Shown here: piece by piece, positions 1 to 64,000 of the stretch
Layout of the letters: the number at the start of each line of letters is the position of its first letter
Position numbering within the stretch: position 1 is the first letter of the stretch
From: an uncultured delta proteobacterium
GTDB taxonomy: Bacteria; Desulfobacterota; Desulfomonilia; UBA1062
Assembly: GCA_963752595.1 (NCBI GenBank)
Contig: CAVVYZ010000015.1
Coordinates: 160,728-224,727 of the forward strand
Direction: 5' to 3'
Length of the DNA stretch: 64,000 nucleotides
Position numbers and translations under genes: made by a program
The notes under the pieces: model-generated
The model's database searches: none
What the model was told of the DNA's origin: nothing
The model's input: only the letters and a program-made list of their open reading frames with translations

Positions 1-2533
1 TTGGACATGGACCAGAACCCTGCCGTATATTTGCCGCCGCGGTAATTGATATGTTCCCAGAAACAGTCATGGGCAAGTTTTGTCACGCGGTTGGCTGTTG
101 CCAGAGCTTCCTCGTTGCCGGAGCCGAACAGCGAGGCCTTGTTTTTTATCAAGGCCAGCAGGGCAGGGGTTGTTTTCAAAATTGGTGTTGACGGCATCCA
201 GCAGTTCGCTAAAAGTTAACTTTCTTCTCTTCAAAGACAAGTTTTTTAATGACCATCAGCGAATCGGTGATATCGGCAAGGCCGATACAGGCAGTGCCGG
301 ATGAGTTGTAAAGAGCGCCGCCTTTGGTAACGTCCTTGCCCTTTTTCAGCGGGCCTTCGATCAGGGCGGAGATAAAAGGAGTCGGGCGGATGGCCTGATG
401 AGCCTCACCCAGAAGATTATTGTATTCACAGGTCTGATCAGCCAGAGAAACGAAGCTGTGTGGCGAAAGCGTTGAAGAACGATTCGTAATCCTTAAAGTC
501 TCCGGCCTTGATATCGCCGGTTTTCGGCCCCAGATCCCAGCGCATCAAGGGATGCCTGCCGTTGTTGAGAGCCATTTCGAGCGCCGCCACCATGTTGAAC
601 ATCATGCAGTTGGTGTGGCCGATATGGCGGCCGGAAAGGGTCGGCTCCACACAGCCGGTTGCCGACCAGTCCCGCAGATGCTCCGGCGGGATAATTGAAT
701 TCCGCGAGTGATGCCATGACAGCCTCGTCATTGTGGATCGAAGGAGTGGCGGTGGTATTCAAATTGACTTCGCAAAGCCGTTTCAGATATGTGGCGCTGT
801 TTTTTCCCTATTGTAACGGGCATTGACGTTGGGGTCGCGGATGGAGAGCATTTCCGTGATTTTCAGAAAGATATAAGTCATATCATTGACCGCGTCTTCG
901 CCTTCCGGCGTCACGCCGCCCAGGGTGATGGCCTGATCGGAGGAACTGCCGCCGAACAGATAGTTGCCGATGTCCGGTATCAAAGGCAGATGATCTGTGC
1001 AGCGCATGTAAAAACAGCCGATCAGTTCGATGGCGTGCTTTATATATGTTTCCTTCTTCTGCTTTATCACTGATTTTTTCCATGTCGGCTGAAAAATAAG
1101 GCTGAAGCCACTGATCCAGCCGTCCCAGCGAAAATCCGGCGTTGGTGTTTTCCATGTGCACGCCGACCCAGATTATCCACATGGCGTTAACGGCTTCATC
1201 GAGCGTCGTGCAGGGATTCTCCGGAACATTCCGGCAGATACCGGCAAGACGCTGAAGCTCTTCTTTGCGAACGGGATCAGTTTCATTCGACGCCTCAGTC
1301 GCAGCCTTTCTAGAAAGGTTTTCCGCGTAAGTGATGAGTCCTTCGAACAGATAATCATTGCTTCAAGGGTATCTTTCTGTTCAGTCTGATCGGCGTGCCC
1401 GTCCCTGGCAAGCTCTTCTCTGATTTCCCGGATAATCCCCTTCGCCCCCAGCCTTAATAGCTTGGGGTAATCGAGGATAGTGTGGGACAGAGCGAGCAGT
1501 CTTCCAGAGAAAATAGACGGCAAAGCGGTCATCAAGGCTCTGGCAGAGCGGCTTACTGTAGAATCTCTCACCCATTCCTTGAAGTTCCGCCTTGTCCAGA
1601 AGGGAAACACGGTGTGATGGAGGATTTCTCTGGTATCATCGCTGATATCGTAGGGAAAGAGCCGCCGGTAGGGGGTCGTAAGAGTTCACCCCAGATCATG
1701 GTTCCATGGGAATCGGGGTAAAGGACCACACCGATCTCATTTGTCGTGGTGGTTCCTGCGATGAGGTCATTTTTTCTGATAATGGGCTTCCTGTTCTCCA
1801 TGAGATGCTTGAATGCATTTGCCTGCCTGAGCTCGGGAACCCATGGCTTGCCGTCCTTCTTTGTTTCGAATCCATTGTTCCTGAACCATTGGGTGAGCAG
1901 CAACGGGCGTTCATGGCAGATGACAGGCTTTACCGTAAAATGGATGTCGAGGAATCTTTGGAGCCGGGGAAAATCCTTCAGGGAGTAGTGAGAAAGATAG
2001 GGATCATCCTTGAGGTACAATACGCCGGGATCAATTGTGTCTCCCTTGAGCTGTTTATTTTCGCCCCTTGCCGGAGACGGGTTCGCTCCTATCCCGGAGC
2101 AGGAAACTGCCGGACTTTCCTGTCCCTGGCTTTTCATCATCTCGATCTGCTTGCCTTTTACGAACAGCGAGATGAAAAAATTGAAGAGCTGGGCATACAC
2201 GAGGTTTCCCTTCACGATCAGCTTGTTCTTGAGGATGAGGTTGAGCACCTCGTTCGGAGGCAGTGAGGCCAGGTCCTTCAATATGGATGTGTCGAGAAAT
2301 ACCATCTCGGTATCGACGTCTGCAGGTATCTTTCCGGAAACATTGACCTTGCCGTCCCGGAATGATATGCACTGCTCCACATCCCCTTTTTCCGTACGAA
2401 GCCCTATCGAGAAATTGAACCGGCCGTCATCCGTGCACAGATATTCTTTGAATTTGGGCAGGTAGTTAAAAGAAAATGCCATGGCCTGCAGCGCCAAATG
2501 CGTCGCAATATTTGCCATATTCCCCTTGAACAT
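1..2533 (-). CDS. Glycyl radical enzyme (PFL-like, eliminase-type GCVEP) with N-terminal SCP2-like domain; frameshifted, 3' end outside window
   Basis: Fragments 1568-2563, 1173-1610, 883-1182, 783-1070, 493-762 and 438-731 join into a GRE (FSLGRLDQ, ITLGG, ATGCVEP, GGALYNSSG..GLADITDSL read by hand at 250-330); AGGAGG before ATG 2533. Confidence 0.85.
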
Positions 2534-2641
2534 AGACACCTCCTGTTTTCTCCAGGGGCACAATGCCTGAGAATGTATCAGGCCTTCATTTTTCCCCCTG
2601 GCCTCATGCCACGAGTAAAGAAGCCCTTTTGGACCGAAGGA

Positions 2642-3337
2642 TCACCCTGTATTACTTATCATTTCAGGTGTTATCTTCGGCTGAATGCCTTCACATCCGT
2701 CTCCTGCGATAACCGGTTTCAGGAGATCACGGGCAACCTGCTCGATGATCTGCTCCGGATTATCGTCTACCTCGGGGAGGACCCTGCTGTTGTAGAGAGC
2801 AATGATTCCATGAAGGGTGCTCCAGAGCTTTATGACGAAGTAGCGTGTTTGATCCGGGGGCATGCATTTTGTCATGCTGATCACGTCCTGAAGCGCCCTC
2901 GAAGTGATGTCAATGAGTTTCAGCGCAGTCTGTTTCTCGAAGAATGCCACGGGCTCGATCTCTGTGCCGACATAGTCCCGGTATTTTGGGGCATCGGAGG
3001 TGAACATGATATTGTAGTAGTGGGCCTTGTTTATCCCGAAATCGATGTATGCCCTCACCATATCCTGGAGCTTGCGGGCCGGGTCGCAGGCAGATTCATA
3101 AATACCGGCAAACCGCTGGTAAAGCATATCGAAACCTTTGGTAAGAATCATGAGATAGAGTTCGTCTTTGTTCGAATAATAGTTGTAAATGGTTGTTGCA
3201 GTCATACCCAGGCGGGAGGCGAGCTTTCTCATACTGAAGGAAGTGAATCCGTGCTCTGAGATAAGAGCGAGAGCTTCATCAAGAATTTTTTCCCTGATAA
3301 GTTCTCTGTCTTCTTGACTCCGAGGTATCTTTGGCAT
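2642..3337 (-). CDS. TetR/AcrR family transcriptional regulator
   Basis: HTH FSMRKLASRLGMTATTIYNYYSNKDEL; C-terminal LWSTLHG. Confidence 0.92.
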   Translation of the reverse strand: MPKIPRSQEDRELIREKILDEALALISEHGFTSFSMRKLASRLGMTATTIYNYYSNKDELYLMILTKGFDMLYQRFAGIYESACDPARKLQDMVRAYIDFGINKAHYYNIMFTSDAPKYRDYVGTEIEPVAFFEKQTALKLIDITSRALQDVISMTKCMPPDQTRYFVIKLWSTLHGIIALYNSRVLPEVDDNPEQIIEQVARDLLKPVIAGDGCEGIQPKITPEMISNTG

Positions 3338-3354
3338 ATATATCCTTTAAAGAA

Positions 3355-3380
3355 TAACACTGTTAAGATAACATTGTTAT
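3355..3380. promoter_or_regulatory. Tandem palindromes TAACAnTGTTA, probable TetR operator
   Basis: TAACACTGTTA (3355-3365) and ATAACATTGTTAT (3368-3380) just upstream of the tetR start, in the divergent tetR/AOR intergenic region. Confidence 0.7.
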
Positions 3381-3581
3381 ATTAACCTCGGCACTTAAGG
3401 ATGTCAAGGAATGTATTGATACGGATTTTGGGTTATAAAGAGCAGAGCTGTAATGCATGGGAAGATGATATCCCTTTCACTCCGGAGAAAGGGCTGAATG
3501 CACCGAAACCTCTTGGGGAAAAGGCTGGATTGAACGGATCGCAACACACTTGTCCATCTGCAATAAACAAAAGGAGGGCAC

Positions 3582-5545
3582 ATGAATCGAGGATATATGG
3601 GAAAGATCCTGATGGTCGACCTCGCAACAGGATTCCGGGAAGAGACGATCCCCGATGAGGTCTATGAGAAGTACCTTTCAGGGCTGGGCCTTGCAGCATA
3701 CCTCCTGTACGACCGGATACCTGCAGGCGCCGATCCGCTGGGACCGGATAATATACTCGGATTCGTTTCCGGGCTTCTGACGGGGACCGGCAGCCTCTTT
3801 TGCCGGCAGGTGGATGGTGGTGGGAAAGTCTCCGCTCACCGGCGGCTGGGGCGATGCCAATTGCGGCGGCTCCTTCTCTCCTGCCATCAAGCGTTGCGGC
3901 TATGACGGGATATTCTTTACCGGGATCAGCGAAAAGCCGGTCTTTCTTTATATCAAGAATGGTAAGGTCGAGCTCAGGGATGCTGCATCCCTCTGGGGCA
4001 AAGATACCATCGGAGACAGAAGAGATCCTGCAGGAGGAATACGGTGAAGGACGCCCGGGTGGCGGTAATCGGCCCTGCGGGAGAAAGACTCTCCTTGATC
4101 TCGGGGATCATGCAATGACAAGGGAAGGCTTGCAGCCAGATCAGGTCTCGGTGCGGTCATGGGTTCAAAACGGCTCAAGGCAGTGGTGCTCGACGGAAAG
4201 AAACGGATCGGTCTCCATATCGGGATGAAGTGCAGAAACTGAGCAAGACATGCAACAAGTGGGTACAGTTCCAGCTTCCCCTCGGTCCGGGCATCGGCGT
4301 GGGATTCCTGGGCACCCTACTGAGGGTTCTGCCGACTGCCATGGCACATGGACGGCTTGATTTACAAGATGATCCTAAGGCAATGGGGCACCGGGGGTTG
4401 AACCAGATGTCTCCCGAATGGGGTGATTCTCCCATCAAGAACTGGAAGGGGAGCAATGTCGACTGGCCCATGAAAAGGTCGAAATCCGCCAGATCCGGAC
4501 CGCATCAAGAAATATGCGAAGCAGAAGTACCACTGCTACTCCTGTCCTCTCGGGATGCGGAGGGAACTGCTCAATACCGGCAAGTACAGCGAGACGCACA
4601 AGCCCGAGTACGAGTCGGTCCTCGCCCTGGGCGGGCTTTGCATGAACGAGGATACGGACAGCCTCTTCTATCTCAACGAAATGCTGAACCGGGCGGGAAT
4701 GGATACCATCTCGGCAGGCGCCACCGTGGCCTTTGCCATGGAATGCTACGAAAAGGGCATCCTCACAAAGGAAGATACCGGACGGCATCGATCTGTACCT
4801 GGGGCAATGCGAGCGGGATAATCGCACTGATTCACAAGATGATAAACCGGGAAGGGATCGGAGATATCCTTGCGGACGGCTCCAAGGTGGCATGCAGGAG
4901 AAGATCGGCAAGGGAGCAGAAAAATATGCCGTCCACGCAGGCGGCCAGGAACCGGCCATGCATGACGGCAGGCATGGACCCGGGCTTTGCCGTACATTAT
5001 TCGGTGGAACCCACCCCCGGCCGGCATACCATCGGTTCCCAGCTCTATTATGAGATGTTCCAGCTCTGGAAAAAGGTCAAGGGGTTGCCGAAGAAATGGC
5101 CGTTCCAGATCTACCACAAGAACAGCAGGTATACGGCGCATCACAGAGCAGGCCCGTGAAGCTGCTGCGTGCAGCAAATACATGAACGTGGTGAACGGTG
5201 CGGGTATCTGCATGTTCGGTGCCTTCCTCGGTATCACGAGAACCCCCACATTCGACTGGCTCAATGCGGTCACAGGCTGGAATAAGACCCCGAAGAGTAC
5301 ATGGAGATCGGCGAGCGGATCCAGACGATGAAGCAGGCATTCAACATCAAGCATGGGATAGAGCCGAAGAGCGAACAAGCTGAGCGACGTGCACTCGGAA
5401 GGGGCCGCTCGCATGCAGGGCGCCAACAAAGGCAGGACGGTTCTCATCGAAAAGATGATGAGCGATTACTGGGACCAGTTCGGATGGGACCCTGTCAACC
5501 GGCAAACCTACCCCGGAATGTCTGGCACGTCTTGGGATAGAAGCT
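3582..5545 (+). CDS. Aldehyde:ferredoxin oxidoreductase family protein (W/Mo); frameshifted, end approximate
   Basis: GYMGKILMVDL, DPLGPDNIL, KSPLTGGWGDANCGG, KPEYES, GMDTISAG, REGIGDILADG across several frames. Confidence 0.88.
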
Positions 5546-5567
5546 TGATAGTAAAGCTAAAGGGAGG

Positions 5568-6005
5568 ATGACGATGCCTTTCACGATTACACAGGCATGT
5601 AACGGGTGCCAGGCATGTAGGAGGATTTGCCCCGCAGATGCAATCTCAGGTGAAAAGAAAAAACTCATACCATCGACGGACACGGTATGCATAGAATGCG
5701 GTGCATGCGGCAGGATATGTCCCCAACAGGCCGATCCTGGATGGCTCGGGAAAGGCATGTACGCATGGTCAAACGTTCCCAGTGGAAGAACCCGCAGTTC
5801 GAGGATGAAGACCTGCATGTCGTGCACCATCTGCATCGATGCCTGCCCGGTGAACTGTCTTGCCCTTACGGAAGCAAATAAGGCAAGGGACCTGCATGGG
5901 TATCCGTACCTGAAGGATGAGAAGGCCTGCATCGGATGCGGATTCTGTGCAGCCGAGTGCCCGGTGGATGCGATTAGCCATGAGACCCTTGCCCAAGGAG
6001 GCTAA
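5568..6005 (+). CDS. Polyferredoxin, 4Fe-4S dicluster protein
   Basis: Four CxxCxxCxxxCP motifs. Confidence 0.88.
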   Translation: MTMPFTITQACNGCQACRRICPADAISGEKKKLIPSTDTVCIECGACGRICPQQADPGWLGKGMYAWSNVPSGRTRSSRMKTCMSCTICIDACPVNCLALTEANKARDLHGYPYLKDEKACIGCGFCAAECPVDAISHETLAQGG

Positions 6006-6092
6006 GCTCCATGAAACCGTGGAAAGAGGCCGCATAACAGTATGCGGGGCATGTCTGATTGAAGTGCCCCGGTCTTCACCTGGTGCATTTCG

Positions 6093-6876
6093 TCAGAACA
6101 TGATTGCGGTGAGGAAGTAGTCGGCAATAAGGATGCAGACCGAAGATATGACGACCGAGTATGGTGGTGGAATTGCCGACACCTTCGGCACCGCCGCTCG
6201 GTGCTGTATCCTTTGTAGCATCCCACCAATGACAGGATGAACCCGAAGAAGGTCGCCTTTGCCAGCCCGTGTGAAAAGATCCGAGATAGTATGACATAAT
6301 CGACGATCCGGGCCATGAAGATTCCCTCATCGATGTGCGAGGAGCTCGACCCCCACCAGATAGGACCCGAAAACGCCGAATGCTGTCGAAGAGAGGGTGA
6401 GCATGGGCATCATGACGATCGTGGCAATGATCCGGGGAATGACGAGGTACTGAAAGGGGTTGACCCCCATGACGGTCAAGGGCGTCAACCTGTTCGGTTA
6501 CCCGCATGGTGCCGATCTCGGCGGTCATGGCAGATCCGGCCCGGGCAGTTACCATGAGGGATGCGAGCACCGGGCCCAGTTCTCTGAACAGCCCGAGCGT
6601 AGTGGTGGACCCGACCAGGGATTCCGCCCCGAAGAGGCTGAACCCATGATGGGTCTGCAGTGCGCTCACCATCCCGGTGAACATGCCGGTGAGCAGTACA
6701 ACTGCTGGTCGGACCGCATCCCGATGAACTCCATCTGCTTGAAGAACTGCTTCAAGAACACGGGAGGCCTGATCAGCCAGTAGATCATGTCTGATAGATA
6801 GAAGAGTGCAGATGCGCCAACCTGTTCAAGAGAATGAAATGGTCAGCCTGTCCGATGATATGCGAAACATCTTCAT
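6093..6876 (-). CDS. mlaE: MlaE-family ABC transporter permease; frameshifted
   Basis: RELGPVLASLMVTARAGSAMTAEIGTMRVTEQVDAL; GAEGVG. Confidence 0.85.
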
Positions 6877-6886
6877 TTGTTCCCAG

Positions 6887-8375
<1,489 letters not shown>

Positions 8376-8378
8376 AGG

Positions 8379-8960
8379 TTAAACCTCCCCGATAGGATGT
8401 AAGGCCAGGCCGAAGCCTTTCAGGTCTTGATAGAGATCGGACAGGGGGAGCCCGATCACATTCGTATAGGATCCTTCGATCCTGTCGACAAAGATGGAAC
8501 CGATTCCCTGCAATCCGTATGAACCGGCCTTGTCCATTGGCTCTCCCGTGGATACGTACCAGACGACTTCCTCAGAACTCATATTCCGGAAATAGACATT
8601 TGTACGGATTACCCGTGTAGTGCTACTTGTTTCATGAATAACCGTGTACCCGGTATACACCTCATGCATTGCGCCTTGCAAGAGCATGAGGTGATCACAG
8701 GCTTCCTGTTTATCAAGGGGCTTTCCGAGAATCTTTCCTTCGATCACGACCACCGTGTCCGCAGCAATAATGAGCGCATCAGGATGCTCATGCCGGACAG
8801 ACCGGGCCTTGTCCTCGCTGAGCCTGGAACAGTACCGGCTTGGTGCTTCCCCGTTTTGTATCGTTTCATCGACAAGGGGCACAAGCACCTCGAAATCCAA
8901 TCCCAACCGGGAAAAGAGTTCTTTTCTCCTCGGAGAAGCCGATGCCAATAATATCTTCAT
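8379..8960 (-). CDS. maf: Maf family nucleoside triphosphate pyrophosphatase
   Basis: LASASPRR, ADTVV, DKAGSYG, NVIGLP. Confidence 0.93.
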   Translation of the reverse strand: MKILLASASPRRKELFSRLGLDFEVLVPLVDETIQNGEAPSRYCSRLSEDKARSVRHEHPDALIIAADTVVVIEGKILGKPLDKQEACDHLMLLQGAMHEVYTGYTVIHETSSTTRVIRTNVYFRNMSSEEVVWYVSTGEPMDKAGSYGLQGIGSIFVDRIEGSYTNVIGLPLSDLYQDLKGFGLALHPIGEV

Positions 8961-9020
8961 AATGGAGAGACACACTATGCAAAATAAAAAGATCTGTCAA
9001 TGCGGGTAGTTTAAAGAGGA

Positions 9021-9389
9021 TCAGGTTCGTTCGCTTTTGAAACGGGGGGTTACCGACTTTCCCTGCCGGTAGCCTTTCATGGAGGTCTTGTTCTTCCTGA
9101 TCGTGCCGATGGCATTCGAGATTTCCTGGGTGCCTTTCTTTAATTCTGCAATCAGGTCTGATTGGATGGTCTGGATTTCCTTGAGCAGGCCTAAACTTGC
9201 CTTGTCGAGCTTCAACGGGGCAGGTGCAGAGAGAAGATTGTCAAGCCGCGTCTGGAATGCAACCGATATCTGAGCGAGCTTACCGAAGTCTTCCAGATTT
9301 CCATCGAGCAAAACCTGGACTTGCTTCAGGGTAAGAGCATGCCACTGCCTGATGCTCTTTATGATGTTTTCTTTATTATCTTCTCCCAT
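9021..9389 (-). CDS. Small helical protein, possibly FliT/FlgN-like flagellar chaperone
   Basis: 122 aa helical ORF directly after fliS. Confidence 0.5.
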   Translation of the reverse strand: MGEDNKENIIKSIRQWHALTLKQVQVLLDGNLEDFGKLAQISVAFQTRLDNLLSAPAPLKLDKASLGLLKEIQTIQSDLIAELKKGTQEISNAIGTIRKNKTSMKGYRQGKSVTPRFKSERT

Positions 9390-9736
9390 GATTCCTTCAG
9401 TTCCTGGAGGTAGCTTATCACCTCGTCAGCGGCTTCGATATTCTTATTATACTCGGCATCAATAACGCGCCGTATCATGTAATTGTACAGGGATTCCAGA
9501 TTATGAGCGATTTCCCCTGCATCGAAATTGAGGCTGTTCAAGAGCTCCCAGAGAATATTCTGTACCTTGTTGAGACAATTGACACGTGCCGGCTCATCAT
9601 TGTCCTGCTGGGCCTTCTGGGCTTTTTTCAAAAAATTGATAGCTCCGTCGTAGCACATAAGGATAAGGCTTCCCTGATCTGCAGTTTGGATCTGGGTTTT
9701 TTTGTAAGCCTCATAGCCTGTTGGATTCATATACAT
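9359..9736 (-). CDS. fliS: Flagellar export chaperone FliS
   Basis: AYKKTQIQTADQGSLILMCYDGAI...LESLYNYM...ELKESW. Confidence 0.9.
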   Translation of the reverse strand: MYMNPTGYEAYKKTQIQTADQGSLILMCYDGAINFLKKAQKAQQDNDEPARVNCLNKVQNILWELLNSLNFDAGEIAHNLESLYNYMIRRVIDAEYNKNIEAADEVISYLQELKESWEKIIKKTS

Positions 9737-9803
9737 TACCGACCCTCCCCCACCAAGAGATGCTAAAAGCATTATCGGATTCTGAATTTATTTCTTGAGA
9801 GGA

Positions 9804-10973
9804 TTATAATTTGGTTAGAGCTTCTTTTATCCTGTCGATTCCATTTATTATGTTCTGCTCGGAAGTAGCGAATGAGAGCCGTATGTGGTCCGCTGCTCCG
9901 AACTCTTCTCCGGGTACTACTGCTACCAGGGCATTTTCGAGAAGATAATTCGTGAGCCCGTTCGACCCGCCGAACCGTTCCAAATACCCGGGTATGGAAG
10001 GAAAGGAATAAAAGGACCCCTGGGGAGGTATGATATCGAAACCGGGCACCCCTCTGAGCTTTGATACGATGAGGCCGCGTCGTTTCTCGAATATCTTCCT
10101 GCGCTCTTCCACGATTGCTTGGTCCGCTGTCAGAGATACATAGGCGCCTTTCTGGGCAAAGCTGGTGGGATTGGAAGTGCTCTGGCTCTGGAGCCTTGTC
10201 ATTGCTTTGATGACCGCACTGTCTCCGATGCAGTACCCGATCCTCCAGCCTGTCATGGCGTAGGTCTTGGATGATCCGTCGATGATGAAGGTCCTCTTGG
10301 CAACTTCAGGGGAGATCGTTGCCATGGAGAAGAATTCAATATCATCAAAGATGAGCTTCCGGTAGATGTCGTCGGAGATGATGACTATATCCTTCTCGAC
10401 GCATAAAGAGGCAATCTTCTCGAGTTCTTTCCTCTCGAAAACCATGCCCGTAGGGTTGGATGGCGAGTTTATGATAATGCCTCTGGTCCTGGAGGTTATG
10501 GCCTCCTTTACCATATCGGCGGTAAGGTGCATCCTGTTTTTCCGCGTATCGATAATCACGGCCTTGGCTCCGGTCATTTCGATCATCGGCGGATAGGAGA
10601 CCCAATACGGGGCAGGACAGATGACCTCGTCTCCTCCCTCGAACAGCGTATAGAAGAGGTTGTAGAGGCTGTGCTTCGCACCGCAGGAGACTATGACGTT
10701 GTCGGGTGTAACCTTCAGGCCGTAATCCGAGAATACGTCGGCGCAAATTGCTTCCCTGAGCTGCGTGGTTCCTGCCACAGGCGTGTATTTCGTATCACCT
10801 TTCTGCAAGGCCTCGATGGCAGCGTTTTTTATATGGTCAGGCGTATCAAAGTCAGGCTCGCCGGCTCCGAAGCCGATGACATTCTTTCCAGAAGCCTTCA
10901 ACGCATTGACCTTTGCCGTTATAGCCAGGGTAGGTGATGCGGGGATTTTTGCAACAACCTTTGAAATTTTCAT
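9804..10973 (-). CDS. PLP-dependent class I aminotransferase (aspartate aminotransferase-like)
   Basis: GAGEPDFDTP, NSPSNPTG, SKTYAMTGWRIG. Confidence 0.93.
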   Translation of the reverse strand: MKISKVVAKIPASPTLAITAKVNALKASGKNVIGFGAGEPDFDTPDHIKNAAIEALQKGDTKYTPVAGTTQLREAICADVFSDYGLKVTPDNVIVSCGAKHSLYNLFYTLFEGGDEVICPAPYWVSYPPMIEMTGAKAVIIDTRKNRMHLTADMVKEAITSRTRGIIINSPSNPTGMVFERKELEKIASLCVEKDIVIISDDIYRKLIFDDIEFFSMATISPEVAKRTFIIDGSSKTYAMTGWRIGYCIGDSAVIKAMTRLQSQSTSNPTSFAQKGAYVSLTADQAIVEERRKIFEKRRGLIVSKLRGVPGFDIIPPQGSFYSFPSIPGYLERFGGSNGLTNYLLENALVAVVPGEEFGAADHIRLSFATSEQNIINGIDRIKEALTKL

Positions 10974-10998
10974 CGTTAATTTTCCTCGCTCTTCGTTG

Positions 10999-11493
10999 TT
11001 AATGATTCATCCTGGGGAATTTTTCCCGGAGTTTATCGAGAACCGGATCGGGGACGAGCCCTTTTACCGATCCCCCTGCAGCAGATGTTGCCTTGATAAT
11101 AGTAGAGCTCACGAAAAGATTGTTGTAATCGGTCATGAGAAAGAACGTTTCGATTTTGTTGCATAACCGCCTGTTCATGAGGGCAAGCTGCAACTCCATC
11201 TCAAAATCAGATATGACCCTCAGTCCCCTGAGGATTGCACATGCATCCACCTTCAGAATATACTCAACGAGGAGGCCTTCAAAGGTATCCACCCCGATCC
11301 TTGGATTGTCGCCCACCGATGCACTGATCATCTCGATCTTTTCTTCCGTGCTAAAGAGATCACTCTTGAGGGGGTTGTGACCGATGGCGATAATGACCTT
11401 GTCAAAGACGCATAAGCCCCGGTTGACGATATCCAAGTGGCCGTTCGTTATCGGATCGAACGATCCGGGACAGACTGCGATCCTTTTTTTCAT
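10999..11493 (-). CDS. coaD: Pantetheine-phosphate adenylyltransferase
   Basis: PGSFDPITNGHLD, RGLR, VSST. Confidence 0.96.
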   Translation of the reverse strand: MKKRIAVCPGSFDPITNGHLDIVNRGLCVFDKVIIAIGHNPLKSDLFSTEEKIEMISASVGDNPRIGVDTFEGLLVEYILKVDACAILRGLRVISDFEMELQLALMNRRLCNKIETFFLMTDYNNLFVSSTIIKATSAAGGSVKGLVPDPVLDKLREKFPRMNH

Positions 11494-12020
11494 GATTCAT
11501 CCTTCATGCTGTATGTGATCATGGTATCGCCATATGTGCGGGTTTTCCAAGGCTTAATTGGAATGAACTCGTTGGGCGAGTGCTCGATTACCAGCACACC
11601 TCCAGTTTTAACAAATCTATATACATGAGGTGCCAATTCAGAGGCAAGTCCTTTATTATACGGAGGGTCCATAAAAATCACATCGTATGTGTCCCGGCAT
11701 TTTTCCAGGAAGGTGCGGGCATCGGACCTGATGATTTTCGCCCGGTCGAAGGCCTGTAAAGTACTCAGGTTCTTTTCGATAATCCCGGTGCATACCTTTG
11801 ATGCATCTACAAACGTGACCTCGGATGATCCTCTGCTCAGTGCCTCTATCCCGAGGTTGCCGCTGCCGGCGAACAGATCCAGGACATGTGTCCCGGCAAG
11901 GTCAAAGGGTATTGTGGAAAAGACGGCCTGCTTCACCTTGTCGGTCGTGGGCCTCACCCCTTTGACGGGGCATCCGATCTTCCTGGACCGGTAGATCCCT
12001 GAACATATTCGAATAGCCAT
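11490..12020 (-). CDS. rsmD: 16S rRNA m2G966 methyltransferase
   Basis: RPTTDKVKQAVF, LDLFAGSG, EALSRG, DPPY; adjacent to coaD. Confidence 0.93.
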   Translation of the reverse strand: MAIRICSGIYRSRKIGCPVKGVRPTTDKVKQAVFSTIPFDLAGTHVLDLFAGSGNLGIEALSRGSSEVTFVDASKVCTGIIEKNLSTLQAFDRAKIIRSDARTFLEKCRDTYDVIFMDPPYNKGLASELAPHVYRFVKTGGVLVIEHSPNEFIPIKPWKTRTYGDTMITYSMKDES

Positions 12021-12093
12021 GACGATTGAAGATAGGGGATATTCCCCATGAGGTCAATATGGATCGGTTCAGCAGAGCGACTTTTTTTAAGCC

Positions 12094-12807
12094 TTAAGAT
12101 TCTATCTCGCGGACAATCCTCTCCACCGCATCGACCGGGTCGGCCGAATGACTGATGGGCCTGCCGATGACCATGAGATCAGCACCTGATTCTATCGCAC
12201 TCTTCGGTGTGGCGATCCTCTTCTGATCCCCTGTCGCAGACCACTGAGGCCTGATGCCGGGGGTGATGATAACGGTTTCCCGGGGCACCCTCGGGCGGAC
12301 GAATGAGAGGTCTGCCGGTGAGCACACGATGCCGTCTATTCCCTGTCCACAAGCCAGTTCAACCAGGCCGCTCACGTGATCCTTTATGGATCTCTCGACG
12401 CCCAGGCCGGGCAGATCTTCCTGGCTCAATGAGGTGAGCACGCTCACACCAATGATCCTGGGTCTGGAGATTCCTAAGGAGCCTGATTCTTCTTTCGCTG
12501 CATCCAGTGCTGCCCTGATCATTTCACGGCCCCCTGAGATATGGATGGTCATCATCTGAGCTTTGAGCCTTACGGCTGACCGCACTGCCCCTGCCACGGT
12601 ATTGGGGATATCATGGAATTTCAGGTCGAGGAAGCACTTGATACCCGAAGAAGTGATGAGTTCGACGACCTCCGGACCGGCTGCACTGAAAAGCTCAAGG
12701 CCTACCTTGAACCACCCCACATGGGAACCGAGCTTTTTGATCCAGGTTTGAGCCGATGCCATATCGCCCACATCGAGGGCGAAGATTATCCGATCTTTTG
12801 CAACCAT
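12094..12807 (-). CDS. pyrF: Orotidine-5'-phosphate decarboxylase
   Basis: FLDLKFHDIPNTV, TPGIRP, DQKR, IGRPI. Confidence 0.96.
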   Translation of the reverse strand: MVAKDRIIFALDVGDMASAQTWIKKLGSHVGWFKVGLELFSAAGPEVVELITSSGIKCFLDLKFHDIPNTVAGAVRSAVRLKAQMMTIHISGGREMIRAALDAAKEESGSLGISRPRIIGVSVLTSLSQEDLPGLGVERSIKDHVSGLVELACGQGIDGIVCSPADLSFVRPRVPRETVIITPGIRPQWSATGDQKRIATPKSAIESGADLMVIGRPISHSADPVDAVERIVREIES

Positions 12808-13382
12808 GGAATCCTTCCTATTATCTCCATCCGGGAGCACCGTGATGCACGGATGATGCTCTGAATGTCTTCAACGGCCTTTTCCAGCCTATCGTTTACT
12901 ACCAGAAAGTCGTACATGGTCCAGGATTTCAATTCTTCTTTTGCATTCGTGAGGCGTAAGTTCAGGCTCTGCTCCTCCTCCGTACCCCTTTTCCGTAACC
13001 TTTCACGGAGATCGTCCATGCTCGGAGGCACGATCATGATGAAGGATCCGGAAGGATCGACCTGCTTCGCCTGCCTCACTCCCTGAACATCGATGTCGAA
13101 GAGGATATGTATTCCTTGTTGCTCCTGCGATTCAATCCAGCGCAGGGAAGTCCCGTAGAGGTGGCCGTGTACCCTTGCCCATTCGAGGAACTCCCCCTTG
13201 GCCATCATCGACTCAAATTCCTGACGGGAAACGAAAAAATAATCTCTTCCGTGTACTTCCTGAGGCCTTGGAGAGCGTGTCGTATATGATACCGACAGGC
13301 AGAGATCCGGATTCATGTTCAGGACCTCTTTGATTATCGTGGACTTCCCCACCCCCGAAGGGCCGGATATGAATATCCTCAC
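12786..13382 (-). CDS. gmk: Guanylate kinase
   Basis: [23 protein letters not shown]. Confidence 0.96.
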
Positions 13383-13663
13383 TCCTTCTCCTTGGGAACC
13401 TCTTTCCCTGAGCCTCCGTCAGAGAGCCTGTTTGATATGGTCTCGGCCTGGATTGCGCTCAAGATCACATGCGAGCTGTCCGTGATGATGATGGACCTCG
13501 TCTTTCTTCCCTGTGTAGCATCGATGAGCTGGCCCCTCTCCCTTGCTTCTTCCCTGAGACGCTTCATGGGTGAAGATGATGGATTTACGATTGCGATGAT
13601 TCTTGAAGAAACGACTCCGTTATTAAAACCTATGTTCAATAATTTCGTGTCATGCTTGCCCAT
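13379..13663 (-). CDS. remA: RemA/DUF370 family protein
   Basis: [28 protein letters not shown]; yicC-remA-gmk synteny. Confidence 0.9.
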
Positions 13664-13697
13664 TAACCACTCCTTTCATTATGCTATTCTACATGAA

Positions 13698-14561
13698 TTA
13701 TTCGATATTCTGAACCTGTTCCCGAATCTTTTCAACTTCTGCTTTTGCCTCGATGACCGTGTGGCTTAAATGCGTGATCTGGCTCTTTGATCCGATGGTG
13801 TTGAGCTCCCGGTTTATCTCCTGGAGGATGAAATCCAGGCGTCTTCCAATGGAGGGGTCGGGAACATCGATGACCTCTGTGAAAGAGGTAATGTGGCTGC
13901 GCAGCCTGACGAGCTCTTCGGTAATATCCGATCGGTCGGCGATCATGGCCACTTCCTGCTCGATGCGGGATGAATCGATCATGTCCGTCTTGCCGTCGAG
14001 CAACTCATTCAGACGAGACGTAAGCCTTTCCCGATAAAAATCGAACATGCCCTTTACCGAGCTTTCCATCTTTTCACGTAAGACGGAGAGGAATTCCAGG
14101 CGCGAGCACATGTCTGATTTCAGCCTTTTCCCTTCCTCCTGTTTTGAGGCCAGAAACGATTCCAGCGCCTTTCCTATGCCGGCTTTCAGCAGGGGCCATT
14201 GCTCTTCGGTATTCTGAATGCTTTCGGCCATGACTCCGGGGAGCGCAATGATATCCCGGAAGGTAATTTCTCCGCCGTAGAGCTGAGTCATCTCGGTCAG
14301 GTCCGAAAAATACACCTTGGCGAGATCCCGGTTGATAGAAGGCCTGTCCTGGATATCAGACGAGGCATTCCTCGATATGTTTACCTCGACCTTTCCCCTG
14401 GCAACTGCTTCATTGACGAGATCACGTGCAGGTATCTCGTAAGCGGATAGGTCTTTCGGGAGACGTACCCGAATATCGCGGTACCGGTGATTCACTCCCT
14501 TTATCTCGATATGATATCCGTTTTCATCGGCTTGGCCGAATCCTGTCATACTCCGCGGCAT
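13698..14561 (-). CDS. yicC: YicC/YloC family endoribonuclease
   Basis: SMTGFG, VNHRY, GRRLDFILQEINRELNTIGSK, REQVQNIE. Confidence 0.94.
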   Translation of the reverse strand: MPRSMTGFGQADENGYHIEIKGVNHRYRDIRVRLPKDLSAYEIPARDLVNEAVARGKVEVNISRNASSDIQDRPSINRDLAKVYFSDLTEMTQLYGGEITFRDIIALPGVMAESIQNTEEQWPLLKAGIGKALESFLASKQEEGKRLKSDMCSRLEFLSVLREKMESSVKGMFDFYRERLTSRLNELLDGKTDMIDSSRIEQEVAMIADRSDITEELVRLRSHITSFTEVIDVPDPSIGRRLDFILQEINRELNTIGSKSQITHLSHTVIEAKAEVEKIREQVQNIE

Positions 14562-15079
14562 CTCGATCTCTCCTTATATAAACCTCTTAAGTGATTGAAC
14601 ATTCCAGTCAGTTCATAGGAAGCGTAATCAGGATATGTCCAGGGAAGGGCCTGGTAGGAGTCCTTCTGGTACATCAGGGTAACCTCGGCCCAGATGCCTT
14701 TATCAAGGTATATTCGATGGCTGTAGGGCTTCGTGGTGGCAAGGCAGACATTTTCAAGACTCAGTATTCCGGGATCGATGTTCACGCTTCTGTGGCCGCT
14801 TGTCATGAGTTTTTCTTCGATTTCATTCGTCAGGTTCTTCACATCGGGAAGAGAACTCCTTGGCACGAGGTTTTCGAAAGCCATGAGTATGCGGTGAAGG
14901 GGGGAGCCCATTTCTTTTTCATAATACGAAGTGTACGTGAAAGGGAAGGGTTGAGAATCGTAAGAAGCTTTGCCGTACGCTTCCTTAAGCTCTGCAACAG
15001 CCTTACCTGCAGAGTCGGCGGAGTTATAGAGGATGCTGCAGAAAAGCATGACCTCATGTGGGACTGCCGGGCTACCCAC
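14546..15079 (-). CDS. DUF4416 family protein
   Basis: TSYYEKEMG, RSVNIDPG, HRIYL, LPWTYPDY; GTG start inferred. Confidence 0.8.
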   Translation of the reverse strand: MGSPAVPHEVMLFCSILYNSADSAGKAVAELKEAYGKASYDSQPFPFTYTSYYEKEMGSPLHRILMAFENLVPRSSLPDVKNLTNEIEEKLMTSGHRSVNIDPGILSLENVCLATTKPYSHRIYLDKGIWAEVTLMYQKDSYQALPWTYPDYASYELTGMFNHLRGLYKERSRCRGV

Positions 15080-16070
15080 CGACTTCCTCCCTGCAGATCC
15101 GGTGCAGTCTCTCCCACGGGACGCTGGCGGCACCCACTTCGGCAACCACAAGTCCTGCAGCCGTGTTTGCAATAAGAGCGGCTTCTCTGGGCATGGCGCC
15201 GGACACAAGGGCAAGGGTGAAACAGGCGATTACCGTATCTCCGGCCCCGGTAACATCGTATACGGCCCTGGCCATGGCAGGAATATCGACGATACCGTTA
15301 TCCCCGTCAAAAAGACTCATCCCGTGTTCTCCGCGGGTTACGAGCAGAGTTTCGCACGCCAGGGAGGATTTAATCTTGTGCGCTGCCTGGATGAGATCCT
15401 GGTATGTTTCTATCTTTATGCCGGCTCCGAAGCTCAGCTCTTTTGTATTGGGAGTTATGAGATTGACATTCCGGTAGAAGGGGAAGTTCCTTTCCTTCGG
15501 GTCGACACAGACGAGCACGCCTTTACCTTTGGTGATATTCACCACATCTTCGATGAGCTCTCTGCTGACCACTCCCTTTGCGTAATCTGATATGATGACG
15601 GCATCGATTGAACTGGAAGCGTCACGAACTGCATCAACGATCCTCTTTCTGAGCTCGTCTGAAATAATGGACCGATTCTCCCTGTCAAGCCTGGCGACCT
15701 GCTGTGTATGAGCGATGATCCGGGTCTTTACAATGGTGCCTTTCCCGGAATCGGTAAGGATCCTGTCTACGGGGATTCCGTTTTCTTTGAGTATCTGAAG
15801 AAGGGTATCACCCTGCGGGTCGTTTCCCTTTACGCTGCTCATGATTACGGATGCCCCGAGGCTCAGGAGGTTGTTCGCCACGTTCCCTGCGCCGCCGAGC
15901 TTGAATTTTTCCTCCTGCACATCGACGACCGGAACCGGAGCTTCAGGCGATATCCGCTCGACGTTGCCCCAGATATAATGGTCAAGCATGAGATCGCCGA
16001 TGACCATGATGGTCTTGGACTTCATGCCCTCGAAAATGGATTCCAGCTTCCCATGCCCGATCTTCAACAT
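15072..16070 (-). CDS. rfaE1: D-glycero-beta-D-manno-heptose-7-phosphate kinase (RfaE domain I)
   Basis: GDLMLD, RISPEAPVPV, SDYAKG, DVTGAGDTV. Confidence 0.92.
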   Translation of the reverse strand: MLKIGHGKLESIFEGMKSKTIMVIGDLMLDHYIWGNVERISPEAPVPVVDVQEEKFKLGGAGNVANNLLSLGASVIMSSVKGNDPQGDTLLQILKENGIPVDRILTDSGKGTIVKTRIIAHTQQVARLDRENRSIISDELRKRIVDAVRDASSSIDAVIISDYAKGVVSRELIEDVVNITKGKGVLVCVDPKERNFPFYRNVNLITPNTKELSFGAGIKIETYQDLIQAAHKIKSSLACETLLVTRGEHGMSLFDGDNGIVDIPAMARAVYDVTGAGDTVIACFTLALVSGAMPREAALIANTAAGLVVAEVGAASVPWERLHRICREEVGG

Positions 16071-16094
16071 GATATCACTATGAGAAAATTAAAA

Positions 16095-17294
16095 TTAATT
16101 GTCAAGAAAAAGAGCATTTACGAAAAATTGCGCATTGAATGTCTGGAGATCATCCATATCCTCTCCGATACCGATATATCGGATGGGAATCTCAAATTCA
16201 TTGGCAATCCCCACGATAACTCCGCCCTTGGAAGACCCGTCGAGCTTGGTTATGGCGATGCCGGTCACTCCAAGGACATTGTTGAACTGCCTTGTCTGCT
16301 CTATCGCATTCTGGCCGATTGTTGCGTCAAGAACCAGGAGGATCTCGTGGGGTGTACCCTCGAATTTCTTGTCAAGCACGCGCTTGGTCTTTTTGAGTTC
16401 TTCCATGAGGTTCTCTTTGGTATGGAGCCTTCCTGCGGTGTCAATGATCAGAACGTCGTGCCCCCGGGAGATTGCAGCCTGGAGTCCGTCAAAGGCTACC
16501 GAAGAGGGATCGGCCCCTTCGTGGGATTTGATGAAATCGGCACCCGCCCGCAGCGCCCAATGCTCGAGCTGTTCAATGGCTGCAGCCCTGAAGGTGTCTC
16601 CTGATGCGATGATCACTGATTTACCTTCGCTTTTCAGACGGTGGGCGATCTTTGCAATGGTGGTCGTCTTGCCTGATCCGTTCACCCCGGTAACCATGAT
16701 GACAAAAGGTTTGATGCCCTCGGGAATCAGAAGAGGGCTCTCGCGTTTTTTGAGAATGTCTCCGATCTCTGCTTTGATGGCGCCCATGGCCTGTTCCGGG
16801 TCCGTGACTGTGCCGGCATTCTTCTGGACATACTCAAAGATAGTATATGCGGTCCTTACACCGATGTCCGTCCCCACGAGGGTCTCTTCCAGCTCGGTAA
16901 GGAGGTTCGCATCAAAGGTTTTCGAGCGCCTGAATACCGATGATATCCTTTCGACAAAACCTTTGTGTGTTTTTGAGAGCCCTTTTTCCAGCTTTTCCTT
17001 GGGAGAGGGCAGGGGCTTCTTTTCTGGTTTGGGGAGCGCCTCCCTCGTTGGAGGGGCTTCAATTTCTTCAGTGGAGGGCGCTTCTTCGATTCTCCTAGGT
17101 GCTCTTGGGTGGATACCCGGGATGGGGATGGCCCATGCATTACATATGATCGCTATCACGAGATAGATCCATGAGGGCACGTCGACCGGCTCAGGGAAAG
17201 GGAGCGCATTCCCGGTATCGGCGACATAAAGGTAGAAGAAGAGATAACTTATCAAATAGATAAGGTAATCGTATGAACGAAAGCGGTACTTCAC
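16095..17294 (-). CDS. ftsY: SRP receptor FtsY with hydrophobic N-terminus
   Basis: GVNGSGKTTT, DTFRAAA, DTAGR, TKLDG. Confidence 0.95.
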   Translation of the reverse strand: MKYRFRSYDYLIYLISYLFFYLYVADTGNALPFPEPVDVPSWIYLVIAIICNAWAIPIPGIHPRAPRRIEEAPSTEEIEAPPTREALPKPEKKPLPSPKEKLEKGLSKTHKGFVERISSVFRRSKTFDANLLTELEETLVGTDIGVRTAYTIFEYVQKNAGTVTDPEQAMGAIKAEIGDILKKRESPLLIPEGIKPFVIMVTGVNGSGKTTTIAKIAHRLKSEGKSVIIASGDTFRAAAIEQLEHWALRAGADFIKSHEGADPSSVAFDGLQAAISRGHDVLIIDTAGRLHTKENLMEELKKTKRVLDKKFEGTPHEILLVLDATIGQNAIEQTRQFNNVLGVTGIAITKLDGSSKGGVIVGIANEFEIPIRYIGIGEDMDDLQTFNAQFFVNALFLDN

Positions 17295-17457
17295 CTTATT
17301 CCTCCTTGAGTTCCGTGTGACTGGTATCTCCTATCACAGGCATCCCGAAAGAACAAGGTCGAGCGTAGGAGAACCGTATTGTTTTTCGTGCTTAACAGTC
17401 GTTACCGGGTACCATTAATATATATAAAGAGGATAAAGTGCACCTGAAGAAAATCCC

Positions 17458-17515
17458 TTGACATATTTAAGAGATCAATGTACTTCAATAATAAAGCTTA
17501 AAGTTCAACTTTAAG
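17458..17515 (+). promoter_or_regulatory. sigma70-like -35 box and perfect palindrome CTTAAAGTT-C-AACTTTAAG
   Basis: TTGACA 17458-17463; palindrome 17497-17515. Confidence 0.75.
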
Positions 17516-17550
17516 TTGATATGAAACAAATCATAATCCGGGAGGAACCC

Positions 17551-18543
17551 ATGATCAAGACGGCAATCACTGAAATGTTCGGAATCAAATATCCAGTTAT
17601 CTGCGGAGCCATGATGTGGTTATGCAAGCCGAAGCTCTGCGCTGCCATATCCAACGCAGGAGGGATGGGAAACCTTACTGCCGGGAACTACGAGACGGAA
17701 GAAGAGTTCAGGAACGCAATCCGGGAAGTGAAGAGCCTCACGGACAAGCCTTTCATGATAGGCCTCACCTTGCTGCCCTCTGTACGGATAACCGGAGAAC
17801 ACCATAAGATGTACGCCAGGGTTTGCGCAGAGGAAAAGGTGGCAGGTATCGAGGTTTCCGGCACGCCCCTTGACAAGGCTGTCGGCAAAGAAGGGGTAGC
17901 CATGCTCAAGGAAGCCGGCATAAAGCTTTTCCACAAGGTAGGATCGGTCCGCCATGCAATGCACGCCAAGAAGGCCGGGTATGACGGGGTGTACGCCGCT
18001 GGCTTTGAAGAGGGAGGACATCCTCTGGATGATGATGTAACGACCATGGTACTTACCCCGAGGATCGCCGACTCTGTCGATATTCCCGTTGTCACGGTAG
18101 GTGGTATCGCTGATGGAAGGTCTCTGGCTGCAGCCCTGACCCTGGGAGCACAAGGTGTTATGATGGCAAGCAGGTTTATTGCTACCAAAGAATGTGAAGT
18201 TCATGAAAATATCAAAAAAGAAATTATCAACCGCCAGGAATTCGAGACAACCATGATCTGCAAAACAATCGGACTCCAGGGCAGGGCTTTGAAGAATAAG
18301 GTGATATCGGATGTTCTGGAAGTCGAAAAAAAGGGAGGAGGCCTGGACCAGCTGATTCCATTGATCTCGGGTCAGCGGATAAAAGATGCATGGGAACAAG
18401 GGTTGGTCGATAATGCTCCGCTGATGGTAGGCCAGTCCATAGGCCATATCCGTGAAGTCATAAGCTGCAAGGAACTCCTTGAAAAAATGCAGGACGATGC
18501 AGTTACGCATCTGAAAAAGGCAATGAACCTGGTGCAGCAGTAA
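17551..18543 (+). CDS. Nitronate monooxygenase / FabK-like FMN enoyl reductase
   Basis: TAITEMFGIKYPVI, EEGGH, GGIADGRSLAAALTLGAQGV. Confidence 0.88.
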   Translation: MIKTAITEMFGIKYPVICGAMMWLCKPKLCAAISNAGGMGNLTAGNYETEEEFRNAIREVKSLTDKPFMIGLTLLPSVRITGEHHKMYARVCAEEKVAGIEVSGTPLDKAVGKEGVAMLKEAGIKLFHKVGSVRHAMHAKKAGYDGVYAAGFEEGGHPLDDDVTTMVLTPRIADSVDIPVVTVGGIADGRSLAAALTLGAQGVMMASRFIATKECEVHENIKKEIINRQEFETTMICKTIGLQGRALKNKVISDVLEVEKKGGGLDQLIPLISGQRIKDAWEQGLVDNAPLMVGQSIGHIREVISCKELLEKMQDDAVTHLKKAMNLVQQ

Positions 18544-18644
18544 TAAATCCATACCTTCGGGGCGCCGGCTGATGCTCAGAGAGGCCGGTGCCCCCAGCCC
18601 CCCACCATCTGCTTACTCATTTAAACGATTGCATTAATGGCAAG

Positions 18645-18676
18645 AAAAAGGGCGGCTTGTTTCAAGCCGCCCTTTT
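18645..18676. terminator. Bidirectional intrinsic terminator
   Basis: aaaagggcggcttg-ttt-caagccgccctttt between convergent genes. Confidence 0.85.
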
Positions 18677-18707
18677 CGTATCTCTGGAGAGAAAATGGTG
18701 CTTTTCG

Positions 18708-19850
18708 CTACCCTTTAGCAGCCGGAAATGCCTTTTTTGTTGATTTCGCTTTCGGCTTCGGAGCTGATTTGGGTTTCTCTGCTTTTGGTGCTGCAGGCTT
18801 TCCTGGATTTGCATTGCCGGCTAGCTTTTGTGCGATTTCTTCTGCTTCTCTGACGGTCCTTTCGAGGACTTCTGCTACGGTCGGATTATCTTTAATGAGA
18901 CCTGTAGACTGTCCTACAGGCAGGACACCCTGCGTTAAATCGCCATATTCCGTTGCGACCCGGATGGCTTTGAAGGCGTTAGCCATAAAGGCAAGCTGTT
19001 TTGCATTTTTCCAGCCGGAAGCCATGACTCCGATGAAGAGCTTGAAATAGGGGAGGTGCAGCTGGCGGGCGATATCCATAGAGTTCGGAAGCGCCTCGAC
19101 CAATTTTTTCAGATTCAGGCTTTCACGGATTGCCTTCCGTGCAGCCTTGGTATCAAGTACTCTGCATCCCAGCCCATCAAAACGTGTTGAATAGACCGTG
19201 TCATAGACATCCTTTTCAATGGATAGGTTCTTGTAAGTTTCATGGAGCGGGCTTTCCTGTGTCGTCATCAGGCGTGTCCCCATGGCAACACCGTCAGCAC
19301 CGAGTGCGAGCGCTGCTGCCAGGCCCCTTCCATCGGCAATGCCGCCGGCGGCAATAATTGGAATATCCACTACCGAGGCGATACTCGGAATCAGGCAGAA
19401 CGTAGTCGCATCACCTCCGTGTGCAGCAGCCTCGTGGCCGGTCACCAGGAGGCCGTCACATCCGTAATCCTGTGCCCTCTTTGCATGCTTGTGATTGACC
19501 ACGGTTGCGATGACCTTTCCCCCATACTCATGAGCGGCTTTCACGATCCAGTCACCCTTGCCCAGCGAGAAATTGATTACCGGAACTTTCTCGTCAAGCG
19601 CTACCTGCGCATTATCGGAAGCACCCGGAAAGAGAAGGGTTGCATTCGTTCCAAAGGGTTTATTGGTAAGACTCTTGATTTCTTTGATGGCTTTCCTCGT
19701 CTGATCCGCATCGAGGGGTCCTGTGGCTAGTATGCCGAGCCCGCCGGCATTGGAGACGGCTGCCACCATCTTCGGCACGCTGATCCAGCTCATGCCGGAC
19801 AGTACGATGGGATGCTGGATGCCCAACATTTCAGTAATCCGTGTTTTCAT
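18708..19850 (-). CDS. Nitronate monooxygenase / FabK-like enoyl reductase with Lys/Ala/Pro-rich tail
   Basis: TRITEMLGIQHPIV, GHEAAAHGG, AAGGIADGRG, MGTR. Confidence 0.88.
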   Translation of the reverse strand: MKTRITEMLGIQHPIVLSGMSWISVPKMVAAVSNAGGLGILATGPLDADQTRKAIKEIKSLTNKPFGTNATLLFPGASDNAQVALDEKVPVINFSLGKGDWIVKAAHEYGGKVIATVVNHKHAKRAQDYGCDGLLVTGHEAAAHGGDATTFCLIPSIASVVDIPIIAAGGIADGRGLAAALALGADGVAMGTRLMTTQESPLHETYKNLSIEKDVYDTVYSTRFDGLGCRVLDTKAARKAIRESLNLKKLVEALPNSMDIARQLHLPYFKLFIGVMASGWKNAKQLAFMANAFKAIRVATEYGDLTQGVLPVGQSTGLIKDNPTVAEVLERTVREAEEIAQKLAGNANPGKPAAPKAEKPKSAPKPKAKSTKKAFPAAKG

Positions 19851-19921
19851 ACCTGACTCCTTTTCGGATTGTGGTTGCTTTCATGGTCTATTCCCCAAAA
19901 AGCCCTTTGAGTAATGTAAAG

Positions 19922-19971
19922 ATTAAAGTTAAACTACAAGGTTGTATATGTGAATAGGCCTAAGTTGTCAA
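19922..19971 (-). promoter_or_regulatory. sigma70-like promoter with a second copy of the operator
   Basis: TTGACA on minus strand (19966-19971); ATTAAAGTT-A-AACTACAAG at 19922-19940. Confidence 0.65.
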
Positions 19972-19980
19972 GGGATGATT

Positions 19981-21204
19981 TCAATCTTCAACAGTTACGG
20001 GCAGAACAGCCGCCCAATAGTCATTGTTGATCGAATCTTTGACAAATATCAAGATCCTATATAATCCGGAAGAATTGAAAGTAAAGGTAGCATTCAAAGG
20101 ATTATCGGAATATGAATACCTTGCCTGTTCCGGATAATCCCAGTCATAGAAAAACGGCGGATTGCCTTTCGTAATCTCAGCCTTGATGCTGATACTTTCA
20201 CCTGCCTTGACGATTAAATTCTCCGGTCCGACAAGGGAAACCCTCACCATCTCATCTTTAGCAGGAATGGTGCCGTAATTTGATTGATCAACCACGGTAA
20301 TGAGCCTCTGATCGCTAGCACTGTTTCCATCAGAGTCCTCTGCCGTAAGAATCAGGGTATAGTTGCCGGGGCTAAGAGAGGGTAATATACCAGGTGGATA
20401 GACACCCTCGAAGATTTTTGTCTCGTCACTGTTGTTTTTGAGGACCCAGCTAAATGTATATTGTTTTGATCCACCGAAGGCAGCTCCCTCGATGGGGATT
20501 GTCTGACCTTGTATAAGGAAAACATTTAGCTGAGGCTTTACAATTCCTGCTGTCAGGATGACGTCTTCAGCTTCAATTTCTTCCTGTTCTATTTCAAACA
20601 GAGTGTTCTCGAAATGTTGTATTGCCCCCTCTTCCGAGACGAGAGAATACTGGTGCTGCTCTGAGCTTTCTTCTCCAACGGGTATCCCATTATTATTAAG
20701 TTCATCGAACAGCCTGGTAACATCGGGATTCGTATCGAGAGGGTCATTGAAGTTAAATGAGAAGTCTGCCAAAATGTTTCTTGCTCTCTCTGAGATTTTT
20801 ATCCCGTTATTAGGGTTTCCGTCATCGTCCAATGATATGAGGAACCGGCAGATATTAATCACGGTAGGGTTTGTCGCATCCACAGCACCCGGAACGAGAT
20901 CGATAGGTGTGATATTTTTTTTTGCCGGAGTCGTACCGAGTATGACACTTCCTACGGAGAACGTAATATTTTCCCCAGCCTGGAAATTAAAGGAGCCGCT
21001 ATCATCGGTATATCCTTTCCATTCAAACGTGGAATAATAAAGGCCGCTTACAGCGCTATCCCGGAAGGCTCCTGTTTGGGCATTTCCAGGAGTTGCCAAT
21101 GGTCCGTTGCCGCCGCCACCGGAACACCCTGCGATAAGAACTGAAAAAATAATGATGTATAAGGTGCCTAAAGTAGTAAGCCTGGAAGAACTCATACCGA
21201 CCAC
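19981..21204 (-). CDS. Surface lipoprotein with probable Ig/PKD-like repeats
   Basis: Lipobox LIAGC then Gly linker; DSAVSGLYY..GYTD..G.F, LDDDGNPNNGI; GG..YTFSW and G.Y...L strands. Confidence 0.65.
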   Translation of the reverse strand: MVGMSSSRLTTLGTLYIIIFSVLIAGCSGGGGNGPLATPGNAQTGAFRDSAVSGLYYSTFEWKGYTDDSGSFNFQAGENITFSVGSVILGTTPAKKNITPIDLVPGAVDATNPTVINICRFLISLDDDGNPNNGIKISERARNILADFSFNFNDPLDTNPDVTRLFDELNNNGIPVGEESSEQHQYSLVSEEGAIQHFENTLFEIEQEEIEAEDVILTAGIVKPQLNVFLIQGQTIPIEGAAFGGSKQYTFSWVLKNNSDETKIFEGVYPPGILPSLSPGNYTLILTAEDSDGNSASDQRLITVVDQSNYGTIPAKDEMVRVSLVGPENLIVKAGESISIKAEITKGNPPFFYDWDYPEQARYSYSDNPLNATFTFNSSGLYRILIFVKDSINNDYWAAVLPVTVED

Positions 21205-21729
21205 CTCTTTATTGTATCGTAAGCCATGAAAAAAATATCCTTCTCCATATGCCCTAGCTGGAGAAGGAAGAAAGAACTCCTTTTAAAAAAACATAAAAGC
21301 CAGTGCGAAACCTCCTTAACCGACCAAGACAAATGCTTATCCTTACAAGAACAAACCGTATCAATATATATATTATAAGTTAGCAAAAATCATGCAATAT
21401 GGGTAGCGTATTCATATTAATAACTTAGCTGAATGCATCCAGAAAAAAATATTGAAAGTGGTAAATATTTTACCAAATGATGGAATGAACTTGCGCTCAT
21501 TTCATAGTCCAGGGAGAGAAGTCCCTGCAGAGAAACTGCCCGGGTTTTCGACGCCGGGCAATTGCTCTGCAGGGCAGTTCCTCATTGGGTTACATTTGTG
21601 AAGGAATGGTATTGTCCAGGTAGGTCCTGTCTCCAAGCCGGCCCTTATCATCGGCTTTCCAGGTATAAAGCCCATCCTATACCGTGATACTGAGACTGAA
21701 ATACTCACCTGCTGACACAGAGACCCAAT

Positions 21730-22422
21730 TTAGCTTTTCAGGCTTTTATATATAGTGGTCTGGATTCTTCTCTGGAAGAGTCTCCTGAGAATATACGTTC
21801 TGATAAAATCGGCCATCATCGAAATCTCTGTTGTTATCTTGATATTTTCCTTTGAAGATTTTCCCTTGACCGTCTTTTTCCTCAAGGCAATCTCCTGGTC
21901 GATAATCTGGTTGCCGAGATCGATATAAAAGCTGAGCTCCCTGATATCCTGACCATACTCCATTATCCTTTTCAGCACATCCCTGGCGAACCGTACATCC
22001 TCCTGGTTATAGCGCGTTTCGTCCTTCTCCTGGATATATGGCATGATCAACCCGGTTTTTAATGCGAGGGAAAGCTCTTGCTCGCTGAAGCCGGTAAGCC
22101 TGAGAAACTCGGCTTTCCCCACAAGGGTTGCAGGTAGGTCGGTCTGTGTACCAAAGACTGCATCTTCGATGGCCTCAGCTTCCTCAAGGGTTAAACCCTC
22201 GTCTATTCTCCGTAAGATATTTTTAATGACCGAGAGAGGAAAATACTTTGTCTCCTGGAGGTGGCGGATGGCTTGAATCTTCTCAATGCAGCCTTCATCA
22301 TAGTAGGCCATGCTCTTGTTGACCTTCGTAGGCTCGGGAAGCAGGCCTTGTCTTACGTAATAACGTATCGTTGAAGGAGGAACGCCGCTTTTTTTTGCAA
22401 TCTCCCCAATTTTTAATTCCAT
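21730..22422 (-). CDS. MerR family transcriptional regulator
   Basis: KIGEIAKKSGVPPSTIRYYVRQGLLP; second degenerate HTH-like segment. Confidence 0.92.
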   Translation of the reverse strand: MELKIGEIAKKSGVPPSTIRYYVRQGLLPEPTKVNKSMAYYDEGCIEKIQAIRHLQETKYFPLSVIKNILRRIDEGLTLEEAEAIEDAVFGTQTDLPATLVGKAEFLRLTGFSEQELSLALKTGLIMPYIQEKDETRYNQEDVRFARDVLKRIMEYGQDIRELSFYIDLGNQIIDQEIALRKKTVKGKSSKENIKITTEISMMADFIRTYILRRLFQRRIQTTIYKSLKS

Positions 22423-22704
22423 CCAAGACTCCTTTTAAGCATGAAGTGAAGCTATAAGATTCTTATATAAACCATCAGATAACCGGTGTCAAATAGGGCA
22501 AAATGTGTTCAGGAGCACCAAGGTTTTTTATAAGGGAAGGAGATTGAACTCATGAAAGGTTAGCTGGTGAAAAACATCGTTGTATGAACCCAATTTACAG
22601 CAGATATGCTTTGACATCATCAAGATCCGGCAGCCATGAGGAATAGTCCGGAAAGATTCACTATGTCATCAGGCGCCGGATCTCTAAAGATAGAAAGCGG
22701 ATGT

Positions 22705-23493
22705 TTACTTGCCTCGATAATATGTCATGGCTTGGGGAATCATTTCTCGAAGCTTCCGGATACGGTCCTGATCAGCAGGATGGGTGGAAAGGAAGACAGG
22801 AGGAGATTGTTTGTTTGATTCGTTGAGCATTCTTTCGAAAAACGTCGGGGCCTCTCTCGGGTCATACCCTGCCTTTGCCATCAACATCAGCCCTATCTCA
22901 TCAGCTTCGTACTCATCCCTTCTGCTGAAAGGCAGAGTTACGCCTACCGTACTTGCGAGCCCGTACCCGACATTTACCGCCTGGACAGCCGCCGGGCTCC
23001 TTCCGGCGATGGCAACGTTCAGACCCTGCTGGCCGAGTTGGAGAAGCAATTGCTGGCTCATGCGTTCAGCGCCATGACGGGCAATGGCGTGGGCAATTTC
23101 ATGGGCCATGACAAAAGCAAGCCCTGCCTCGGTCTTTGTATATGGCAAGATGCCTGTATAAATAGCAACCTTGCCGCCGGGCAGTGCAAAGGCATTAGCG
23201 GTTTTATCATTATCAATCACCGTAAATTGCCAGTTGTATTCCGGCTTGTTTGCGACAGCGGCTATCCTTGTCCCGATCCTGTTCACCATTGCGTTGGTTT
23301 GCGGATCTTTTGAAATCTTTTCCTTGGCGAGAGTCTCCTTGTATGCCTGGAGCCCAAGGGAAGCTTCCTCCTGCTCGGAAACGAGTATAAGCTGGCGTCT
23401 TCCCGTAACTGGTGCAGTAGCGCATCCTGATATGATTATTGCGCACAAGAGAAAAAAGAAAAGGTATCGAACAGATAAACAAGCATTCCTCAT
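22705..23493 (-). CDS. M48 family metallopeptidase lipoprotein
   Basis: ISGC lipobox, NAFALPGG, HEIAH, EYEAD, FLSTHP; start uncertain. Confidence 0.93.
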   Translation of the reverse strand: MRNACLSVRYLFFFLLCAIIISGCATAPVTGRRQLILVSEQEEASLGLQAYKETLAKEKISKDPQTNAMVNRIGTRIAAVANKPEYNWQFTVIDNDKTANAFALPGGKVAIYTGILPYTKTEAGLAFVMAHEIAHAIARHGAERMSQQLLLQLGQQGLNVAIAGRSPAAVQAVNVGYGLASTVGVTLPFSRRDEYEADEIGLMLMAKAGYDPREAPTFFERMLNESNKQSPPVFLSTHPADQDRIRKLREMIPQAMTYYRGK

Positions 23494-23828
23494 AAGACTA
23501 ATCTCCTTTATCCGACTCTGTATCAGCTTTGCATGTACATCGACAGACAAATTTATTTAAGAAGAAGCACATAACGAAAAACAACTCCATCATGTTACGG
23601 CAAAACACCTTTCATGATCCGTTAAGGCAAAATATATCGGATGATAATAAAAATTACAAGGCGGCTCATCAGTTTTTATTTCATACGATTTGGTGTTACT
23701 TTTCATTCTAATAAACATGAAAAATATTACACATGAGCCAATTGCCGCACACTATGAGTTTTGCCATTGGCTCTCTTTTATAAATTTTATAATCAGGGTT
23801 TGCATCCATTAGTAAAAAGCATGTACAG

Positions 23829-24518
23829 TCAGGGCATGAACCTATAACCTTTACCGCGGATGCTGATGATGTGCTCGGGCTTGGTGGGGTCTTGCTCAAT
23901 ATAACGCCGGATGCGGGATATAAAAGTATCTACGGTGCGGGTTTCGATGTCCGGGTCGAGCCCCCAGACATTCTTCAAAAGTTCCCCCCTGGTCACAATA
24001 CGCTCCTGGTGGTCGGTGAGGTATTGGATGAGATTTGCTTCATGGGGAGTAATCCGCAATACTTCTCCGTTGCTTCGGGTTATTTCAAGGGTATTGAAAT
24101 CAAGTGTATTTCCCCCGATTTTCAGAGTGTCTCCAGGCTTGTACCACTCATAGCGGTCCAGCATGCGTCTGATCCGGAGGAGAAACTCCTCGAGGTGAAA
24201 GGGCTTGGTGAGATAATCATCCGCACCTGCTTTGAGGCCTTCCACCTTGTCTTCCACACTTGACTTCGCCGTTAAGATGAGCACAGGGAGCTTGGGATCA
24301 TCCTTCCTGATGCGTTTGAGTGCCTCGATACCGTTAATGCCAGGCAACATGAGGTCAAGGACTACGAGATCTATACTGGAGCCCTCAAGGAGGGAAATTC
24401 CTCTTTCTGCACTTGCCGAATGGATAACCTCATATCCTTCAGCCTCGAGGTTGATGTGCAAACCCAAGGCAAGAGCCTGGTCATCCTCGATGATAAGAAT
24501 TCTCCATTTTATGCTCAT
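23829..24518 (-). CDS. OmpR-family response regulator
   Basis: IIEDD, LDLMLP, GADDYLTKPF, wHTH TRTVD..RGKGY. Confidence 0.94.
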   Translation of the reverse strand: MSIKWRILIIEDDQALALGLHINLEAEGYEVIHSASAERGISLLEGSSIDLVVLDLMLPGINGIEALKRIRKDDPKLPVLILTAKSSVEDKVEGLKAGADDYLTKPFHLEEFLLRIRRMLDRYEWYKPGDTLKIGGNTLDFNTLEITRSNGEVLRITPHEANLIQYLTDHQERIVTRGELLKNVWGLDPDIETRTVDTFISRIRRYIEQDPTKPEHIISIRGKGYRFMP

Positions 24519-25444
24519 TTTTTCACTATCGGCAGGCGGATGAGGAACGATGTGCCTGAATTATTCAAGCCGGTGCTAACCTTAATGCTTCCGCCGTGCG
24601 CCTTGATGATCATTTTTACCACGTACAACCCCATACCTGTTCCGGAACCCCACATGGACATAGCCTCGGGCAGCCTCTGGAACAACTTGAAAATATCCCG
24701 ATATTTTTCTTTGGGGATTCCGATTCCTGAATCGGAAAACCTGATATCCGCCCAGTTATTTTCACAAAGCGCCTCTATTTCAACTTTTGGAAGGCTTGTT
24801 GAATAATGGATAGCATTTTCAGCAAGATTGGAAAACACCAAATTCATCGCTTCTTTATCGATTGAGATTGTCATCTCATCGTGAACTTTCATACGAACCT
24901 CCACTTCCTTGAGGAGCACCTTGTGGGTTTTCAAGAACTCGTTCAGGAATTCGGAGATGTTCACTATGGAAAAGACATAGGGTTTTTTTGAATAACTGAG
25001 CCGGGCACCCGCGAGAAAATTATCCACCAGCAGTTGGAGCCTCTGGTTTTCGCCCATCATACCATCGAGGAGTTGGTTCACGGTTTCCGGCGGGAGATCT
25101 CTTTTCTTAATGGTTTCCAGGTAAAGCTGCATGGTGGCAAGGGGGGTTTTAAATGCATGAGTTATGGAAGAGATGAAGTGCATCTGGGTACGCATGAGGG
25201 TGAGTTGTCTCTGGTAGAGGATAAAGAGAATATAGATACCGGCGAGGATGAGCAGAAACAGGACCGATACCTCGATAATAACAATAATATCCCAGGCACC
25301 TATGGGTTTGATCCGTATGGCATTGATTTTGATGTACCAGATAACCCAGATGATGACTATGGAGAGCCAGGCTACCTGGAGTGTGATGAAGGTAATAATG
25401 GCAGGCCATCGTTTGGGATTTTGCATAACAAAAGGTAATACCAT
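24515..25444 (-). CDS. Membrane sensor histidine kinase
   Basis: Two TM helices, THAFKTPL H-box, NLAENA, DSGIG, GTGMGL. Confidence 0.92.
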   Translation of the reverse strand: MVLPFVMQNPKRWPAIITFITLQVAWLSIVIIWVIWYIKINAIRIKPIGAWDIIVIIEVSVLFLLILAGIYILFILYQRQLTLMRTQMHFISSITHAFKTPLATMQLYLETIKKRDLPPETVNQLLDGMMGENQRLQLLVDNFLAGARLSYSKKPYVFSIVNISEFLNEFLKTHKVLLKEVEVRMKVHDEMTISIDKEAMNLVFSNLAENAIHYSTSLPKVEIEALCENNWADIRFSDSGIGIPKEKYRDIFKLFQRLPEAMSMWGSGTGMGLYVVKMIIKAHGGSIKVSTGLNNSGTSFLIRLPIVKK

Positions 25445-25493
25445 TACGTGATTTCTTGTTCCAGGTTTATTTTAGAAATCTGTTCTGCTGCAT

Positions 25494-26807
25494 CTAATCT
25501 GTCATCTCACCTGTCAGGGAGTTGGGATTTGCCCTTATAACCCTTACACGGACCTTTGACCCTACGAGGGAAGGGGGAGCAATAAAGTTGACAATGGCGT
25601 TCTGAGTAGTCCTGCCGTGAACCTGATCAGGGTTGCGCTCACTGATACCATCTACGAGAATCTCATAGATTTTATTGACGCGGATCTGACTGCACTCCAG
25701 GGTGATCTTCCGCTGCATAGCCTGGAGCCTACTGAGGCGGCTCTGCTTTTCCTCACGGGCCACATCATCGTCAAGCTCGGCAGCTTTCGTGCCGGGCCGG
25801 ACTGAGTATCGGAAGGAGTACAGGAGATCGAAACGTACTTCTTTGATAAGGTCAAGTGTATCCTGGTAATCGCTTTCGGATTCGCCCGGAAAACCGACGA
25901 TCACATCAGCACTGAAGGCTATGTCAGGACGGGCTGCCTTCAGTTTATGAACAAGTCCAAGATATGCCTTTCCGGTATACTGCCTGTTCATGAGTCCGAG
26001 GATCTTATCCGATCCGGACTGAAAGGGAAGATGGATATGGCTGCAGAGCTTCTCCAAACCTGCAAAGCAGTCTATGAGGTCTTCACTCATGTCTTTGGGA
26101 TGGGAGGTTGTGAAACGGATGCGCTCGATCCCATCGATCTCGTTTATTCCACGGAGGAGGCAGGAGAAGCTCATGCCTCCTGAATAAGAATTCACATTCT
26201 GGCCGAGGAGAAAGATCTCCTTAACTCCCCGTGAAGCATGCATCCTGATCTCTTCAATAATTCCTTGATGATTCCTGCTGATTTCTTTTCCCCGGACATA
26301 AGGGACAATACAATAGGAGCAGAAGTTATTACATCCCTGCATGATATTGATGTACGCCCGGTGAGAGGGTGTGACGAATTCCGGATTGGGGATTATGTCC
26401 ATGGAAGGAATGCATTCGCTCAGCCGGGTGTCTACCCGGGATTTTTTTTCTCTACGCTTCTCAGAAATAATTTCAGTAATCCGGTGGAGCTGGTGTGTTC
26501 CGAGCACGATGTCAACATGAGGCATACGATCGATGATGTCCTGTCCCTTCTGCTGAGCAATACAGCCGGTAACGGCTATTATCAGGGACGGCTTTCTTCT
26601 TTTATACGGCCTCAGTCTGCCGATATTGCTTAAAGCCTTCTCATACGCCTTCTGCCTAACGGAACAGGTGTTGAGGATGATGAGGTCGGCTTCATTGATA
26701 GCTTCCGTACGTGTCCAGCCATCTGCTGCGAGCAGAGAATACATCTTCTGGCTGTCGAGGTCATTCATCTGACAGCCGTAGGTGAAAATATGCACGCATC
26801 CTTTCAT
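25494..26807 (-). CDS. miaB: tRNA methylthiotransferase MiaB
   Basis: TYGCQMN, NTCSVR, GCNNFCSYC, TSHP, TRAM domain. Confidence 0.95.
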   Translation of the reverse strand: MKGCVHIFTYGCQMNDLDSQKMYSLLAADGWTRTEAINEADLIILNTCSVRQKAYEKALSNIGRLRPYKRRKPSLIIAVTGCIAQQKGQDIIDRMPHVDIVLGTHQLHRITEIISEKRREKKSRVDTRLSECIPSMDIIPNPEFVTPSHRAYINIMQGCNNFCSYCIVPYVRGKEISRNHQGIIEEIRMHASRGVKEIFLLGQNVNSYSGGMSFSCLLRGINEIDGIERIRFTTSHPKDMSEDLIDCFAGLEKLCSHIHLPFQSGSDKILGLMNRQYTGKAYLGLVHKLKAARPDIAFSADVIVGFPGESESDYQDTLDLIKEVRFDLLYSFRYSVRPGTKAAELDDDVAREEKQSRLSRLQAMQRKITLECSQIRVNKIYEILVDGISERNPDQVHGRTTQNAIVNFIAPPSLVGSKVRVRVIRANPNSLTGEMTD

Positions 26808-26939
26808 GGGCCATATCCATATCCTGCCCATGGTATCACGTCAATACCGTGCATCTGTTATTTAAAGGAAAAATTATGTTGCCCGATCATTGAAAAAGCC
26901 GATAAAGAGATTAAATTATACAATTTTTGGAGAAAACAT

Positions 26940-27377
26940 ATGGGAAAAAAAGGATTCAGCCTCATGGAAGTAATGGTAACTGTGGTTATAATAGGCATTC
27001 TCGCTGCAATAGCAATTCCTTCATATACCGGATACGTCACCCGAACAAGGAGGGTTGAGGCGGTAACAGCTCTCCAGGCCGTTGCCCTTTATGAGGAAAA
27101 GGCAAGGGCCGAGAGCGGAAGTTATGTTGCTGAAGACGTTTTAGTGGGCACATATGGCCTTAAGCCTGGCGGCGGCGGGGAATATACTCCTAGTGAGTAT
27201 TATGACATCGAGATAGATGCAGATGCAGATACCTTTACTGCCAGTGCCGAAGGAAAGGCGGGCTCCTCCCAGGCTGGCGATGTAATATTTGGAATCGATC
27301 AGGATGGTACCGGATTAAAATGGGATGGCGCACAATTCGTGCCTGACGCCGAATTGTGGAGGTCGTTGAGAAAATAG
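26940..27377 (+). CDS. Type IV pilin (PilE-like)
   Basis: KKG|FSLMEVMVTVVIIGILAAIAIPSY. Confidence 0.9.
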   Translation: MGKKGFSLMEVMVTVVIIGILAAIAIPSYTGYVTRTRRVEAVTALQAVALYEEKARAESGSYVAEDVLVGTYGLKPGGGGEYTPSEYYDIEIDADADTFTASAEGKAGSSQAGDVIFGIDQDGTGLKWDGAQFVPDAELWRSLRK

Positions 27378-27525
27378 CAGCACATACTGCCGGATTTGTT
27401 TTTCTGTTTTATAAACACAATATTTCTGTCCCGATAAGTGTCTTGTTGAGGTTCTGAACAACTGACTGTGTATAATAAAATGAGGTAGTTTAAGATTTTT
27501 TCACAGCATCCCGATACCAAATAGC

Positions 27526-28023
27526 GTGAACAGTAAAAGATGGCTTTTCCATCTCTATTTTTTTGTCCTGATAGGGGGTTGCACTGCCCAGTCAAATATC
27601 TCTTCCGACCAGATCTGGCCTGAAGATAAGCGCATGGTGCGGCTGGAGCGGGATGTCCAGATATTATGCGACGATCTGGTGAAAAATATAACACCAAACA
27701 GCGTCGCTATTACCTGGTACGACAACCTTCATCCTCATTCCCCGATGCTTTCAGAGGCATATGTAGTATCCATGTTCGAAAGAAGCCTTATCCGCAGGGG
27801 ATTTACCGTGAGCCTGGATGAAGAAGATGCATACTACAAACTCATGCTTGCCATGACTCCTTCACAAAAATCCCTCCTTACTCTGGCATCGCTCACGCAT
27901 GGCGACAAAATGTTCGCAACAAAAGAAGCGCACTTCGTCAACGGCTCGGAGAAATGGAACAAGGCACTCTGTTCCTACCGGTTCAGGACAAAGAACAGGA
28001 TTCCTATAGGGAGCAGACCATGA
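27526..28023 (+). CDS. Hypothetical lipoprotein
   Basis: Lipobox IGGC; overlaps next gene. Confidence 0.6.
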   Translation: MNSKRWLFHLYFFVLIGGCTAQSNISSDQIWPEDKRMVRLERDVQILCDDLVKNITPNSVAITWYDNLHPHSPMLSEAYVVSMFERSLIRRGFTVSLDEEDAYYKLMLAMTPSQKSLLTLASLTHGDKMFATKEAHFVNGSEKWNKALCSYRFRTKNRIPIGSRP

Positions 28024-28562
28024 AACGTAGTGCGGGCCTCATTTTCGGGTTCTTTCTGCTCGGCTGCTCACATATGCCGCTCATCGATCTGAACAGCACA
28101 ACCACAATCGATCAATGTGCGAGCCGACTATCCAAGGGCATCTGTAAAGGTCTCGAGGATTCCTATATGGGTGTAAGCGTACTCGTGAGCGCACCTGTCG
28201 ATGCAGTCACCTTTTCCTCGAATGAATTCGGACTGGCGTTGCAGGAGTTCATGATCGGCGCAATGGCAGAAAGAAACTCAAATATCGTTGATATACAGCT
28301 CAGAAAAGAGCCGTACATAAATTGCAAGGAGGGGCTGATAAGCCTGAGCAGGGATGTAAGCAGGCTTCGCCCCGATATCAAGGCTGAGGTCATTGTCGTA
28401 AGCACATACGTTGTGAGCAAGGAAGATGTGGTCGTGACTGCACGGGCAATCGACTACACGACCAACGATGTCATTGTCTCAGCCACTGCTCATCTAAAAC
28501 GGACTGAACAGATCGATCATCTCTTGAACAGCAGGGAGCAGGTTCAATTATTTGAAAAATAA
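28020..28562 (+). CDS. FlgO-like outer membrane lipoprotein
   Basis: LLGC lipobox; EFGLALQE, LSRD, STY, ARAID. Confidence 0.6.
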   Translation: MKRSAGLIFGFFLLGCSHMPLIDLNSTTTIDQCASRLSKGICKGLEDSYMGVSVLVSAPVDAVTFSSNEFGLALQEFMIGAMAERNSNIVDIQLRKEPYINCKEGLISLSRDVSRLRPDIKAEVIVVSTYVVSKEDVVVTARAIDYTTNDVIVSATAHLKRTEQIDHLLNSREQVQLFEK

Positions 28563-28571
28563 CACAGGGAG

Positions 28572-29138
28572 GTGGAGATGTCCATGGACATCCAAACTAT
28601 CCGGAAGATCACCCTTGTAGGTTTCTGCTTTGTTCTTGCCGGGTGTGCTCTTGTAAAGCCGACGCGAGGGCTTGACGAGGTAACCCCAATAGACTGGGGC
28701 TTAGGTGACTCTTTTGAAAGCGGCATAACGGTTCTGCCTTTTGATGCCCAGGACGAAAAATGGGGTGTCTATGCAGCAAAACAGATGAAGCAGCACCTCC
28801 TTGAAAGCAAGGCATTCCGGAGGGTGATTTATTCCGAGAAGGATACCGGAAATGCCCCTTATGCGTTGAAGGGAGAGCTCGAATACCTGTACTATGGAGG
28901 CACTCATTCACCTTCAAAGGTGTGCGTAAGCATGAGGATCATTGACGTAAAAGACGGGCAAACCCGTTTTATGCGCGTATCAAGGGCATCTTCGGAAAAA
29001 GACGCGTTTCACATGACATGGCTGAGCAGGGTATATGTGCCATCGCCTTATCCGGAAGAGATCCTCAATTCCCTGCTCAAACACATAGCCGAAGATATTG
29101 CCCATCGGACATCGCTACCAGCGAAGAAGTGCCCCTGA
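28572..29138 (+). CDS. Hypothetical lipoprotein (CsgG/TolB-N-like fold by pattern)
   Basis: LAGC lipobox; ITVLPF, MRIIDVKDG. Confidence 0.55.
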   Translation: MEMSMDIQTIRKITLVGFCFVLAGCALVKPTRGLDEVTPIDWGLGDSFESGITVLPFDAQDEKWGVYAAKQMKQHLLESKAFRRVIYSEKDTGNAPYALKGELEYLYYGGTHSPSKVCVSMRIIDVKDGQTRFMRVSRASSEKDAFHMTWLSRVYVPSPYPEEILNSLLKHIAEDIAHRTSLPAKKCP

Positions 29139-30272
29139 GAGGGTCAGGAAATATATCCGGCCTTCTGTGCTGGCTACGACTTTATTAATCTCCTGGCCTT
29201 CTAGTAATGGGGGGGTCCACCAGCTCGATCCGTCCCACCGGTATTTCCCGCACCAGATATATCCGTCAATATCAACGTCGAGAGTATGAGCAACTTCCCC
29301 TGCGGGCGGTTGAGAACCGAGCTCATTTCCATTCTTGCATACCTTGTCTTCCGTAACATGCCATAGGGTTATTGTCTGGTCACTCTCAATATCCTGGGTC
29401 GTTTTATCGTCTCCAACAACCTCCAGGACTGCCCATGATTCACCCGTTGGGTCCGGACTCATACTGAGATCGATGGAAAGTAAGGGATCGAAGCTGTAGA
29501 TTCCCTGGCTTGTAGCAAAATAAATGAGATACTTTCCTCGTACGATGGCATTCGTCTTTTCCGATTTGATGATATTCCATGTTGAGCTTGATGGAAGATA
29601 CCTATGCATACCGGAATCTGAACCTACAAACAATGCATCGGAATCGTACAAAATGTCATGAATAGATACGCAATCAGTGCACCCAATTGTATTTGAATTA
29701 CCTGATGATTGAATCGTGATTTTATTGTCTGCCGAAGAGCCGCCCCAAAGGGTATAGGAAAAGTCACTATAACCTATGAACATGGTACTAAAGGCACCTG
29801 CCCATGAAGTGGACTGATTCGATGTAGAGGTAATATACCAAACCTCTCCATTCTCTGTGGAGATCCATATACCTCCGAGCCGTGATTCGCCCTGTTTTTC
29901 TATGGATAAAACCGTGCCCTCGTCATAGACCGTCTCAAGTTCCCGTGCGCTCACCTGTATACTGAAAACATGAGTTTCGTTTTGGTCCTTTTCATCGGTG
30001 ACCGTACAGTAGACCTTGTATGTACCCAAGGTATCAGGCGTCTTCCAATAGGCAAAGTTATCAGTGGCTTCTCCTGCTTCGAGCACACCGCCTTCCGCCT
30101 GCCATGTATAGTGCAAGGGGAAATTGTCACTTACGCTTAAAACTTGGAAGAGCACCTTCTGGCCTGTTACCGGATTATTATCAGAGACGGTTGCGTCGAC
30201 GATCGAGGGATGCGATGGTGAACAGCCCCATAAGAACCAAGCCGCAATGCAAACAGCAATGAATTTTTTCAA
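29115..30272 (-). CDS. Lipoprotein with Ig-like domain and probable beta-propeller
   Basis: LWGC lipobox; YTW..GTY.V.CTVTD; repeated IW/LFVG/YFAT blades; low GC. Confidence 0.55.
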   Translation of the reverse strand: MKKFIAVCIAAWFLWGCSPSHPSIVDATVSDNNPVTGQKVLFQVLSVSDNFPLHYTWQAEGGVLEAGEATDNFAYWKTPDTLGTYKVYCTVTDEKDQNETHVFSIQVSARELETVYDEGTVLSIEKQGESRLGGIWISTENGEVWYITSTSNQSTSWAGAFSTMFIGYSDFSYTLWGGSSADNKITIQSSGNSNTIGCTDCVSIHDILYDSDALFVGSDSGMHRYLPSSSTWNIIKSEKTNAIVRGKYLIYFATSQGIYSFDPLLSIDLSMSPDPTGESWAVLEVVGDDKTTQDIESDQTITLWHVTEDKVCKNGNELGSQPPAGEVAHTLDVDIDGYIWCGKYRWDGSSWWTPPLLEGQEINKVVASTEGRIYFLTLSGALLRW

Positions 30273-30522
30273 TGGACCCTCCGAAGTCTTTCTCTGCTAC
30301 GTCCTAGCAGATCACCTCGAAACAGGCAAGCCCGCAATGGGCAGGTTGCTTTACCTGCCGAGTTCATATAGAGCTTTGATTGGATGCTCCATATTCGTTG
30401 CCATTTACCCTGCATGCTGTTATGGTAATAAATATGATTTTATCCATCATACGTGCCTGCAAGATTCGTAGGGAAGCCCGTTCTCATGAGATTGCACAGC
30501 CATACTCTTAAGAGGTGATTCA

Positions 30523-32178
30523 ATGATATTGGGTATAGACGTGGGCGGCACTCACACGGATGCCGTATGCATCGACCGGGGGAAAATCATAGCGACGGCA
30601 AAGTCACTGACCGGACACGATCTGGTACAATCGATCCACAAGGTCATAGATGCACTTGATATAGAATACAAGAATATCAGGCGGACGATCCTTTCCACAA
30701 CGCTCTCTACAAACTCGATCATCGAGAAAACCTTTGAGCCCACGGGCATGATCGTTTCCGCCGGCCCGGGAATCCATCCCGGTAACTACTTTCTCACCGA
30801 GGACTTCCATCTCGTAGCAGGGGCCGTTGACCATCGCGGCAGGGAGTATATCCCCATCAGTAGGGATGAGATCATCAACGCAGCCCGGACGCTAAAAAGC
30901 AAAGGGATTGCGGGCGTGGGCATTGTTTCGAAATTCTCCGTGAGAAACCCTGCCCATGAGATGAATATATATTCCCTCGTTGAAAAAGATTTTGAGCATG
31001 TTTCGATGGGGCATTCTCTGAGCGGCCACCTGAACTTTCCCAGGCGTATCTACACCACCTATTTCAACACCGCCGTGATGCCGGTGCAGAGACGCTTCGT
31101 CCATTCCGTAAGCCGGGCTCTGGCCGAGCTTGGTATTCATTCGCAGCTGCTCTTCCTCAAGGCTGACGGCGGCACGTATTCTGAATCAGCTGCAGATAAA
31201 TGCCCGGTAGAGACCATCCTGTCAGGGCCGGCAGCAAGCATGATGGGCGGGCTTGCCTTGTGCAGCGATCCGGGTACAACGACACTGGTCATGGATATCG
31301 GCGGGACAACCACGGATATCGGAGTTCTCATCAACGGCGTTCCCATTCTGGAGCCAAAGGGCGTAAGCATCGGAGGGCTTAAGACCCTGGTTCGGGGATT
31401 AAAAGTCGTATCAGTAGGGGCAGGGGGGGATTCTTGCGTTATGCTCAAGGGCCGGGAAATACTGGTGGGGCCCCACCGTCAGGGACCGGCTGCCTGCATC
31501 GGCGGGCCATCTCCAACGCCCATGGACGCCTTGGCAGTGCTCGGAGAGTTCACCCAGGGAGACAGGCTGAAAGCCTGCAATGCCATTACCCCCATTGCCC
31601 TTGCCCTGGGGAGAGACATCAATGACGTATCGAAAGAGATTATTTCTCTCATGATCAGGAACATCAAAGAGAGTGCAATAGATTTTCTCAACGAGGTGAA
31701 CAGGTATCCGGTATACACCATCTACGAGATGCTTCACCCGGAGTTCGTCGAACCGAAGCAGATCATGGCCATCGGTGGTCCTGCAATGCTGTTGAAGCCG
31801 TTCATCGAGGATGCCTTCCGTATGAAGTGCGTCGTGCCCGACCATTCCACGGTTGCAAACGCCCTGGGCGCAGCCCTTGCCAGAACCACCACACAAATCA
31901 CCCTGATGGCGGATACGCAGCTGGGAAAACTTATCTGTCCGGAATTAGGCCTTGAGGAAGACGCACCATCGTCCCTGACCATGGAGAGTCTGAAGAGCCA
32001 GGGAATAGCTGCCTTGAAAAGGCATATCGCTTCCCAGGGGCTGAGTGATATTATCGAGGTCAGCGTTCTCGAAGAGCAGGTCTTCAACATCGTACGGGGG
32101 TTCAGCACAGCCGGGAAGAACTTGAGGCTGAAGCTCCAGACAAAGCCGGGCATTCTGGACGAATGGAGTGCACAATGA
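30523..32178 (+). CDS. Hydantoinase A / oxoprolinase family ATP-dependent protein
   Basis: GIDVGGTHTD, LSTTLSTN, SGPAAS, DIGGTTTD, GAGGDS, ANALGAA. Confidence 0.9.
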   Translation: MILGIDVGGTHTDAVCIDRGKIIATAKSLTGHDLVQSIHKVIDALDIEYKNIRRTILSTTLSTNSIIEKTFEPTGMIVSAGPGIHPGNYFLTEDFHLVAGAVDHRGREYIPISRDEIINAARTLKSKGIAGVGIVSKFSVRNPAHEMNIYSLVEKDFEHVSMGHSLSGHLNFPRRIYTTYFNTAVMPVQRRFVHSVSRALAELGIHSQLLFLKADGGTYSESAADKCPVETILSGPAASMMGGLALCSDPGTTTLVMDIGGTTTDIGVLINGVPILEPKGVSIGGLKTLVRGLKVVSVGAGGDSCVMLKGREILVGPHRQGPAACIGGPSPTPMDALAVLGEFTQGDRLKACNAITPIALALGRDINDVSKEIISLMIRNIKESAIDFLNEVNRYPVYTIYEMLHPEFVEPKQIMAIGGPAMLLKPFIEDAFRMKCVVPDHSTVANALGAALARTTTQITLMADTQLGKLICPELGLEEDAPSSLTMESLKSQGIAALKRHIASQGLSDIIEVSVLEEQVFNIVRGFSTAGKNLRLKLQTKPGILDEWSAQ

Positions 32179-33485
32179 TAACAGCTAAAAGAAAGACCGG
32201 CCTGATTTTTTTCCCTGCCTATGATTGGGAGATCAGCCCGACTCATCCCGAGAGACAGGAAAGGCTCCTCTATACGCAGGACCAGGTGATGGAAGAGGGC
32301 GTGCTCGATATCGAGGGCATCAGGGAGTTCAAGGCCGGGTTTGCAACCGGGAAGGACATCAGCCGGCCGCATTTCTGCGTTCCGGACGTCGATTCCCGCA
32401 TAACCCTCTCACACAGTATCTCTGCCGGAGGCTGCATCGAGGCCGCCCGGCTCGTCCTGGAGGGCACGGTGGACAACGCCTTCGCCCTCGTGAGGCCGCC
32501 CGGGCATCATGCCATGAGGGTGGTTCAGGGGGCCAGGGGTTTCTGCAACATCAACATCGAAGCGGTTATGATCGAATGGGTTCGAAAGCACTACCCCCAC
32601 ATCAAAAAGATCGCGGTGATCGATACGGACTGCCACCATGGGGATGGAACCCAGGACATCTACTGGCATGATCCCAACGTCCTCTACATTTCCCTGCATC
32701 AGGACGGCAGGACTCTCTATCCGGGCTCAGGGTTCCCTGAGGAATTCGGGGGCCCGAACGCCCTGGGAAAAACCTTGAACGTTCCGCTACCTCCCAGGAC
32801 AAGCGATGAAGGGATTCTGTACGTTATCGAGCATTTCGTGATGCCTGTGCTCAGGGAATTCGGGCCGGACCTCGTAATCAATTCCGCCGGGCAGGACAAT
32901 CACTACTCAGATCCTATCACCAATATGGCTTTCACTGCAGGAGGATACGCCAGGCTCAATGAGATCCTTTCGCCGGATATCTGCGTGCTGGAAGGCGGCT
33001 ACTCCATCGAGGCGGCTTTGCCGTACGTGAATACGGGAATCATCCTTGCCCTGGCAGGCGTGGATTATTCCTATGTCCGTGAGCCTGACCTGAATCCGGC
33101 GCGAATCAAGGAAGACCCGAGGATTATCGAATATATCCAACAGCTCGTGGACAAGCTCCTGGATATGTGGAGCAGAAGAGGCGCGTCCGAGGTTCCGGAC
33201 AAGGGTTTCTTCGAGAGAAACCGCAGCTTGTTCTACGATACGGACAGCATCTCAGAGAATCAGAGAGAGGTCTTACGGGTCTGCAGGCAATGTCCGGGGG
33301 TATTCAAGATAGACTCCCACGCAACGACCGGATACCACATACTGGGGATACATATGCCATGGGGGGCATGTCCGGCCTGCAGGGAGCAGGGGCTCGCGTG
33401 GTTTGAGAAGCCGGGCAGGGAAAATTTCTACGCAGTCTATCTCCAGGATATGGACCGGGATGAATACACCGTAAAGCTCACATGA
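32163..33485 (+). CDS. Histone deacetylase family amidohydrolase with Cys-rich C-terminal extension
   Basis: HPE, RPPGHHA, GFC, DCHHGDGTQD, SAGQD, LEGGY. Confidence 0.92.
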   Translation: MECTMITAKRKTGLIFFPAYDWEISPTHPERQERLLYTQDQVMEEGVLDIEGIREFKAGFATGKDISRPHFCVPDVDSRITLSHSISAGGCIEAARLVLEGTVDNAFALVRPPGHHAMRVVQGARGFCNINIEAVMIEWVRKHYPHIKKIAVIDTDCHHGDGTQDIYWHDPNVLYISLHQDGRTLYPGSGFPEEFGGPNALGKTLNVPLPPRTSDEGILYVIEHFVMPVLREFGPDLVINSAGQDNHYSDPITNMAFTAGGYARLNEILSPDICVLEGGYSIEAALPYVNTGIILALAGVDYSYVREPDLNPARIKEDPRIIEYIQQLVDKLLDMWSRRGASEVPDKGFFERNRSLFYDTDSISENQREVLRVCRQCPGVFKIDSHATTGYHILGIHMPWGACPACREQGLAWFEKPGRENFYAVYLQDMDRDEYTVKLT

Positions 33486-34375
33486 AGATCAGAAAGAAAA
33501 AAAAGGTGGTAATCGCACTCGGCGCAGGCGGGGCTCGGGGTCTTGCTCATATCGGAGTCATACGAGCCTTCAAAGAAGCAGGCATCCCCATAGACGGTAT
33601 TGCAGGGATCTCATTCGGGGCCATCATAGGTGCTCTCTATAGCCTCTACACCGATATAGACATGGTCGAGAAGAAGCTCAATGAGTACATGAACTCCTCC
33701 CTTTTCCAGGAGACCAGACGTGAAATGGAGTTGCCGCATCCCGACCGTGCACTGGGATTTTTAGAAAATATCCAGTCCACCATAAGGAAGGGATATTTCT
33801 TTAGCAGGGCGCTGAGCAGGACATCCGTGGTCACACCGGAGACCTTTGTATTTCACATGAAGGAGCTCGTGGGCGGCCACGATTTTCTCGACCTGAATAT
33901 CCCCTTCCGGTGCTCGAGCATAGACCTTATCACCGGTGGCCCGATTATCTTTTCAGACGGGCCCCTTATCACGGCGCTCCAGGCAAGCTGCGCAACCCCT
34001 GGATTTTTCCCGCCGATCCATCTGCACGGGATGCTCCTGGTAGACGGCGGCGTTGCTGAAATGATGCCGGTTTATCTGGCAAAATCGTTCAAGCCCGATT
34101 ATATCATCGGCGTCGATGCTACACGCGAGATCGAGCCCATCTGCGAGGATATTGATATTCACCACAGCCTCGACGTAGTATTCAGGAGCTATGAAATAAC
34201 CCGCGACTTCATGAACGTCTATACCAGCAAGGAATTGGATTGCATTATCCGGCCCATGATCGGCTCCTGCCATTGGTCGGATTTTGAATTTTTCAACCAC
34301 TATGTTGAAGAGGGATATAAGGCTGCCAAATCAAAGATCGAGGAGATCAGGGAGCATATATTCTGGCTCGGGTGA
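33482..34375 (+). CDS. Patatin-like phospholipase
   Basis: GAGGARG, GISFG, DGG. Confidence 0.92.
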   Translation: MKIRKKKKVVIALGAGGARGLAHIGVIRAFKEAGIPIDGIAGISFGAIIGALYSLYTDIDMVEKKLNEYMNSSLFQETRREMELPHPDRALGFLENIQSTIRKGYFFSRALSRTSVVTPETFVFHMKELVGGHDFLDLNIPFRCSSIDLITGGPIIFSDGPLITALQASCATPGFFPPIHLHGMLLVDGGVAEMMPVYLAKSFKPDYIIGVDATREIEPICEDIDIHHSLDVVFRSYEITRDFMNVYTSKELDCIIRPMIGSCHWSDFEFFNHYVEEGYKAAKSKIEEIREHIFWLG

Positions 34376-34380
34376 CAAAA

Positions 34381-34420
34381 AATCCAGAGGACTGGCAGGA
34401 ATCCGTCCCCTGGATTCATT
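34381..34420. terminator. Hairpin between convergent genes
   Basis: aatccag...ctggatt stem. Confidence 0.45.
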
Positions 34421-34443
34421 TTCGATTTCTTAGATCCTGCCGG

Positions 34444-35229
34444 TTACATGGCCCCGAGACCGCCATCCAATGGGATTACTGCGCCCGTGACGAAGTTGGA
34501 TGCCTGGGATGCGAGGAATACTGCCAGTGCCTTGATATGATCTGCCTCGCCGTACATATGAAGCGGTATCTGACCGATCATGATATCCAGGATCGCCGTC
34601 ATCTCCGGCTTGAAGATATATTCCATCATGTCGGTGCGGAAGAAACCCGGAGCGATGCAATTTACGTATATTTTGTGCCGGGCAAGCTTGACGGCCAAAT
34701 TCTTGGTGAGGACCTCGATAGCAGCTTTGGACGGGTTGTATGCAACGGCCGGATGCCCTTCCTCGATCGAGCCCCGGGACCCGAATATGGAGGAGATGTT
34801 GATGATCTTTCCGCCGCCCTTTTCCTTCATGACATTGGCTACCATCTGGGAGAGCACCCAGACTCCGCGGACATTGACTGCAAAGATCTTGTCCCACTTA
34901 TCCAGAGGAAACTGCAGTGTCGGGGCGCCCCAGGTGATTCCGGCGTTGTTCACGAGGATATCGATCTTCCCGAATTCCTTCATGGCGGTATCCACCAGGT
35001 TCTTGATATCTTCCTCTGACGATGTATCACATTTGACTGCCAGGGTCTTTACCCCCAGGGCCTTGAAATCGGTACATGCCTCTTCACACTTCTGAACCTT
35101 CCGGGATGCAACGACGAGATCGGCCCCGGCCTCGGCAAGGCCTTCGGCGATGAATTTCCCGATGCCCCTGCCGCCCCCGGTTACGATTGCTACCTTGCCC
35201 TTGAGATCCATTAATTCGTTGACCTTCAT
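34444..35229 (-). CDS. Short-chain dehydrogenase/reductase
   Basis: TGGGRGIG, NNAG, YNPSK, PGFF. Confidence 0.93.
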   Translation of the reverse strand: MKVNELMDLKGKVAIVTGGGRGIGKFIAEGLAEAGADLVVASRKVQKCEEACTDFKALGVKTLAVKCDTSSEEDIKNLVDTAMKEFGKIDILVNNAGITWGAPTLQFPLDKWDKIFAVNVRGVWVLSQMVANVMKEKGGGKIINISSIFGSRGSIEEGHPAVAYNPSKAAIEVLTKNLAVKLARHKIYVNCIAPGFFRTDMMEYIFKPEMTAILDIMIGQIPLHMYGEADHIKALAVFLASQASNFVTGAVIPLDGGLGAM

Positions 35230-35283
35230 GTAATCTTCCTCCTTACCTTTGTGTTTTCCCCTAACGAGTGCGATCCTTCAAGC

Positions 35284-35850
35284 TTAAGGGGTCTTCAATA
35301 ATTGCTGCAGGATCTCCAGCGAATTATTTTCAATGTCTGTGTGCAGGGATTTCCCGATTGAATCCATGGTAACGAGTGCAGGCAGGCCCGATACCCGAAG
35401 GACCCACATGGCTTCGGGCTGACCGAATTCCAGGAGGTGGACATCCTCGACGCACTCTACCATCCGTGCAATGTATGAAGCAGCCCCGCCCGTGAGGTGG
35501 AGGTATGCGCATCCTTCCTCTTGGAGCGCCTGCCCCGTGCTTTTTCCCATGCCGCCTTTGCCCATGACGGCACCCGGATGGTATTTCCTGATCACATCCG
35601 CCTCATAGGGCTCTTCGCGCATTGAGGTGGTGGGGCCTGCGGCTATGACGCGCCAGGTATCGTTATCCTTTATCACCACCGGGCCGCAGTGGTAGATCAC
35701 CATCCCGGAAAGATCAAGGGGAGGCGTTCCTCCGGATGCGAGATATTTATGGACCTGGTCCCTGGCCGTTACGATCCTCCCGGAAATAAGTACCTGGTCT
35801 CCGACCCGTAATGATCGTGCGGTTTCAGACGACAGGGGAGACGAGATCAT
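35284..35850 (-). CDS. Fe-S hydro-lyase (fumarate/tartrate) beta subunit
   Basis: TARD, YHCGP, AGPTTSMR, GKGG. Confidence 0.9.
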   Translation of the reverse strand: MISSPLSSETARSLRVGDQVLISGRIVTARDQVHKYLASGGTPPLDLSGMVIYHCGPVVIKDNDTWRVIAAGPTTSMREEPYEADVIRKYHPGAVMGKGGMGKSTGQALQEEGCAYLHLTGGAASYIARMVECVEDVHLLEFGQPEAMWVLRVSGLPALVTMDSIGKSLHTDIENNSLEILQQLLKTP

Positions 35851-35852
35851 CT

Positions 35853-36731
35853 TTACAGCCAATGGACGATCCTCCCCTCTGTGTCGAGCTCGGCACTGAT
35901 GCGCCTCGTTGCCCAGCATGAATAGCTTATCGTGACGAAGAAGCTCGCAGGGTGCCTTCCTGCATATCCGATCCTTGCTCCGAGCAGAGTCGTACGGCCG
36001 CCCAAACCCATGGGGCCGATACCCAATGAGTTTGCCTGCTCCATGACCGTTTCTTCGAGCTTTGCCAGGATCTTGCAGGTATTGGCCTCATCGAGCCTGC
36101 GGAAGAGCATCTCCTTGGCGATGAGATAGCCGGATGCCCGGTCGCCGCCGACACACGCCCCGATGATCCCCGGGGCGCATCCCTTGCCCTGGGCATGGAA
36201 GACCGCATCGAGGATGCACTTTCTGACCCCGTCCGGATCTCTCCCTGCATCGAGCCCGGAATCGGGCAGCGAGTACTGGGTGCTCACATTCTCCGACCCG
36301 CCTCCCTTAAGCATGACCGAGACTGTCGTAGGGCCGTCTGACGGCAAAAGATGAACCTGGGGCACGTGCTCGCCGATATTGTCTCCGGTGTTTTTCCCGG
36401 ACAGGGGGTCAACGCAGTTCTGCCTGAGGATTCCCTTCCTTGTGAGGAATCGGGTTGCTTCCTTGAAGGCAGGTTCTATCTCGAGAATCGATTGGTCTGG
36501 CCTGGACCTTATGATCGCCATGATGGACCCGGTATCCTGGCAGATGGGGGCTCCGGATTTTTTCGACTGCTCGGCGCTCTCGAGGATCACGCCCAAGGTA
36601 TCTCCGGCAATTGAGCCTTTCTGCTCCTTCTGGTAAGCGTTCTCAAGTGCTTGACGTACATCCTGCGGCAATTCGGTGCTTGCCTTCTCGATGAGGGTCT
36701 GCAAACTGTTCTGGAGTATCGATCTGTCCAT
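35853..36731 (-). CDS. Fe-S hydro-lyase (fumarate/tartrate) alpha subunit
   Basis: PICQDTG, KGGGSEN, GIGPMGLGG, RHPAS, CWA. Confidence 0.9.
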   Translation of the reverse strand: MDRSILQNSLQTLIEKASTELPQDVRQALENAYQKEQKGSIAGDTLGVILESAEQSKKSGAPICQDTGSIMAIIRSRPDQSILEIEPAFKEATRFLTRKGILRQNCVDPLSGKNTGDNIGEHVPQVHLLPSDGPTTVSVMLKGGGSENVSTQYSLPDSGLDAGRDPDGVRKCILDAVFHAQGKGCAPGIIGACVGGDRASGYLIAKEMLFRRLDEANTCKILAKLEETVMEQANSLGIGPMGLGGRTTLLGARIGYAGRHPASFFVTISYSCWATRRISAELDTEGRIVHWL

Positions 36732-36900
36732 CGCAGGAATGTATACCACAGAGTTCATCCCTTTTCCAAGGCAACTGCATAATTCCGGTAAATCTTTTTT
36801 ATTGCAGGCCTCAAGATAATTCTATTGAAGGAACAGAACGTTCACGGTACTAAGAGAGACTGAAGTTAAAAAGAAATACGATAGTTCTCCGGACGGGTGC

Positions 36901-37449
36901 ATGGAGAAGAAATTCAGTGATTATGAAGAGAATGTGAAAACCGCCCTTGAAGGGCTGAAGCGGCGTGAGACCGATATCGTCCGGCTGGCCGGGGAGAGCG
37001 TTCTGCTCCTCTCAAAACCGGACACGGTTCACGCATCCGTTACGGCGGATATTTCGAAACCCCTGGTATGGATCGATGCAGAAAAGATGCTGAAGACACT
37101 CGTCAGCCTGGAGACCAATGCAGTTGAGGCAATGCCGGAAGGGGGAGCCCTCTCTGTCCATGTGGAGGGAGATGCCGATCAGGTGGTCATCACCATCCTG
37201 GATACCGGTACGGGAATTTCCCGTGTGAACATGGACAAGCTCTTCACCCCTTTTTTTACCACGAAACCCGTGGGGGAGGGGACAGGCCTGGGATTGCCGA
37301 GGGCGTACGCGGCCGTCAAGCTGCACGGAGGGAGAATAGAAGTCGAATCAAACGACGATCCGGACAAGGGCCCCCGGGGAACGCGGATACGCATCATCCT
37401 GCCTCGGTGGAGGCCGGACCTGACAAAAGTGATTCTCCATGACGAATGA
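36901..37449 (+). CDS. Stand-alone HATPase_c domain (histidine kinase C-terminal fragment)
   Basis: NAVEAM, DTGTG, FTPFFTTK, GTGLGL; no H-box seen. Confidence 0.75.
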   Translation: MEKKFSDYEENVKTALEGLKRRETDIVRLAGESVLLLSKPDTVHASVTADISKPLVWIDAEKMLKTLVSLETNAVEAMPEGGALSVHVEGDADQVVITILDTGTGISRVNMDKLFTPFFTTKPVGEGTGLGLPRAYAAVKLHGGRIEVESNDDPDKGPRGTRIRIILPRWRPDLTKVILHDE

Positions 37450-37479
37450 GCCAATATGGGGTGATTGAGCCCTGCCGGA

Positions 37480-38660
37480 TCAGATTTTTTCCACTTCAAC
37501 GTATTTCCCGCGCTGAGTCAGTACCTGTACCAGCTCCCTGATATAGACCATGCGCATGGGTTCGCCGCGGATAATGTCCGCCACCTGGTTCGGGTTGATT
37601 GCGGTGCCGACGATCAGGCGGATCTCGTCGGCCAGCAGAAGCGATCGGGCCAGGCGGGTCGCTGCGTCTTTGTCATGGGGCAGGTCATGGATGGTTTTTG
37701 CCGGTCCGCAGGAGCTCCGCTGCCTGACCAAGGGTCAGGATGCCTTCGGTCACCAGGTCCACCCCCTTCAGCAGTGCCGTGGGAGGGGAGCCTTTTTTCT
37801 GCTTGGGGGAATCCTGTTTCGCTTTGCCGGGCGGCATCCAATCCACGTTCAAGCTCTTCCTCGAGCACCCGGGCCGCCATCTGTGCAGTGCTGCCGCCGC
37901 AGATGATCTTTTCCCCTTCCGCACTCATCAGCGTCGATACGGCAAACTCGTCCATTTCCTTGTTTGCCGGCGGGCCCGTGAGCATCGTCGCGGAAACGGC
38001 GGGCCGAACCCGCATGCTGATGACCGTTGCATCGTCGCCCGGCTTGTCATCGTACAGCTTCAGGCATGTCCGGGACAGGGCCCGGGTCAGTTTGATGCGT
38101 ATCGATAACCCCTGTCTCCACGCAGCGCCGCACTGCCAGGGCGATATTCTTCCATCCCCAGCCCAGCCGGTAGAGCCCGCCCACGCCGGCGTGGTCGTAT
38201 CCGTCGCTGATCAGGACCATGTAGTCGTTTTCCTTGAGCTCGAAGCGTGCCTCGCGGATCAGGCGCCCCTTACTCCCGTTCCTCCACGGGGAGGTCGACC
38301 AGGGCATCGTCGCGTACCAGGATCAGCGGCGGGGAATCGAACTCCACCAGATGCGCATCGTGTCCATGGTACACCTTCAGCATGGCGAAGGTTGCGTAGG
38401 CAAGCTTGCGCACCTGCATTCCGGCAGGGTTTCCACCAGCGTCTCCATCACATCTTCCACGGCGCGCCCGATTCGAACATCCGGGACGGCGATTTCCGCC
38501 GTGAGCGTCGACATGATGTTGGCCTTGACGCCGCTGCCCAGGCCGTCGGAGAGCACGGCGACGAAAGAGTCGGGGTCGTCCTGATGATGACCGAATCCCC
38601 GCACAGCTCCTCTCCGGCCTTGTTCAGGCTTTCCCAGGCAAACTCGACGATCTGCCTCAC
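37480..38660 (-). CDS. SpoIIE/PP2C Ser phosphatase (HfsC-like); frameshifted
   Basis: LNKAGEELCGD, LSDGLGSGVKANI, SDG..HAGVG, TGPP, ICGGSTA, VTEGILTL, VGTAINP. Confidence 0.88.
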
Positions 38661-40402
38661 TTGGTCCCTTCCTCTTCGAGCAGTTTGGCCAGATGGGAAA
38701 CCATCATCTTGCTCTCTGCCGTCGTTTCACCCAAGGAGCTGGGCGATCTCATGGGCGACGCGCATCTGCTTGCTCACCACCTCCTGGGTTCTTCGCAAGC
38801 GTTTCGTCGCGGAGCGTGTTGAACTTCTCCCGCTCCTTCTCCCGTTCGGTCACGTCGCGGAGGATTGCCACCATCAGCGTCTGCCCTTCGACCCGGACGA
38901 TGGTCTGCTCGACGATGATGTCTTCCCTGAGCTGGCGGGCTTTGCCCGATGACAGGCTCTCCCGTGTCGCGCACCTAGATAAAATCGTCCAGGACGGGCA
39001 TGAGAGCGTGACAGATGTTGTCCGCTGTACATCCGACCAGCTTGCAGTTGAACAGCTTCTCCGCGGAGGGGGACATGTCCTGGATGATGAGGTCATTATC
39101 GACGATGAGGATCGCGTTCGGCGTGACGTCCATGACGACCTGGCGCAGCGACTCCGCCCGGCGGCGCATGTAAGGGATGCACATGGTGGCCTCCGCCATG
39201 CCCCGCAGCGTGGCCACGGCCTTTTCCCGGCAGGTCGGATACCCGCAGGCGCCGCAGTTCAGCTCATCGTCCGGCGTGTACTTGTTGACGCGGTGCAGGA
39301 CCTCCTGGATCTGCTCTTCGCTGAATTCCGGGACGTGCTCCTTCCTGTCGCTGTAGGTGCGTTCCAGTGGAGGCCAGTCTCTCGCGGGGTATCGCAGGTC
39401 CGGCTGGTCGATGCGGCATGGAACTCGATAATCCGCTGCCGCGCCAGATAGATGCCGCCCGGCAACATCGGCCATGGCCGGGCCGTTGATGCACCCGCCC
39501 TTGCAGGCCAGCAGCTCGACCAGGCAGGCATCCAGCTTGCCCGGAGCGGATGTCGCGCAGCACTTCCTCGCAGGCATCCAGCCCGGAGGCGACGATCATC
39601 TGGCTGCCCAGGATATCGGTGTCCATGCTGGCCGTGCCGACCAGGCCACCCTCGATCGGGAAACAGCCGGGCATTTTCCGGGCCGTTGGTCTCTCCGATG
39701 CCTTTCGGATACCGGACTGCAGTCCGATGCCGTTTTCCGTCATCCATTCCTGCAGGCCGTGGAAGGTCATGGCCGCATCGATCGCACATGCCACACGGAC
39801 TCCTCGGGCATCTCCGTTTCTTGGCAATGCACGGGCCGATGAAGACGATGATATGCCTCCGGACCGTATTTTTCGGCCAGGAGGCGTCCATGGGCGATCA
39901 TCGGGAGAAACAATGGGCGCCAGGTGGCGGAATCAGGTCGGGGTAATACTGCTCGATGAGATTGACGACGACCGGGCAGGACGAAGCGATGACCGGCCAT
40001 GCGTCCCGGTCCTTCTCCATGTACTCCCGGTGGGCCAGGGCCACGATCTCCGCCCCGAAGGCCGTTTCTTCGGCCGCATGAAAGCCCGAGGTTCTTCAGG
40101 GCCGTTCTCCATCTGGCGAGAAACTCTTGCATACCGAAGAAGGCCGGGGCAGAAGGGGCGACGGATGCGACGACCATGCCGGCCTTCGGCCATGGCCGTT
40201 CATGACGTCCGGCCTGGCGCTTCTGATGCTCTTTGCGCCTTCTGGGGGCAGACACGAACGCAGGTGCCGCAGACGATGCAGAGCTCCGGAACGACCTGGG
40301 CCTGGCCGTCCTTTACCCGGATGGCCTTGACATCGCAGTTGCGCACGCAGCGGTAGCAGTCACGGCATCGGGCCGGGTTGGTGCTGATAACGGTTCATTC
40401 AT
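38657..40402 (-). CDS. Putative sensory group C [FeFe]-hydrogenase with FeS and PAS domains (HydS/HfsB-like); frameshifted
   Basis: CRDCYRCVRNC; H-domain IASSCPVV / IGPCIAKK / ELLACKGGCINGP; LNCGACGYPTCREKA; TPNAILIVD. Confidence 0.85.
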
Positions 40403-40441
40403 GATGTCTCCTCTCATTCTGAGGAAACCGGCCATGGCCTG

Positions 40442-40692
40442 TCAGATCGATCGCGGCATCGATCTCCCTGTAGAAAGAAGCTCGGCCTCCTCGGGGCGGA
40501 TTCCGCTGAATGCACGGTCTCCGACCCGCACGGATACTCCCTTTCGAGCAGGTATCCATGCAGAAGGCGCCGACCATATCCACGAGCCCTTCCAGGTTCT
40601 CTTTTTCGATCAGCCGCTGGAATTCGAGGCCAGTTCGTCCGAGCCGCGGACACTGCAGGAGGACTACCGACGCAGATCGTCACAATCAGCAT
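40442..40692 (-). CDS. Thioredoxin-like [2Fe-2S] ferredoxin (HfsA-like); frameshifted
   Basis: TICVGS.C.VRG and GAFCMDTC. Confidence 0.75.
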
Positions 40693-40696
40693 GCCT

Positions 40697-43600
40697 TTAT
40701 CCCTTCGCTCTTTTCATTGCATCGAGTAACGGCATCAGGTGTCCGTCGATGATAGCGGCTGCATCTGCCGGATCCACGAATACCGATGATCCTTTTGCCG
40801 ACAATGATATTCGGTCCGCCTCTCGCACTGGCCGGTACAGAACCGGGCCTTGACCCGGAAGCGCTCCGACAGGCCGCGCCGCCGCAAGTTCGGCCGCCAG
40901 GCCTTCCAGAAGCTGCCAGGACCCCTTGACGTAGCAGTTGGTGCCGATGCAGACGCCGACATCGATCACCGGCTCTTCTTTCAGCGATTCCTCGACGGAC
41001 GTCTCCTCGAGCCGCATGGAGCGGCGGCCGTAGGTCGTGTGCAGGGCATGGTGCGACGTTTCGCTGTCCGGCTCGCCCAGCCAGTTGCTGTAGACGGCCT
41101 GGACGGACGGGTTGTCCTGGCTGGTCCTGATCGGCGCTTCCCGGTCCAGGCGGTAGAGGACTTCCAGGCGCTCCTCCGTATCACTGGTCAATTGCGGGGC
41201 CGGGTTGCCGGAGCCGTTGATGCAGCCGCCGGGGCAGGCCATGACCTCGATCAGATCGTAGGGGGCATCGCCGGCCCGGATGCGGTCGATCAGCTGCTGG
41301 GCGTTCTGCAGGCCGCTGACCACGGCCAGGCGAACCTGCGATCGCCCAGAGTGACGTTGGTTTCCTTGACCCCCTGCAGCCCTCGGACGCCTTCATAGCT
41401 GAAGCTTTCCATGCGGTTGTCCGTGATGCGTTCCGCCGCCAGGCGCAGGGCTGCTTCGGCCACGCCGCCGCTGGCGCCGAAGATGATGCCGGCGCCGCTG
41501 ACCTTGCCGAAAAAGGCGTCCACGGGAGCGGCTTGATGACGTCGGGGATCCAGGTGCTTCTCCGCGAACATCTCGATGATGTCGTTGGTGGTCAGGACCG
41601 CGTCCACGTCGGGAATGCCGCCTGCGGTGAATTCCGGGCGCTTGCCTCGTACTTCTTGGCGTTGCAGGGCATGATGGACACGAAGTACAGGAGCTCCGGC
41701 CGGACGCCCGAGCTGTTTGGCGAAGTACTGCTTCATGACCGCGCCGAACATCTGCTGGGGCGACTTGCAGGAGGAGAGATGGGGCAGGATATCCGGCGCC
41801 ATCTTCTCGCAGTAGTTGACCCAGGCCGGGCAGCAGGAGGTGAACTGCGGCAGGACGCCCCCTTCCGCCAGGCGGCTGAGGAACTCGGTGCCTTCTTCCA
41901 TGATGGTCAGGTCGGCGGCCCAGCAGGTGTCGAAGACGTAGTTGAAGCCGAGCTGTTTCAGGCCTGCGCTCAGGATACGGCATGGCTTCGGCCGGCGTCG
42001 ATGCCGTAGTGCTGGCCGAAGGCGGCGCGCACCGCCGGGGCGATCTGGGCCACCACGGTCAGCTCCGGGTTATGCAGGGCCCGGTAGACCGTGCGGGAGC
42101 ACCGGCTTGAAGGTCAGCGCGCCGGTGGGGCAGACTGGTGGCGCAGTGGCCGCAGGCGACGCAGGTGGTCTTATCCAGCGGGCGGTGATCGTTCGGCCCG
42201 ATGGTCAGGATGTTGTTGGTTTCGTAGAAGCTCAGCGCCGAGACGCCTTCCATTTCACGGCAGACTTTCAGGCACAGGCCGCACAGGATGCATTTGCCGG
42301 GATCGCGCGTGATGATCGGGTGGTTGTCATCGATGGGCAGCGGTTGTGCAGGTCGGCTCTTGTCGAACGTGACGCCATAGAGCGCTGGCATAATTCCGCA
42401 GAGCGCAGTCGTACCGCTCCGTGCAGCCGCAGGCCAGGCAGCGCGACGCCTCTGCCATGGCGGTCTCCGTGTCCCAGGTCTCGTCGATTCATCAAATGAT
42501 CCTTTCTGCGATCTGTGAGGGAAGTGCCGGAATTTCACGGCGCTCCGCGGCCGGACGCCCTTGAACGTATCTTCCGGTACATCCTGCCAGTTTCCCTTGC
42601 TGCAGGTGTAGGGCTCGGCGGAGGCGTCGACGCGTCCGCTGCGGACGAGCTGGTCGATGGCGTCGGCGGCGCGCCTGCCGGCGCCGATGGCGGCCACGGC
42701 GATATCGGGGCCGGTAATGCAGTCGCCGCCGGAAAAGACCCAGGGCAGCGCTGGTCTGCATGGTTGCCGGATCGACCTTGACGGCGCCCCGTTTGTCGAT
42801 CAGGGGCTCGTCGCCGATGCAGAATCCGTCGACGGCCTGGCCGATGGCCGAGATGATCGTGTCGGCGGTCAGGGTGAACTCGGAGCCGGCAACGGGCACA
42901 GGCCGGCGCCGGCCGCTGTCGTCCGGTTCGCCCAGAGCCATGCGGATGCAGTTCAGCTGGAGCATGGCGCCGGCGGGTTTGATGGAAACGGGTGCGGTCA
43001 GGAACTGGATATTGACGCCTTCTTCGATGGCCTCTTCGACCTCGATCTCCTGCGCAGGCATTTCCTGCCGGGTCCGCCGGTAGACGATGGTCACATCCTT
43101 GGCGCCCAGGCGGACGGCGCTGCGGGCGGCATCCATGGCCGTATTGCCGCCGCCGAGGACGAGAACCCGATCGCCGAGGTCCGGGCTTTTCGTCCCGGGC
43201 GAGCCTGGCGAGAAAATCGAGGCCGGACATGACGCCCGGCAGGTCTTCGCCCTCCACGCCGATGGCCGTGGCCTTCTGCGCGCCCAGCCCGATAAAGACG
43301 GCGCGTATAGCCGTCTCCTTTCAGCGACTCGAGGGTGAAGTCACGGCCCAGCTTCTTATTGTACTGGATCTCGACGCCCAGGTCGAGGATCGACTGGATC
43401 TCCGCGTCAAGCACTTTTTCCGGCAGGCGGTAGTAAGGGATTCCCCAGCGGAGCATACCGCCGGCCGCCTCCTGCATCTCGAAGATCGTCACGCTGTGGC
43501 CCATCCGGCGCAGGAAGTAGGCGGCGGTCAAGCCGGCCGGGCCCGGCGCCGATGACGGCCACCCGGATGCCCGTATCCGGAAGGCAATCAGGCTTGTAGG

Positions 43601-44146
43601 GGAGAGCTGATAGCGGTCCCAGTCGGCAACGAAACGCTTGACGGCATTGATATTAACTGCGCCGTCCAGGGCGTTGCGGCGGCAGTCGGCCTCGCAGGGA
43701 TGCGGGCAGACGCGTCCGCAGACAGACGGCAGGGGGTTGCTTTCCTTGATGACCTCCAGGGCCTCGGCAAAATTGCCTGCAGCGACGTGGTAAAGGTATT
43801 TCTGAATATCGATATGGGCCGGACACCGCTGCACGCAGGGTGCAACGCAGTCGCCATAATGGTTGCGCAGCAGGGCCTGGAGATAGATTTTCCGGAAGCT
43901 GTCCATGGCATCGGAATTCGTCCGAATCACCATGCCGTCATGCACCGGCGTCGAAGTTGCGGAGACGAATCGTGATGTGCCGCCATCCAAGATTTCCACA
44001 AAGGCAATCTCGATATCACTCGGGGGACTGACTCTGGGGTCATACTCCAAGGCCGGGATATCGATGCCGTTTGCCCGCGCCGCGTCGATAATCGTCATGG
44101 TGCTTTCTGCAATGTATGTCTTATCGTCGATCCTGATGGTAAGCAT
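40697..44146 (-). CDS. Fusion: degenerate Fer2 domain, GltD-like FAD/NADPH oxidoreductase, 2x[4Fe-4S], [FeFe] H-cluster, thioredoxin-like [2Fe-2S]; frameshifted
   Basis: HYGDCVAPCVQRCP, CGRVCPHPCE, GMLRWGIP, AARSAVRLGA..YRR, KCILCGLC, FTSCCPAW, EVMACPGGCING, CIGTNC. Confidence 0.8.
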
Positions 44147-44537
44147 CTCTTCCTCCCCGATCTCTTGTTTGTATGAGAATTACCCTGGTGATCTGCCTCC
44201 TGGATACCGGCTCGGAATCACATATGATTCGATTAATCCTGAAATGGCAGAGCTGACGCCGCACATGTTTTTATCAATCGATTTGATCATGAGACCCGTC
44301 AGCTCGGAGACCCTGTACATCCCGGTTCCTCTCCTTACCCATGGGCTATTTATGAACTGCCCTCTATCTGAAGTCAATATACCTTCACGCCTGTTTAAAG
44401 ACGGGTTTTGATTCATTTATATGCTATCAGAAATATTATATAATATAAAGCAAATTGCTAATGAATGGTAATATGATGGTTAATAACCTGAAATAACAAG
44501 TAAATAAGATCGTAAACCCAAAAGAATGCCCGGATGC

Positions 44538-45098
44538 TCAGTTGGTTCGAGGTATGTCACTGACCGTATTGATATTAGCAAAAGTTATCTCCGGGTCTGT
44601 ATACCTCCTGATTATGTCTTCCGGTATAGGCAGGATATCAACGGTTTTGAGCAGATCGAATATCCGGTACGTTTTCTTTTTCAGAAGATCGGCTGCAAGA
44701 GGAAGTATTCTTTTATGGTAGATGGAATGGAGAGGCTCTCTGCCTTTCGACCAGAAAGGGATCACGACATCGTGATCGTCTGCAACAGAAATCATGTACC
44801 GGATGAGATCTTTGTTCAGGTTCGGCATGTCTGCTGCAAAGACGAAGCACTGGGGAGCTTTCGATATTGATAACGCCGTATAGATGCCTCCGAGAGGTCC
44901 GCATCCGGGATAGATATCCTCTACGACCGGAAAAGATTCGAGGCCTTCCCGCATGTGGCCGATGAGCATGACCTCATCGAACAAAGGAGAAATAACGTCG
45001 GTGACATGCCTGACGAGGGTTTTTTCCCGGACACGGGCCAGCACCTTGTCTTTTCCGAAGCGGCTCGATTTTCCACCTATCAGTACTATCCCTGTCAT
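44538..45098 (-). CDS. mobA: Molybdenum cofactor guanylyltransferase
   Basis: LIGGKSSRFGKDK, GPLGGI, DMP, NINT. Confidence 0.92.
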   Translation of the reverse strand: MTGIVLIGGKSSRFGKDKVLARVREKTLVRHVTDVISPLFDEVMLIGHMREGLESFPVVEDIYPGCGPLGGIYTALSISKAPQCFVFAADMPNLNKDLIRYMISVADDHDVVIPFWSKGREPLHSIYHKRILPLAADLLKKKTYRIFDLLKTVDILPIPEDIIRRYTDPEITFANINTVSDIPRTN

Positions 45099-45496
45099 GA
45101 GGGCAACAACTTACGGATTCCCTTCCGGATATGTCAAGATCAAATCTTTATGTTCGGTATAACATATATCCTCTTGACCTCATACTTCGAATGCTCTATA
45201 GCTCAATCATCCAAAGTAAATCGATGGAGATTACCGCTCGTTTTTGTACTGTTTTTTCAGAGGTTTCATAATAAATTTTGTAAGGCACGGGGAATCTTTT
45301 CAAGGTTGCCTTGGAACTATCACACGAGGTGTATATGAACGGCTGTAAGATATCGGAAAAACATTCAAATCGTCCAACTATGAATAGTGAACCACCATTC
45401 AGTTTTTCCTTGATAGAAAACCGGAGTCGTGGTATGAAAGTTGGGACACGGGTGTCAACAGATACAGGTTCGCACAAAGAATAATGGGAGGTAAAA

Positions 45497-46003
45497 GTGG
45501 CAGGTATGGAAATGACTCAAATGGGCGCAGGGTTGGAGGAATTTACCTCGGAACAACTCTCAAAAGTCGATGAGATTATCCTCAAGTTTAAGTCAAAACC
45601 GGGCGCACTGATTCCGGTGCTCGAAGAGGTCCAGGATACATGCGGGTACCTTCCCATGGCCCTTCAGCTTCGGGTAGCCAAAGGTCTGAACATTCCGGTT
45701 GCGAATGTGTACGGGGTGGTGACCTTTTACTCGTTTTTCACCATGGTTCCCAAGGGGAAACACGTGATCAGGGTATGCCTTGGAACCGCCTGTTACGTAC
45801 GCGGCGGCCAGAGGATTCTCGAAACGCTGGTCAGCAGCCTCGGCATAGCACCTGGAGAATGTACGGAAGACAGGAACTTCTCACTGGAGACCGTACGCTG
45901 CCTTGGCGCCTGCGGGCTTGCTCCGGTTGTTGTCGTTGATGATGATACCCATGGCCAGATGAAGCCTTCCAAGCTCGAAAAAGTCCTGGCTGAGTACCGA
46001 TAG
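45497..46003 (+). CDS. NuoE-like [2Fe-2S] subunit (HydC/HndA)
   Basis: GVVTFYSFF, CLGTAC, CLGACGLAP. Confidence 0.93.
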   Translation: MAGMEMTQMGAGLEEFTSEQLSKVDEIILKFKSKPGALIPVLEEVQDTCGYLPMALQLRVAKGLNIPVANVYGVVTFYSFFTMVPKGKHVIRVCLGTACYVRGGQRILETLVSSLGIAPGECTEDRNFSLETVRCLGACGLAPVVVVDDDTHGQMKPSKLEKVLAEYR

Positions 46004-46012
46004 GAGGATGAC

Positions 46013-46403
46013 ATGGCCAAACTAACAATTAGCGATCTCAAGAAGATCAAGGAAAGGGTAGAGAAAGAGGATCAGTTCAGAGCAGGCACCAAGCGCGTGA
46101 AGCTGACCGTTCACATGGGAACCTGCGGGATTGCCTCGGGCGCAAAGGGCATCCTCGATACGTTCATGAACGAGATCAGCGAGGCAAACGTGGAAGACGT
46201 GCTCATCACCACCTCCGGCTGCATCGGCATCTGCAGCCGCGAACCTCTTGCCACGATTGAAGAGCAGGGTAAGGAACCCATCGTCTACGAGTACCTTACC
46301 GAAAACAAGGCAAGGCAGATATTCAAGCGGCACGTTCTGAAGGGCGAGATCCAGACGGACTTCGTCCTGGCAAGGGGAAGAGAGCAGGAGGGGGGGAAAG
46401 TAA
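46013..46403 (+). CDS. Thioredoxin-like [2Fe-2S] ferredoxin subunit (HydD/HndB)
   Basis: VHMGTCGIASGA, GCIGICSREP; stop probably TAA 46401-46403 after a G7 run. Confidence 0.85.
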
Positions 46404-49400
46404 ATGAAAGTCTTTCGAGCTCATATACTCGTATGCGGCGGTACCGGCTGCAGGGCAACTGGCAGCGAAGCTGTCAGCCAGGCAGTCGTCAAGGAATTAA
46501 CGGCAAAAGGGCTCTTGGATGAAGTGGCAGTCGTAGAGACAGGATGCAACGGTTTCTGCGCGGCCGGTCCCATCATGGTGATCTATCCCGAGGGCACCTT
46601 CTATCAGTATGTAAAAGCCGATGACGTCAAAGAAATCATCGAAGAGCATATCATCAAGGGAAGGCCGGTCGAGAGGCTCATGTACAAGGAGCCTGTCACC
46701 GAGAAGGCCATTCCCCACATGCTCGATATCCCTTTCTTCGGCAAACAGCAGCTCATCGCGCTCAAGAACAGGGGCCTGATCGATGCGGAAAAGATCGACG
46801 AGTACATCGCCAGGGAAGGTTACACAGGGGCTGCCAAGGCCCTGACCGAGATGACCCCCGAAGATGTCATCGAAGAGGTCAAGAAATCAGGTCTTCGCGG
46901 AAGAGGCGGCGGCGGGTTCCCCACCGGTATGAAGTGGTCCTTTGCACGCAAGTCGAAGGGCGACGTGAAGTACATCCTCTGCAACGCGGACGAAGGCGAC
47001 CCCGGTGCGTTCATGGACCGGTCGGTTCTTGAGGCCGACCCCCATGCAGTGCTCGAAGGCATGATCATCGGCGGTTACGCAATCGGCGCCAAGAAGGGCT
47101 ACATCTACTGCCGCGCCGAATATCCGCTGGCCATTAAGCGCCTCGACCCTCGCTATCGCTCAGGCAAAGGAATACGGGCTGCTCGGTGAAGATATCCTCG
47201 GCTCCGACTACAGCCTGGACATCGAGGTCTACCAGGGCGCAGGCGCATTCGTATGCGGTGAAGAGACCGCGCTGATGGCATCCATCGAGGGCAAGCGCGG
47301 CATGCCCAGGCCCAGACCGCCGTTCCCGGCAAGCCAGGGCTTGTGGAAAAAGCCTTCCGTTCTGAACAACGTCGAGACGTTCGCCAATATCTCCCAGATC
47401 ATCCAGAAGGGCGGGGCATGGTATTCTTCCATCGGAACCGAGCGATCCAAGGGCACCAAGGTGTTCGCTCTGACCGGTGCGGTGAACAATGTGGGTCTGG
47501 TGGAAGTCCCCATGGGAACCCCCATCGGTGATATCATATTCGACATCGGCGGCGGGATCCCTGAAGGCAAGAAGTACAAGGCCGCTCAGCTCGGCGGTCC
47601 TTCCGGCGGATGTATCCCGGCGTCGGCACTAAACACCCCGACCGATTATGAAGAGATTATAAAGCTCGGCGCAATCATGGGCTCGGGCGGCCTCATCGTT
47701 ATGGACGAGGATACCTGCATGGTTGATACGGCCCGGTTCTTCATGGAGTTCTGCCAGGAAGAATCCTGCGGCAAGTGCACCCCGTGCCGTGAAGGCACCA
47801 AGCGCATGCTCGAAATCCTCCACCGGATATGCCATGGAGAAGGCAAGCACGGCGATATCGAGCTCCTCGAAGAACTCGCCGGCATCATCAAAGACTCCGC
47901 GCTCTGCGGCCTCGGCCAGACCGCCCCGAACCCGGTGCTCTCTACCATCCGCTATTTCAGGGATGAGTACGAGGCCCACATCTACGACAAGAAGTGTCCG
48001 GCCGCGGTATGCTCCGCCCTGTTCAAATCACCGTGCCAGCATGCATGCCCCATCGAGATGGATGTCCCGGCCTATATCGCGCTGATCAGGGCAGGACGGC
48101 TCGAGGATGCCTACAAACTCATGCTCAAGACCAACCCGTTCCCCGGGGTATGCGGCCGCGTGTGTCCGCAGTTCTGCTCCAACAAGTGCCGCAGAGGCCA
48201 GCTCGATCAGCCCATGGCCATTGCATGGCTCAAGCGCTACGTTGCAGACAACGGCAGGAAGCCCAAGATCGAGGCTGTGCCCGTTACCCGTAAGGAAAAG
48301 GTCGCGGTCATCGGTGCAGGCCCGGCAGGTCTGACCGCTGCACAGGACCTTGCAAAGCGCGGGTATAAAGTCACCGTGTTCGAAGAGCTCCCCTATGCCG
48401 GCGGTATGATGCGCTATGCGATCCCCGAGTACCGTCTTCCGAGAAACGTCATTGCGGATGAGGTAAAGGATATCGAGGCCTTAGGCGTCGAGATCAGGAC
48501 CAACACTCGCGTCGGCAAAGACATCACCTTCGACAAGCTCAGGAAAGACTATGAGATCGTCGTGATGGCCGTCGGCGCACACAAGAGCTGGACGCTCGAC
48601 ATCGAAGGAGAAGACCTCAAGGGAGTCTGGGGCGCCACCGAGTTCCTCAGGGAAGTCAACTTAGGCAAAGACGTGAAGCTGGGCTCCAAGGTCGCCATCG
48701 TAGGCGGCGGCAACTCTGCCGTTGATGCAGCGCGGACCGCGGTGAGAATGGGCGCGAAAGACGTCACCATCCTTTACCGCAGGGAGCGCAAGGATATGCC
48801 CGCCTGGGAACACGAGATCGTGGCTGCAGAGCACGAGGGCGTGAAGATCGAGTACCTCGTCGCCCCGGTTAAGCTCGTAGGCGAGAACGGCAAGCTGACC
48901 GGCGTTGTCTGCCAGAAAATGAAGCTTGGCGAATTCGACCGTTCCGGAAGGCGCAAACCGGTGCCCGTAAGCGGAAGCGAGTATACGTTGAGCATCGACA
49001 CCATGATCCCGGCCATTTCACAGTCGGCAGATACATCTTTCATACCCGCGGACTCCGACGTGGCAAAGGACAAGCGGGGTGGAATCCAGCTTTCAGCAAA
49101 GAGCAAGAACAAGACTGCAGCAGACGGCGTGTTCATCATCGGCGACGCGGCTACAGGGCCTGCAACGGTTGTTGAGGCCATTGCCATGGGCCATCAGGTG
49201 GCTCGTGACGTGGATGCCTCCATCAGGGCAAAGAACCACGAACCGGCCTACAAAGAACCTGCCGGAGAAAAGATCGAGATACCGTTCGAAGTGAACGAAG
49301 ATCTGGTCGAGACTCCGAAGGCGCTCATGCCCGAGATGGAAGTGGCTGCGCGAGTGGCCGGTTTCGCTGAGGTTGAGCTGGGCTACACCAAGGATATGGC

Positions 49401-49449
49401 GTTCAAAGAGGCATGCAGATGCTTGCGTTGTGATGCAGAGATTTCCTAG
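46404..49449 (+). CDS. NuoF-like HydB/HndC fused to a GltD-like FAD/NAD(P)H module; one frameshift near 47150
   Basis: [45 protein letters not shown], then PCQHACP, CGRVCP, GAGPAG, GGGNSA..YRR, RCLRC. Confidence 0.88.
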
Positions 49450-49485
49450 TCTTTGTATTACTTCGAAAACGACAGGGGATACTAA

Positions 49486-51279
49486 ATGGCTAAAATCAAT
49501 GTCACGATTGATAAAATAAATGTGAGTGTCGAAGAGGGAAGCACGATCCTCGATGCTGCCAAGGCGGCAGGCATCAAGATACCCACCTTGTGCGCGTGGC
49601 CTGAGATCAACCATAAACCCGGTGCATGCAGGGTCTGCACAGTGGAAGTGGACGGCCAGAGAAACCTCGTCGCTTCCTGCGTGTTCCCGGTGAACGAAGG
49701 CATGGTCGTCAGGACCACGACCGACAGGGTGCAGAAGGCAAGGAAGCTCAACGTAGAGCTCCTGCTCTCCAATCATCCGACCGAGTGCAATGTCTGCGTC
49801 AGAAACGGCAACTGCGATCTCCAGAAAGTGGCAGAAGCAGTTGGCTTACGGGAAGTGCGCTTTACGATTCCCCAATACTCGGCAGGATCCATCGATGATT
49901 CGAGCCCGTCCGTGGTTCGCGATTCACGAAAGTGCATCAAGTGCTATCGTTGCGTGACTGTATGCGAAGAAATCCAGACGGTTGCAGTGCTCTCCCCCAC
50001 ATTCCGGGGAAATAATGTCCGCATCGGACCGGCATTCAACCTGCCCCTGGCAGAAACCAACTGCGCCAACTGCGGGCAGTGCATTCTGGCCTGCCCGGTG
50101 GGTGCCCTCTATGAAAAGGATGACACCCATCACGTATGGCAGGTTCTGCAGGATCCCACCAAGCATGTGGTCGTACAGGAAGCGCCCGCAATCCGCGCCG
50201 CTCTGGGCGAGGAGTTCGGAATGCCGGTCGGGTCACTGGTAACCGGCAAAATGATCTCGGCGCTCCGCAGGATGGGTTTCGACAAGGTATTCGACACCAA
50301 CTTCACGGCGGACCTCACGATCATCGAAGAGGGAAACGAGCTTCTCAAACGGGTGAAGGAAGGCGGGACATTGCCGATGATCACCTCCTGCTCGCCCGGC
50401 TGGATCAAGTTCTGCGAGCATTTCTACCCGGATCTTTTGGATAACCTCTCCACCTGCAAATCTCCGCAGCAGATGCTCGGCGCTCTGGCAAAGACCTATT
50501 ACGCCAAGCAGGCAGGCATCGATGCAAAGGATATCGTGGTGGTCTCCGTCATGCCGTGCACGGCCAAGAAATACGAGTGCCGGCGCGATGAGATGGATGG
50601 CAGCGGGTTCCAGGATGTGGACTATGTTCTCACCACCCGCGAGCTCGCCCGGATGATCAAGCAGGCAGGCATCGATTTCGTGAACCTGCCGGACGGCGAC
50701 TATGACAACCCGCTTGGCGAGTATACCGGCGCGGGTACGATATTCGGCGCAACGGGCGGCGTTATGGAAGCTGCCATCAGGACCGTTTATGCGGTAGTAA
50801 CCGGCCGGAACCTCGGCGATATGAACGTTACACCGGTCAGGGGTCTCGATGGAGTCAAGGAGGCGGCGCTCGAAGTAGGCGGCCTCGGTACGGTCAAGGT
50901 TGCAGTGGCCCACGGCTTGAGCAATGCACGAAAGCTCATGGACAAAATCCGTGAAGGTACGGCAGACTATCATTTCATCGAGGTCATGTGCTGTCCCGGA
51001 GGCTGCATCGCAGGCGGCGGCGAGCCGATCCCGACCACGAACGAGATCCGCATGCAGCGGGCTGCAGCGCTCTACAAAGACGACGGCGCCGTACAGAAAT
51101 ACCGCCAGTCCCATGAAAACCCGTCCGTCAAGAGGATCTACGAGGTCTTTCTCAAGGAGCCTCTCGGACATGTATCTCACAAACTGCTGCATACCCACTA
51201 TACGAAGCGCGGAACTGATCTGCCCCATCAAGGGAGAAAGATCGAGATCAAAACAGAGGAAAAGAAATCAGCATATTAG
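49486..51279 (+). CDS. hydA: Group A [FeFe]-hydrogenase catalytic subunit
   Basis: [2Fe-2S], HxxxCxxC, 2x[4Fe-4S]; TSCSPGW, MPCTAKKYE, EVMCCPGGCIAGGG, LLHT. Confidence 0.95.
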   Translation: MAKINVTIDKINVSVEEGSTILDAAKAAGIKIPTLCAWPEINHKPGACRVCTVEVDGQRNLVASCVFPVNEGMVVRTTTDRVQKARKLNVELLLSNHPTECNVCVRNGNCDLQKVAEAVGLREVRFTIPQYSAGSIDDSSPSVVRDSRKCIKCYRCVTVCEEIQTVAVLSPTFRGNNVRIGPAFNLPLAETNCANCGQCILACPVGALYEKDDTHHVWQVLQDPTKHVVVQEAPAIRAALGEEFGMPVGSLVTGKMISALRRMGFDKVFDTNFTADLTIIEEGNELLKRVKEGGTLPMITSCSPGWIKFCEHFYPDLLDNLSTCKSPQQMLGALAKTYYAKQAGIDAKDIVVVSVMPCTAKKYECRRDEMDGSGFQDVDYVLTTRELARMIKQAGIDFVNLPDGDYDNPLGEYTGAGTIFGATGGVMEAAIRTVYAVVTGRNLGDMNVTPVRGLDGVKEAALEVGGLGTVKVAVAHGLSNARKLMDKIREGTADYHFIEVMCCPGGCIAGGGEPIPTTNEIRMQRAAALYKDDGAVQKYRQSHENPSVKRIYEVFLKEPLGHVSHKLLHTHYTKRGTDLPHQGRKIEIKTEEKKSAY

Positions 51280-51280
51280 A

Positions 51281-51417
51281 ACACCCTTGGTATAAGGGAA
51301 ACCGATACCCACGATGAGTGGGAGCCTGCCTGCGAGGAAGGTGAGAGCTGACCTTAAGGGAAGGATAAGTGACTGCACAAGGTCCTTACCGTCCTCGCAT
51401 GGTAAGGGCCTTTTTTT
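51281..51417 (+). promoter_or_regulatory. Candidate attenuator/riboswitch-like leader
   Basis: 51331-51355 is complementary to the 5' arm and loop of the downstream terminator (51379-51399). Confidence 0.6.
51379..51417 (+). terminator. Intrinsic terminator between hydA and the maturase genes
   Basis: aaggtccttaccg-tcctcgca-tggtaagggcctt with T7 tract. Confidence 0.85.
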
Positions 51418-51442
51418 GTAAAAAGGATTCCGGAGGAACTTC

Positions 51443-51700
51443 ATGGAGGACAAGGCAAAGAGAATCGGCGTGGTGAGCATCATCATACGCGACCGGAGGG
51501 AATCCGCCACAGAAGTGAACGGTGTGTTGAGCAGGCACGGAGAGATTATCATCGGCAGGATGGGGCTTCCCTATGAGCAAAAAGGGATAAACATCATTGC
51601 ATTGATCATCCATGGAACCACCGATGAAATAGGTTCCCTTACCGGCCGGCTCGGCTCTTTGAGAGGTGTCGAGGTGAAATCCGCGTTGACCAGGGTGTAA
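51443..51700 (+). CDS. TM1266-family iron-only hydrogenase system putative regulator
   Basis: RIGVVSIII, VNGVLS, IIGRMGLPY, LTGRLGSLRGVEVK; precedes hydG. Confidence 0.88.
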   Translation: MEDKAKRIGVVSIIIRDRRESATEVNGVLSRHGEIIIGRMGLPYEQKGINIIALIIHGTTDEIGSLTGRLGSLRGVEVKSALTRV

Positions 51701-51712
51701 AAAAGGAAGGCA

Positions 51713-53107
51713 ATGGAAGACTTCATCAACGATAGATCACTCTACGAGATATTGGAAGGATCACGGAACCAATCACCCGCCCATGTCAGGGATATTATCG
51801 CGAAATCACGGGATCTCAAAGGGCTTACCCCTGAAGAGGCCGCAGTCCTTCTCCAGGTGGAAGACCCCGAACTCGTTTCCGAGATCTGTGATGCCGCCTA
51901 TGACATCAAAAATTCCATCTACGGCAACCGGCTCGTGATGTTCGCACCGCTCTACACCTCCAATCTCTGCTCGAACAACTGCCTGTACTGCGGATTCAGG
52001 AAGGACAACAAGGACCTGAAGCGCGTGTCTCTCACAAATGAAGAAATTGCAGAAGAGGTGAGGATCCTCGAAAGGCAGGGACACAAGCGCCTCCTCATGC
52101 TCTGTGGCGAATACCGGGGCAGGCATTACCTCGATCGTTTCATCGAGGCCATCGAGATTGCCTATGCAACAAGGACGGAGAAAGGCGGGGAGATCAGGCG
52201 CATCAATGTTGAAGTCGCGCCGCTCGAGGTCGATGATTTCAAACGTCTCAAGCAGGCTGATATCGGCACCTACGTCCTTTTCCAGGAAACATACCACCAC
52301 GAGACCTACCGGGCAATGCACCCGAGCGGGCCCAAGGCAGACTACCTCTGGAGGCTGACCGCCATGGACCGCGCCATGGAGGCGGGGATCAACGATGTGG
52401 GCATCGGGGCTCTGTTCGGGCTCTATGACTACAAGCTCGAGGTGTTGGGTCTCCTCTCCCATGCAAGCCATCTCGACTCCCGGTTCGGGGTAGGTCCCCA
52501 CACCATCTCGGTTCCCAGGCTCGAGCCCGCTCTGAATGCACCGGCGGCCATCCAGCCGCCCAAGCCCGTAAGCAATGCGGAATTCAGGAAACTGGTAGCG
52601 ATCATCCGGGTCGCTGTTCCTTATACCGGGATAATCCTTTCCACCCGCGAACGGCCCGAGGTGCGCAAGGAGGTCTTCAAGGCGGGCGTCTCCCAGATCA
52701 GCGCAGGCTCACGAACCAATCCCGGTGGGTATCACTGCGGCGAAGAAGGCATGGATGACTCAGCCCAGTTCAATCTGGGCGATACCAGGTCGCTCGACGA
52801 GGTCATTCTCGACATCTCGAAACAGGGGCACATACCGAGCTTCTGTACGGCATGCTACCGGCTGGGCCGCACGGGCTCGGATTTCATGGACCTCGCCAAA
52901 CCGGGGCTCATTCAGCGTTTCTGCAGGACCAATGCGATCATCACCTACCAGGAGTACCTCATGGACTACGCATCGGACGAGACGAAGAAGGTTGGAGACA
53001 AGCTTATCAGACGCCTGGTGGAAGAGACGAGCGACAGCAGCACGAGGAACCTTCTCGAAGAGCGTCTGGGCATGATAAAAGGCGGTGAACGTGACCTGTA
53101 TATCTGA
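51713..53107 (+). CDS. hydG: [FeFe]-hydrogenase maturase HydG
   Basis: FAPLYTSNLCSNNCLYC, LFQETYH, PHTISVPR, PSFCTACYR..C. Confidence 0.95.
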   Translation: MEDFINDRSLYEILEGSRNQSPAHVRDIIAKSRDLKGLTPEEAAVLLQVEDPELVSEICDAAYDIKNSIYGNRLVMFAPLYTSNLCSNNCLYCGFRKDNKDLKRVSLTNEEIAEEVRILERQGHKRLLMLCGEYRGRHYLDRFIEAIEIAYATRTEKGGEIRRINVEVAPLEVDDFKRLKQADIGTYVLFQETYHHETYRAMHPSGPKADYLWRLTAMDRAMEAGINDVGIGALFGLYDYKLEVLGLLSHASHLDSRFGVGPHTISVPRLEPALNAPAAIQPPKPVSNAEFRKLVAIIRVAVPYTGIILSTRERPEVRKEVFKAGVSQISAGSRTNPGGYHCGEEGMDDSAQFNLGDTRSLDEVILDISKQGHIPSFCTACYRLGRTGSDFMDLAKPGLIQRFCRTNAIITYQEYLMDYASDETKKVGDKLIRRLVEETSDSSTRNLLEERLGMIKGGERDLYI

Positions 53108-54179
53108 GACTGCATCTCTCCTTGTTCGCGCCCGGCAAGAAAGATCGCTCGGCCGGGAGGAGGTCATCCGCCTCCTGTCGCTTGATTCCCCCGAAGAGAA
53201 GGAGTTCCTCTTTCGCGAGGCAGATGCGGTCCGGAAGGAATGCGTCGGCGACGAGATATATTTGCGCGGCATCGTGGAAATTTCTGCCTTTTGCAGACGG
53301 AACTGCCATTACTGCGGCTTGCGGGCCCAGAACAGTGAGGTGCGCCGCTACCGTATGGAAGATGATGACATCCTTTCCCGTGCCAGGGCCTTGAAAGAAA
53401 AATCCTGCATGACCGTTGTGCTCCAGTCGGGTGAAGACCCGTTCTTTCGCAGGGACTCTCTGTGCTCGCTCATCAGGAGGATCAAGGAAGAGACCGGTCT
53501 CGCTATAACGCTCTCCATCGGGGAAAGGCCGTATGAGGATTATCGCGCCTTTAAGGATGCCGGTGCAGACAGGTATCTTATCAGGCACGAGACCGCCTCC
53601 CCTGAACTTTACCGGACCCTCCACCCGGGTTATGAACTGGAAGACAGGATCGCCTGCCTGAAGATGCTCAAAGATCTCGGCTTTGAAACCGGCTCCGGTT
53701 TTATCGTGGGACTGCCGGGGCAGAGAGTCGATGACCTGGCAGATGATATCCTGCTCGTCAAGAAGCTGGACATCGATATGATCGGGGTCGGTCCGTTCAT
53801 CCCGCATCCCGGAACCCCCTTGGGAAATCACGGGCCAGGGAGTACGGACATGGTTCTTAAAGTCATTGCTGTCTTACGTCTGGTCACAGGGGATACCAAC
53901 ATTCCGGCTACGACAGCCCTGGGCGTCCTCGACCCCGGGGCGAGGGAAAAGGCTTTCTTCGCAGGGGCGAACGTGTTCATGCCGAATTTTACCCCGGAGC
54001 CCTATGCGGAACGGTACGAGATATATCCCGGGAAAGGTCCCGAAGCGGGCGCCATTGCTCATGCTTCGGACGGAGGATTCGAGGCTCTCTTCGAAGACAT
54101 TGGACGGCCGGTGAGTACCTGGTACGGCTATCGGAAAAGAATAATGAATAAAATGAAGATCGACCATGAACGGGGATAG
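53085..54179 (+). CDS. hydE: [FeFe]-hydrogenase maturase HydE
   Basis: CRRNCHYC, VLQSGED, RYLIRHET, GPFIPHPGTP, ATTA, GANVFMPN, YEIYPGK. Confidence 0.93.
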   Translation: MNVTCISETASLLVRARQERSLGREEVIRLLSLDSPEEKEFLFREADAVRKECVGDEIYLRGIVEISAFCRRNCHYCGLRAQNSEVRRYRMEDDDILSRARALKEKSCMTVVLQSGEDPFFRRDSLCSLIRRIKEETGLAITLSIGERPYEDYRAFKDAGADRYLIRHETASPELYRTLHPGYELEDRIACLKMLKDLGFETGSGFIVGLPGQRVDDLADDILLVKKLDIDMIGVGPFIPHPGTPLGNHGPGSTDMVLKVIAVLRLVTGDTNIPATTALGVLDPGAREKAFFAGANVFMPNFTPEPYAERYEIYPGKGPEAGAIAHASDGGFEALFEDIGRPVSTWYGYRKRIMNKMKIDHERG

Positions 54180-55572
54180 GCGAATGAGAAGGGAAAAAGA
54201 TTCGCTCGGCTTTCACGACATTCCGGAAGAATGCTATTACGGGATCCATACAATGAGGGCCCTGGATAATTTCGGAAGGGGCTCCGAAAGCCATGATCCT
54301 TTCTTCGTTACCGGATACCTCCGGATAAAGAAGGCAGCGGCCCTTGCGAATGCAGAGATCGGCGCGCTGGAATCCGAGAAAAGCGGGTTCATTGTCGAAG
54401 CCATAGACGAGCTCATAGAAGGGGGGAATTACACGGACATCGTAGTGAACCCCCTGAGCGGCGGCGCAGGGACTTCGCTCAACATGAACGTCAATGAGGT
54501 CATTGCAAACCATGCCCTGGAAAGGGCGGGAAGAGCCAAGGGCGATTATGAATATATCCATCCGCTCAACCATGTGAACCTCCACCAGTCCACCAACGAC
54601 ACCTATCCCTCTGCTTTCAGGATCGCCGTCCTCATGCACCTGAACCGGTTGGAAAAAGGGCTCGTCGGCCTGCAAGGATCTCTCCAGGCAAAGGAAAAAG
54701 ATTTCGCCACTGTTCTCAAGCTCGGCCGCACCGAGCTCCAGGATGCATTGCCCATGACCGTGGGCATGCAGTTCGCTGCATATGCAGAGGCCGTTGCCCG
54801 GGACCGGTGGAGGATCTTCAAGGCACGCGAGAGGATCAAGGTCCTGAACATCGGCGGGACTGCAATCGGTACGGGTTTCAATGCACCGCAGAAATATATC
54901 TTTACCGTGGTCGACAAGCTGAAAAACATCACCGGCCTGAACATCACCAGGGCAGAGAACATGGTGGATGCCACCCAGAACCTCGATGCCGTGGTAGAGG
55001 TTTCCGGGCTCATGAAAACCCTGGCAGTGAATCTCATGAAGGTCTCCGAAGATATCAGGCTCCTGTCCTCAGGACCTGCGGGCGGGATCGGAGAGCTCGT
55101 CATAGAGCCGCTGCAGGAAGGATCTTCCATCATGCCGGGCAAGGTCAACCCGGTGATGCTCGAGTTCGTGACCCAGGTCTCGCTCCTGGTCATGGCCCAT
55201 GACAGCGCCATTTCCCATGCCTGCAGCCTGGGCAACCTCGAGCTCAACCAGTTCTATCCTTTGGTTGCAAGCCTCATGCTCAAGGACTTCCAAATGCTCT
55301 TCCAGGCAGTGGAAGGCCTTGACGGGAAAGTGATACAGGGCATCAGGATAAATACGGAAAAGCTTAAACAGCACATGGATAATTCAGTTGCACTGCTCAC
55401 CTACCTCTCGCAGTACATCGGGCATGACAAGGCAGCGGATGTGTATATGCAGATGAAGTCTACCGGGCAATCCTTGAAAGATATCATCATCAAAGAACGT
55501 ATACTTACGGAAGGCAAGTTCGAAGAGCTGACTGCACCGGAGCGTATCATAATGATGGGGTACAGGCCATGA
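54166..55572 (+). CDS. aspA: Aspartate ammonia-lyase
   Basis: [43 protein letters not shown]. Confidence 0.88.
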
Positions 55573-56785
55573 ATACGACACCCATAGCCAACAGGCTGCA
55601 CATAGGAATATTCGGTAAACGGAACGTAGGGAAATCTTCGTTCATCAATGCCGTTACAGGCCAGCATCTCTCCATCGTATCGGACGTGCCGGGAACCACG
55701 ACCGATCCGGTCGGAAAGGCTATGGAGATCAGCGGCATCGGTGCGGTATACCTCTATGATACCGCCGGCCTGGACGATATCGGCAACCTCGGAGAGAGAG
55801 AGCGTCCCGGACGCGGGACATCATGTCGAAAATCAACCTTGCAGTCATGATTACGACCCCTGATGATTATGACGACTTCGACGAAGGACTCATCACAGAG
55901 CTCTCGGAAAGGAAGATCCCCGTCCTCATGGTTTTCAACAAATCCGACCTGGGAGGTTTGAGCGATGCCGTCATGGGAAGGATCGGCCGGTTTTCACTGC
56001 CATGGCTGCAGGTAAGCAGCAAAACCGGCGAGAACATCGAGCAGGCAAAGATGATGATCTCCAAGGCCGGCAGCGCCGTTCAGGTGGAGCGGGACACCAT
56101 CTTGGGAGATATCATATCCCACGGTGATACCGTTCTTCTCATAGTGCCCATCGACCTCGGAGCCCCGAAGGGAAGGCTCATCCTTCCGCAGGTGCAGGTC
56201 ATCAGGGACATCCTCGACAACGATGCCGTTGCCGTCACGGCCAAGGAGCGGGAGATCGAATACGTGCTGCAGAACCTGAAGATAAAACCCGCTCTCGTAA
56301 TATGCGATTCGCAGGTGGTCCTCAAGGTCTCGGGCGACATACCGGAGGACGTAAAATTCACGACATTCTCTATCCTGTTCTCCAGGCAGAAAGGCGAGCT
56401 GGCGACCTTTGTCAGAGGGGTACGGCAGATCGATGCCCTTCAGGACGGAGACAAGGTGCTCATCATGGAAGCCTGCACCCACCACCCCCTTCCCGATGAC
56501 ATCGGAAGGGTTAAGATACCCCGGTGGATCAAGCTCTATAGGGGAAAGGAAATCATCTTTGACGTCAACGCCGGCCCGTACCGCGATAAAGATATGTCGG
56601 AATACAAACTCATCATCCACTGCGGGGGCTGCATGATCAACAGAGCTGAGATGCTCCACCGGATCGGAGAGGCTGAAGACATGCAGGTACCCATTACGAA
56701 TTACGGCATCGCGATCTCGTACGTTCACGGGGTGCTTCAACGGGCGTTGTCGCCGTTTCCCTACGAGAGCAGCCTCCTTGAGTGA
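55569..56785 (+). CDS. hydF: [FeFe]-hydrogenase maturase GTPase HydF; one frameshift near 55810
   Basis: [48 protein letters not shown]. Confidence 0.93.
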
Positions 56786-57050
56786 GCACGGGTGATGATA
56801 CATGCAGGGAGAACAGGAGAAAGACGGCTTTATGTTATGGATTCAAAGAAAGAATAGTGCTACATATCTAGTTAAAAATATAAAGATATATCTTGTTATT
56901 TGACTCATAACAGGGTATATAATGTCTCGCAAAAGGAGCGCTTAAAAAGTTCTCGGCAAAGATTGCGAGGAGAGCATAGTGGAAGATTCATGTATGCTGA
57001 TATCCTCCTTATCATGCAGGGATAAAATACATCTCGTTATATAAGAAAAA

Positions 57051-59760
57051 GTGAGGGATATTATGGCAATGACCATAGACGGCAAGAAGTGTGAGTTCAA
57101 ACCAGGGCAGACAGTCTATGAGGTGGCAAAGGAGAATGGGATTTATATCCCGGTGCTGTGCCATCATGACCAGATAAAGCCGGTTGGTGCGTGCAGGGTG
57201 TGCGTGGTAGAGGTCGAAAAAGCACGGTCCCTGATCGCTTCCTGCGCCATGCCTGCTGAGGAAGGGATGATTGTCCATACCAACACCCAGCGGGTGCTCA
57301 GCTCACGGAAGCTATCGGTAGAGCTTCTCCTGACTCAGGGGCATCATAACTGCATCACCTGCGAGAGCAGCGGTGCCTGCGTCCTGCAGGACCTCGTCTA
57401 CTCCCTGGGCATAGATTCACCGCGGTTCAGCGAACCTGAAACGGTCAAGGAGCTCGAACAGGCCAACGAAATGATCGTACGCGACATGAACAAATGCGTG
57501 CTCTGCGGTCTCTGTGTCAGGGCCTGCAACGAGATCCAGGTCAATCAGGTTCTGGATTACGGCGGAAGAGGGCCGACCGCGAGCGTGGGTCCGGCATTCG
57601 GCCTCACCTATGAAAATTCCGACTGCGTATTCTGCGGCGAGTGCGTCCGGGTATGTCCGGTGGGAGCGCTCTTCGAAAAGCAGGGCCGTTTCAAGGGAAG
57701 GGCAGAGCGATCTCGAACTGGTGAGGACGACCTGCGGATACTGCGGGGTCGGCTGCCAGATGGACATAAATATCAAAGACGGCAAGTCGTCAAGGTCACC
57801 ACGCCCGGGAGGACGCCCCGCAGCCGAACAACGGCAGCCTGTGCATCAAGGGCCGCTTCGGCTACGATTTCGTAGACCACCCGGACAGGCTCACCAAGCC
57901 CCTGATCAGGGTAGACGGCGAGCTCAAGGAAGCGACCTGGGAAGAGGCAGTCAGCTATGTGGCTGAAAAGCTCAAGACCATAAAGGAAAAGTCCGGCCCC
58001 GACGCCATTGCAGGGTTTACCTCTGCGCGATGTACGAACGAAGAGAACTATCTCTTCCAGAAATTTATGCGCGCGGTGATCGGCACCAACAACGTCGATC
58101 ACTGCGCCCGACTCTGACACAGCTCCACCGTGGCCGGTCTGGCCACAGCATTCGGTTCCGGCGCAATGACGAACTCCATCGCGGATCTCGAGCAGTCCGA
58201 GTGCTTCCTGATCACCGGCACCAACACCACCGAGAACCACCCGTGATCTCCACCTTCATTAAGCGGGCAGTAACCCAGCAGGGCGCAAAGCTCATCCTGG
58301 CGGACCCGAGGAACATCGAGCTGGCGAAATTCGCCACTGTCTGGCTCAGGCAGAAGCCGGGCACCGACATCGCCTGGATCAACGGCCTCATGAACGTAAT
58401 CATCAGCGAAGGCCTTCAGAACGAAGAATTCATCGCCGAGCGCACCGAGAACTTCGAAGCGGTCAAGGAGACGGTGAAGAAATATACACCGGAATACGTG
58501 GAAAAAATAACCGGCATCCCGGCAGAGGATCTCAAAAAGGCCGCGCGTCTCTATGCCAACGTCGCGCTGCATCGGCCATCGTCTATGCCATGGGCATTAC
58601 CCAGCACATCAACGGCACCGACAACGTGAAGTCGCTTGCCAATCTGTCCATGCTGACCGGCAAGATCGGAGGCCGGGAACCGGCGTCAACCCCTTGAGGG
58701 GCCAGAACAACGTGCAGGGCGCCTGCGACATGGGCGGCCTGCCTGGGAACGCTGCCGGCATATAAAAAGGTGGCTGAGGCAGCCGAGCGCAAACCCTTCG
58801 AAGATGCATGGGGAACGTGCGCTGCCGGTCAAGCCCGGCCTCACAATACCCAAAATTATTGAAGGGGCGGGGAAAGAAACGGTTAAGGCGCTCTAGGTCA
58901 TGGGCGAAAACCCCATGATGTCCGATCCGGACATCGACCATGTAGAAGAAGGCGCTTCAAGAAGCTCGATCTGCTCGTGGTGCAGGATATCTTCCTCACC
59001 GAGACAACGGAGATCGCTCATGTGGTGCTGCCGACGCGCGGCCTGGGCAGAAAAAGACGGGACATTCACCAATACGGAGCGCAGGGTGCAGCGGGTGCGA
59101 AAGGCTGTTCAGACGCACCGGGAGAAGCCCGTGACGACTGGCAGATCATCAGCATGCTCGCGAATAAGATCGGGTGCGACTGGAGCTATGCGTCTCCGAA
59201 AGAGATCATGGAAGAGATCAACAAGGTAACTCCTTCCTATGCAGGGATCACATATCGACCGTATCAGAAAAGGCCGGGATCCAGTGGCCGTGCCTGAACA
59301 CGGAACACCCGGGCACACCCATACTCCATTCCGTTGCCTTCACCAGGGGCAAGGGACTGTTCTCCGTGTGCGAGCATATACCGCCGGCGAGAAGAGCCTG
59401 ACAAGGAGTTCCCGTTCATTCTCACAACAGGCAGGATCCTCTACCAGTACCATACCGCCACCATGAGCCGCCGATCAAAGGGTCTTGTATCCAGGACGCC
59501 CGAGGCGTTCATCGAGATCAATTCCCAAGATGCAGAGAGCTCTCGGAATAAACCAGGGCGACACGATCGAAGTATCATCGAGAAGGGGCTCCATCACGTA
59601 TCCGCCGATATGTCCGAACAAGTGCGAAAAGGGAGTTGTGTTCATACCGTTTCATTACAGCGAGGCAGCGGCGAACAAACTTACGATCACGGCGATCGAC
59701 CCGGTTGCAAACATCCCAGAATATAAGGTATGCGCTGTAAATGTTCATAAAGTAGGTTAA
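57051..59760 (+). CDS. fdhF: Selenocysteine-containing Mo/W-bisPGD formate dehydrogenase alpha subunit; frameshifted
   Basis: [2Fe-2S], HxCxxC, 2x[4Fe-4S], [55 protein letters not shown]. Confidence 0.92.
58115..58146 (+). other. In-frame UGA (Sec) with bacterial SECIS hairpin
   Basis: TGA 58115-58117 at the catalytic Cys/Sec position; GTGGCC-GGTCT-GGCCAC at 58130-58146. Confidence 0.9.
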
Positions 59761-59814
59761 GCTTTTGAAAAGGGGCAATAAAAATTAAGAAATCATTGAG
59801 GAGGTAGGGTTAGT

Positions 59815-61152
59815 ATGAGCAATGAAAATCTGGAGAGCAAGCGCTGGGGGATAGCCATGGCGGCTATCGTCATGCAGCTCTGCTTGGGTACGGTGTACGC
59901 ATGGTCGGTCTTCAAGAAGCCGCTCATCGGCACACATGGATGGGGTGAGACCGAAACACAGCTCACCTTCATGATCTTCATGTTCATGATCGGTTGCGCT
60001 GCGGCATTCGGCGGGACACTGGTGGACAAGAAAGGGCCGAAGTTTGTGGCCACCATAGGCGGCATCCTTTTCGGCGTCAGCACCCTGCTCGCAGGTTGTG
60101 CCGACCAGATCGGCAGCCTGCCGCTTCTGTATCTGGCTTGGGGCTTAATAGGCGGCATCGGTAACGGCTTCTGCTATGTTACGCCCATCGCAACCCTGAT
60201 CCGCTGGTTCCCTGACAAGAGGGGCCTGGTGACCGGACTCGCCGTTATGGGGTTCGGTCTTGGCGCATTCTTCATGGGTAAGATCGCACCGGCCATGATC
60301 ACGGCTTTCAAAGGCGGCATGACGCCTTCCGGCGTTGCACCGACGTTCTACATCTGGGGCGTCATTTTCCTGGTACTGGTCATCGGGTCTGCCCAGCTCT
60401 TCAAGAATCCCCCTGCGGGCTGGCTGCCGGCCGGGTTTAACCCCTGCCGGCGGCGGCGTGTCTGCTGCCGACTCCCTCACCTTTGGCAGGCAGTGAAGAC
60501 ACCCCAGTGGTGGATGCTCTGGGGCATGCTCTTCCTGAACGTTTCCGCAGGCCTGGGCCTTATCTCCCAGCTTTCTCCGCTGGCGCAGGAGTTCTATAAG
60601 TCCCTGATCACCGATCCGGCCGTCCTCAATGATCCCGAGGCCCTGACAAAGGTCCTGGCAGCTGCAGGCGGAACCGTGGTTTCCATCTCGGCCATATTCA
60701 ACGGTCTCGGCCGTCTCTTCTGGGCCAGGGTATCCGACACCATCGGCAGGAAGGCGTGTATTCGCCACCATGTTCGCTTCCCAGGCGGTTATCTACATCC
60801 TCGTAGCCATGGGCATCATCAGCGGCTACTGGCTCTTCCTGGTGGCGGCCTGCTACCTGCTCGCATGCTACGGCGGCGGATTCGCCACCATGCCTGCCTT
60901 TGCAGCGGACAACTTCGGGCCCGGCTACATCGGCAAGGTTTACGGCTTCATGCTCACCGCATGGTCGGCAGCCGGCCTCGTGGGCCCTTACGTCTTTGCG
61001 AAGTTCAAAGCCCAGGCGCTCTTCATCGCAGCCGGTCTGCTCGTCATCGGGCTTTGATCATCGTCAATTGGCATTCAAGAAGGAGAGAAATCATCAGGGA
61101 GCGTTGCGAGGCAGATCGTTCCGACAAAGCCGAGCGGCGCTCATTAAGTTAA
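59815..61152 (+). CDS. OFA-family (oxalate/formate antiporter-like) MFS transporter; frameshifted
   Basis: LGTVYAWSVF, WFPDKRGLVTGLAVMGFGLG, FNGLGRLFW, CYGGGFATMPA. Confidence 0.9.
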   Translation: MSNENLESKRWGIAMAAIVMQLCLGTVYAWSVFKKPLIGTHGWGETETQLTFMIFMFMIGCAAAFGGTLVDKKGPKFVATIGGILFGVSTLLAGCADQIGSLPLLYLAWGLIGGIGNGFCYVTPIATLIRWFPDKRGLVTGLAVMGFGLGAFFMGKIAPAMITAFKGGMTPSGVAPTFYIWGVIFLVLVIGSAQLFKNPPAGWLPAGFNPCRRRRVCCRLPHLWQAVKTPQWWMLWGMLFLNVSAGLGLISQLSPLAQEFYKSLITDPAVLNDPEALTKVLAAAGGTVVSISAIFNGLGRLFWARVSDTIGRKACIRHHVRFPGGYLHPRSHGHHQRLLALPGGGLLPARMLRRRIRHHACLCSGQLRARLHRQGLRLHAHRMVGSRPRGPLRLCEVQSPGALHRSRSARHRALIIVNWHSRRREIIRERCEADRSDKAERRSLS

Positions 61153-61190
61153 TAACAGGGAGGCAGGTACTGAAACCTGCCTCCTGTTAT
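61152..61190 (+). terminator. Stem-loop after the transporter
   Basis: ataacagg-gaggcaggt-actgaa-acctgcctc-ctgttat; weak U tract. Confidence 0.6.
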
Positions 61191-61279
61191 GTCGTGGTTA
61201 TCTGGTCAGGCTTCCCTGATTCCATTGACACATCACCAGCCATATGCTAACCACGCCTATCTTGTCATGTGAGGTGAAG

Positions 61280-61663
61280 GTGAGGCTCTCTGAAATCCGG
61301 GATATATTGAATGCAAAGGTCATCGCAGGCGAAGACAAGCTCGACCTCGAGATAACAACCGCATTCGGAGCCGATCTGATGAGCGACGTGCTTGCCTTTG
61401 CCCGCTCGGGCTGCCTTCTGATCACCGGCCTTTCAAATCCGCAGGCCGTGAGAACCGCATACGCCCTCGACATCTCGGCCATCCTGGTGTGCAGGGGCAA
61501 AGTCCTCACGGATAAATTCGTCGAGATAGCCCGTGAGCTCAACATCCCTATCCTGTGGACCCAGTACATCATGTTCGAGGTATGCGGAAGGCTGTACAAG
61601 GAAGGCCTGACCGGATGCGTAACGCCAGATAGACCGATTCAGAGGATAAACAGCATTGCCTAG
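61280..61663 (+). CDS. DRTGG domain protein
   Basis: GADLMSDVLA, LITGL, VCRGK; GTG start inferred. Confidence 0.85.
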   Translation: MRLSEIRDILNAKVIAGEDKLDLEITTAFGADLMSDVLAFARSGCLLITGLSNPQAVRTAYALDISAILVCRGKVLTDKFVEIARELNIPILWTQYIMFEVCGRLYKEGLTGCVTPDRPIQRINSIA

Positions 61664-62100
61664 CGACGAGCATCTCCAGGGTATATACTACGTCCAGGGA
61701 CGGGATTTCGTCGATGCCGGTAGTTGTTTCGAGCGAGATCAAGAAAAGTCTGAAGGAAAAGGGCATTACCGATGAATGCATCATCCGGAGGATCGCCGTC
61801 ATAACCTTCGAGGCTGAGGTCAATATCATCTCCTATGCGGATCAGGGAACCATCCAGCTTTTCATCGAACCCGATGCGATAACGATCGAGGCGACCGACA
61901 TCGGCCAGGGAATCGCGGATATCGAGCTCGCCCTCCAGGAGGGATATTCCACGGCAGACGAATCCATCCGGGAAATGGGCTTCGGCGCAGGCATGGGCCT
62001 GGCAAATATAAAAAAATATTCGGACATATTCGAGCTGAAATCAGAGCCGGGAGACGGCACCCATCTGAAGAGCGTCGTAAAGCTATGCAACGAAAAATAA
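61656..62100 (+). CDS. RsbT/RsbW-like anti-sigma Ser/Thr kinase
   Basis: FEAEVNI, DIGQGI, EGYSTA, GFGAGMGL; TTG start and one frameshift inferred. Confidence 0.85.
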
Positions 62101-62122
62101 AAGAGTAAGGAGGGCATCGGGT

Positions 62123-62463
62123 ATGACCCTTGAGACACTTGCGGAAAAACTCGATCTGAAATGCAAGTGCTGCTGGGAGAAACTGAAGACCACCGAGATC
62201 AAGGGCGGGTATGCAGGCGATCTCCTCAGCGACGTCATGGCGAACAGCCAGGCCGGCGACATGTGGGTGACAAGGCAGGTCCACCTGAATATCGTTGCCG
62301 TTGCATCGCTGAAGGAGCATGCAGGGATCGTCATCGTGCAGGGCGCAACCCCGAGAAAGACACCATCGAAAAGGCGACCCGCGAGGGCATCCCCATCATG
62401 GTGAGCGATCTGCCCGAGTTCGAGCTGGTGGGAAGGATCTATCAGCTCCTCCAGAATGGATAA
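62123..62463 (+). CDS. DRTGG domain protein; frameshifted
   Basis: GYAGDLLSDVMA, WVTRQVHLNIVAVA. Confidence 0.85.
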
Positions 62464-62506
62464 CCCCAAGCCTTAGGGGCCTATGACAACAGCAACTTAG
62501 GGGTGG

Positions 62507-63252
62507 ATGAATGCCCAGAGCTTTCCGCTGCAATCTCCATGTCCATACCTGTCTCTCTCCCTGTGGAGATCTTGACATGCATCCGAAGCGCCATTGTCGT
62601 GAAGCGCTTTCCCTAGGCTTGGACATCATCGCTATCATGCGACCATAATTCATCCGAAAACGTTCCCTATGTAATAACGGCAGCGAAAGGCACGCCGCTT
62701 ACCGTCATACCCGGCATGGAGGTGACCACGAGGGAAGAAGTACATGTCCTCGCCCTGCTTCAGGACATGGCGACCCTTTCCTTCTCCAGGAGTATGTGTA
62801 TGCCAATCTCGAAGGTCTGAACGACGAAGATGCATTCGGCCTCCAGCCCGTCGTCAACGAAATCGGAGAGGTGGAAGGGTTCAACGATCGGCTCCTCATC
62901 GGAGCAACGGGGATATCTCTGGAAGACCTCGTCGACCACGTTCATGGTTATCACGGTCTTGCCGTGGCAGCCCATATCGACCGGCCGAGCTTCAGCGTTA
63001 TAAGCCAGCTGGGTTTCGTGCCCGACCACGTGGCCTTCGATGCCCTTGAAATCTCTGCCCGTCTCGGGATCAGGGGGGGCAGGGAGAGGTTCCCCGAGCT
63101 TCGGGTTATACCTTCATCACATCATCTGATGCCCATTATCTCAAGGACATCGGGCAGTCATCACGCTCATGTTTCTCGAAAGCCCGAGCATCGACGAGAT
63201 ACGCATGGCGTTGAGACAGGAACAGGGAAGGTTCGTCTCGGAGGATGCATGA
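62507..63252 (+). CDS. PHP domain phosphoesterase; frameshifted
   Basis: LHVHTCLSPC, DHN, GMEV..EEVH, AHIDR, SDAH read across frames. Confidence 0.82.
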
Positions 63253-63796
63253 TCGAGCTTGCGCTGCACATCCTGGATATCGCCGAGAACTCCACGAGGG
63301 CACATGCCTCTTTTATTGAAATCACCATTGTCGAGGATCTCACCGCCGACGTCTTTTCCTTCGAGATCAGGGACAACGGAAGCGGAATGGATCAAGAGAC
63401 GCTCCGCAAGGCAATGGACCCCTTCTATACCACCAAAAAGGTGCGGAAGATCGGTCTCGGTCTGCCCATGCTCGCCCAGGCGGCCGAAAGGGCAGGGGGG
63501 CGGTTCGAGATTGAGTCCGCCCCAGGGGTGGGCACCAGGGTCTATGCACGGTTCCGGCACAGCCATATAGACAGGCAGCCCCTGGGAGACATCCCAGGCG
63601 TCATCACTGCGCTCATCCTCGGAACCCGGATATCGATTTCCTCTATACCCACACGAGAGGAAGAAAGACCTATATCCTCGACACCCGGGAAATGCGCGCA
63701 GAGCTCGGGGACATTCCCTTCAACCACATGGAGGTGATGAGCGTCATCAGGGAAAATGTTCGGGAGGGAATAGAAGAGCTTAAGGAAGTGAATTGA
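63249..63796 (+). CDS. HATPase_c domain protein
   Basis: ELALHILDIAENS, DNGSGM, DPFYTT, GLGLP, HIDRQPLGD. Confidence 0.85.
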
Positions 63797-64000
63797 TTGG
63801 AAAGGTGCCTTCTCTGGAAATACCGGTCCAAGAACATCGACGAAGAGGGGTACACTGCATATCGTGTGATATCAAGGTTTTATCGGATACCATTTGAAAT
63901 TTAACAGCTGTTCCTGTATGCCAGTAACTCATTATTTCACAATATTTTAAAAATAGGGAAGGTTGAAGATCCATGGCAAAGAAACACAGCACGAGTGAGC

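What the first reader, a model, noticed from the sequence alone, without database searches (positions are those of the whole stretch)
40697..44146. Single-chain NADP(H)-linked [FeFe]-hydrogenase: GltD module inserted into HydA
Seen (joining frames): Fer2-like N-terminus, HYGDC, a full GltD/NfnB-like module (two Cys clusters, FAD site, GGGNTA..YRR signature), resumed Cys ligands, 2x[4Fe-4S], intact catalytic motifs (TSCCPAW, MPCNAKKYE, MACPGGCING) and a C-terminal thioredoxin-like [2Fe-2S]; roughly 1150 aa with no internal start/stop boundary that I could see. Known: StnC/NfnA-type subunits have this GltD insertion but no H-cluster; group A2 hydrogenases have GltD as a separate gene. Inference: a monomeric H2:NADP+ oxidoreductase and a possible link between HydA and Stn/Nfn subunits. 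I do not know a characterised example.
Basis: partly seen in the sequence, partly recalled or inferred. Interest (0 to 1): 0.8.

Follow-up and report, generated by a model that had tools for sequence, protein, structure and literature searches.

The report
Hydrogenase grafted onto NADPH transhydrogenase subunit
This broken-looking gene matches an intact, widespread one-piece protein that joins a hydrogen-activating enzyme to a predicted NADPH-binding flavin module, so it likely swaps electrons directly between hydrogen gas and NADPH, a reaction for which I found no tested single-protein iron-iron hydrogenase.

Summary
Read through 18 frameshifts (no stop codons), window 44146-40697 (-) is 84% identical to intact 1143-aa proteins. 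215 full-length relatives carry the GltD/FAD module and the H-cluster in one chain, and a same-genus genome has the gene intact.

Two corrections. (1) It is not GltD inserted into HydA: residues 1-680 are a whole StnC/NfnA-type block whose Fdh-like tail was replaced by a hydrogenase domain. Trees show this graft arose at least twice and is derived, not an ancestral link. (2) The 'Fer2' domain has lost all four cysteines in this clade (98 of 98), removing the cluster that connects to the bifurcating subunit in StnABC/NfnABC.

No hydB/hydC lies within 3 kb on the same strand in 143 loci; a putative H2-sensor trio usually follows. Best reading: a stand-alone, non-bifurcating H2:NADP(H) oxidoreductase (about 0.65). 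It fits a loose group A2 rule, and one paper mentions the domain pairing in passing; I found no biochemistry. This scan reported the same type twice before on other genomes. Whether this copy is intact or decaying is unresolved.

The parts
40697..44146 (-). Whole gene for the single-chain StnC/NfnA-block plus [FeFe]-hydrogenase (about 1145 aa), carrying 18 one-base indels
   Evidence: intact homologs
43862..44146 (-). N-terminal ferredoxin-like domain (residues 1-95) without the four [2Fe-2S] cysteines (cluster A1 lost)
   Evidence: PF13510 hit; motif absent in 98 of 98 clade members; ligand columns are G, variable, A, T
43847..43861 (-). HYGDC: first half of the His-ligated [4Fe-4S] site (H96, C100), completed by C574 and C580 after the GltD module
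42405..43846 (-). GltD/NfnL-like module and linker (residues 101-580): two [4Fe-4S] sites (C104/C155/C569/C572; C108/C147/C151/K170), FAD site with R240, GGGNTA at about 43154, YRR at about 43074-43082
   Evidence: ligand roles mapped from StnC; bounds approximate
42132..42292 (-). 2x[4Fe-4S] ferredoxin-like domain (C618-C628, C661-C671)
41023..42074 (-). H-cluster domain with motifs TSCCPAW, MPCNAKKYE, EVMACPGGCING
   Evidence: P0001 passes the TIGR02512 cut-off
40747..40966 (-). C-terminal thioredoxin-like [2Fe-2S] domain (C1064, C1069, C1101, C1105)
   Evidence: PF01257 on P0001; four Cys kept in 98 of 98 clade members
40420..40692 (-). Small thioredoxin-like [2Fe-2S] protein (HfsA-like; label recalled), starting 4 nt after the stop; frameshifted; end approximate
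38670..40400 (-). PAS-domain group C-type (putative sensory) [FeFe]-hydrogenase (HfsB/HydS-like; label recalled); frameshifted; bounds approximate
37483..38660 (-). SpoIIE-like Ser/Thr phosphatase (HfsC-like; label recalled); frameshifted
45497..51279 (+). Divergent, separate hydC-hydD-hydB(GltD-fused)-hydA operon; has its own HydA, one frameshift in hydB
51443..56785 (+). TM1266-like gene and H-cluster maturases hydG, hydE, aspA-like gene, hydF

Best explanation
The gene encodes one protein chain that holds both an [FeFe]-hydrogenase active-site domain and a GltD-type flavin module, and it likely works alone as a reversible, non-bifurcating H2:NADP(H) oxidoreductase. Shown: the single chain in intact relatives, all H-cluster and Fe-S ligands, the FAD and YRR motifs, loss of the N-terminal [2Fe-2S] ligands, and absence of adjacent hydB/hydC. 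Inferred by mapping on StnC/NfnA and HydA structures: electrons run H-cluster > 2x[4Fe-4S] > His-ligated [4Fe-4S] > two GltD [4Fe-4S] (the last with a lysine ligand) > FAD > NADP+. The branch that leads to the FMN subunit in Bfu enzymes (cluster A1) is cut in this clade. Direction is inferred from thermodynamics: NADPH at -370 to -380 mV balances 3-7 kPa H2, so the enzyme would vent NADPH as H2 in low-H2 habitats and make NADPH when H2 is high. The co-encoded PAS hydrogenase and phosphatase would tune it to H2. Origin (inferred from trees): recombination of an StnC/NfnA-type N-terminal block with a HydA H-domain and C-terminal thioredoxin domain.
For: One chain: (215 of 239). Ligands: the A3, A6, A7 (including K170), R240, GxGxxG, GGGN and YRR columns are invariant in 98 of 98 clade S proteins and in all clade F proteins covering them (116-117 of 117). 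H-cluster Cys are invariant in 215 of 215. Best solved matches to residues 2-681 are NfnA 9bov, StnC 8oh5 and NfnA 9n5u; the rest matches HydA. In StnC the FAD is non-bifurcating, K170 ligates the FAD-proximal cluster, and the NADPH path runs through the equivalent clusters (PMC10482914; PMC12018979). YRR tracks NADP(H) use in DsrL-2 and NfnB (PMC7596348). A1 motif absent in 98 of 98 clade S proteins but present in 133 of 139 StnC/NfnA-type representatives. No NuoF-like gene within 3 kb on the same strand in 0 of 64 clade S and 0 of 79 clade F loci; no conserved neighbours in clade F. Every NuoF-like gene in this genome lies beside its own HydA/NuoG-like gene. Maturases are in the window. Thermodynamics: with E' from PMC9304861 Table 1.
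Against: No activity data. The C-terminal thioredoxin [2Fe-2S] site is kept in 98 of 98 clade S proteins and has no role in a simple two-site wire, so a third partner is possible. The cysteine-less N-terminal domain stays conserved (mean 0.73), which suggests a binding role. 22 of 64 clade S loci have a hydB within about 10 kb, and the window has one divergently. The sister clade keeps A1 (115 of 117). Only 37 of 79 clade F loci have 3 kb on both sides. The structure model is weak exactly in the 2x[4Fe-4S] domain (pLDDT under 50 at 596-680; pTM 0.53), so the wire geometry is not shown. This copy is frameshifted.
Confidence: 0.65

Rival explanations
1. Three-way enzyme: besides H2 and NADP(H) it exchanges electrons with ferredoxin or the small HfsA-like protein through the C-terminal thioredoxin [2Fe-2S] (clade S) or the N-terminal [2Fe-2S] (clade F), acting as a combined hydrogenase and ferredoxin:NADP+ reductase, possibly with coupling.
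For: Each main clade keeps one peripheral [2Fe-2S] site: S keeps the C-terminal four Cys (98 of 98) and lost A1, while F keeps A1 (115 of 117) and has lost the second Cys pair of the C-terminal site. An HfsA-like thioredoxin gene is within 3 kb on the same strand in 51 of 64 S loci.
Against: The FAD site is of the StnC type (Lys, not the NfnL Glu, at the proximal cluster), which does not bifurcate in StnC. 13 of 64 S loci lack a nearby HfsA-like gene, yet all S proteins keep the site. Some F members end at about 1060 aa with no C-terminal domain.
Confidence: 0.17
2. It is the A subunit of a Bfu-type complex with HydB/HydC encoded elsewhere, giving a four-substrate (H2, NADP, NAD, ferredoxin) enzyme.
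For: Both parents (StnC/NfnA and HydA) are Bfu A subunits. hydB/hydC genes lie within about 10 kb in 22-23 of 64 S loci. All 5 holder genomes checked have several NuoF-like genes.
Against: Cluster A1, the link to the FMN subunit, is lost in 98 of 98 S proteins. Where the contig extends far enough, the nearby hydB genes are followed by their own hydA. No orphan NuoF in this genome. This reading is more plausible for the small third lineage (P0241, P0401), which keeps both peripheral clusters and whose context I could not see.
Confidence: 0.07
3. Mainly a signalling component that reports the NADPH/H2 balance to the co-encoded PAS hydrogenase and phosphatase, with little metabolic flux.
For: It heads an operon with HfsA-, HfsB- and HfsC-like genes in 49-51 of 64 S loci, often followed by kinase/phosphatase genes and another hydrogenase operon.
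Against: Its H-cluster motifs are those of catalytic group A enzymes (TSCCPAW), unlike the neighbour's altered motif. Clade F and 13 of 64 S loci have no such neighbours.
Confidence: 0.08
4. Separate question about this copy only: the operon is a real, decaying pseudogene cluster in this organism rather than a badly polished assembly stretch.
For: 52 indels fall in the four operon genes (18, 5, 21, 8), against 2 in nine flanking genes. Indels are not enriched at homopolymers (8 of 18, background 35%). 3 of 314 invariant columns differ, against a median of 0 and a maximum of 5 in intact proteins. Only 2 of 11 other genomes of the genus carry the gene.
Against: 36 of 52 indels are insertions, only 1 stop appears in the four genes and none in this one; decay would normally give stops and more deletions (general knowledge). 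311 of 314 invariant residues are kept. Other genes of this assembly are also split, for example the fdh-like gene at 57051 and NuoF-like genes on C1 and C14. The stretch is the most GC-rich part of the window.
Confidence: 0.25

Closest known systems
StnC of Sporomusa ovata StnABC (PDB 8oh5) and NfnA of NfnABC (Caldicellulosiruptor saccharolyticus 9bov; Thermococcus sibiricus 9n5u)
   Same: Residues 2-681 align as one block with the same GltD insertion in the His-ligated cluster motif, the same Lys ligand (K170), Arg (R239/R240) and YRR.
   Different: The dead Fdh/NuoG-like tail is replaced by an H-cluster domain plus a thioredoxin domain; cluster A1 is lost in this clade; no B and C subunits are encoded alongside.
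HydA of bifurcating HydABC with C-terminal thioredoxin domain (Thermotoga maritima 7p5h; also T. kivui 8a6t, A. woodii 7q4v)
   Same: 2x[4Fe-4S], H-domain and, for T. maritima, the C-terminal region align over residues 574-1119.
   Different: No GltD module; they need HydB/HydC and couple NAD and ferredoxin.
Group A2 'glutamate synthase-linked' [FeFe]-hydrogenases (HydDB)
   Same: Group A H-domain paired with a GltD-like module; function undetermined (PMC5037454; still uncharacterised in PMC12578642).
   Different: HydDB defines A2 by a separate downstream GltD-like gene and proposes NAD reduction; here the module is internal, StnC/NfnA-type and has the NADP-type YRR.
Non-bifurcating NADH-dependent HydAB of Syntrophus aciditrophicus and Hyd1ABC of Syntrophomonas wolfei
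   Same: Ferredoxin-independent pyridine nucleotide:H2 exchange (PMC8924675 passage; PMC7311640 abstract start).
   Different: Multi-subunit, FMN/NuoF-type, NADH-specific.
Sub-type I BfuB hydrogenases (HydB with DPD_II and FAD domain; PMC11406978)
   Same: GltD-like module built into an [FeFe]-hydrogenase; the divergent operon in this window is of this kind.
   Different: There the module replaces the ferredoxin domain of HydB in a multi-subunit enzyme; its GltD module branches apart from the one studied here.

Membership tests
Group A [FeFe]-hydrogenase | H-cluster motifs L1 TSCCPxW, L2 xPCxxKKxE, L3 ExMxCxxGCxxG (motif forms recalled) | tested here: met
   Present in the window; the Cys ligands are invariant in 215 of 215 full-length relatives; P0001 scores 457 bits against the TIGR02512 cut-off of 406
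Group A [FeFe]-hydrogenase | H2 oxidation or evolution activity | not testable with these tools
   No assay; maturase genes hydG, hydE, hydF are in the window
Group A2, HydDB 2016 rule | GltD-type domain in the protein immediately downstream, no NuoF | tested here: not met
   The downstream gene is a small thioredoxin-like protein; the rule as read would give A1
Group A2, rule of bioRxiv 10.64898/2026.06.24.733704 | PRK12771/PRK12814-type domain within the gene or two genes either side | tested here: met
   PRK12771 model 528.9 bits (cut-off 516); PRK12814 model E 3.8e-211, below its cut-off; rule read
StnC/NfnA (Bfu A subunit) | GltD module inserted in the His-ligated cluster motif, with clusters A3, A6, A7 (Lys) and non-bifurcating FAD site | tested here: met
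StnC/NfnA (Bfu A subunit) | N-terminal cluster A1 linking to the FMN subunit | tested here: not met
   0 of 98 clade S proteins have the motif; the window has no Cys there. Kept in 115 of 117 clade F proteins
StnC/NfnA (Bfu A subunit) | C-terminal Fdh/NuoG-like domain | tested here: not met
   Replaced by the H-domain
Bfu family (HydABC, NfnABC) | Co-encoded BfuB and BfuC subunits | tested here: not met
   No NuoF-like gene within 3 kb on the same strand in 64 S and 79 F loci; a partner in trans was checked only by gene context
NfnL/NfnB of bifurcating NfnSL | Glu ligand at the FAD-proximal cluster | tested here: not met
   Lys in 215 of 215; Glu versus Lys as described
NfnL/NfnB of bifurcating NfnSL | NfnS partner | not tested
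   No NfnS query was run; the immediate neighbours are other genes
NADP(H)-specific GltD-like flavoproteins | YRR motif after the second Rossmann strand | tested here: met
   215 of 215; link to NADP(H) from PMC7596348; specificity itself not assayed

The most novel reading that the evidence does not exclude
A self-sufficient, single-polypeptide [FeFe]-hydrogenase that interconverts H2 and NADPH with no ferredoxin and no partner subunit. It was built at least twice by grafting a HydA catalytic domain onto the NADPH subunit of a bifurcating transhydrogenase, and was then cut off from bifurcation by loss of cluster A1 in Desulfobacterota. It would be the first biochemically defined enzyme under the group A2 label and a one-gene H2-driven NADPH regenerator.
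Probability: 0.55. Interest if true: 0.7.

Novelty: new variant of a known kind. Interest (0 to 1): 0.55.

Why it matters
The pyridine-nucleotide-linked [FeFe]-hydrogenases in the papers I read are multi-subunit enzymes. GltD-linked (group A2) enzymes are common and still called uncharacterised in 2025-2026 papers. A one-gene version makes the question directly testable, and intact genes exist in cultured species named (Pseudobacteroides cellulosolvens, Dehalobacterium formicoaceticum, Clostridium thermosuccinogenes). If it works as predicted it adds an NADPH route to H2 in low-energy anaerobes and offers a compact catalyst for H2-driven NADPH recycling. It also shows that H-domain and Fdh-like tails are exchangeable on the Bfu A-subunit scaffold, with two independent origins. 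Sources often misname it 'formate dehydrogenase major subunit' or 'NAD(P)-binding protein', so it is easily missed.

Tried and rejected
Separate gltD and hydA genes: rejected. Assembly chimera: rejected; the fusion recurs in 64 genome loci and 79 metagenome loci. Simple insertion of GltD into a HydA: disfavoured. Ancestral intermediate between HydA and StnC/NfnA: disfavoured; the trees are midpoint-rooted and one search is FastTree only, so this is not proof. Raw reads to decide error versus pseudogene: no sequencing run was listed, which is no evidence either way. Binding of the C-terminal thioredoxin domain to the HfsA-like protein: the complex predictor was not available, so this is untested. 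AlphaFold model of P0001: confident in the GltD and H domains, unreliable at 596-680; the fold search only repeated the sequence result. Promoter scan of 44100-45520: 4 sites against 3.4 expected, uninformative. The GltD tree included one spurious long row (L132) and is poorly resolved. Literature: ten full-text searches found no study of the fused enzyme. Greening 2016, Calusinska 2010, Meyer 2007 and Poudel 2016 were not read and may depict this architecture. The supplement of PMC12018979 (Fig. S8) could not be read and may show this family; bioRxiv supplements were closed.
Full report
Observation. A search with the N-terminal part against longer proteins returned about 100 clusters, mostly of 1139-1159 aa and 62-79% identical, with GltD, ferredoxin and H-cluster Pfam domains on one chain. 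Names given by sources include Desulfomonilia, Smithella, Syntrophus and Syntrophorhabdaceae. A frameshift-aware alignment of the window to the best hit P0001 covers the whole protein with 940 of 1125 identities, 18 one-base indels and no stop. Three of 40 related genomes, one of the same genus (G001), hold the whole gene in one open frame, and a fourth holds residues 1-1013 up to a contig end. G001 has the same divergent layout as the window. The single chain is real.

State of this copy. The four genes of the operon carry 18, 5, 21 and 8 indels, against 2 in nine flanking genes. 36 of the 52 are insertions, there is one stop in all four genes, and 311 of 314 invariant residues are kept. Other genes of the assembly are also split. 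This looks more like consensus error in a GC-rich stretch than decay, but the indels are not homopolymer-enriched and no reads were listed. I leave about 0.25 for a true pseudogene.

Family. A second search seeded with a distant fused hit (P0120) gave a sister clade in Bacillota, Spirochaetes, Fibrobacterota and others, including cultured species. Of 239 proteins from the two searches, 215 were full-length fusions; I dropped 24 partial or StnC-like rows. I call the groups S (98; the window's) and F (117). In a sample of 301 genomes of the window's phylum, 6 had an intact full-length match, 4 of clade S and 2 of clade F, so the gene is patchy.

Anatomy. Residues 2-681 align as one block to NfnA (9bov, 9n5u) and StnC (8oh5); residues 570-1040 align to HydA, and up to 1119 to T. 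maritima HydA (fold search agrees). The GltD module interrupts the His-ligated cluster motif (H96, C100 ... C574, C580), as in StnC. The ligands of the two GltD clusters, including K170, the FAD-site R240, GGGN and YRR, are invariant in all sequences that cover them. In StnC, K170 ligates the FAD-proximal cluster and is needed for activity, and the FAD does not bifurcate (PMC10482914, passages and section 8). NfnL has Glu there (PMC12018979, section 5). YRR binds the 2'-phosphate in NfnB and tracks NADP(H) use in DsrL (PMC7596348, passages). The H-cluster cysteines are invariant in 215 of 215.

The N-terminal ferredoxin-like domain has no cysteine in the window and lacks the motif in 98 of 98 clade S proteins, while 115 of 117 clade F proteins and 133 of 139 StnC/NfnA-type representatives keep it. 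In NfnABC the NADPH path is A7-A6-A3-A2-A1-B1 (PMC11829005, passages), so A1 is the link to the bifurcating subunit, and it is gone here. The C-terminal thioredoxin site shows the mirror pattern: four Cys in 98 of 98 S proteins; in F only the first pair survives (101 of 117) or the domain is absent.

Context. In 64 clade S loci no NuoF-like gene lies within 3 kb on the same strand. 22 have one within the roughly 10 kb flanks; where the contig extends far enough it belongs to a separate operon with its own hydA. HfsA-, HfsB- and HfsC-like genes (small thioredoxin-like protein, PAS hydrogenase, SpoIIE phosphatase; labels recalled) are adjacent in 51, 51 and 49 of 64. In 79 clade F loci only one has a NuoF-like gene, with its own hydA, and no neighbour is conserved; 37 of the 79 have 3 kb on both sides. 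In this genome each NuoF-like gene lies next to its own HydA/NuoG-like gene. hydG, hydE and hydF are in the window; hydG was found in 4 of 5 other holder genomes.

Origin. The non-GltD parts of the N-terminal half score best against NfnA 9bov in all three tests, though T. maritima HydA is a close second for residues 574-680 (74 versus 73 bits). In a 44-row tree of those parts, S and F form one clade (100/98) and are separated with StnC-type proteins from ordinary HydA and Fdh by a 100/97 branch; the StnC-type rows were found with this query, which biases the test. Among the best 150 representatives at 50% identity, 139 are of the StnC/NfnA type (same N-terminal block, no H-domain; the match typically ends near residue 680) and only 3 are full-length fusions. 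In a FastTree of that block, S and F sit together (93) inside StnC/NfnA diversity; the one 'Stn' row among them, P0275, is a truncated member of a cluster whose other member is a 1142-aa fusion. The third fusion, P0241, with a second cluster P0401, is different: its first 690 residues are 61% identical to an StnC-type protein and nest among them with 97-99 support, and its H-domain nests among ordinary HydA with 96-100 support, away from the S+F clade (99). The simplest reading is two independent grafts of a HydA catalytic half onto an StnC/NfnA scaffold. The roots are midpoint only.

Mechanism. The remaining cofactors form one chain from the H-cluster through the 2x[4Fe-4S] domain and the His-ligated cluster to the GltD clusters and FAD. 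This is inferred from the parents' structures; my model is unreliable in the middle domain. With a non-bifurcating FAD, an NADP-type site and no B/C subunits, the likely reaction is H2 + NADP+ = NADPH + H+. With NADPH at -370 to -380 mV (-380 from PMC9304861 Table 1) the balance point is 3-7 kPa H2, against 3 Pa for NADH at -280 mV. The enzyme could therefore dispose of NADPH as H2 at low H2 and supply NADPH at high H2, which would make sense of the neighbouring putative H2 sensor. The kept C-terminal cluster and the conserved cysteine-less domain are unexplained and keep a three-way enzyme possible.

What is known. HydDB defines group A2 by a downstream GltD-like gene, role undetermined (PMC5037454, passages). 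A 2026 preprint also counts such domains within the gene and calls A2 uncharacterised (passages), as does PMC12578642 (passages). PMC12018979 states in one sentence that the NfnL-like domain also occurs in 'FeFe hydrogenase group A'; its figure could not be read. A review of characterised [FeFe]-hydrogenases has no hit for NADP, FAD, glutamate, fused or fusion (PMC8924675). Passages of PMC11216029, PMC7382037, PMC3561251, PMC5317091 and PMC7282089 showed nothing on this type. Ten searches found no study of it; subscription papers and the older classification reviews were out of reach. Two earlier findings of this scan describe the same type on other genomes, including the cysteine loss; I had that result before looking.

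Verdict. A real, conserved and apparently untested variant built from two well-known parts. It is not a member of the StnC/NfnA or Bfu families by the tested features, although half of it should work like StnC. It is group A by motif and A2 only under the looser rule. Interest 0.55.

Noticed in passing
window 45497-51279 (+): Divergent hydC-hydD-hydB-hydA operon whose HydB ends in a GltD/FAD module with YRR (sub-type I BfuB of PMC11406978). The locus thus holds two different NADP-type [FeFe]-hydrogenases; the same pairing recurs in many clade S loci.
   Followed up: partly
P0241 and P0401: A small third lineage with the same architecture but independent origin; it keeps both the N-terminal and C-terminal [2Fe-2S] cysteines and could still be a Bfu subunit. 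Gene context not seen.
   Followed up: partly
window 37483-44146: The four-gene operon has 63% GC against 55% on its left flank and 52-54% for most contigs, and nearly all local frameshifts; the G001 gene is also GC-rich (67%), so the GC is a property of the gene.
   Followed up: partly
window 36901-37449 (+): Stand-alone histidine-kinase ATPase domain gene (about 170-185 aa) converging on the operon end, conserved in 33 of 65 related loci.
   Followed up: no
window 51443-56785 (+): TM1266-like gene, hydG, hydE, an aspA-like gene and hydF in one run.
   Followed up: partly
window 57051-61152 (+): Frameshifted formate dehydrogenase alpha-like gene followed by an MFS transporter of the lactate/oxalate-formate type; a MobA-like gene lies at 44538-45098 (-).
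   Followed up: no
L005 2088-4700 and similar loci: In about 20 clade S loci the fused gene is preceded by a conserved set including a 228-aa protein, a 286-300-aa protein, a 350-aa protein and a divergent 548-aa protein; not annotated here.
   Followed up: no
L071-L075: Related genomes hold several proteins of about 1480-1500 aa with a GltD module closely similar to this one (45-49% identity); not identified here.
   Followed up: no
P0240: A 4122-aa protein with seven stretches matching the query, best at the H-domain.
   Followed up: no

Follow-up and report, generated by a model that had tools for sequence, protein, structure and literature searches.

The leader between hydA and the [FeFe]-hydrogenase maturation genes of an uncultured delta proteobacterium contains a small, predicted symmetric hairpin, which we consider, with moderate confidence, to be an attenuator that depends on the protein TM1266 and switches the maturase genes off according to cofactor status. 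The element, its conservation and covariation, the terminator and the alternative pairing are results of computation; binding by TM1266, the gating ligand and the regulatory outcome are inferred.

The window, i.e. the whole stretch of DNA analysed, comprises 64,000 nt. On its forward strand, hydA (49486-51279) encodes the catalytic subunit of a group A6 NADH-dependent [FeFe]-hydrogenase (NF040763, 907 bits with a cut-off of 765). After a gap of 163 nt follow a gene for a TM1266-family protein of 85 aa with a stand-alone ACT/NikR-C fold (51443-51700; TIGR03959, 109.2 bits with a cut-off of 60.8; PF21699, 103.5 with a cut-off of 27; structural homologue 2NZC), hydG (51713-53107; TIGR03955, 538 bits), hydE (53085-54179; TIGR03956, 333 bits), a gene for an aspA-type ammonia-lyase (54166-55572; NF008909, 581 bits) and hydF (55569-56785), which is present as two reading frames in this assembly with matches to TIGR03918 on both pieces. 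These profile matches agree with the order TM1266-hydG-hydE-aspA-hydF given by the initial annotation, and place it downstream of the group A6 hydA, a possible source of read-through transcription into the leader. According to passages of PMC11736057, aspA is a known companion of the maturases and can supply nitrogen for the dithiomethylamine ligand. Close homologues with named records are titled Desulfomonilia, Deltaproteobacteria or Syntrophales.

A predicted hairpin with two identical internal loops

The conserved unit is a predicted hairpin of 32 nt (51329-51360, plus strand), which consists of two copies of one strand, CCUG(A/C)-N4-RAGG. Strand 1 (51329-51342, CCUGC-N4-AAGG-U) is separated from strand 2 (51347-51360, GCUGA-N4-AAGGG) by an apical loop (51343-51346) that differs in length and sequence among homologues, and the N4 centre of strand 2 pairs with that of strand 1. 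Both strands retain C-U-G and A-G-G. Each half-site consists of a C-G pair, a U.G pair, a G opposite A and then an A or C opposite mostly a purine, with two identical internal loops in the hairpin as a whole. The core of Bacillota TM1266 leaders is made of two copies of the strand (C)CUG(A/C)-N3-5-RAGG(G). The non-canonical pairs are retained in nearly all sequences (U.G in 33 of 33, G.U in 31 of 33), which fits an RNA. Kink-turns consist of a 3-nt bulge followed by tandem G.A pairs; the element was rejected as a member of this class, since both internal loops are symmetric (2x2) and contain no bulge (alignment A4).

The initial annotation had proposed a short local hairpin within 51325-51341. 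Covariation instead backs the long hairpin of 51329-51342 with 51347-51360. In 33 hand-picked sequences with 4-nt centres, a set chosen partly by pairing, 95.2% of the cells in the N4 centres are paired and 67 are compensatory, i.e. changed on both sides, compared to 16.0 in shuffled data. The covariation value is 0.571 (0.141 shuffled), and every slid register is worse (best 0.170). Because the set was partly selected on pairing, a pairing-blind pattern was also run over metagenomes and gave at least 118 loci. Among the matches listed, the 11 distinct maturase-linked ones pair in 38 of 44 centre cells (19.8 on average in permuted data; 0 of 5000 permutations), compared to 92 of 344 for 86 others and 13 of 40 for 10 short ones. 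An initial pairing-blind test, run on leaders from Bacillota and with 8 pairs only, gave 24 of 32 paired cells (8 of 20000 permutations). For a looser pattern, used as background in viral collections, 143 of 368 cells are paired (138.5 permuted).

Covariation also bears on the direction of the switch. Protein binding could turn the genes on by remodelling the element in an ANTAR-like manner, e.g. into two mini-hairpins: each strand can close a mini-hairpin of 3 bp (92.9% paired), and some leaders hold three or four copies of the strand. We regard such ON logic as very improbable, since the twin-hairpin fold shows 0 compensatory changes against 67 in the long hairpin, a result on which twin mini-hairpins were rejected, and the long hairpin is compatible with the terminator. 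The ANTAR protein EutV (PMC3369931) resembles our proposal in that a dimer recognises a small RNA which presents two similar surfaces and lies upstream of a terminator. Its targets are two 3-bp hairpins whose hexaloops carry A1 and G4, and it switches genes on. Here, in contrast, the two units pair with each other, G would be the first base in the loops of the mini-hairpins, and the switch is predicted to turn genes off. The missing covariation of the twin fold and the G at the start of its loops led us to reject the element as an ANTAR target.

Terminator and antiterminator

Two further features that had been proposed hold up, namely a strong terminator ahead of TM1266 and an antiterminator of about 20 bp. 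The intrinsic-terminator-like hairpin with its U-tract (51379-51417, plus strand) consists of a 14-bp stem (51379-51412, about -21 kcal/mol) and seven T (51411-51417), and ends 25 nt upstream of the ATG at 51443; as in transcriptional attenuators, an intrinsic terminator lies between the leader and the first gene. The antiterminator segment (51331-51355, plus strand) overlaps the hairpin and pairs with the 5' arm and loop of the terminator over 20 bp (51331-51338 with 51392-51399, 51340-51345 with 51385-51390, 51350-51355 with 51379-51384). The energy of this duplex is -29.8 kcal/mol, compared to -18.8 +/- 2.8 kcal/mol for dinucleotide shuffles, of which 0 of 1000 are as good. The predicted hairpin and the terminator can fold together, and the hairpin competes with the antiterminator. 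Within 51322-51420 the energies of the two states hardly differ (-37.8 kcal/mol for hairpin plus terminator, -38.7 kcal/mol for the antiterminator), and the computed ensemble is about 98:2 in favour of the antiterminator. The whole leader region has a folding z of -3.6. Because the ensemble favours the antiterminator, the leader of the window would be expected to read through as long as no stabiliser holds the hairpin.

An intrinsic terminator is present in 21 of 23 Desulfobacterota leaders and in 30 of 38 other leaders. Among those having a terminator, the element makes at least 6 pairs with the terminator arm or loop in 20 of 21 and in 22 of 30, respectively, the pairing being computed with the terminator half-transcribed and compared with 60 shuffles per leader. 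It beats all but 3 of the 60 shuffles in 16 of the 21 Desulfobacterota leaders, which speaks for conservation of a mutually exclusive antiterminator in that phylum, but in only 11 of the 30 others. Cognate element-terminator pairs (-22.1) are hardly better than non-cognate ones (-20.6), and the cognate pair is best in 2 of 23 cases, which are close kin. At full length, the terminated state is ahead by about 4-14 kcal/mol in 20 of 23 leaders; read-through there must therefore be kinetic.

Six leaders of a second family carry a variant hairpin; they retain the alternative pairing, and most have no clear intrinsic terminator. The purine-rich 3' strand is likely the ribosome site in L203 and L446, where it is located 4-7 nt upstream of the start codon. 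Since the hairpin can coexist with the terminator and in some leaders masks the ribosome site, its formation likely corresponds to the OFF state on both the transcriptional and the translational platform.

The 5' part of the leader

A multi-stem domain (cacc/ggtg, ccctt/aaggg, cccac/gtggg) had been assigned to the leader upstream of the hairpin, and is not conserved outside the genus. A BLAST search over 61 genomes gave three matches, all from the same genus and beginning only at about 51320-51325, and in most relatives the hydA stop is separated from the hairpin core by only 15-50 unrelated bases. On these two grounds the domain was rejected as part of the conserved element. Of the switch postulated to gate the maturases, the notion of an uncatalogued transcriptional switch is borne out by conservation, covariation and energetics; its sensing domain had been drawn too large.

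Outside the genus the stretch 51281-51322 shows no conservation, and its sequence is more suggestive of a promoter. A weak sigma-70-type promoter is possible at 51287-51315 (plus strand), with a -35 hexamer at 51287-51292, a 17-nt spacer and a -10 hexamer at 51310-51315; a promoter scan did not call it. In L004, from the same genus, a perfect -10 lies at a similar distance, and the -35- and -10-like hexamers that are weak in the window are perfect there. The argument that there is little room for a separate promoter holds downstream of the terminator, where 25 nt remain, but not upstream of the hairpin. Directly upstream of the element, a -10-like hexamer occurs in 9 of 22 leaders from Desulfobacterota, as against 1 of 22 at positions further upstream. 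Outside Desulfobacterota such an enrichment is not seen (15 of 40, versus 10 and 12 in controls).

Such hexamers, as well as the fact that the element is a direct repeat in sequence, would suit a DNA operator situated just downstream of a promoter, the terminator merely ending the hydA transcript. A DNA operator gives no reason for reverse-complementary N4 centres or invariant U.G pairs, the terminator would stand between element and genes, and TM1266 has no DNA-binding domain; we give this reading very little credence and retain that of an RNA element.

Occurrence of the element

Among 122 genomes of the class, the hairpin core precedes all 25 TM1266 genes above the cut-off and none of the 5 sub-cut-off paralogues, a descriptive count, as the pattern was drawn from the same 25 leaders. 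An exact-pattern scan of GTDB gave 24 loci. Of these, 21 precede TM1266, one precedes aspA and one a decayed remnant of hydF; the last (L070) lies antisense inside a gene and is read as a chance match, though the model assigns it an E-value of 1.9e-5. In the genome of the window, model R1 finds one site and no second one. At E<1e-3 it finds 20 of the 122 class genomes, many of which contributed training sequences, namely 19 with TM1266 as well as G024 (98% complete). The locus of G024 is decayed: element and terminator survive before the hydF remnant (L051), and hydG, hydE, hydF and TM1266 were not found in the genome.

In Bacillota, 33 of 71 TM1266 leaders were scored as having the paired form, at least two of them apparently by chance, compared to 0 of 71 reverse complements and 18 of 710 shuffles; the scores of the other 38 lie below threshold. 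Across 150 Bacillota genomes, model R1 also matches ahead of hydG or hydE in cases in which a different operon contains TM1266. With a threshold of E<=0.04, matches are present in 25 of 62 genomes that have both hydG and TM1266 versus 0 of 14 with hydG only, with the restriction that kin are not independent and some top matches are false, e.g. that of G648. No element was found in 14 stretches upstream of hydG from 13 of these 14 hydG-only genomes. Some Bacillota leaders (L085, L095, L100, L101, L110) hold three or four copies of the strand, i.e. tandem hairpins. In many Bacillota (L093, L098, L099, L103, L105, L108, L109, L114, L115, L134, L141), TM1266 is located away from the hyd genes and has no leader; the genes ahead of it presumably belong to a cell-division region (divIVA/ylm-like).

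In a sample of 251 Desulfobacterota, 45 genomes have a hydG-like gene and 10 have TM1266. The element precedes TM1266 in 8 of the 10, a possible one precedes hydG in G294, and none was found in G269. The 38 genomes with a hydG-like gene and no TM1266, many of which may carry HydG-like enzymes rather than true maturases, gave seven weak matches and none in a maturase leader. Two genomes without TM1266 are possible exceptions: G246 (100% complete) has a weak element right before hydG (18.3 bits), and G251 (79% complete) has an element of good appearance at the end of a contig. No element was seen in genomes without TM1266 in which hydF or hydE adjoins hydG, and the viral collections yielded no TM1266 and one pattern match, which lies inside a gene. 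With the two possible exceptions, the RNA element co-occurs with its candidate cognate protein, as is the case for PyrR, TRAP and HutP, in an association that is confounded by kinship, operon linkage and a model trained on TM1266 leaders.

Three genomes (G197, G230 and G292, 99-100% complete) keep the element, TM1266, hydE and hydF and lack hydG. Because the element is kept there, tyrosine and other HydG-specific ligands are disfavoured, which argues against a substrate or product of HydG as the signal.

A protein-free riboswitch, in which a small ligand would occupy the two identical internal loops and TM1266 would be only a co-regulated maturation helper, is an unlikely reading of this distribution. 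Candidate ligands would be a metal, a cofactor intermediate, a CO/CN-related species or a SAM-derived product. Pseudo-symmetric aptamers with two ligands do exist (c-di-AMP, guanidine-II), and the invariant non-canonical pairs, the use of transcriptional as well as translational platforms, a regulon of biosynthesis genes and transporters as in cofactor riboswitches, and the possible elements in two genomes without TM1266 would all suit such a switch. The hairpin is, however, very small and unbranched, with a central helix and loop that vary freely, and the element is largely not found in hydG genomes without TM1266 and persists in genomes that have no hydG. The hairpin follows the distribution of TM1266 and not that of hydG, for which reason we favour a protein over a free ligand as the reader. 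The broader suggestion that the leader responds to a ligand or a protein is narrowed accordingly: the protein is favoured, and tyrosine, one of the ligands named, is disfavoured by the hydG-less genomes.

The reader could also be another binder of the attenuator (HydF, HydE, apo-HydA or a general RNA-binding protein), with TM1266 as an accessory or adaptor. All three hydG-less genomes with the element retain hydF and hydE, and the element is also found before aspA, hydG or hydE in the absence of an adjoining TM1266. We consider this quite improbable, since no element occurs in genomes that have hydF or hydE beside hydG and lack TM1266, and take TM1266 itself as the preferred reader.

TM1266 and the proposed mechanism

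The predicted fold of TM1266 is a lone ACT/NikR-C domain (pLDDT 93), which resembles NikR-C (Foldseek E-value 7e-6, TM about 0.73-0.83) with a weak match to the Pfam family NikR_C; the homologue 2NZC has four chains. In 46 TM1266 sequences, R7, N26, G38, R39, M40, G41 and P43 are invariant, and no Cys or His is conserved. NikR combines a ribbon-helix-helix domain with a His/Cys nickel site. TM1266 is therefore like the C-terminal metal-binding/ACT domain of NikR in fold but differs from it in its invariant arginines, and was rejected as a NikR, as it consists of the ACT fold only, with neither a ribbon-helix-helix nor conserved His or Cys. ACT folds often bind small ligands at subunit interfaces. 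We know of no attenuator protein with an ACT fold.

In the mechanism we propose, each of the two identical internal loops would serve as the half-site for one subunit of a symmetric protein, which is probably an oligomer of TM1266. If TM1266 belongs to an unrelated operon, the hairpin is instead found ahead of hydG or hydE, which suggests that the protein acts in trans and requires a gating signal. Binding would probably be gated by a ligand or partner, most likely the precursor of the [2Fe] cofactor or its loading on HydF or HydA. When bound to the hairpin, probably only in the presence of a signal for finished cofactor, TM1266 would allow the terminator to form, and hydG-hydE-aspA-hydF would then not be transcribed. 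A more specific version, namely that TM1266 senses the organometallic [2Fe] precursor of the H-cluster (or its loading on HydF) and is the first RNA-binding attenuator with an ACT fold, or else that the hairpin itself binds the precursor, is speculative and in our judgement possible but doubtful. If it were true, the regulon would comprise the maturases together with two uptake systems for the cofactor or its building blocks, an ECF S-component and an ABC importer, and HypE/HypC would be flagged as a substitute source of ligands in hydG-less genomes. In Thermotoga neapolitana under CO2, the regulator, hydG and hydE are up 6-7.5-fold and hydA 1.8-fold (passages of PMC7039931), which shows separate control of the maturases and does not tell the mechanism.

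The literature searched gave no account of how bacteria match the expression of H-cluster maturases to need, and TM1266 has so far been annotated only as a 'putative regulator'. If the attenuator is real, it represents a widespread family of regulatory RNAs and a new RNA-binding role for the ACT fold, marks unrecognised maturation genes (the ECF S-component, an SsuA-like ABC system, and HypE/HypC in hydG-less genomes), and offers a route to de-repress the maturases for biological hydrogen production. The test system is small: a protein of 85 aa with a solved homologue (2NZC) and an RNA of 32 nt.

Relation to known RNA families

No known RNA class was recognised in the leader, in line with the initial annotation: a check against the covariance models of Rfam 15 gave 0 matches in the window, apart from a chance match to the terminator (E 2.5), and at E<=1 no match fell on the element in 20 homologous loci. 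The sole Rfam match on an element-bearing leader is anti-hemB in L135, with 24 bits compared to a cut-off of 49.5. No Rfam 15 family, including TPP, Moco, cobalamin, T-box, the SAM classes and the PyrR leader, reached its gathering cut-off, and resemblances to TPP, SAM-III, Moco and boxB RNAs, seen by eye, were dropped as no model matched. TPP, Moco/Wco and cobalamin riboswitches and T-boxes share with the present leader a terminator/antiterminator arrangement before cofactor genes and ECF or ABC transporters; the element differs in that it is far smaller, unbranched, matches no covariance model and tracks a specific protein.

PyrR and HutP are small ligand-gated proteins, often encoded in the operon, that act on its leader. 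Like PyrR (pyr, RF00515), TRAP (trp) and HutP (hut), the proposed system relies on a ligand-gated small protein that tips the balance between terminator and antiterminator. The closest logic is that of PyrR, where the bound hairpin blocks the antiterminator and the genes are OFF. Unlike these three systems, the RNA is a pseudo-two-fold hairpin with two identical internal loops and no Rfam match, the candidate protein adopts an ACT/NikR-C fold, and the pathway concerned assembles a metallocofactor. By membership tests, the proposed switch works like PyrR-type attenuation, yet stands outside the Rfam families, ANTAR, kink-turns and NikR.

We found no description of the element in the literature searched. 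The main text of Narunsky 2024 (PMC11109978) holds no relevant passage, and its supplement, which lay outside the search, might list the element; the supplements of Stav 2019 (PMC6429828), in the text form of 11 files, contain none of six hyd terms, and the terms searched are absent from PMC12591593.

Further genomic observations

[FeFe]-hydrogenase, hydE, hydF and aspA genes, and no hydG, are found in G292 (L525:1712-2743), G197 (L526:150-1499) and G230 (L524), an observation to which loci L544 and L545 also belong. In two of the three hydG-less genomes, the element and TM1266 are immediately followed by hypE (TIGR02124), and in G197 then by hypC, an arrangement that may provide a HydG-independent source of the CN/CO ligands; in two of the three, a protein with the nucleotide-binding motif GKGGIGKS is encoded after hydE. 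Several elements are associated with transport. In G555 (L446:1543-2034) the element precedes a lone ECF S-component (PF12822), and in G532 (L442:934-1491) and G580 (L461:248-805) it precedes apparent S-component homologues that match no family; all these genomes have hydG. A further element in G532 (L478) stands ahead of an SsuA/TauA-like ABC importer, which shares a transcript with TM1266-hydE-hydF. In G580, a sub-threshold match to the guanidine-I riboswitch (50.4 bits, cut-off 63) lies downstream of hydE (L431:2866-2964).

In the window (51284-51322) and in L002, L003 and L004, the hexamers resembling -35 and -10 are flanked by two CCC-N9/10-GGG inverted repeats, possibly a pair of operators or else small hairpins at the 3' end of hydA. 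The genes hydB (46404-49449), hydF (55569-56785) and a downstream formate-dehydrogenase-like gene (57051-59760) are each frame-split, and so are several upstream genes; these splits are probably assembly indels. HydA (49486-51279) carries a variant of the L1 motif, TSCSPGW, and the NuoF-like HydB subunit (47275-49449) is fused to a GltD-like NAD(P)H/FAD module.
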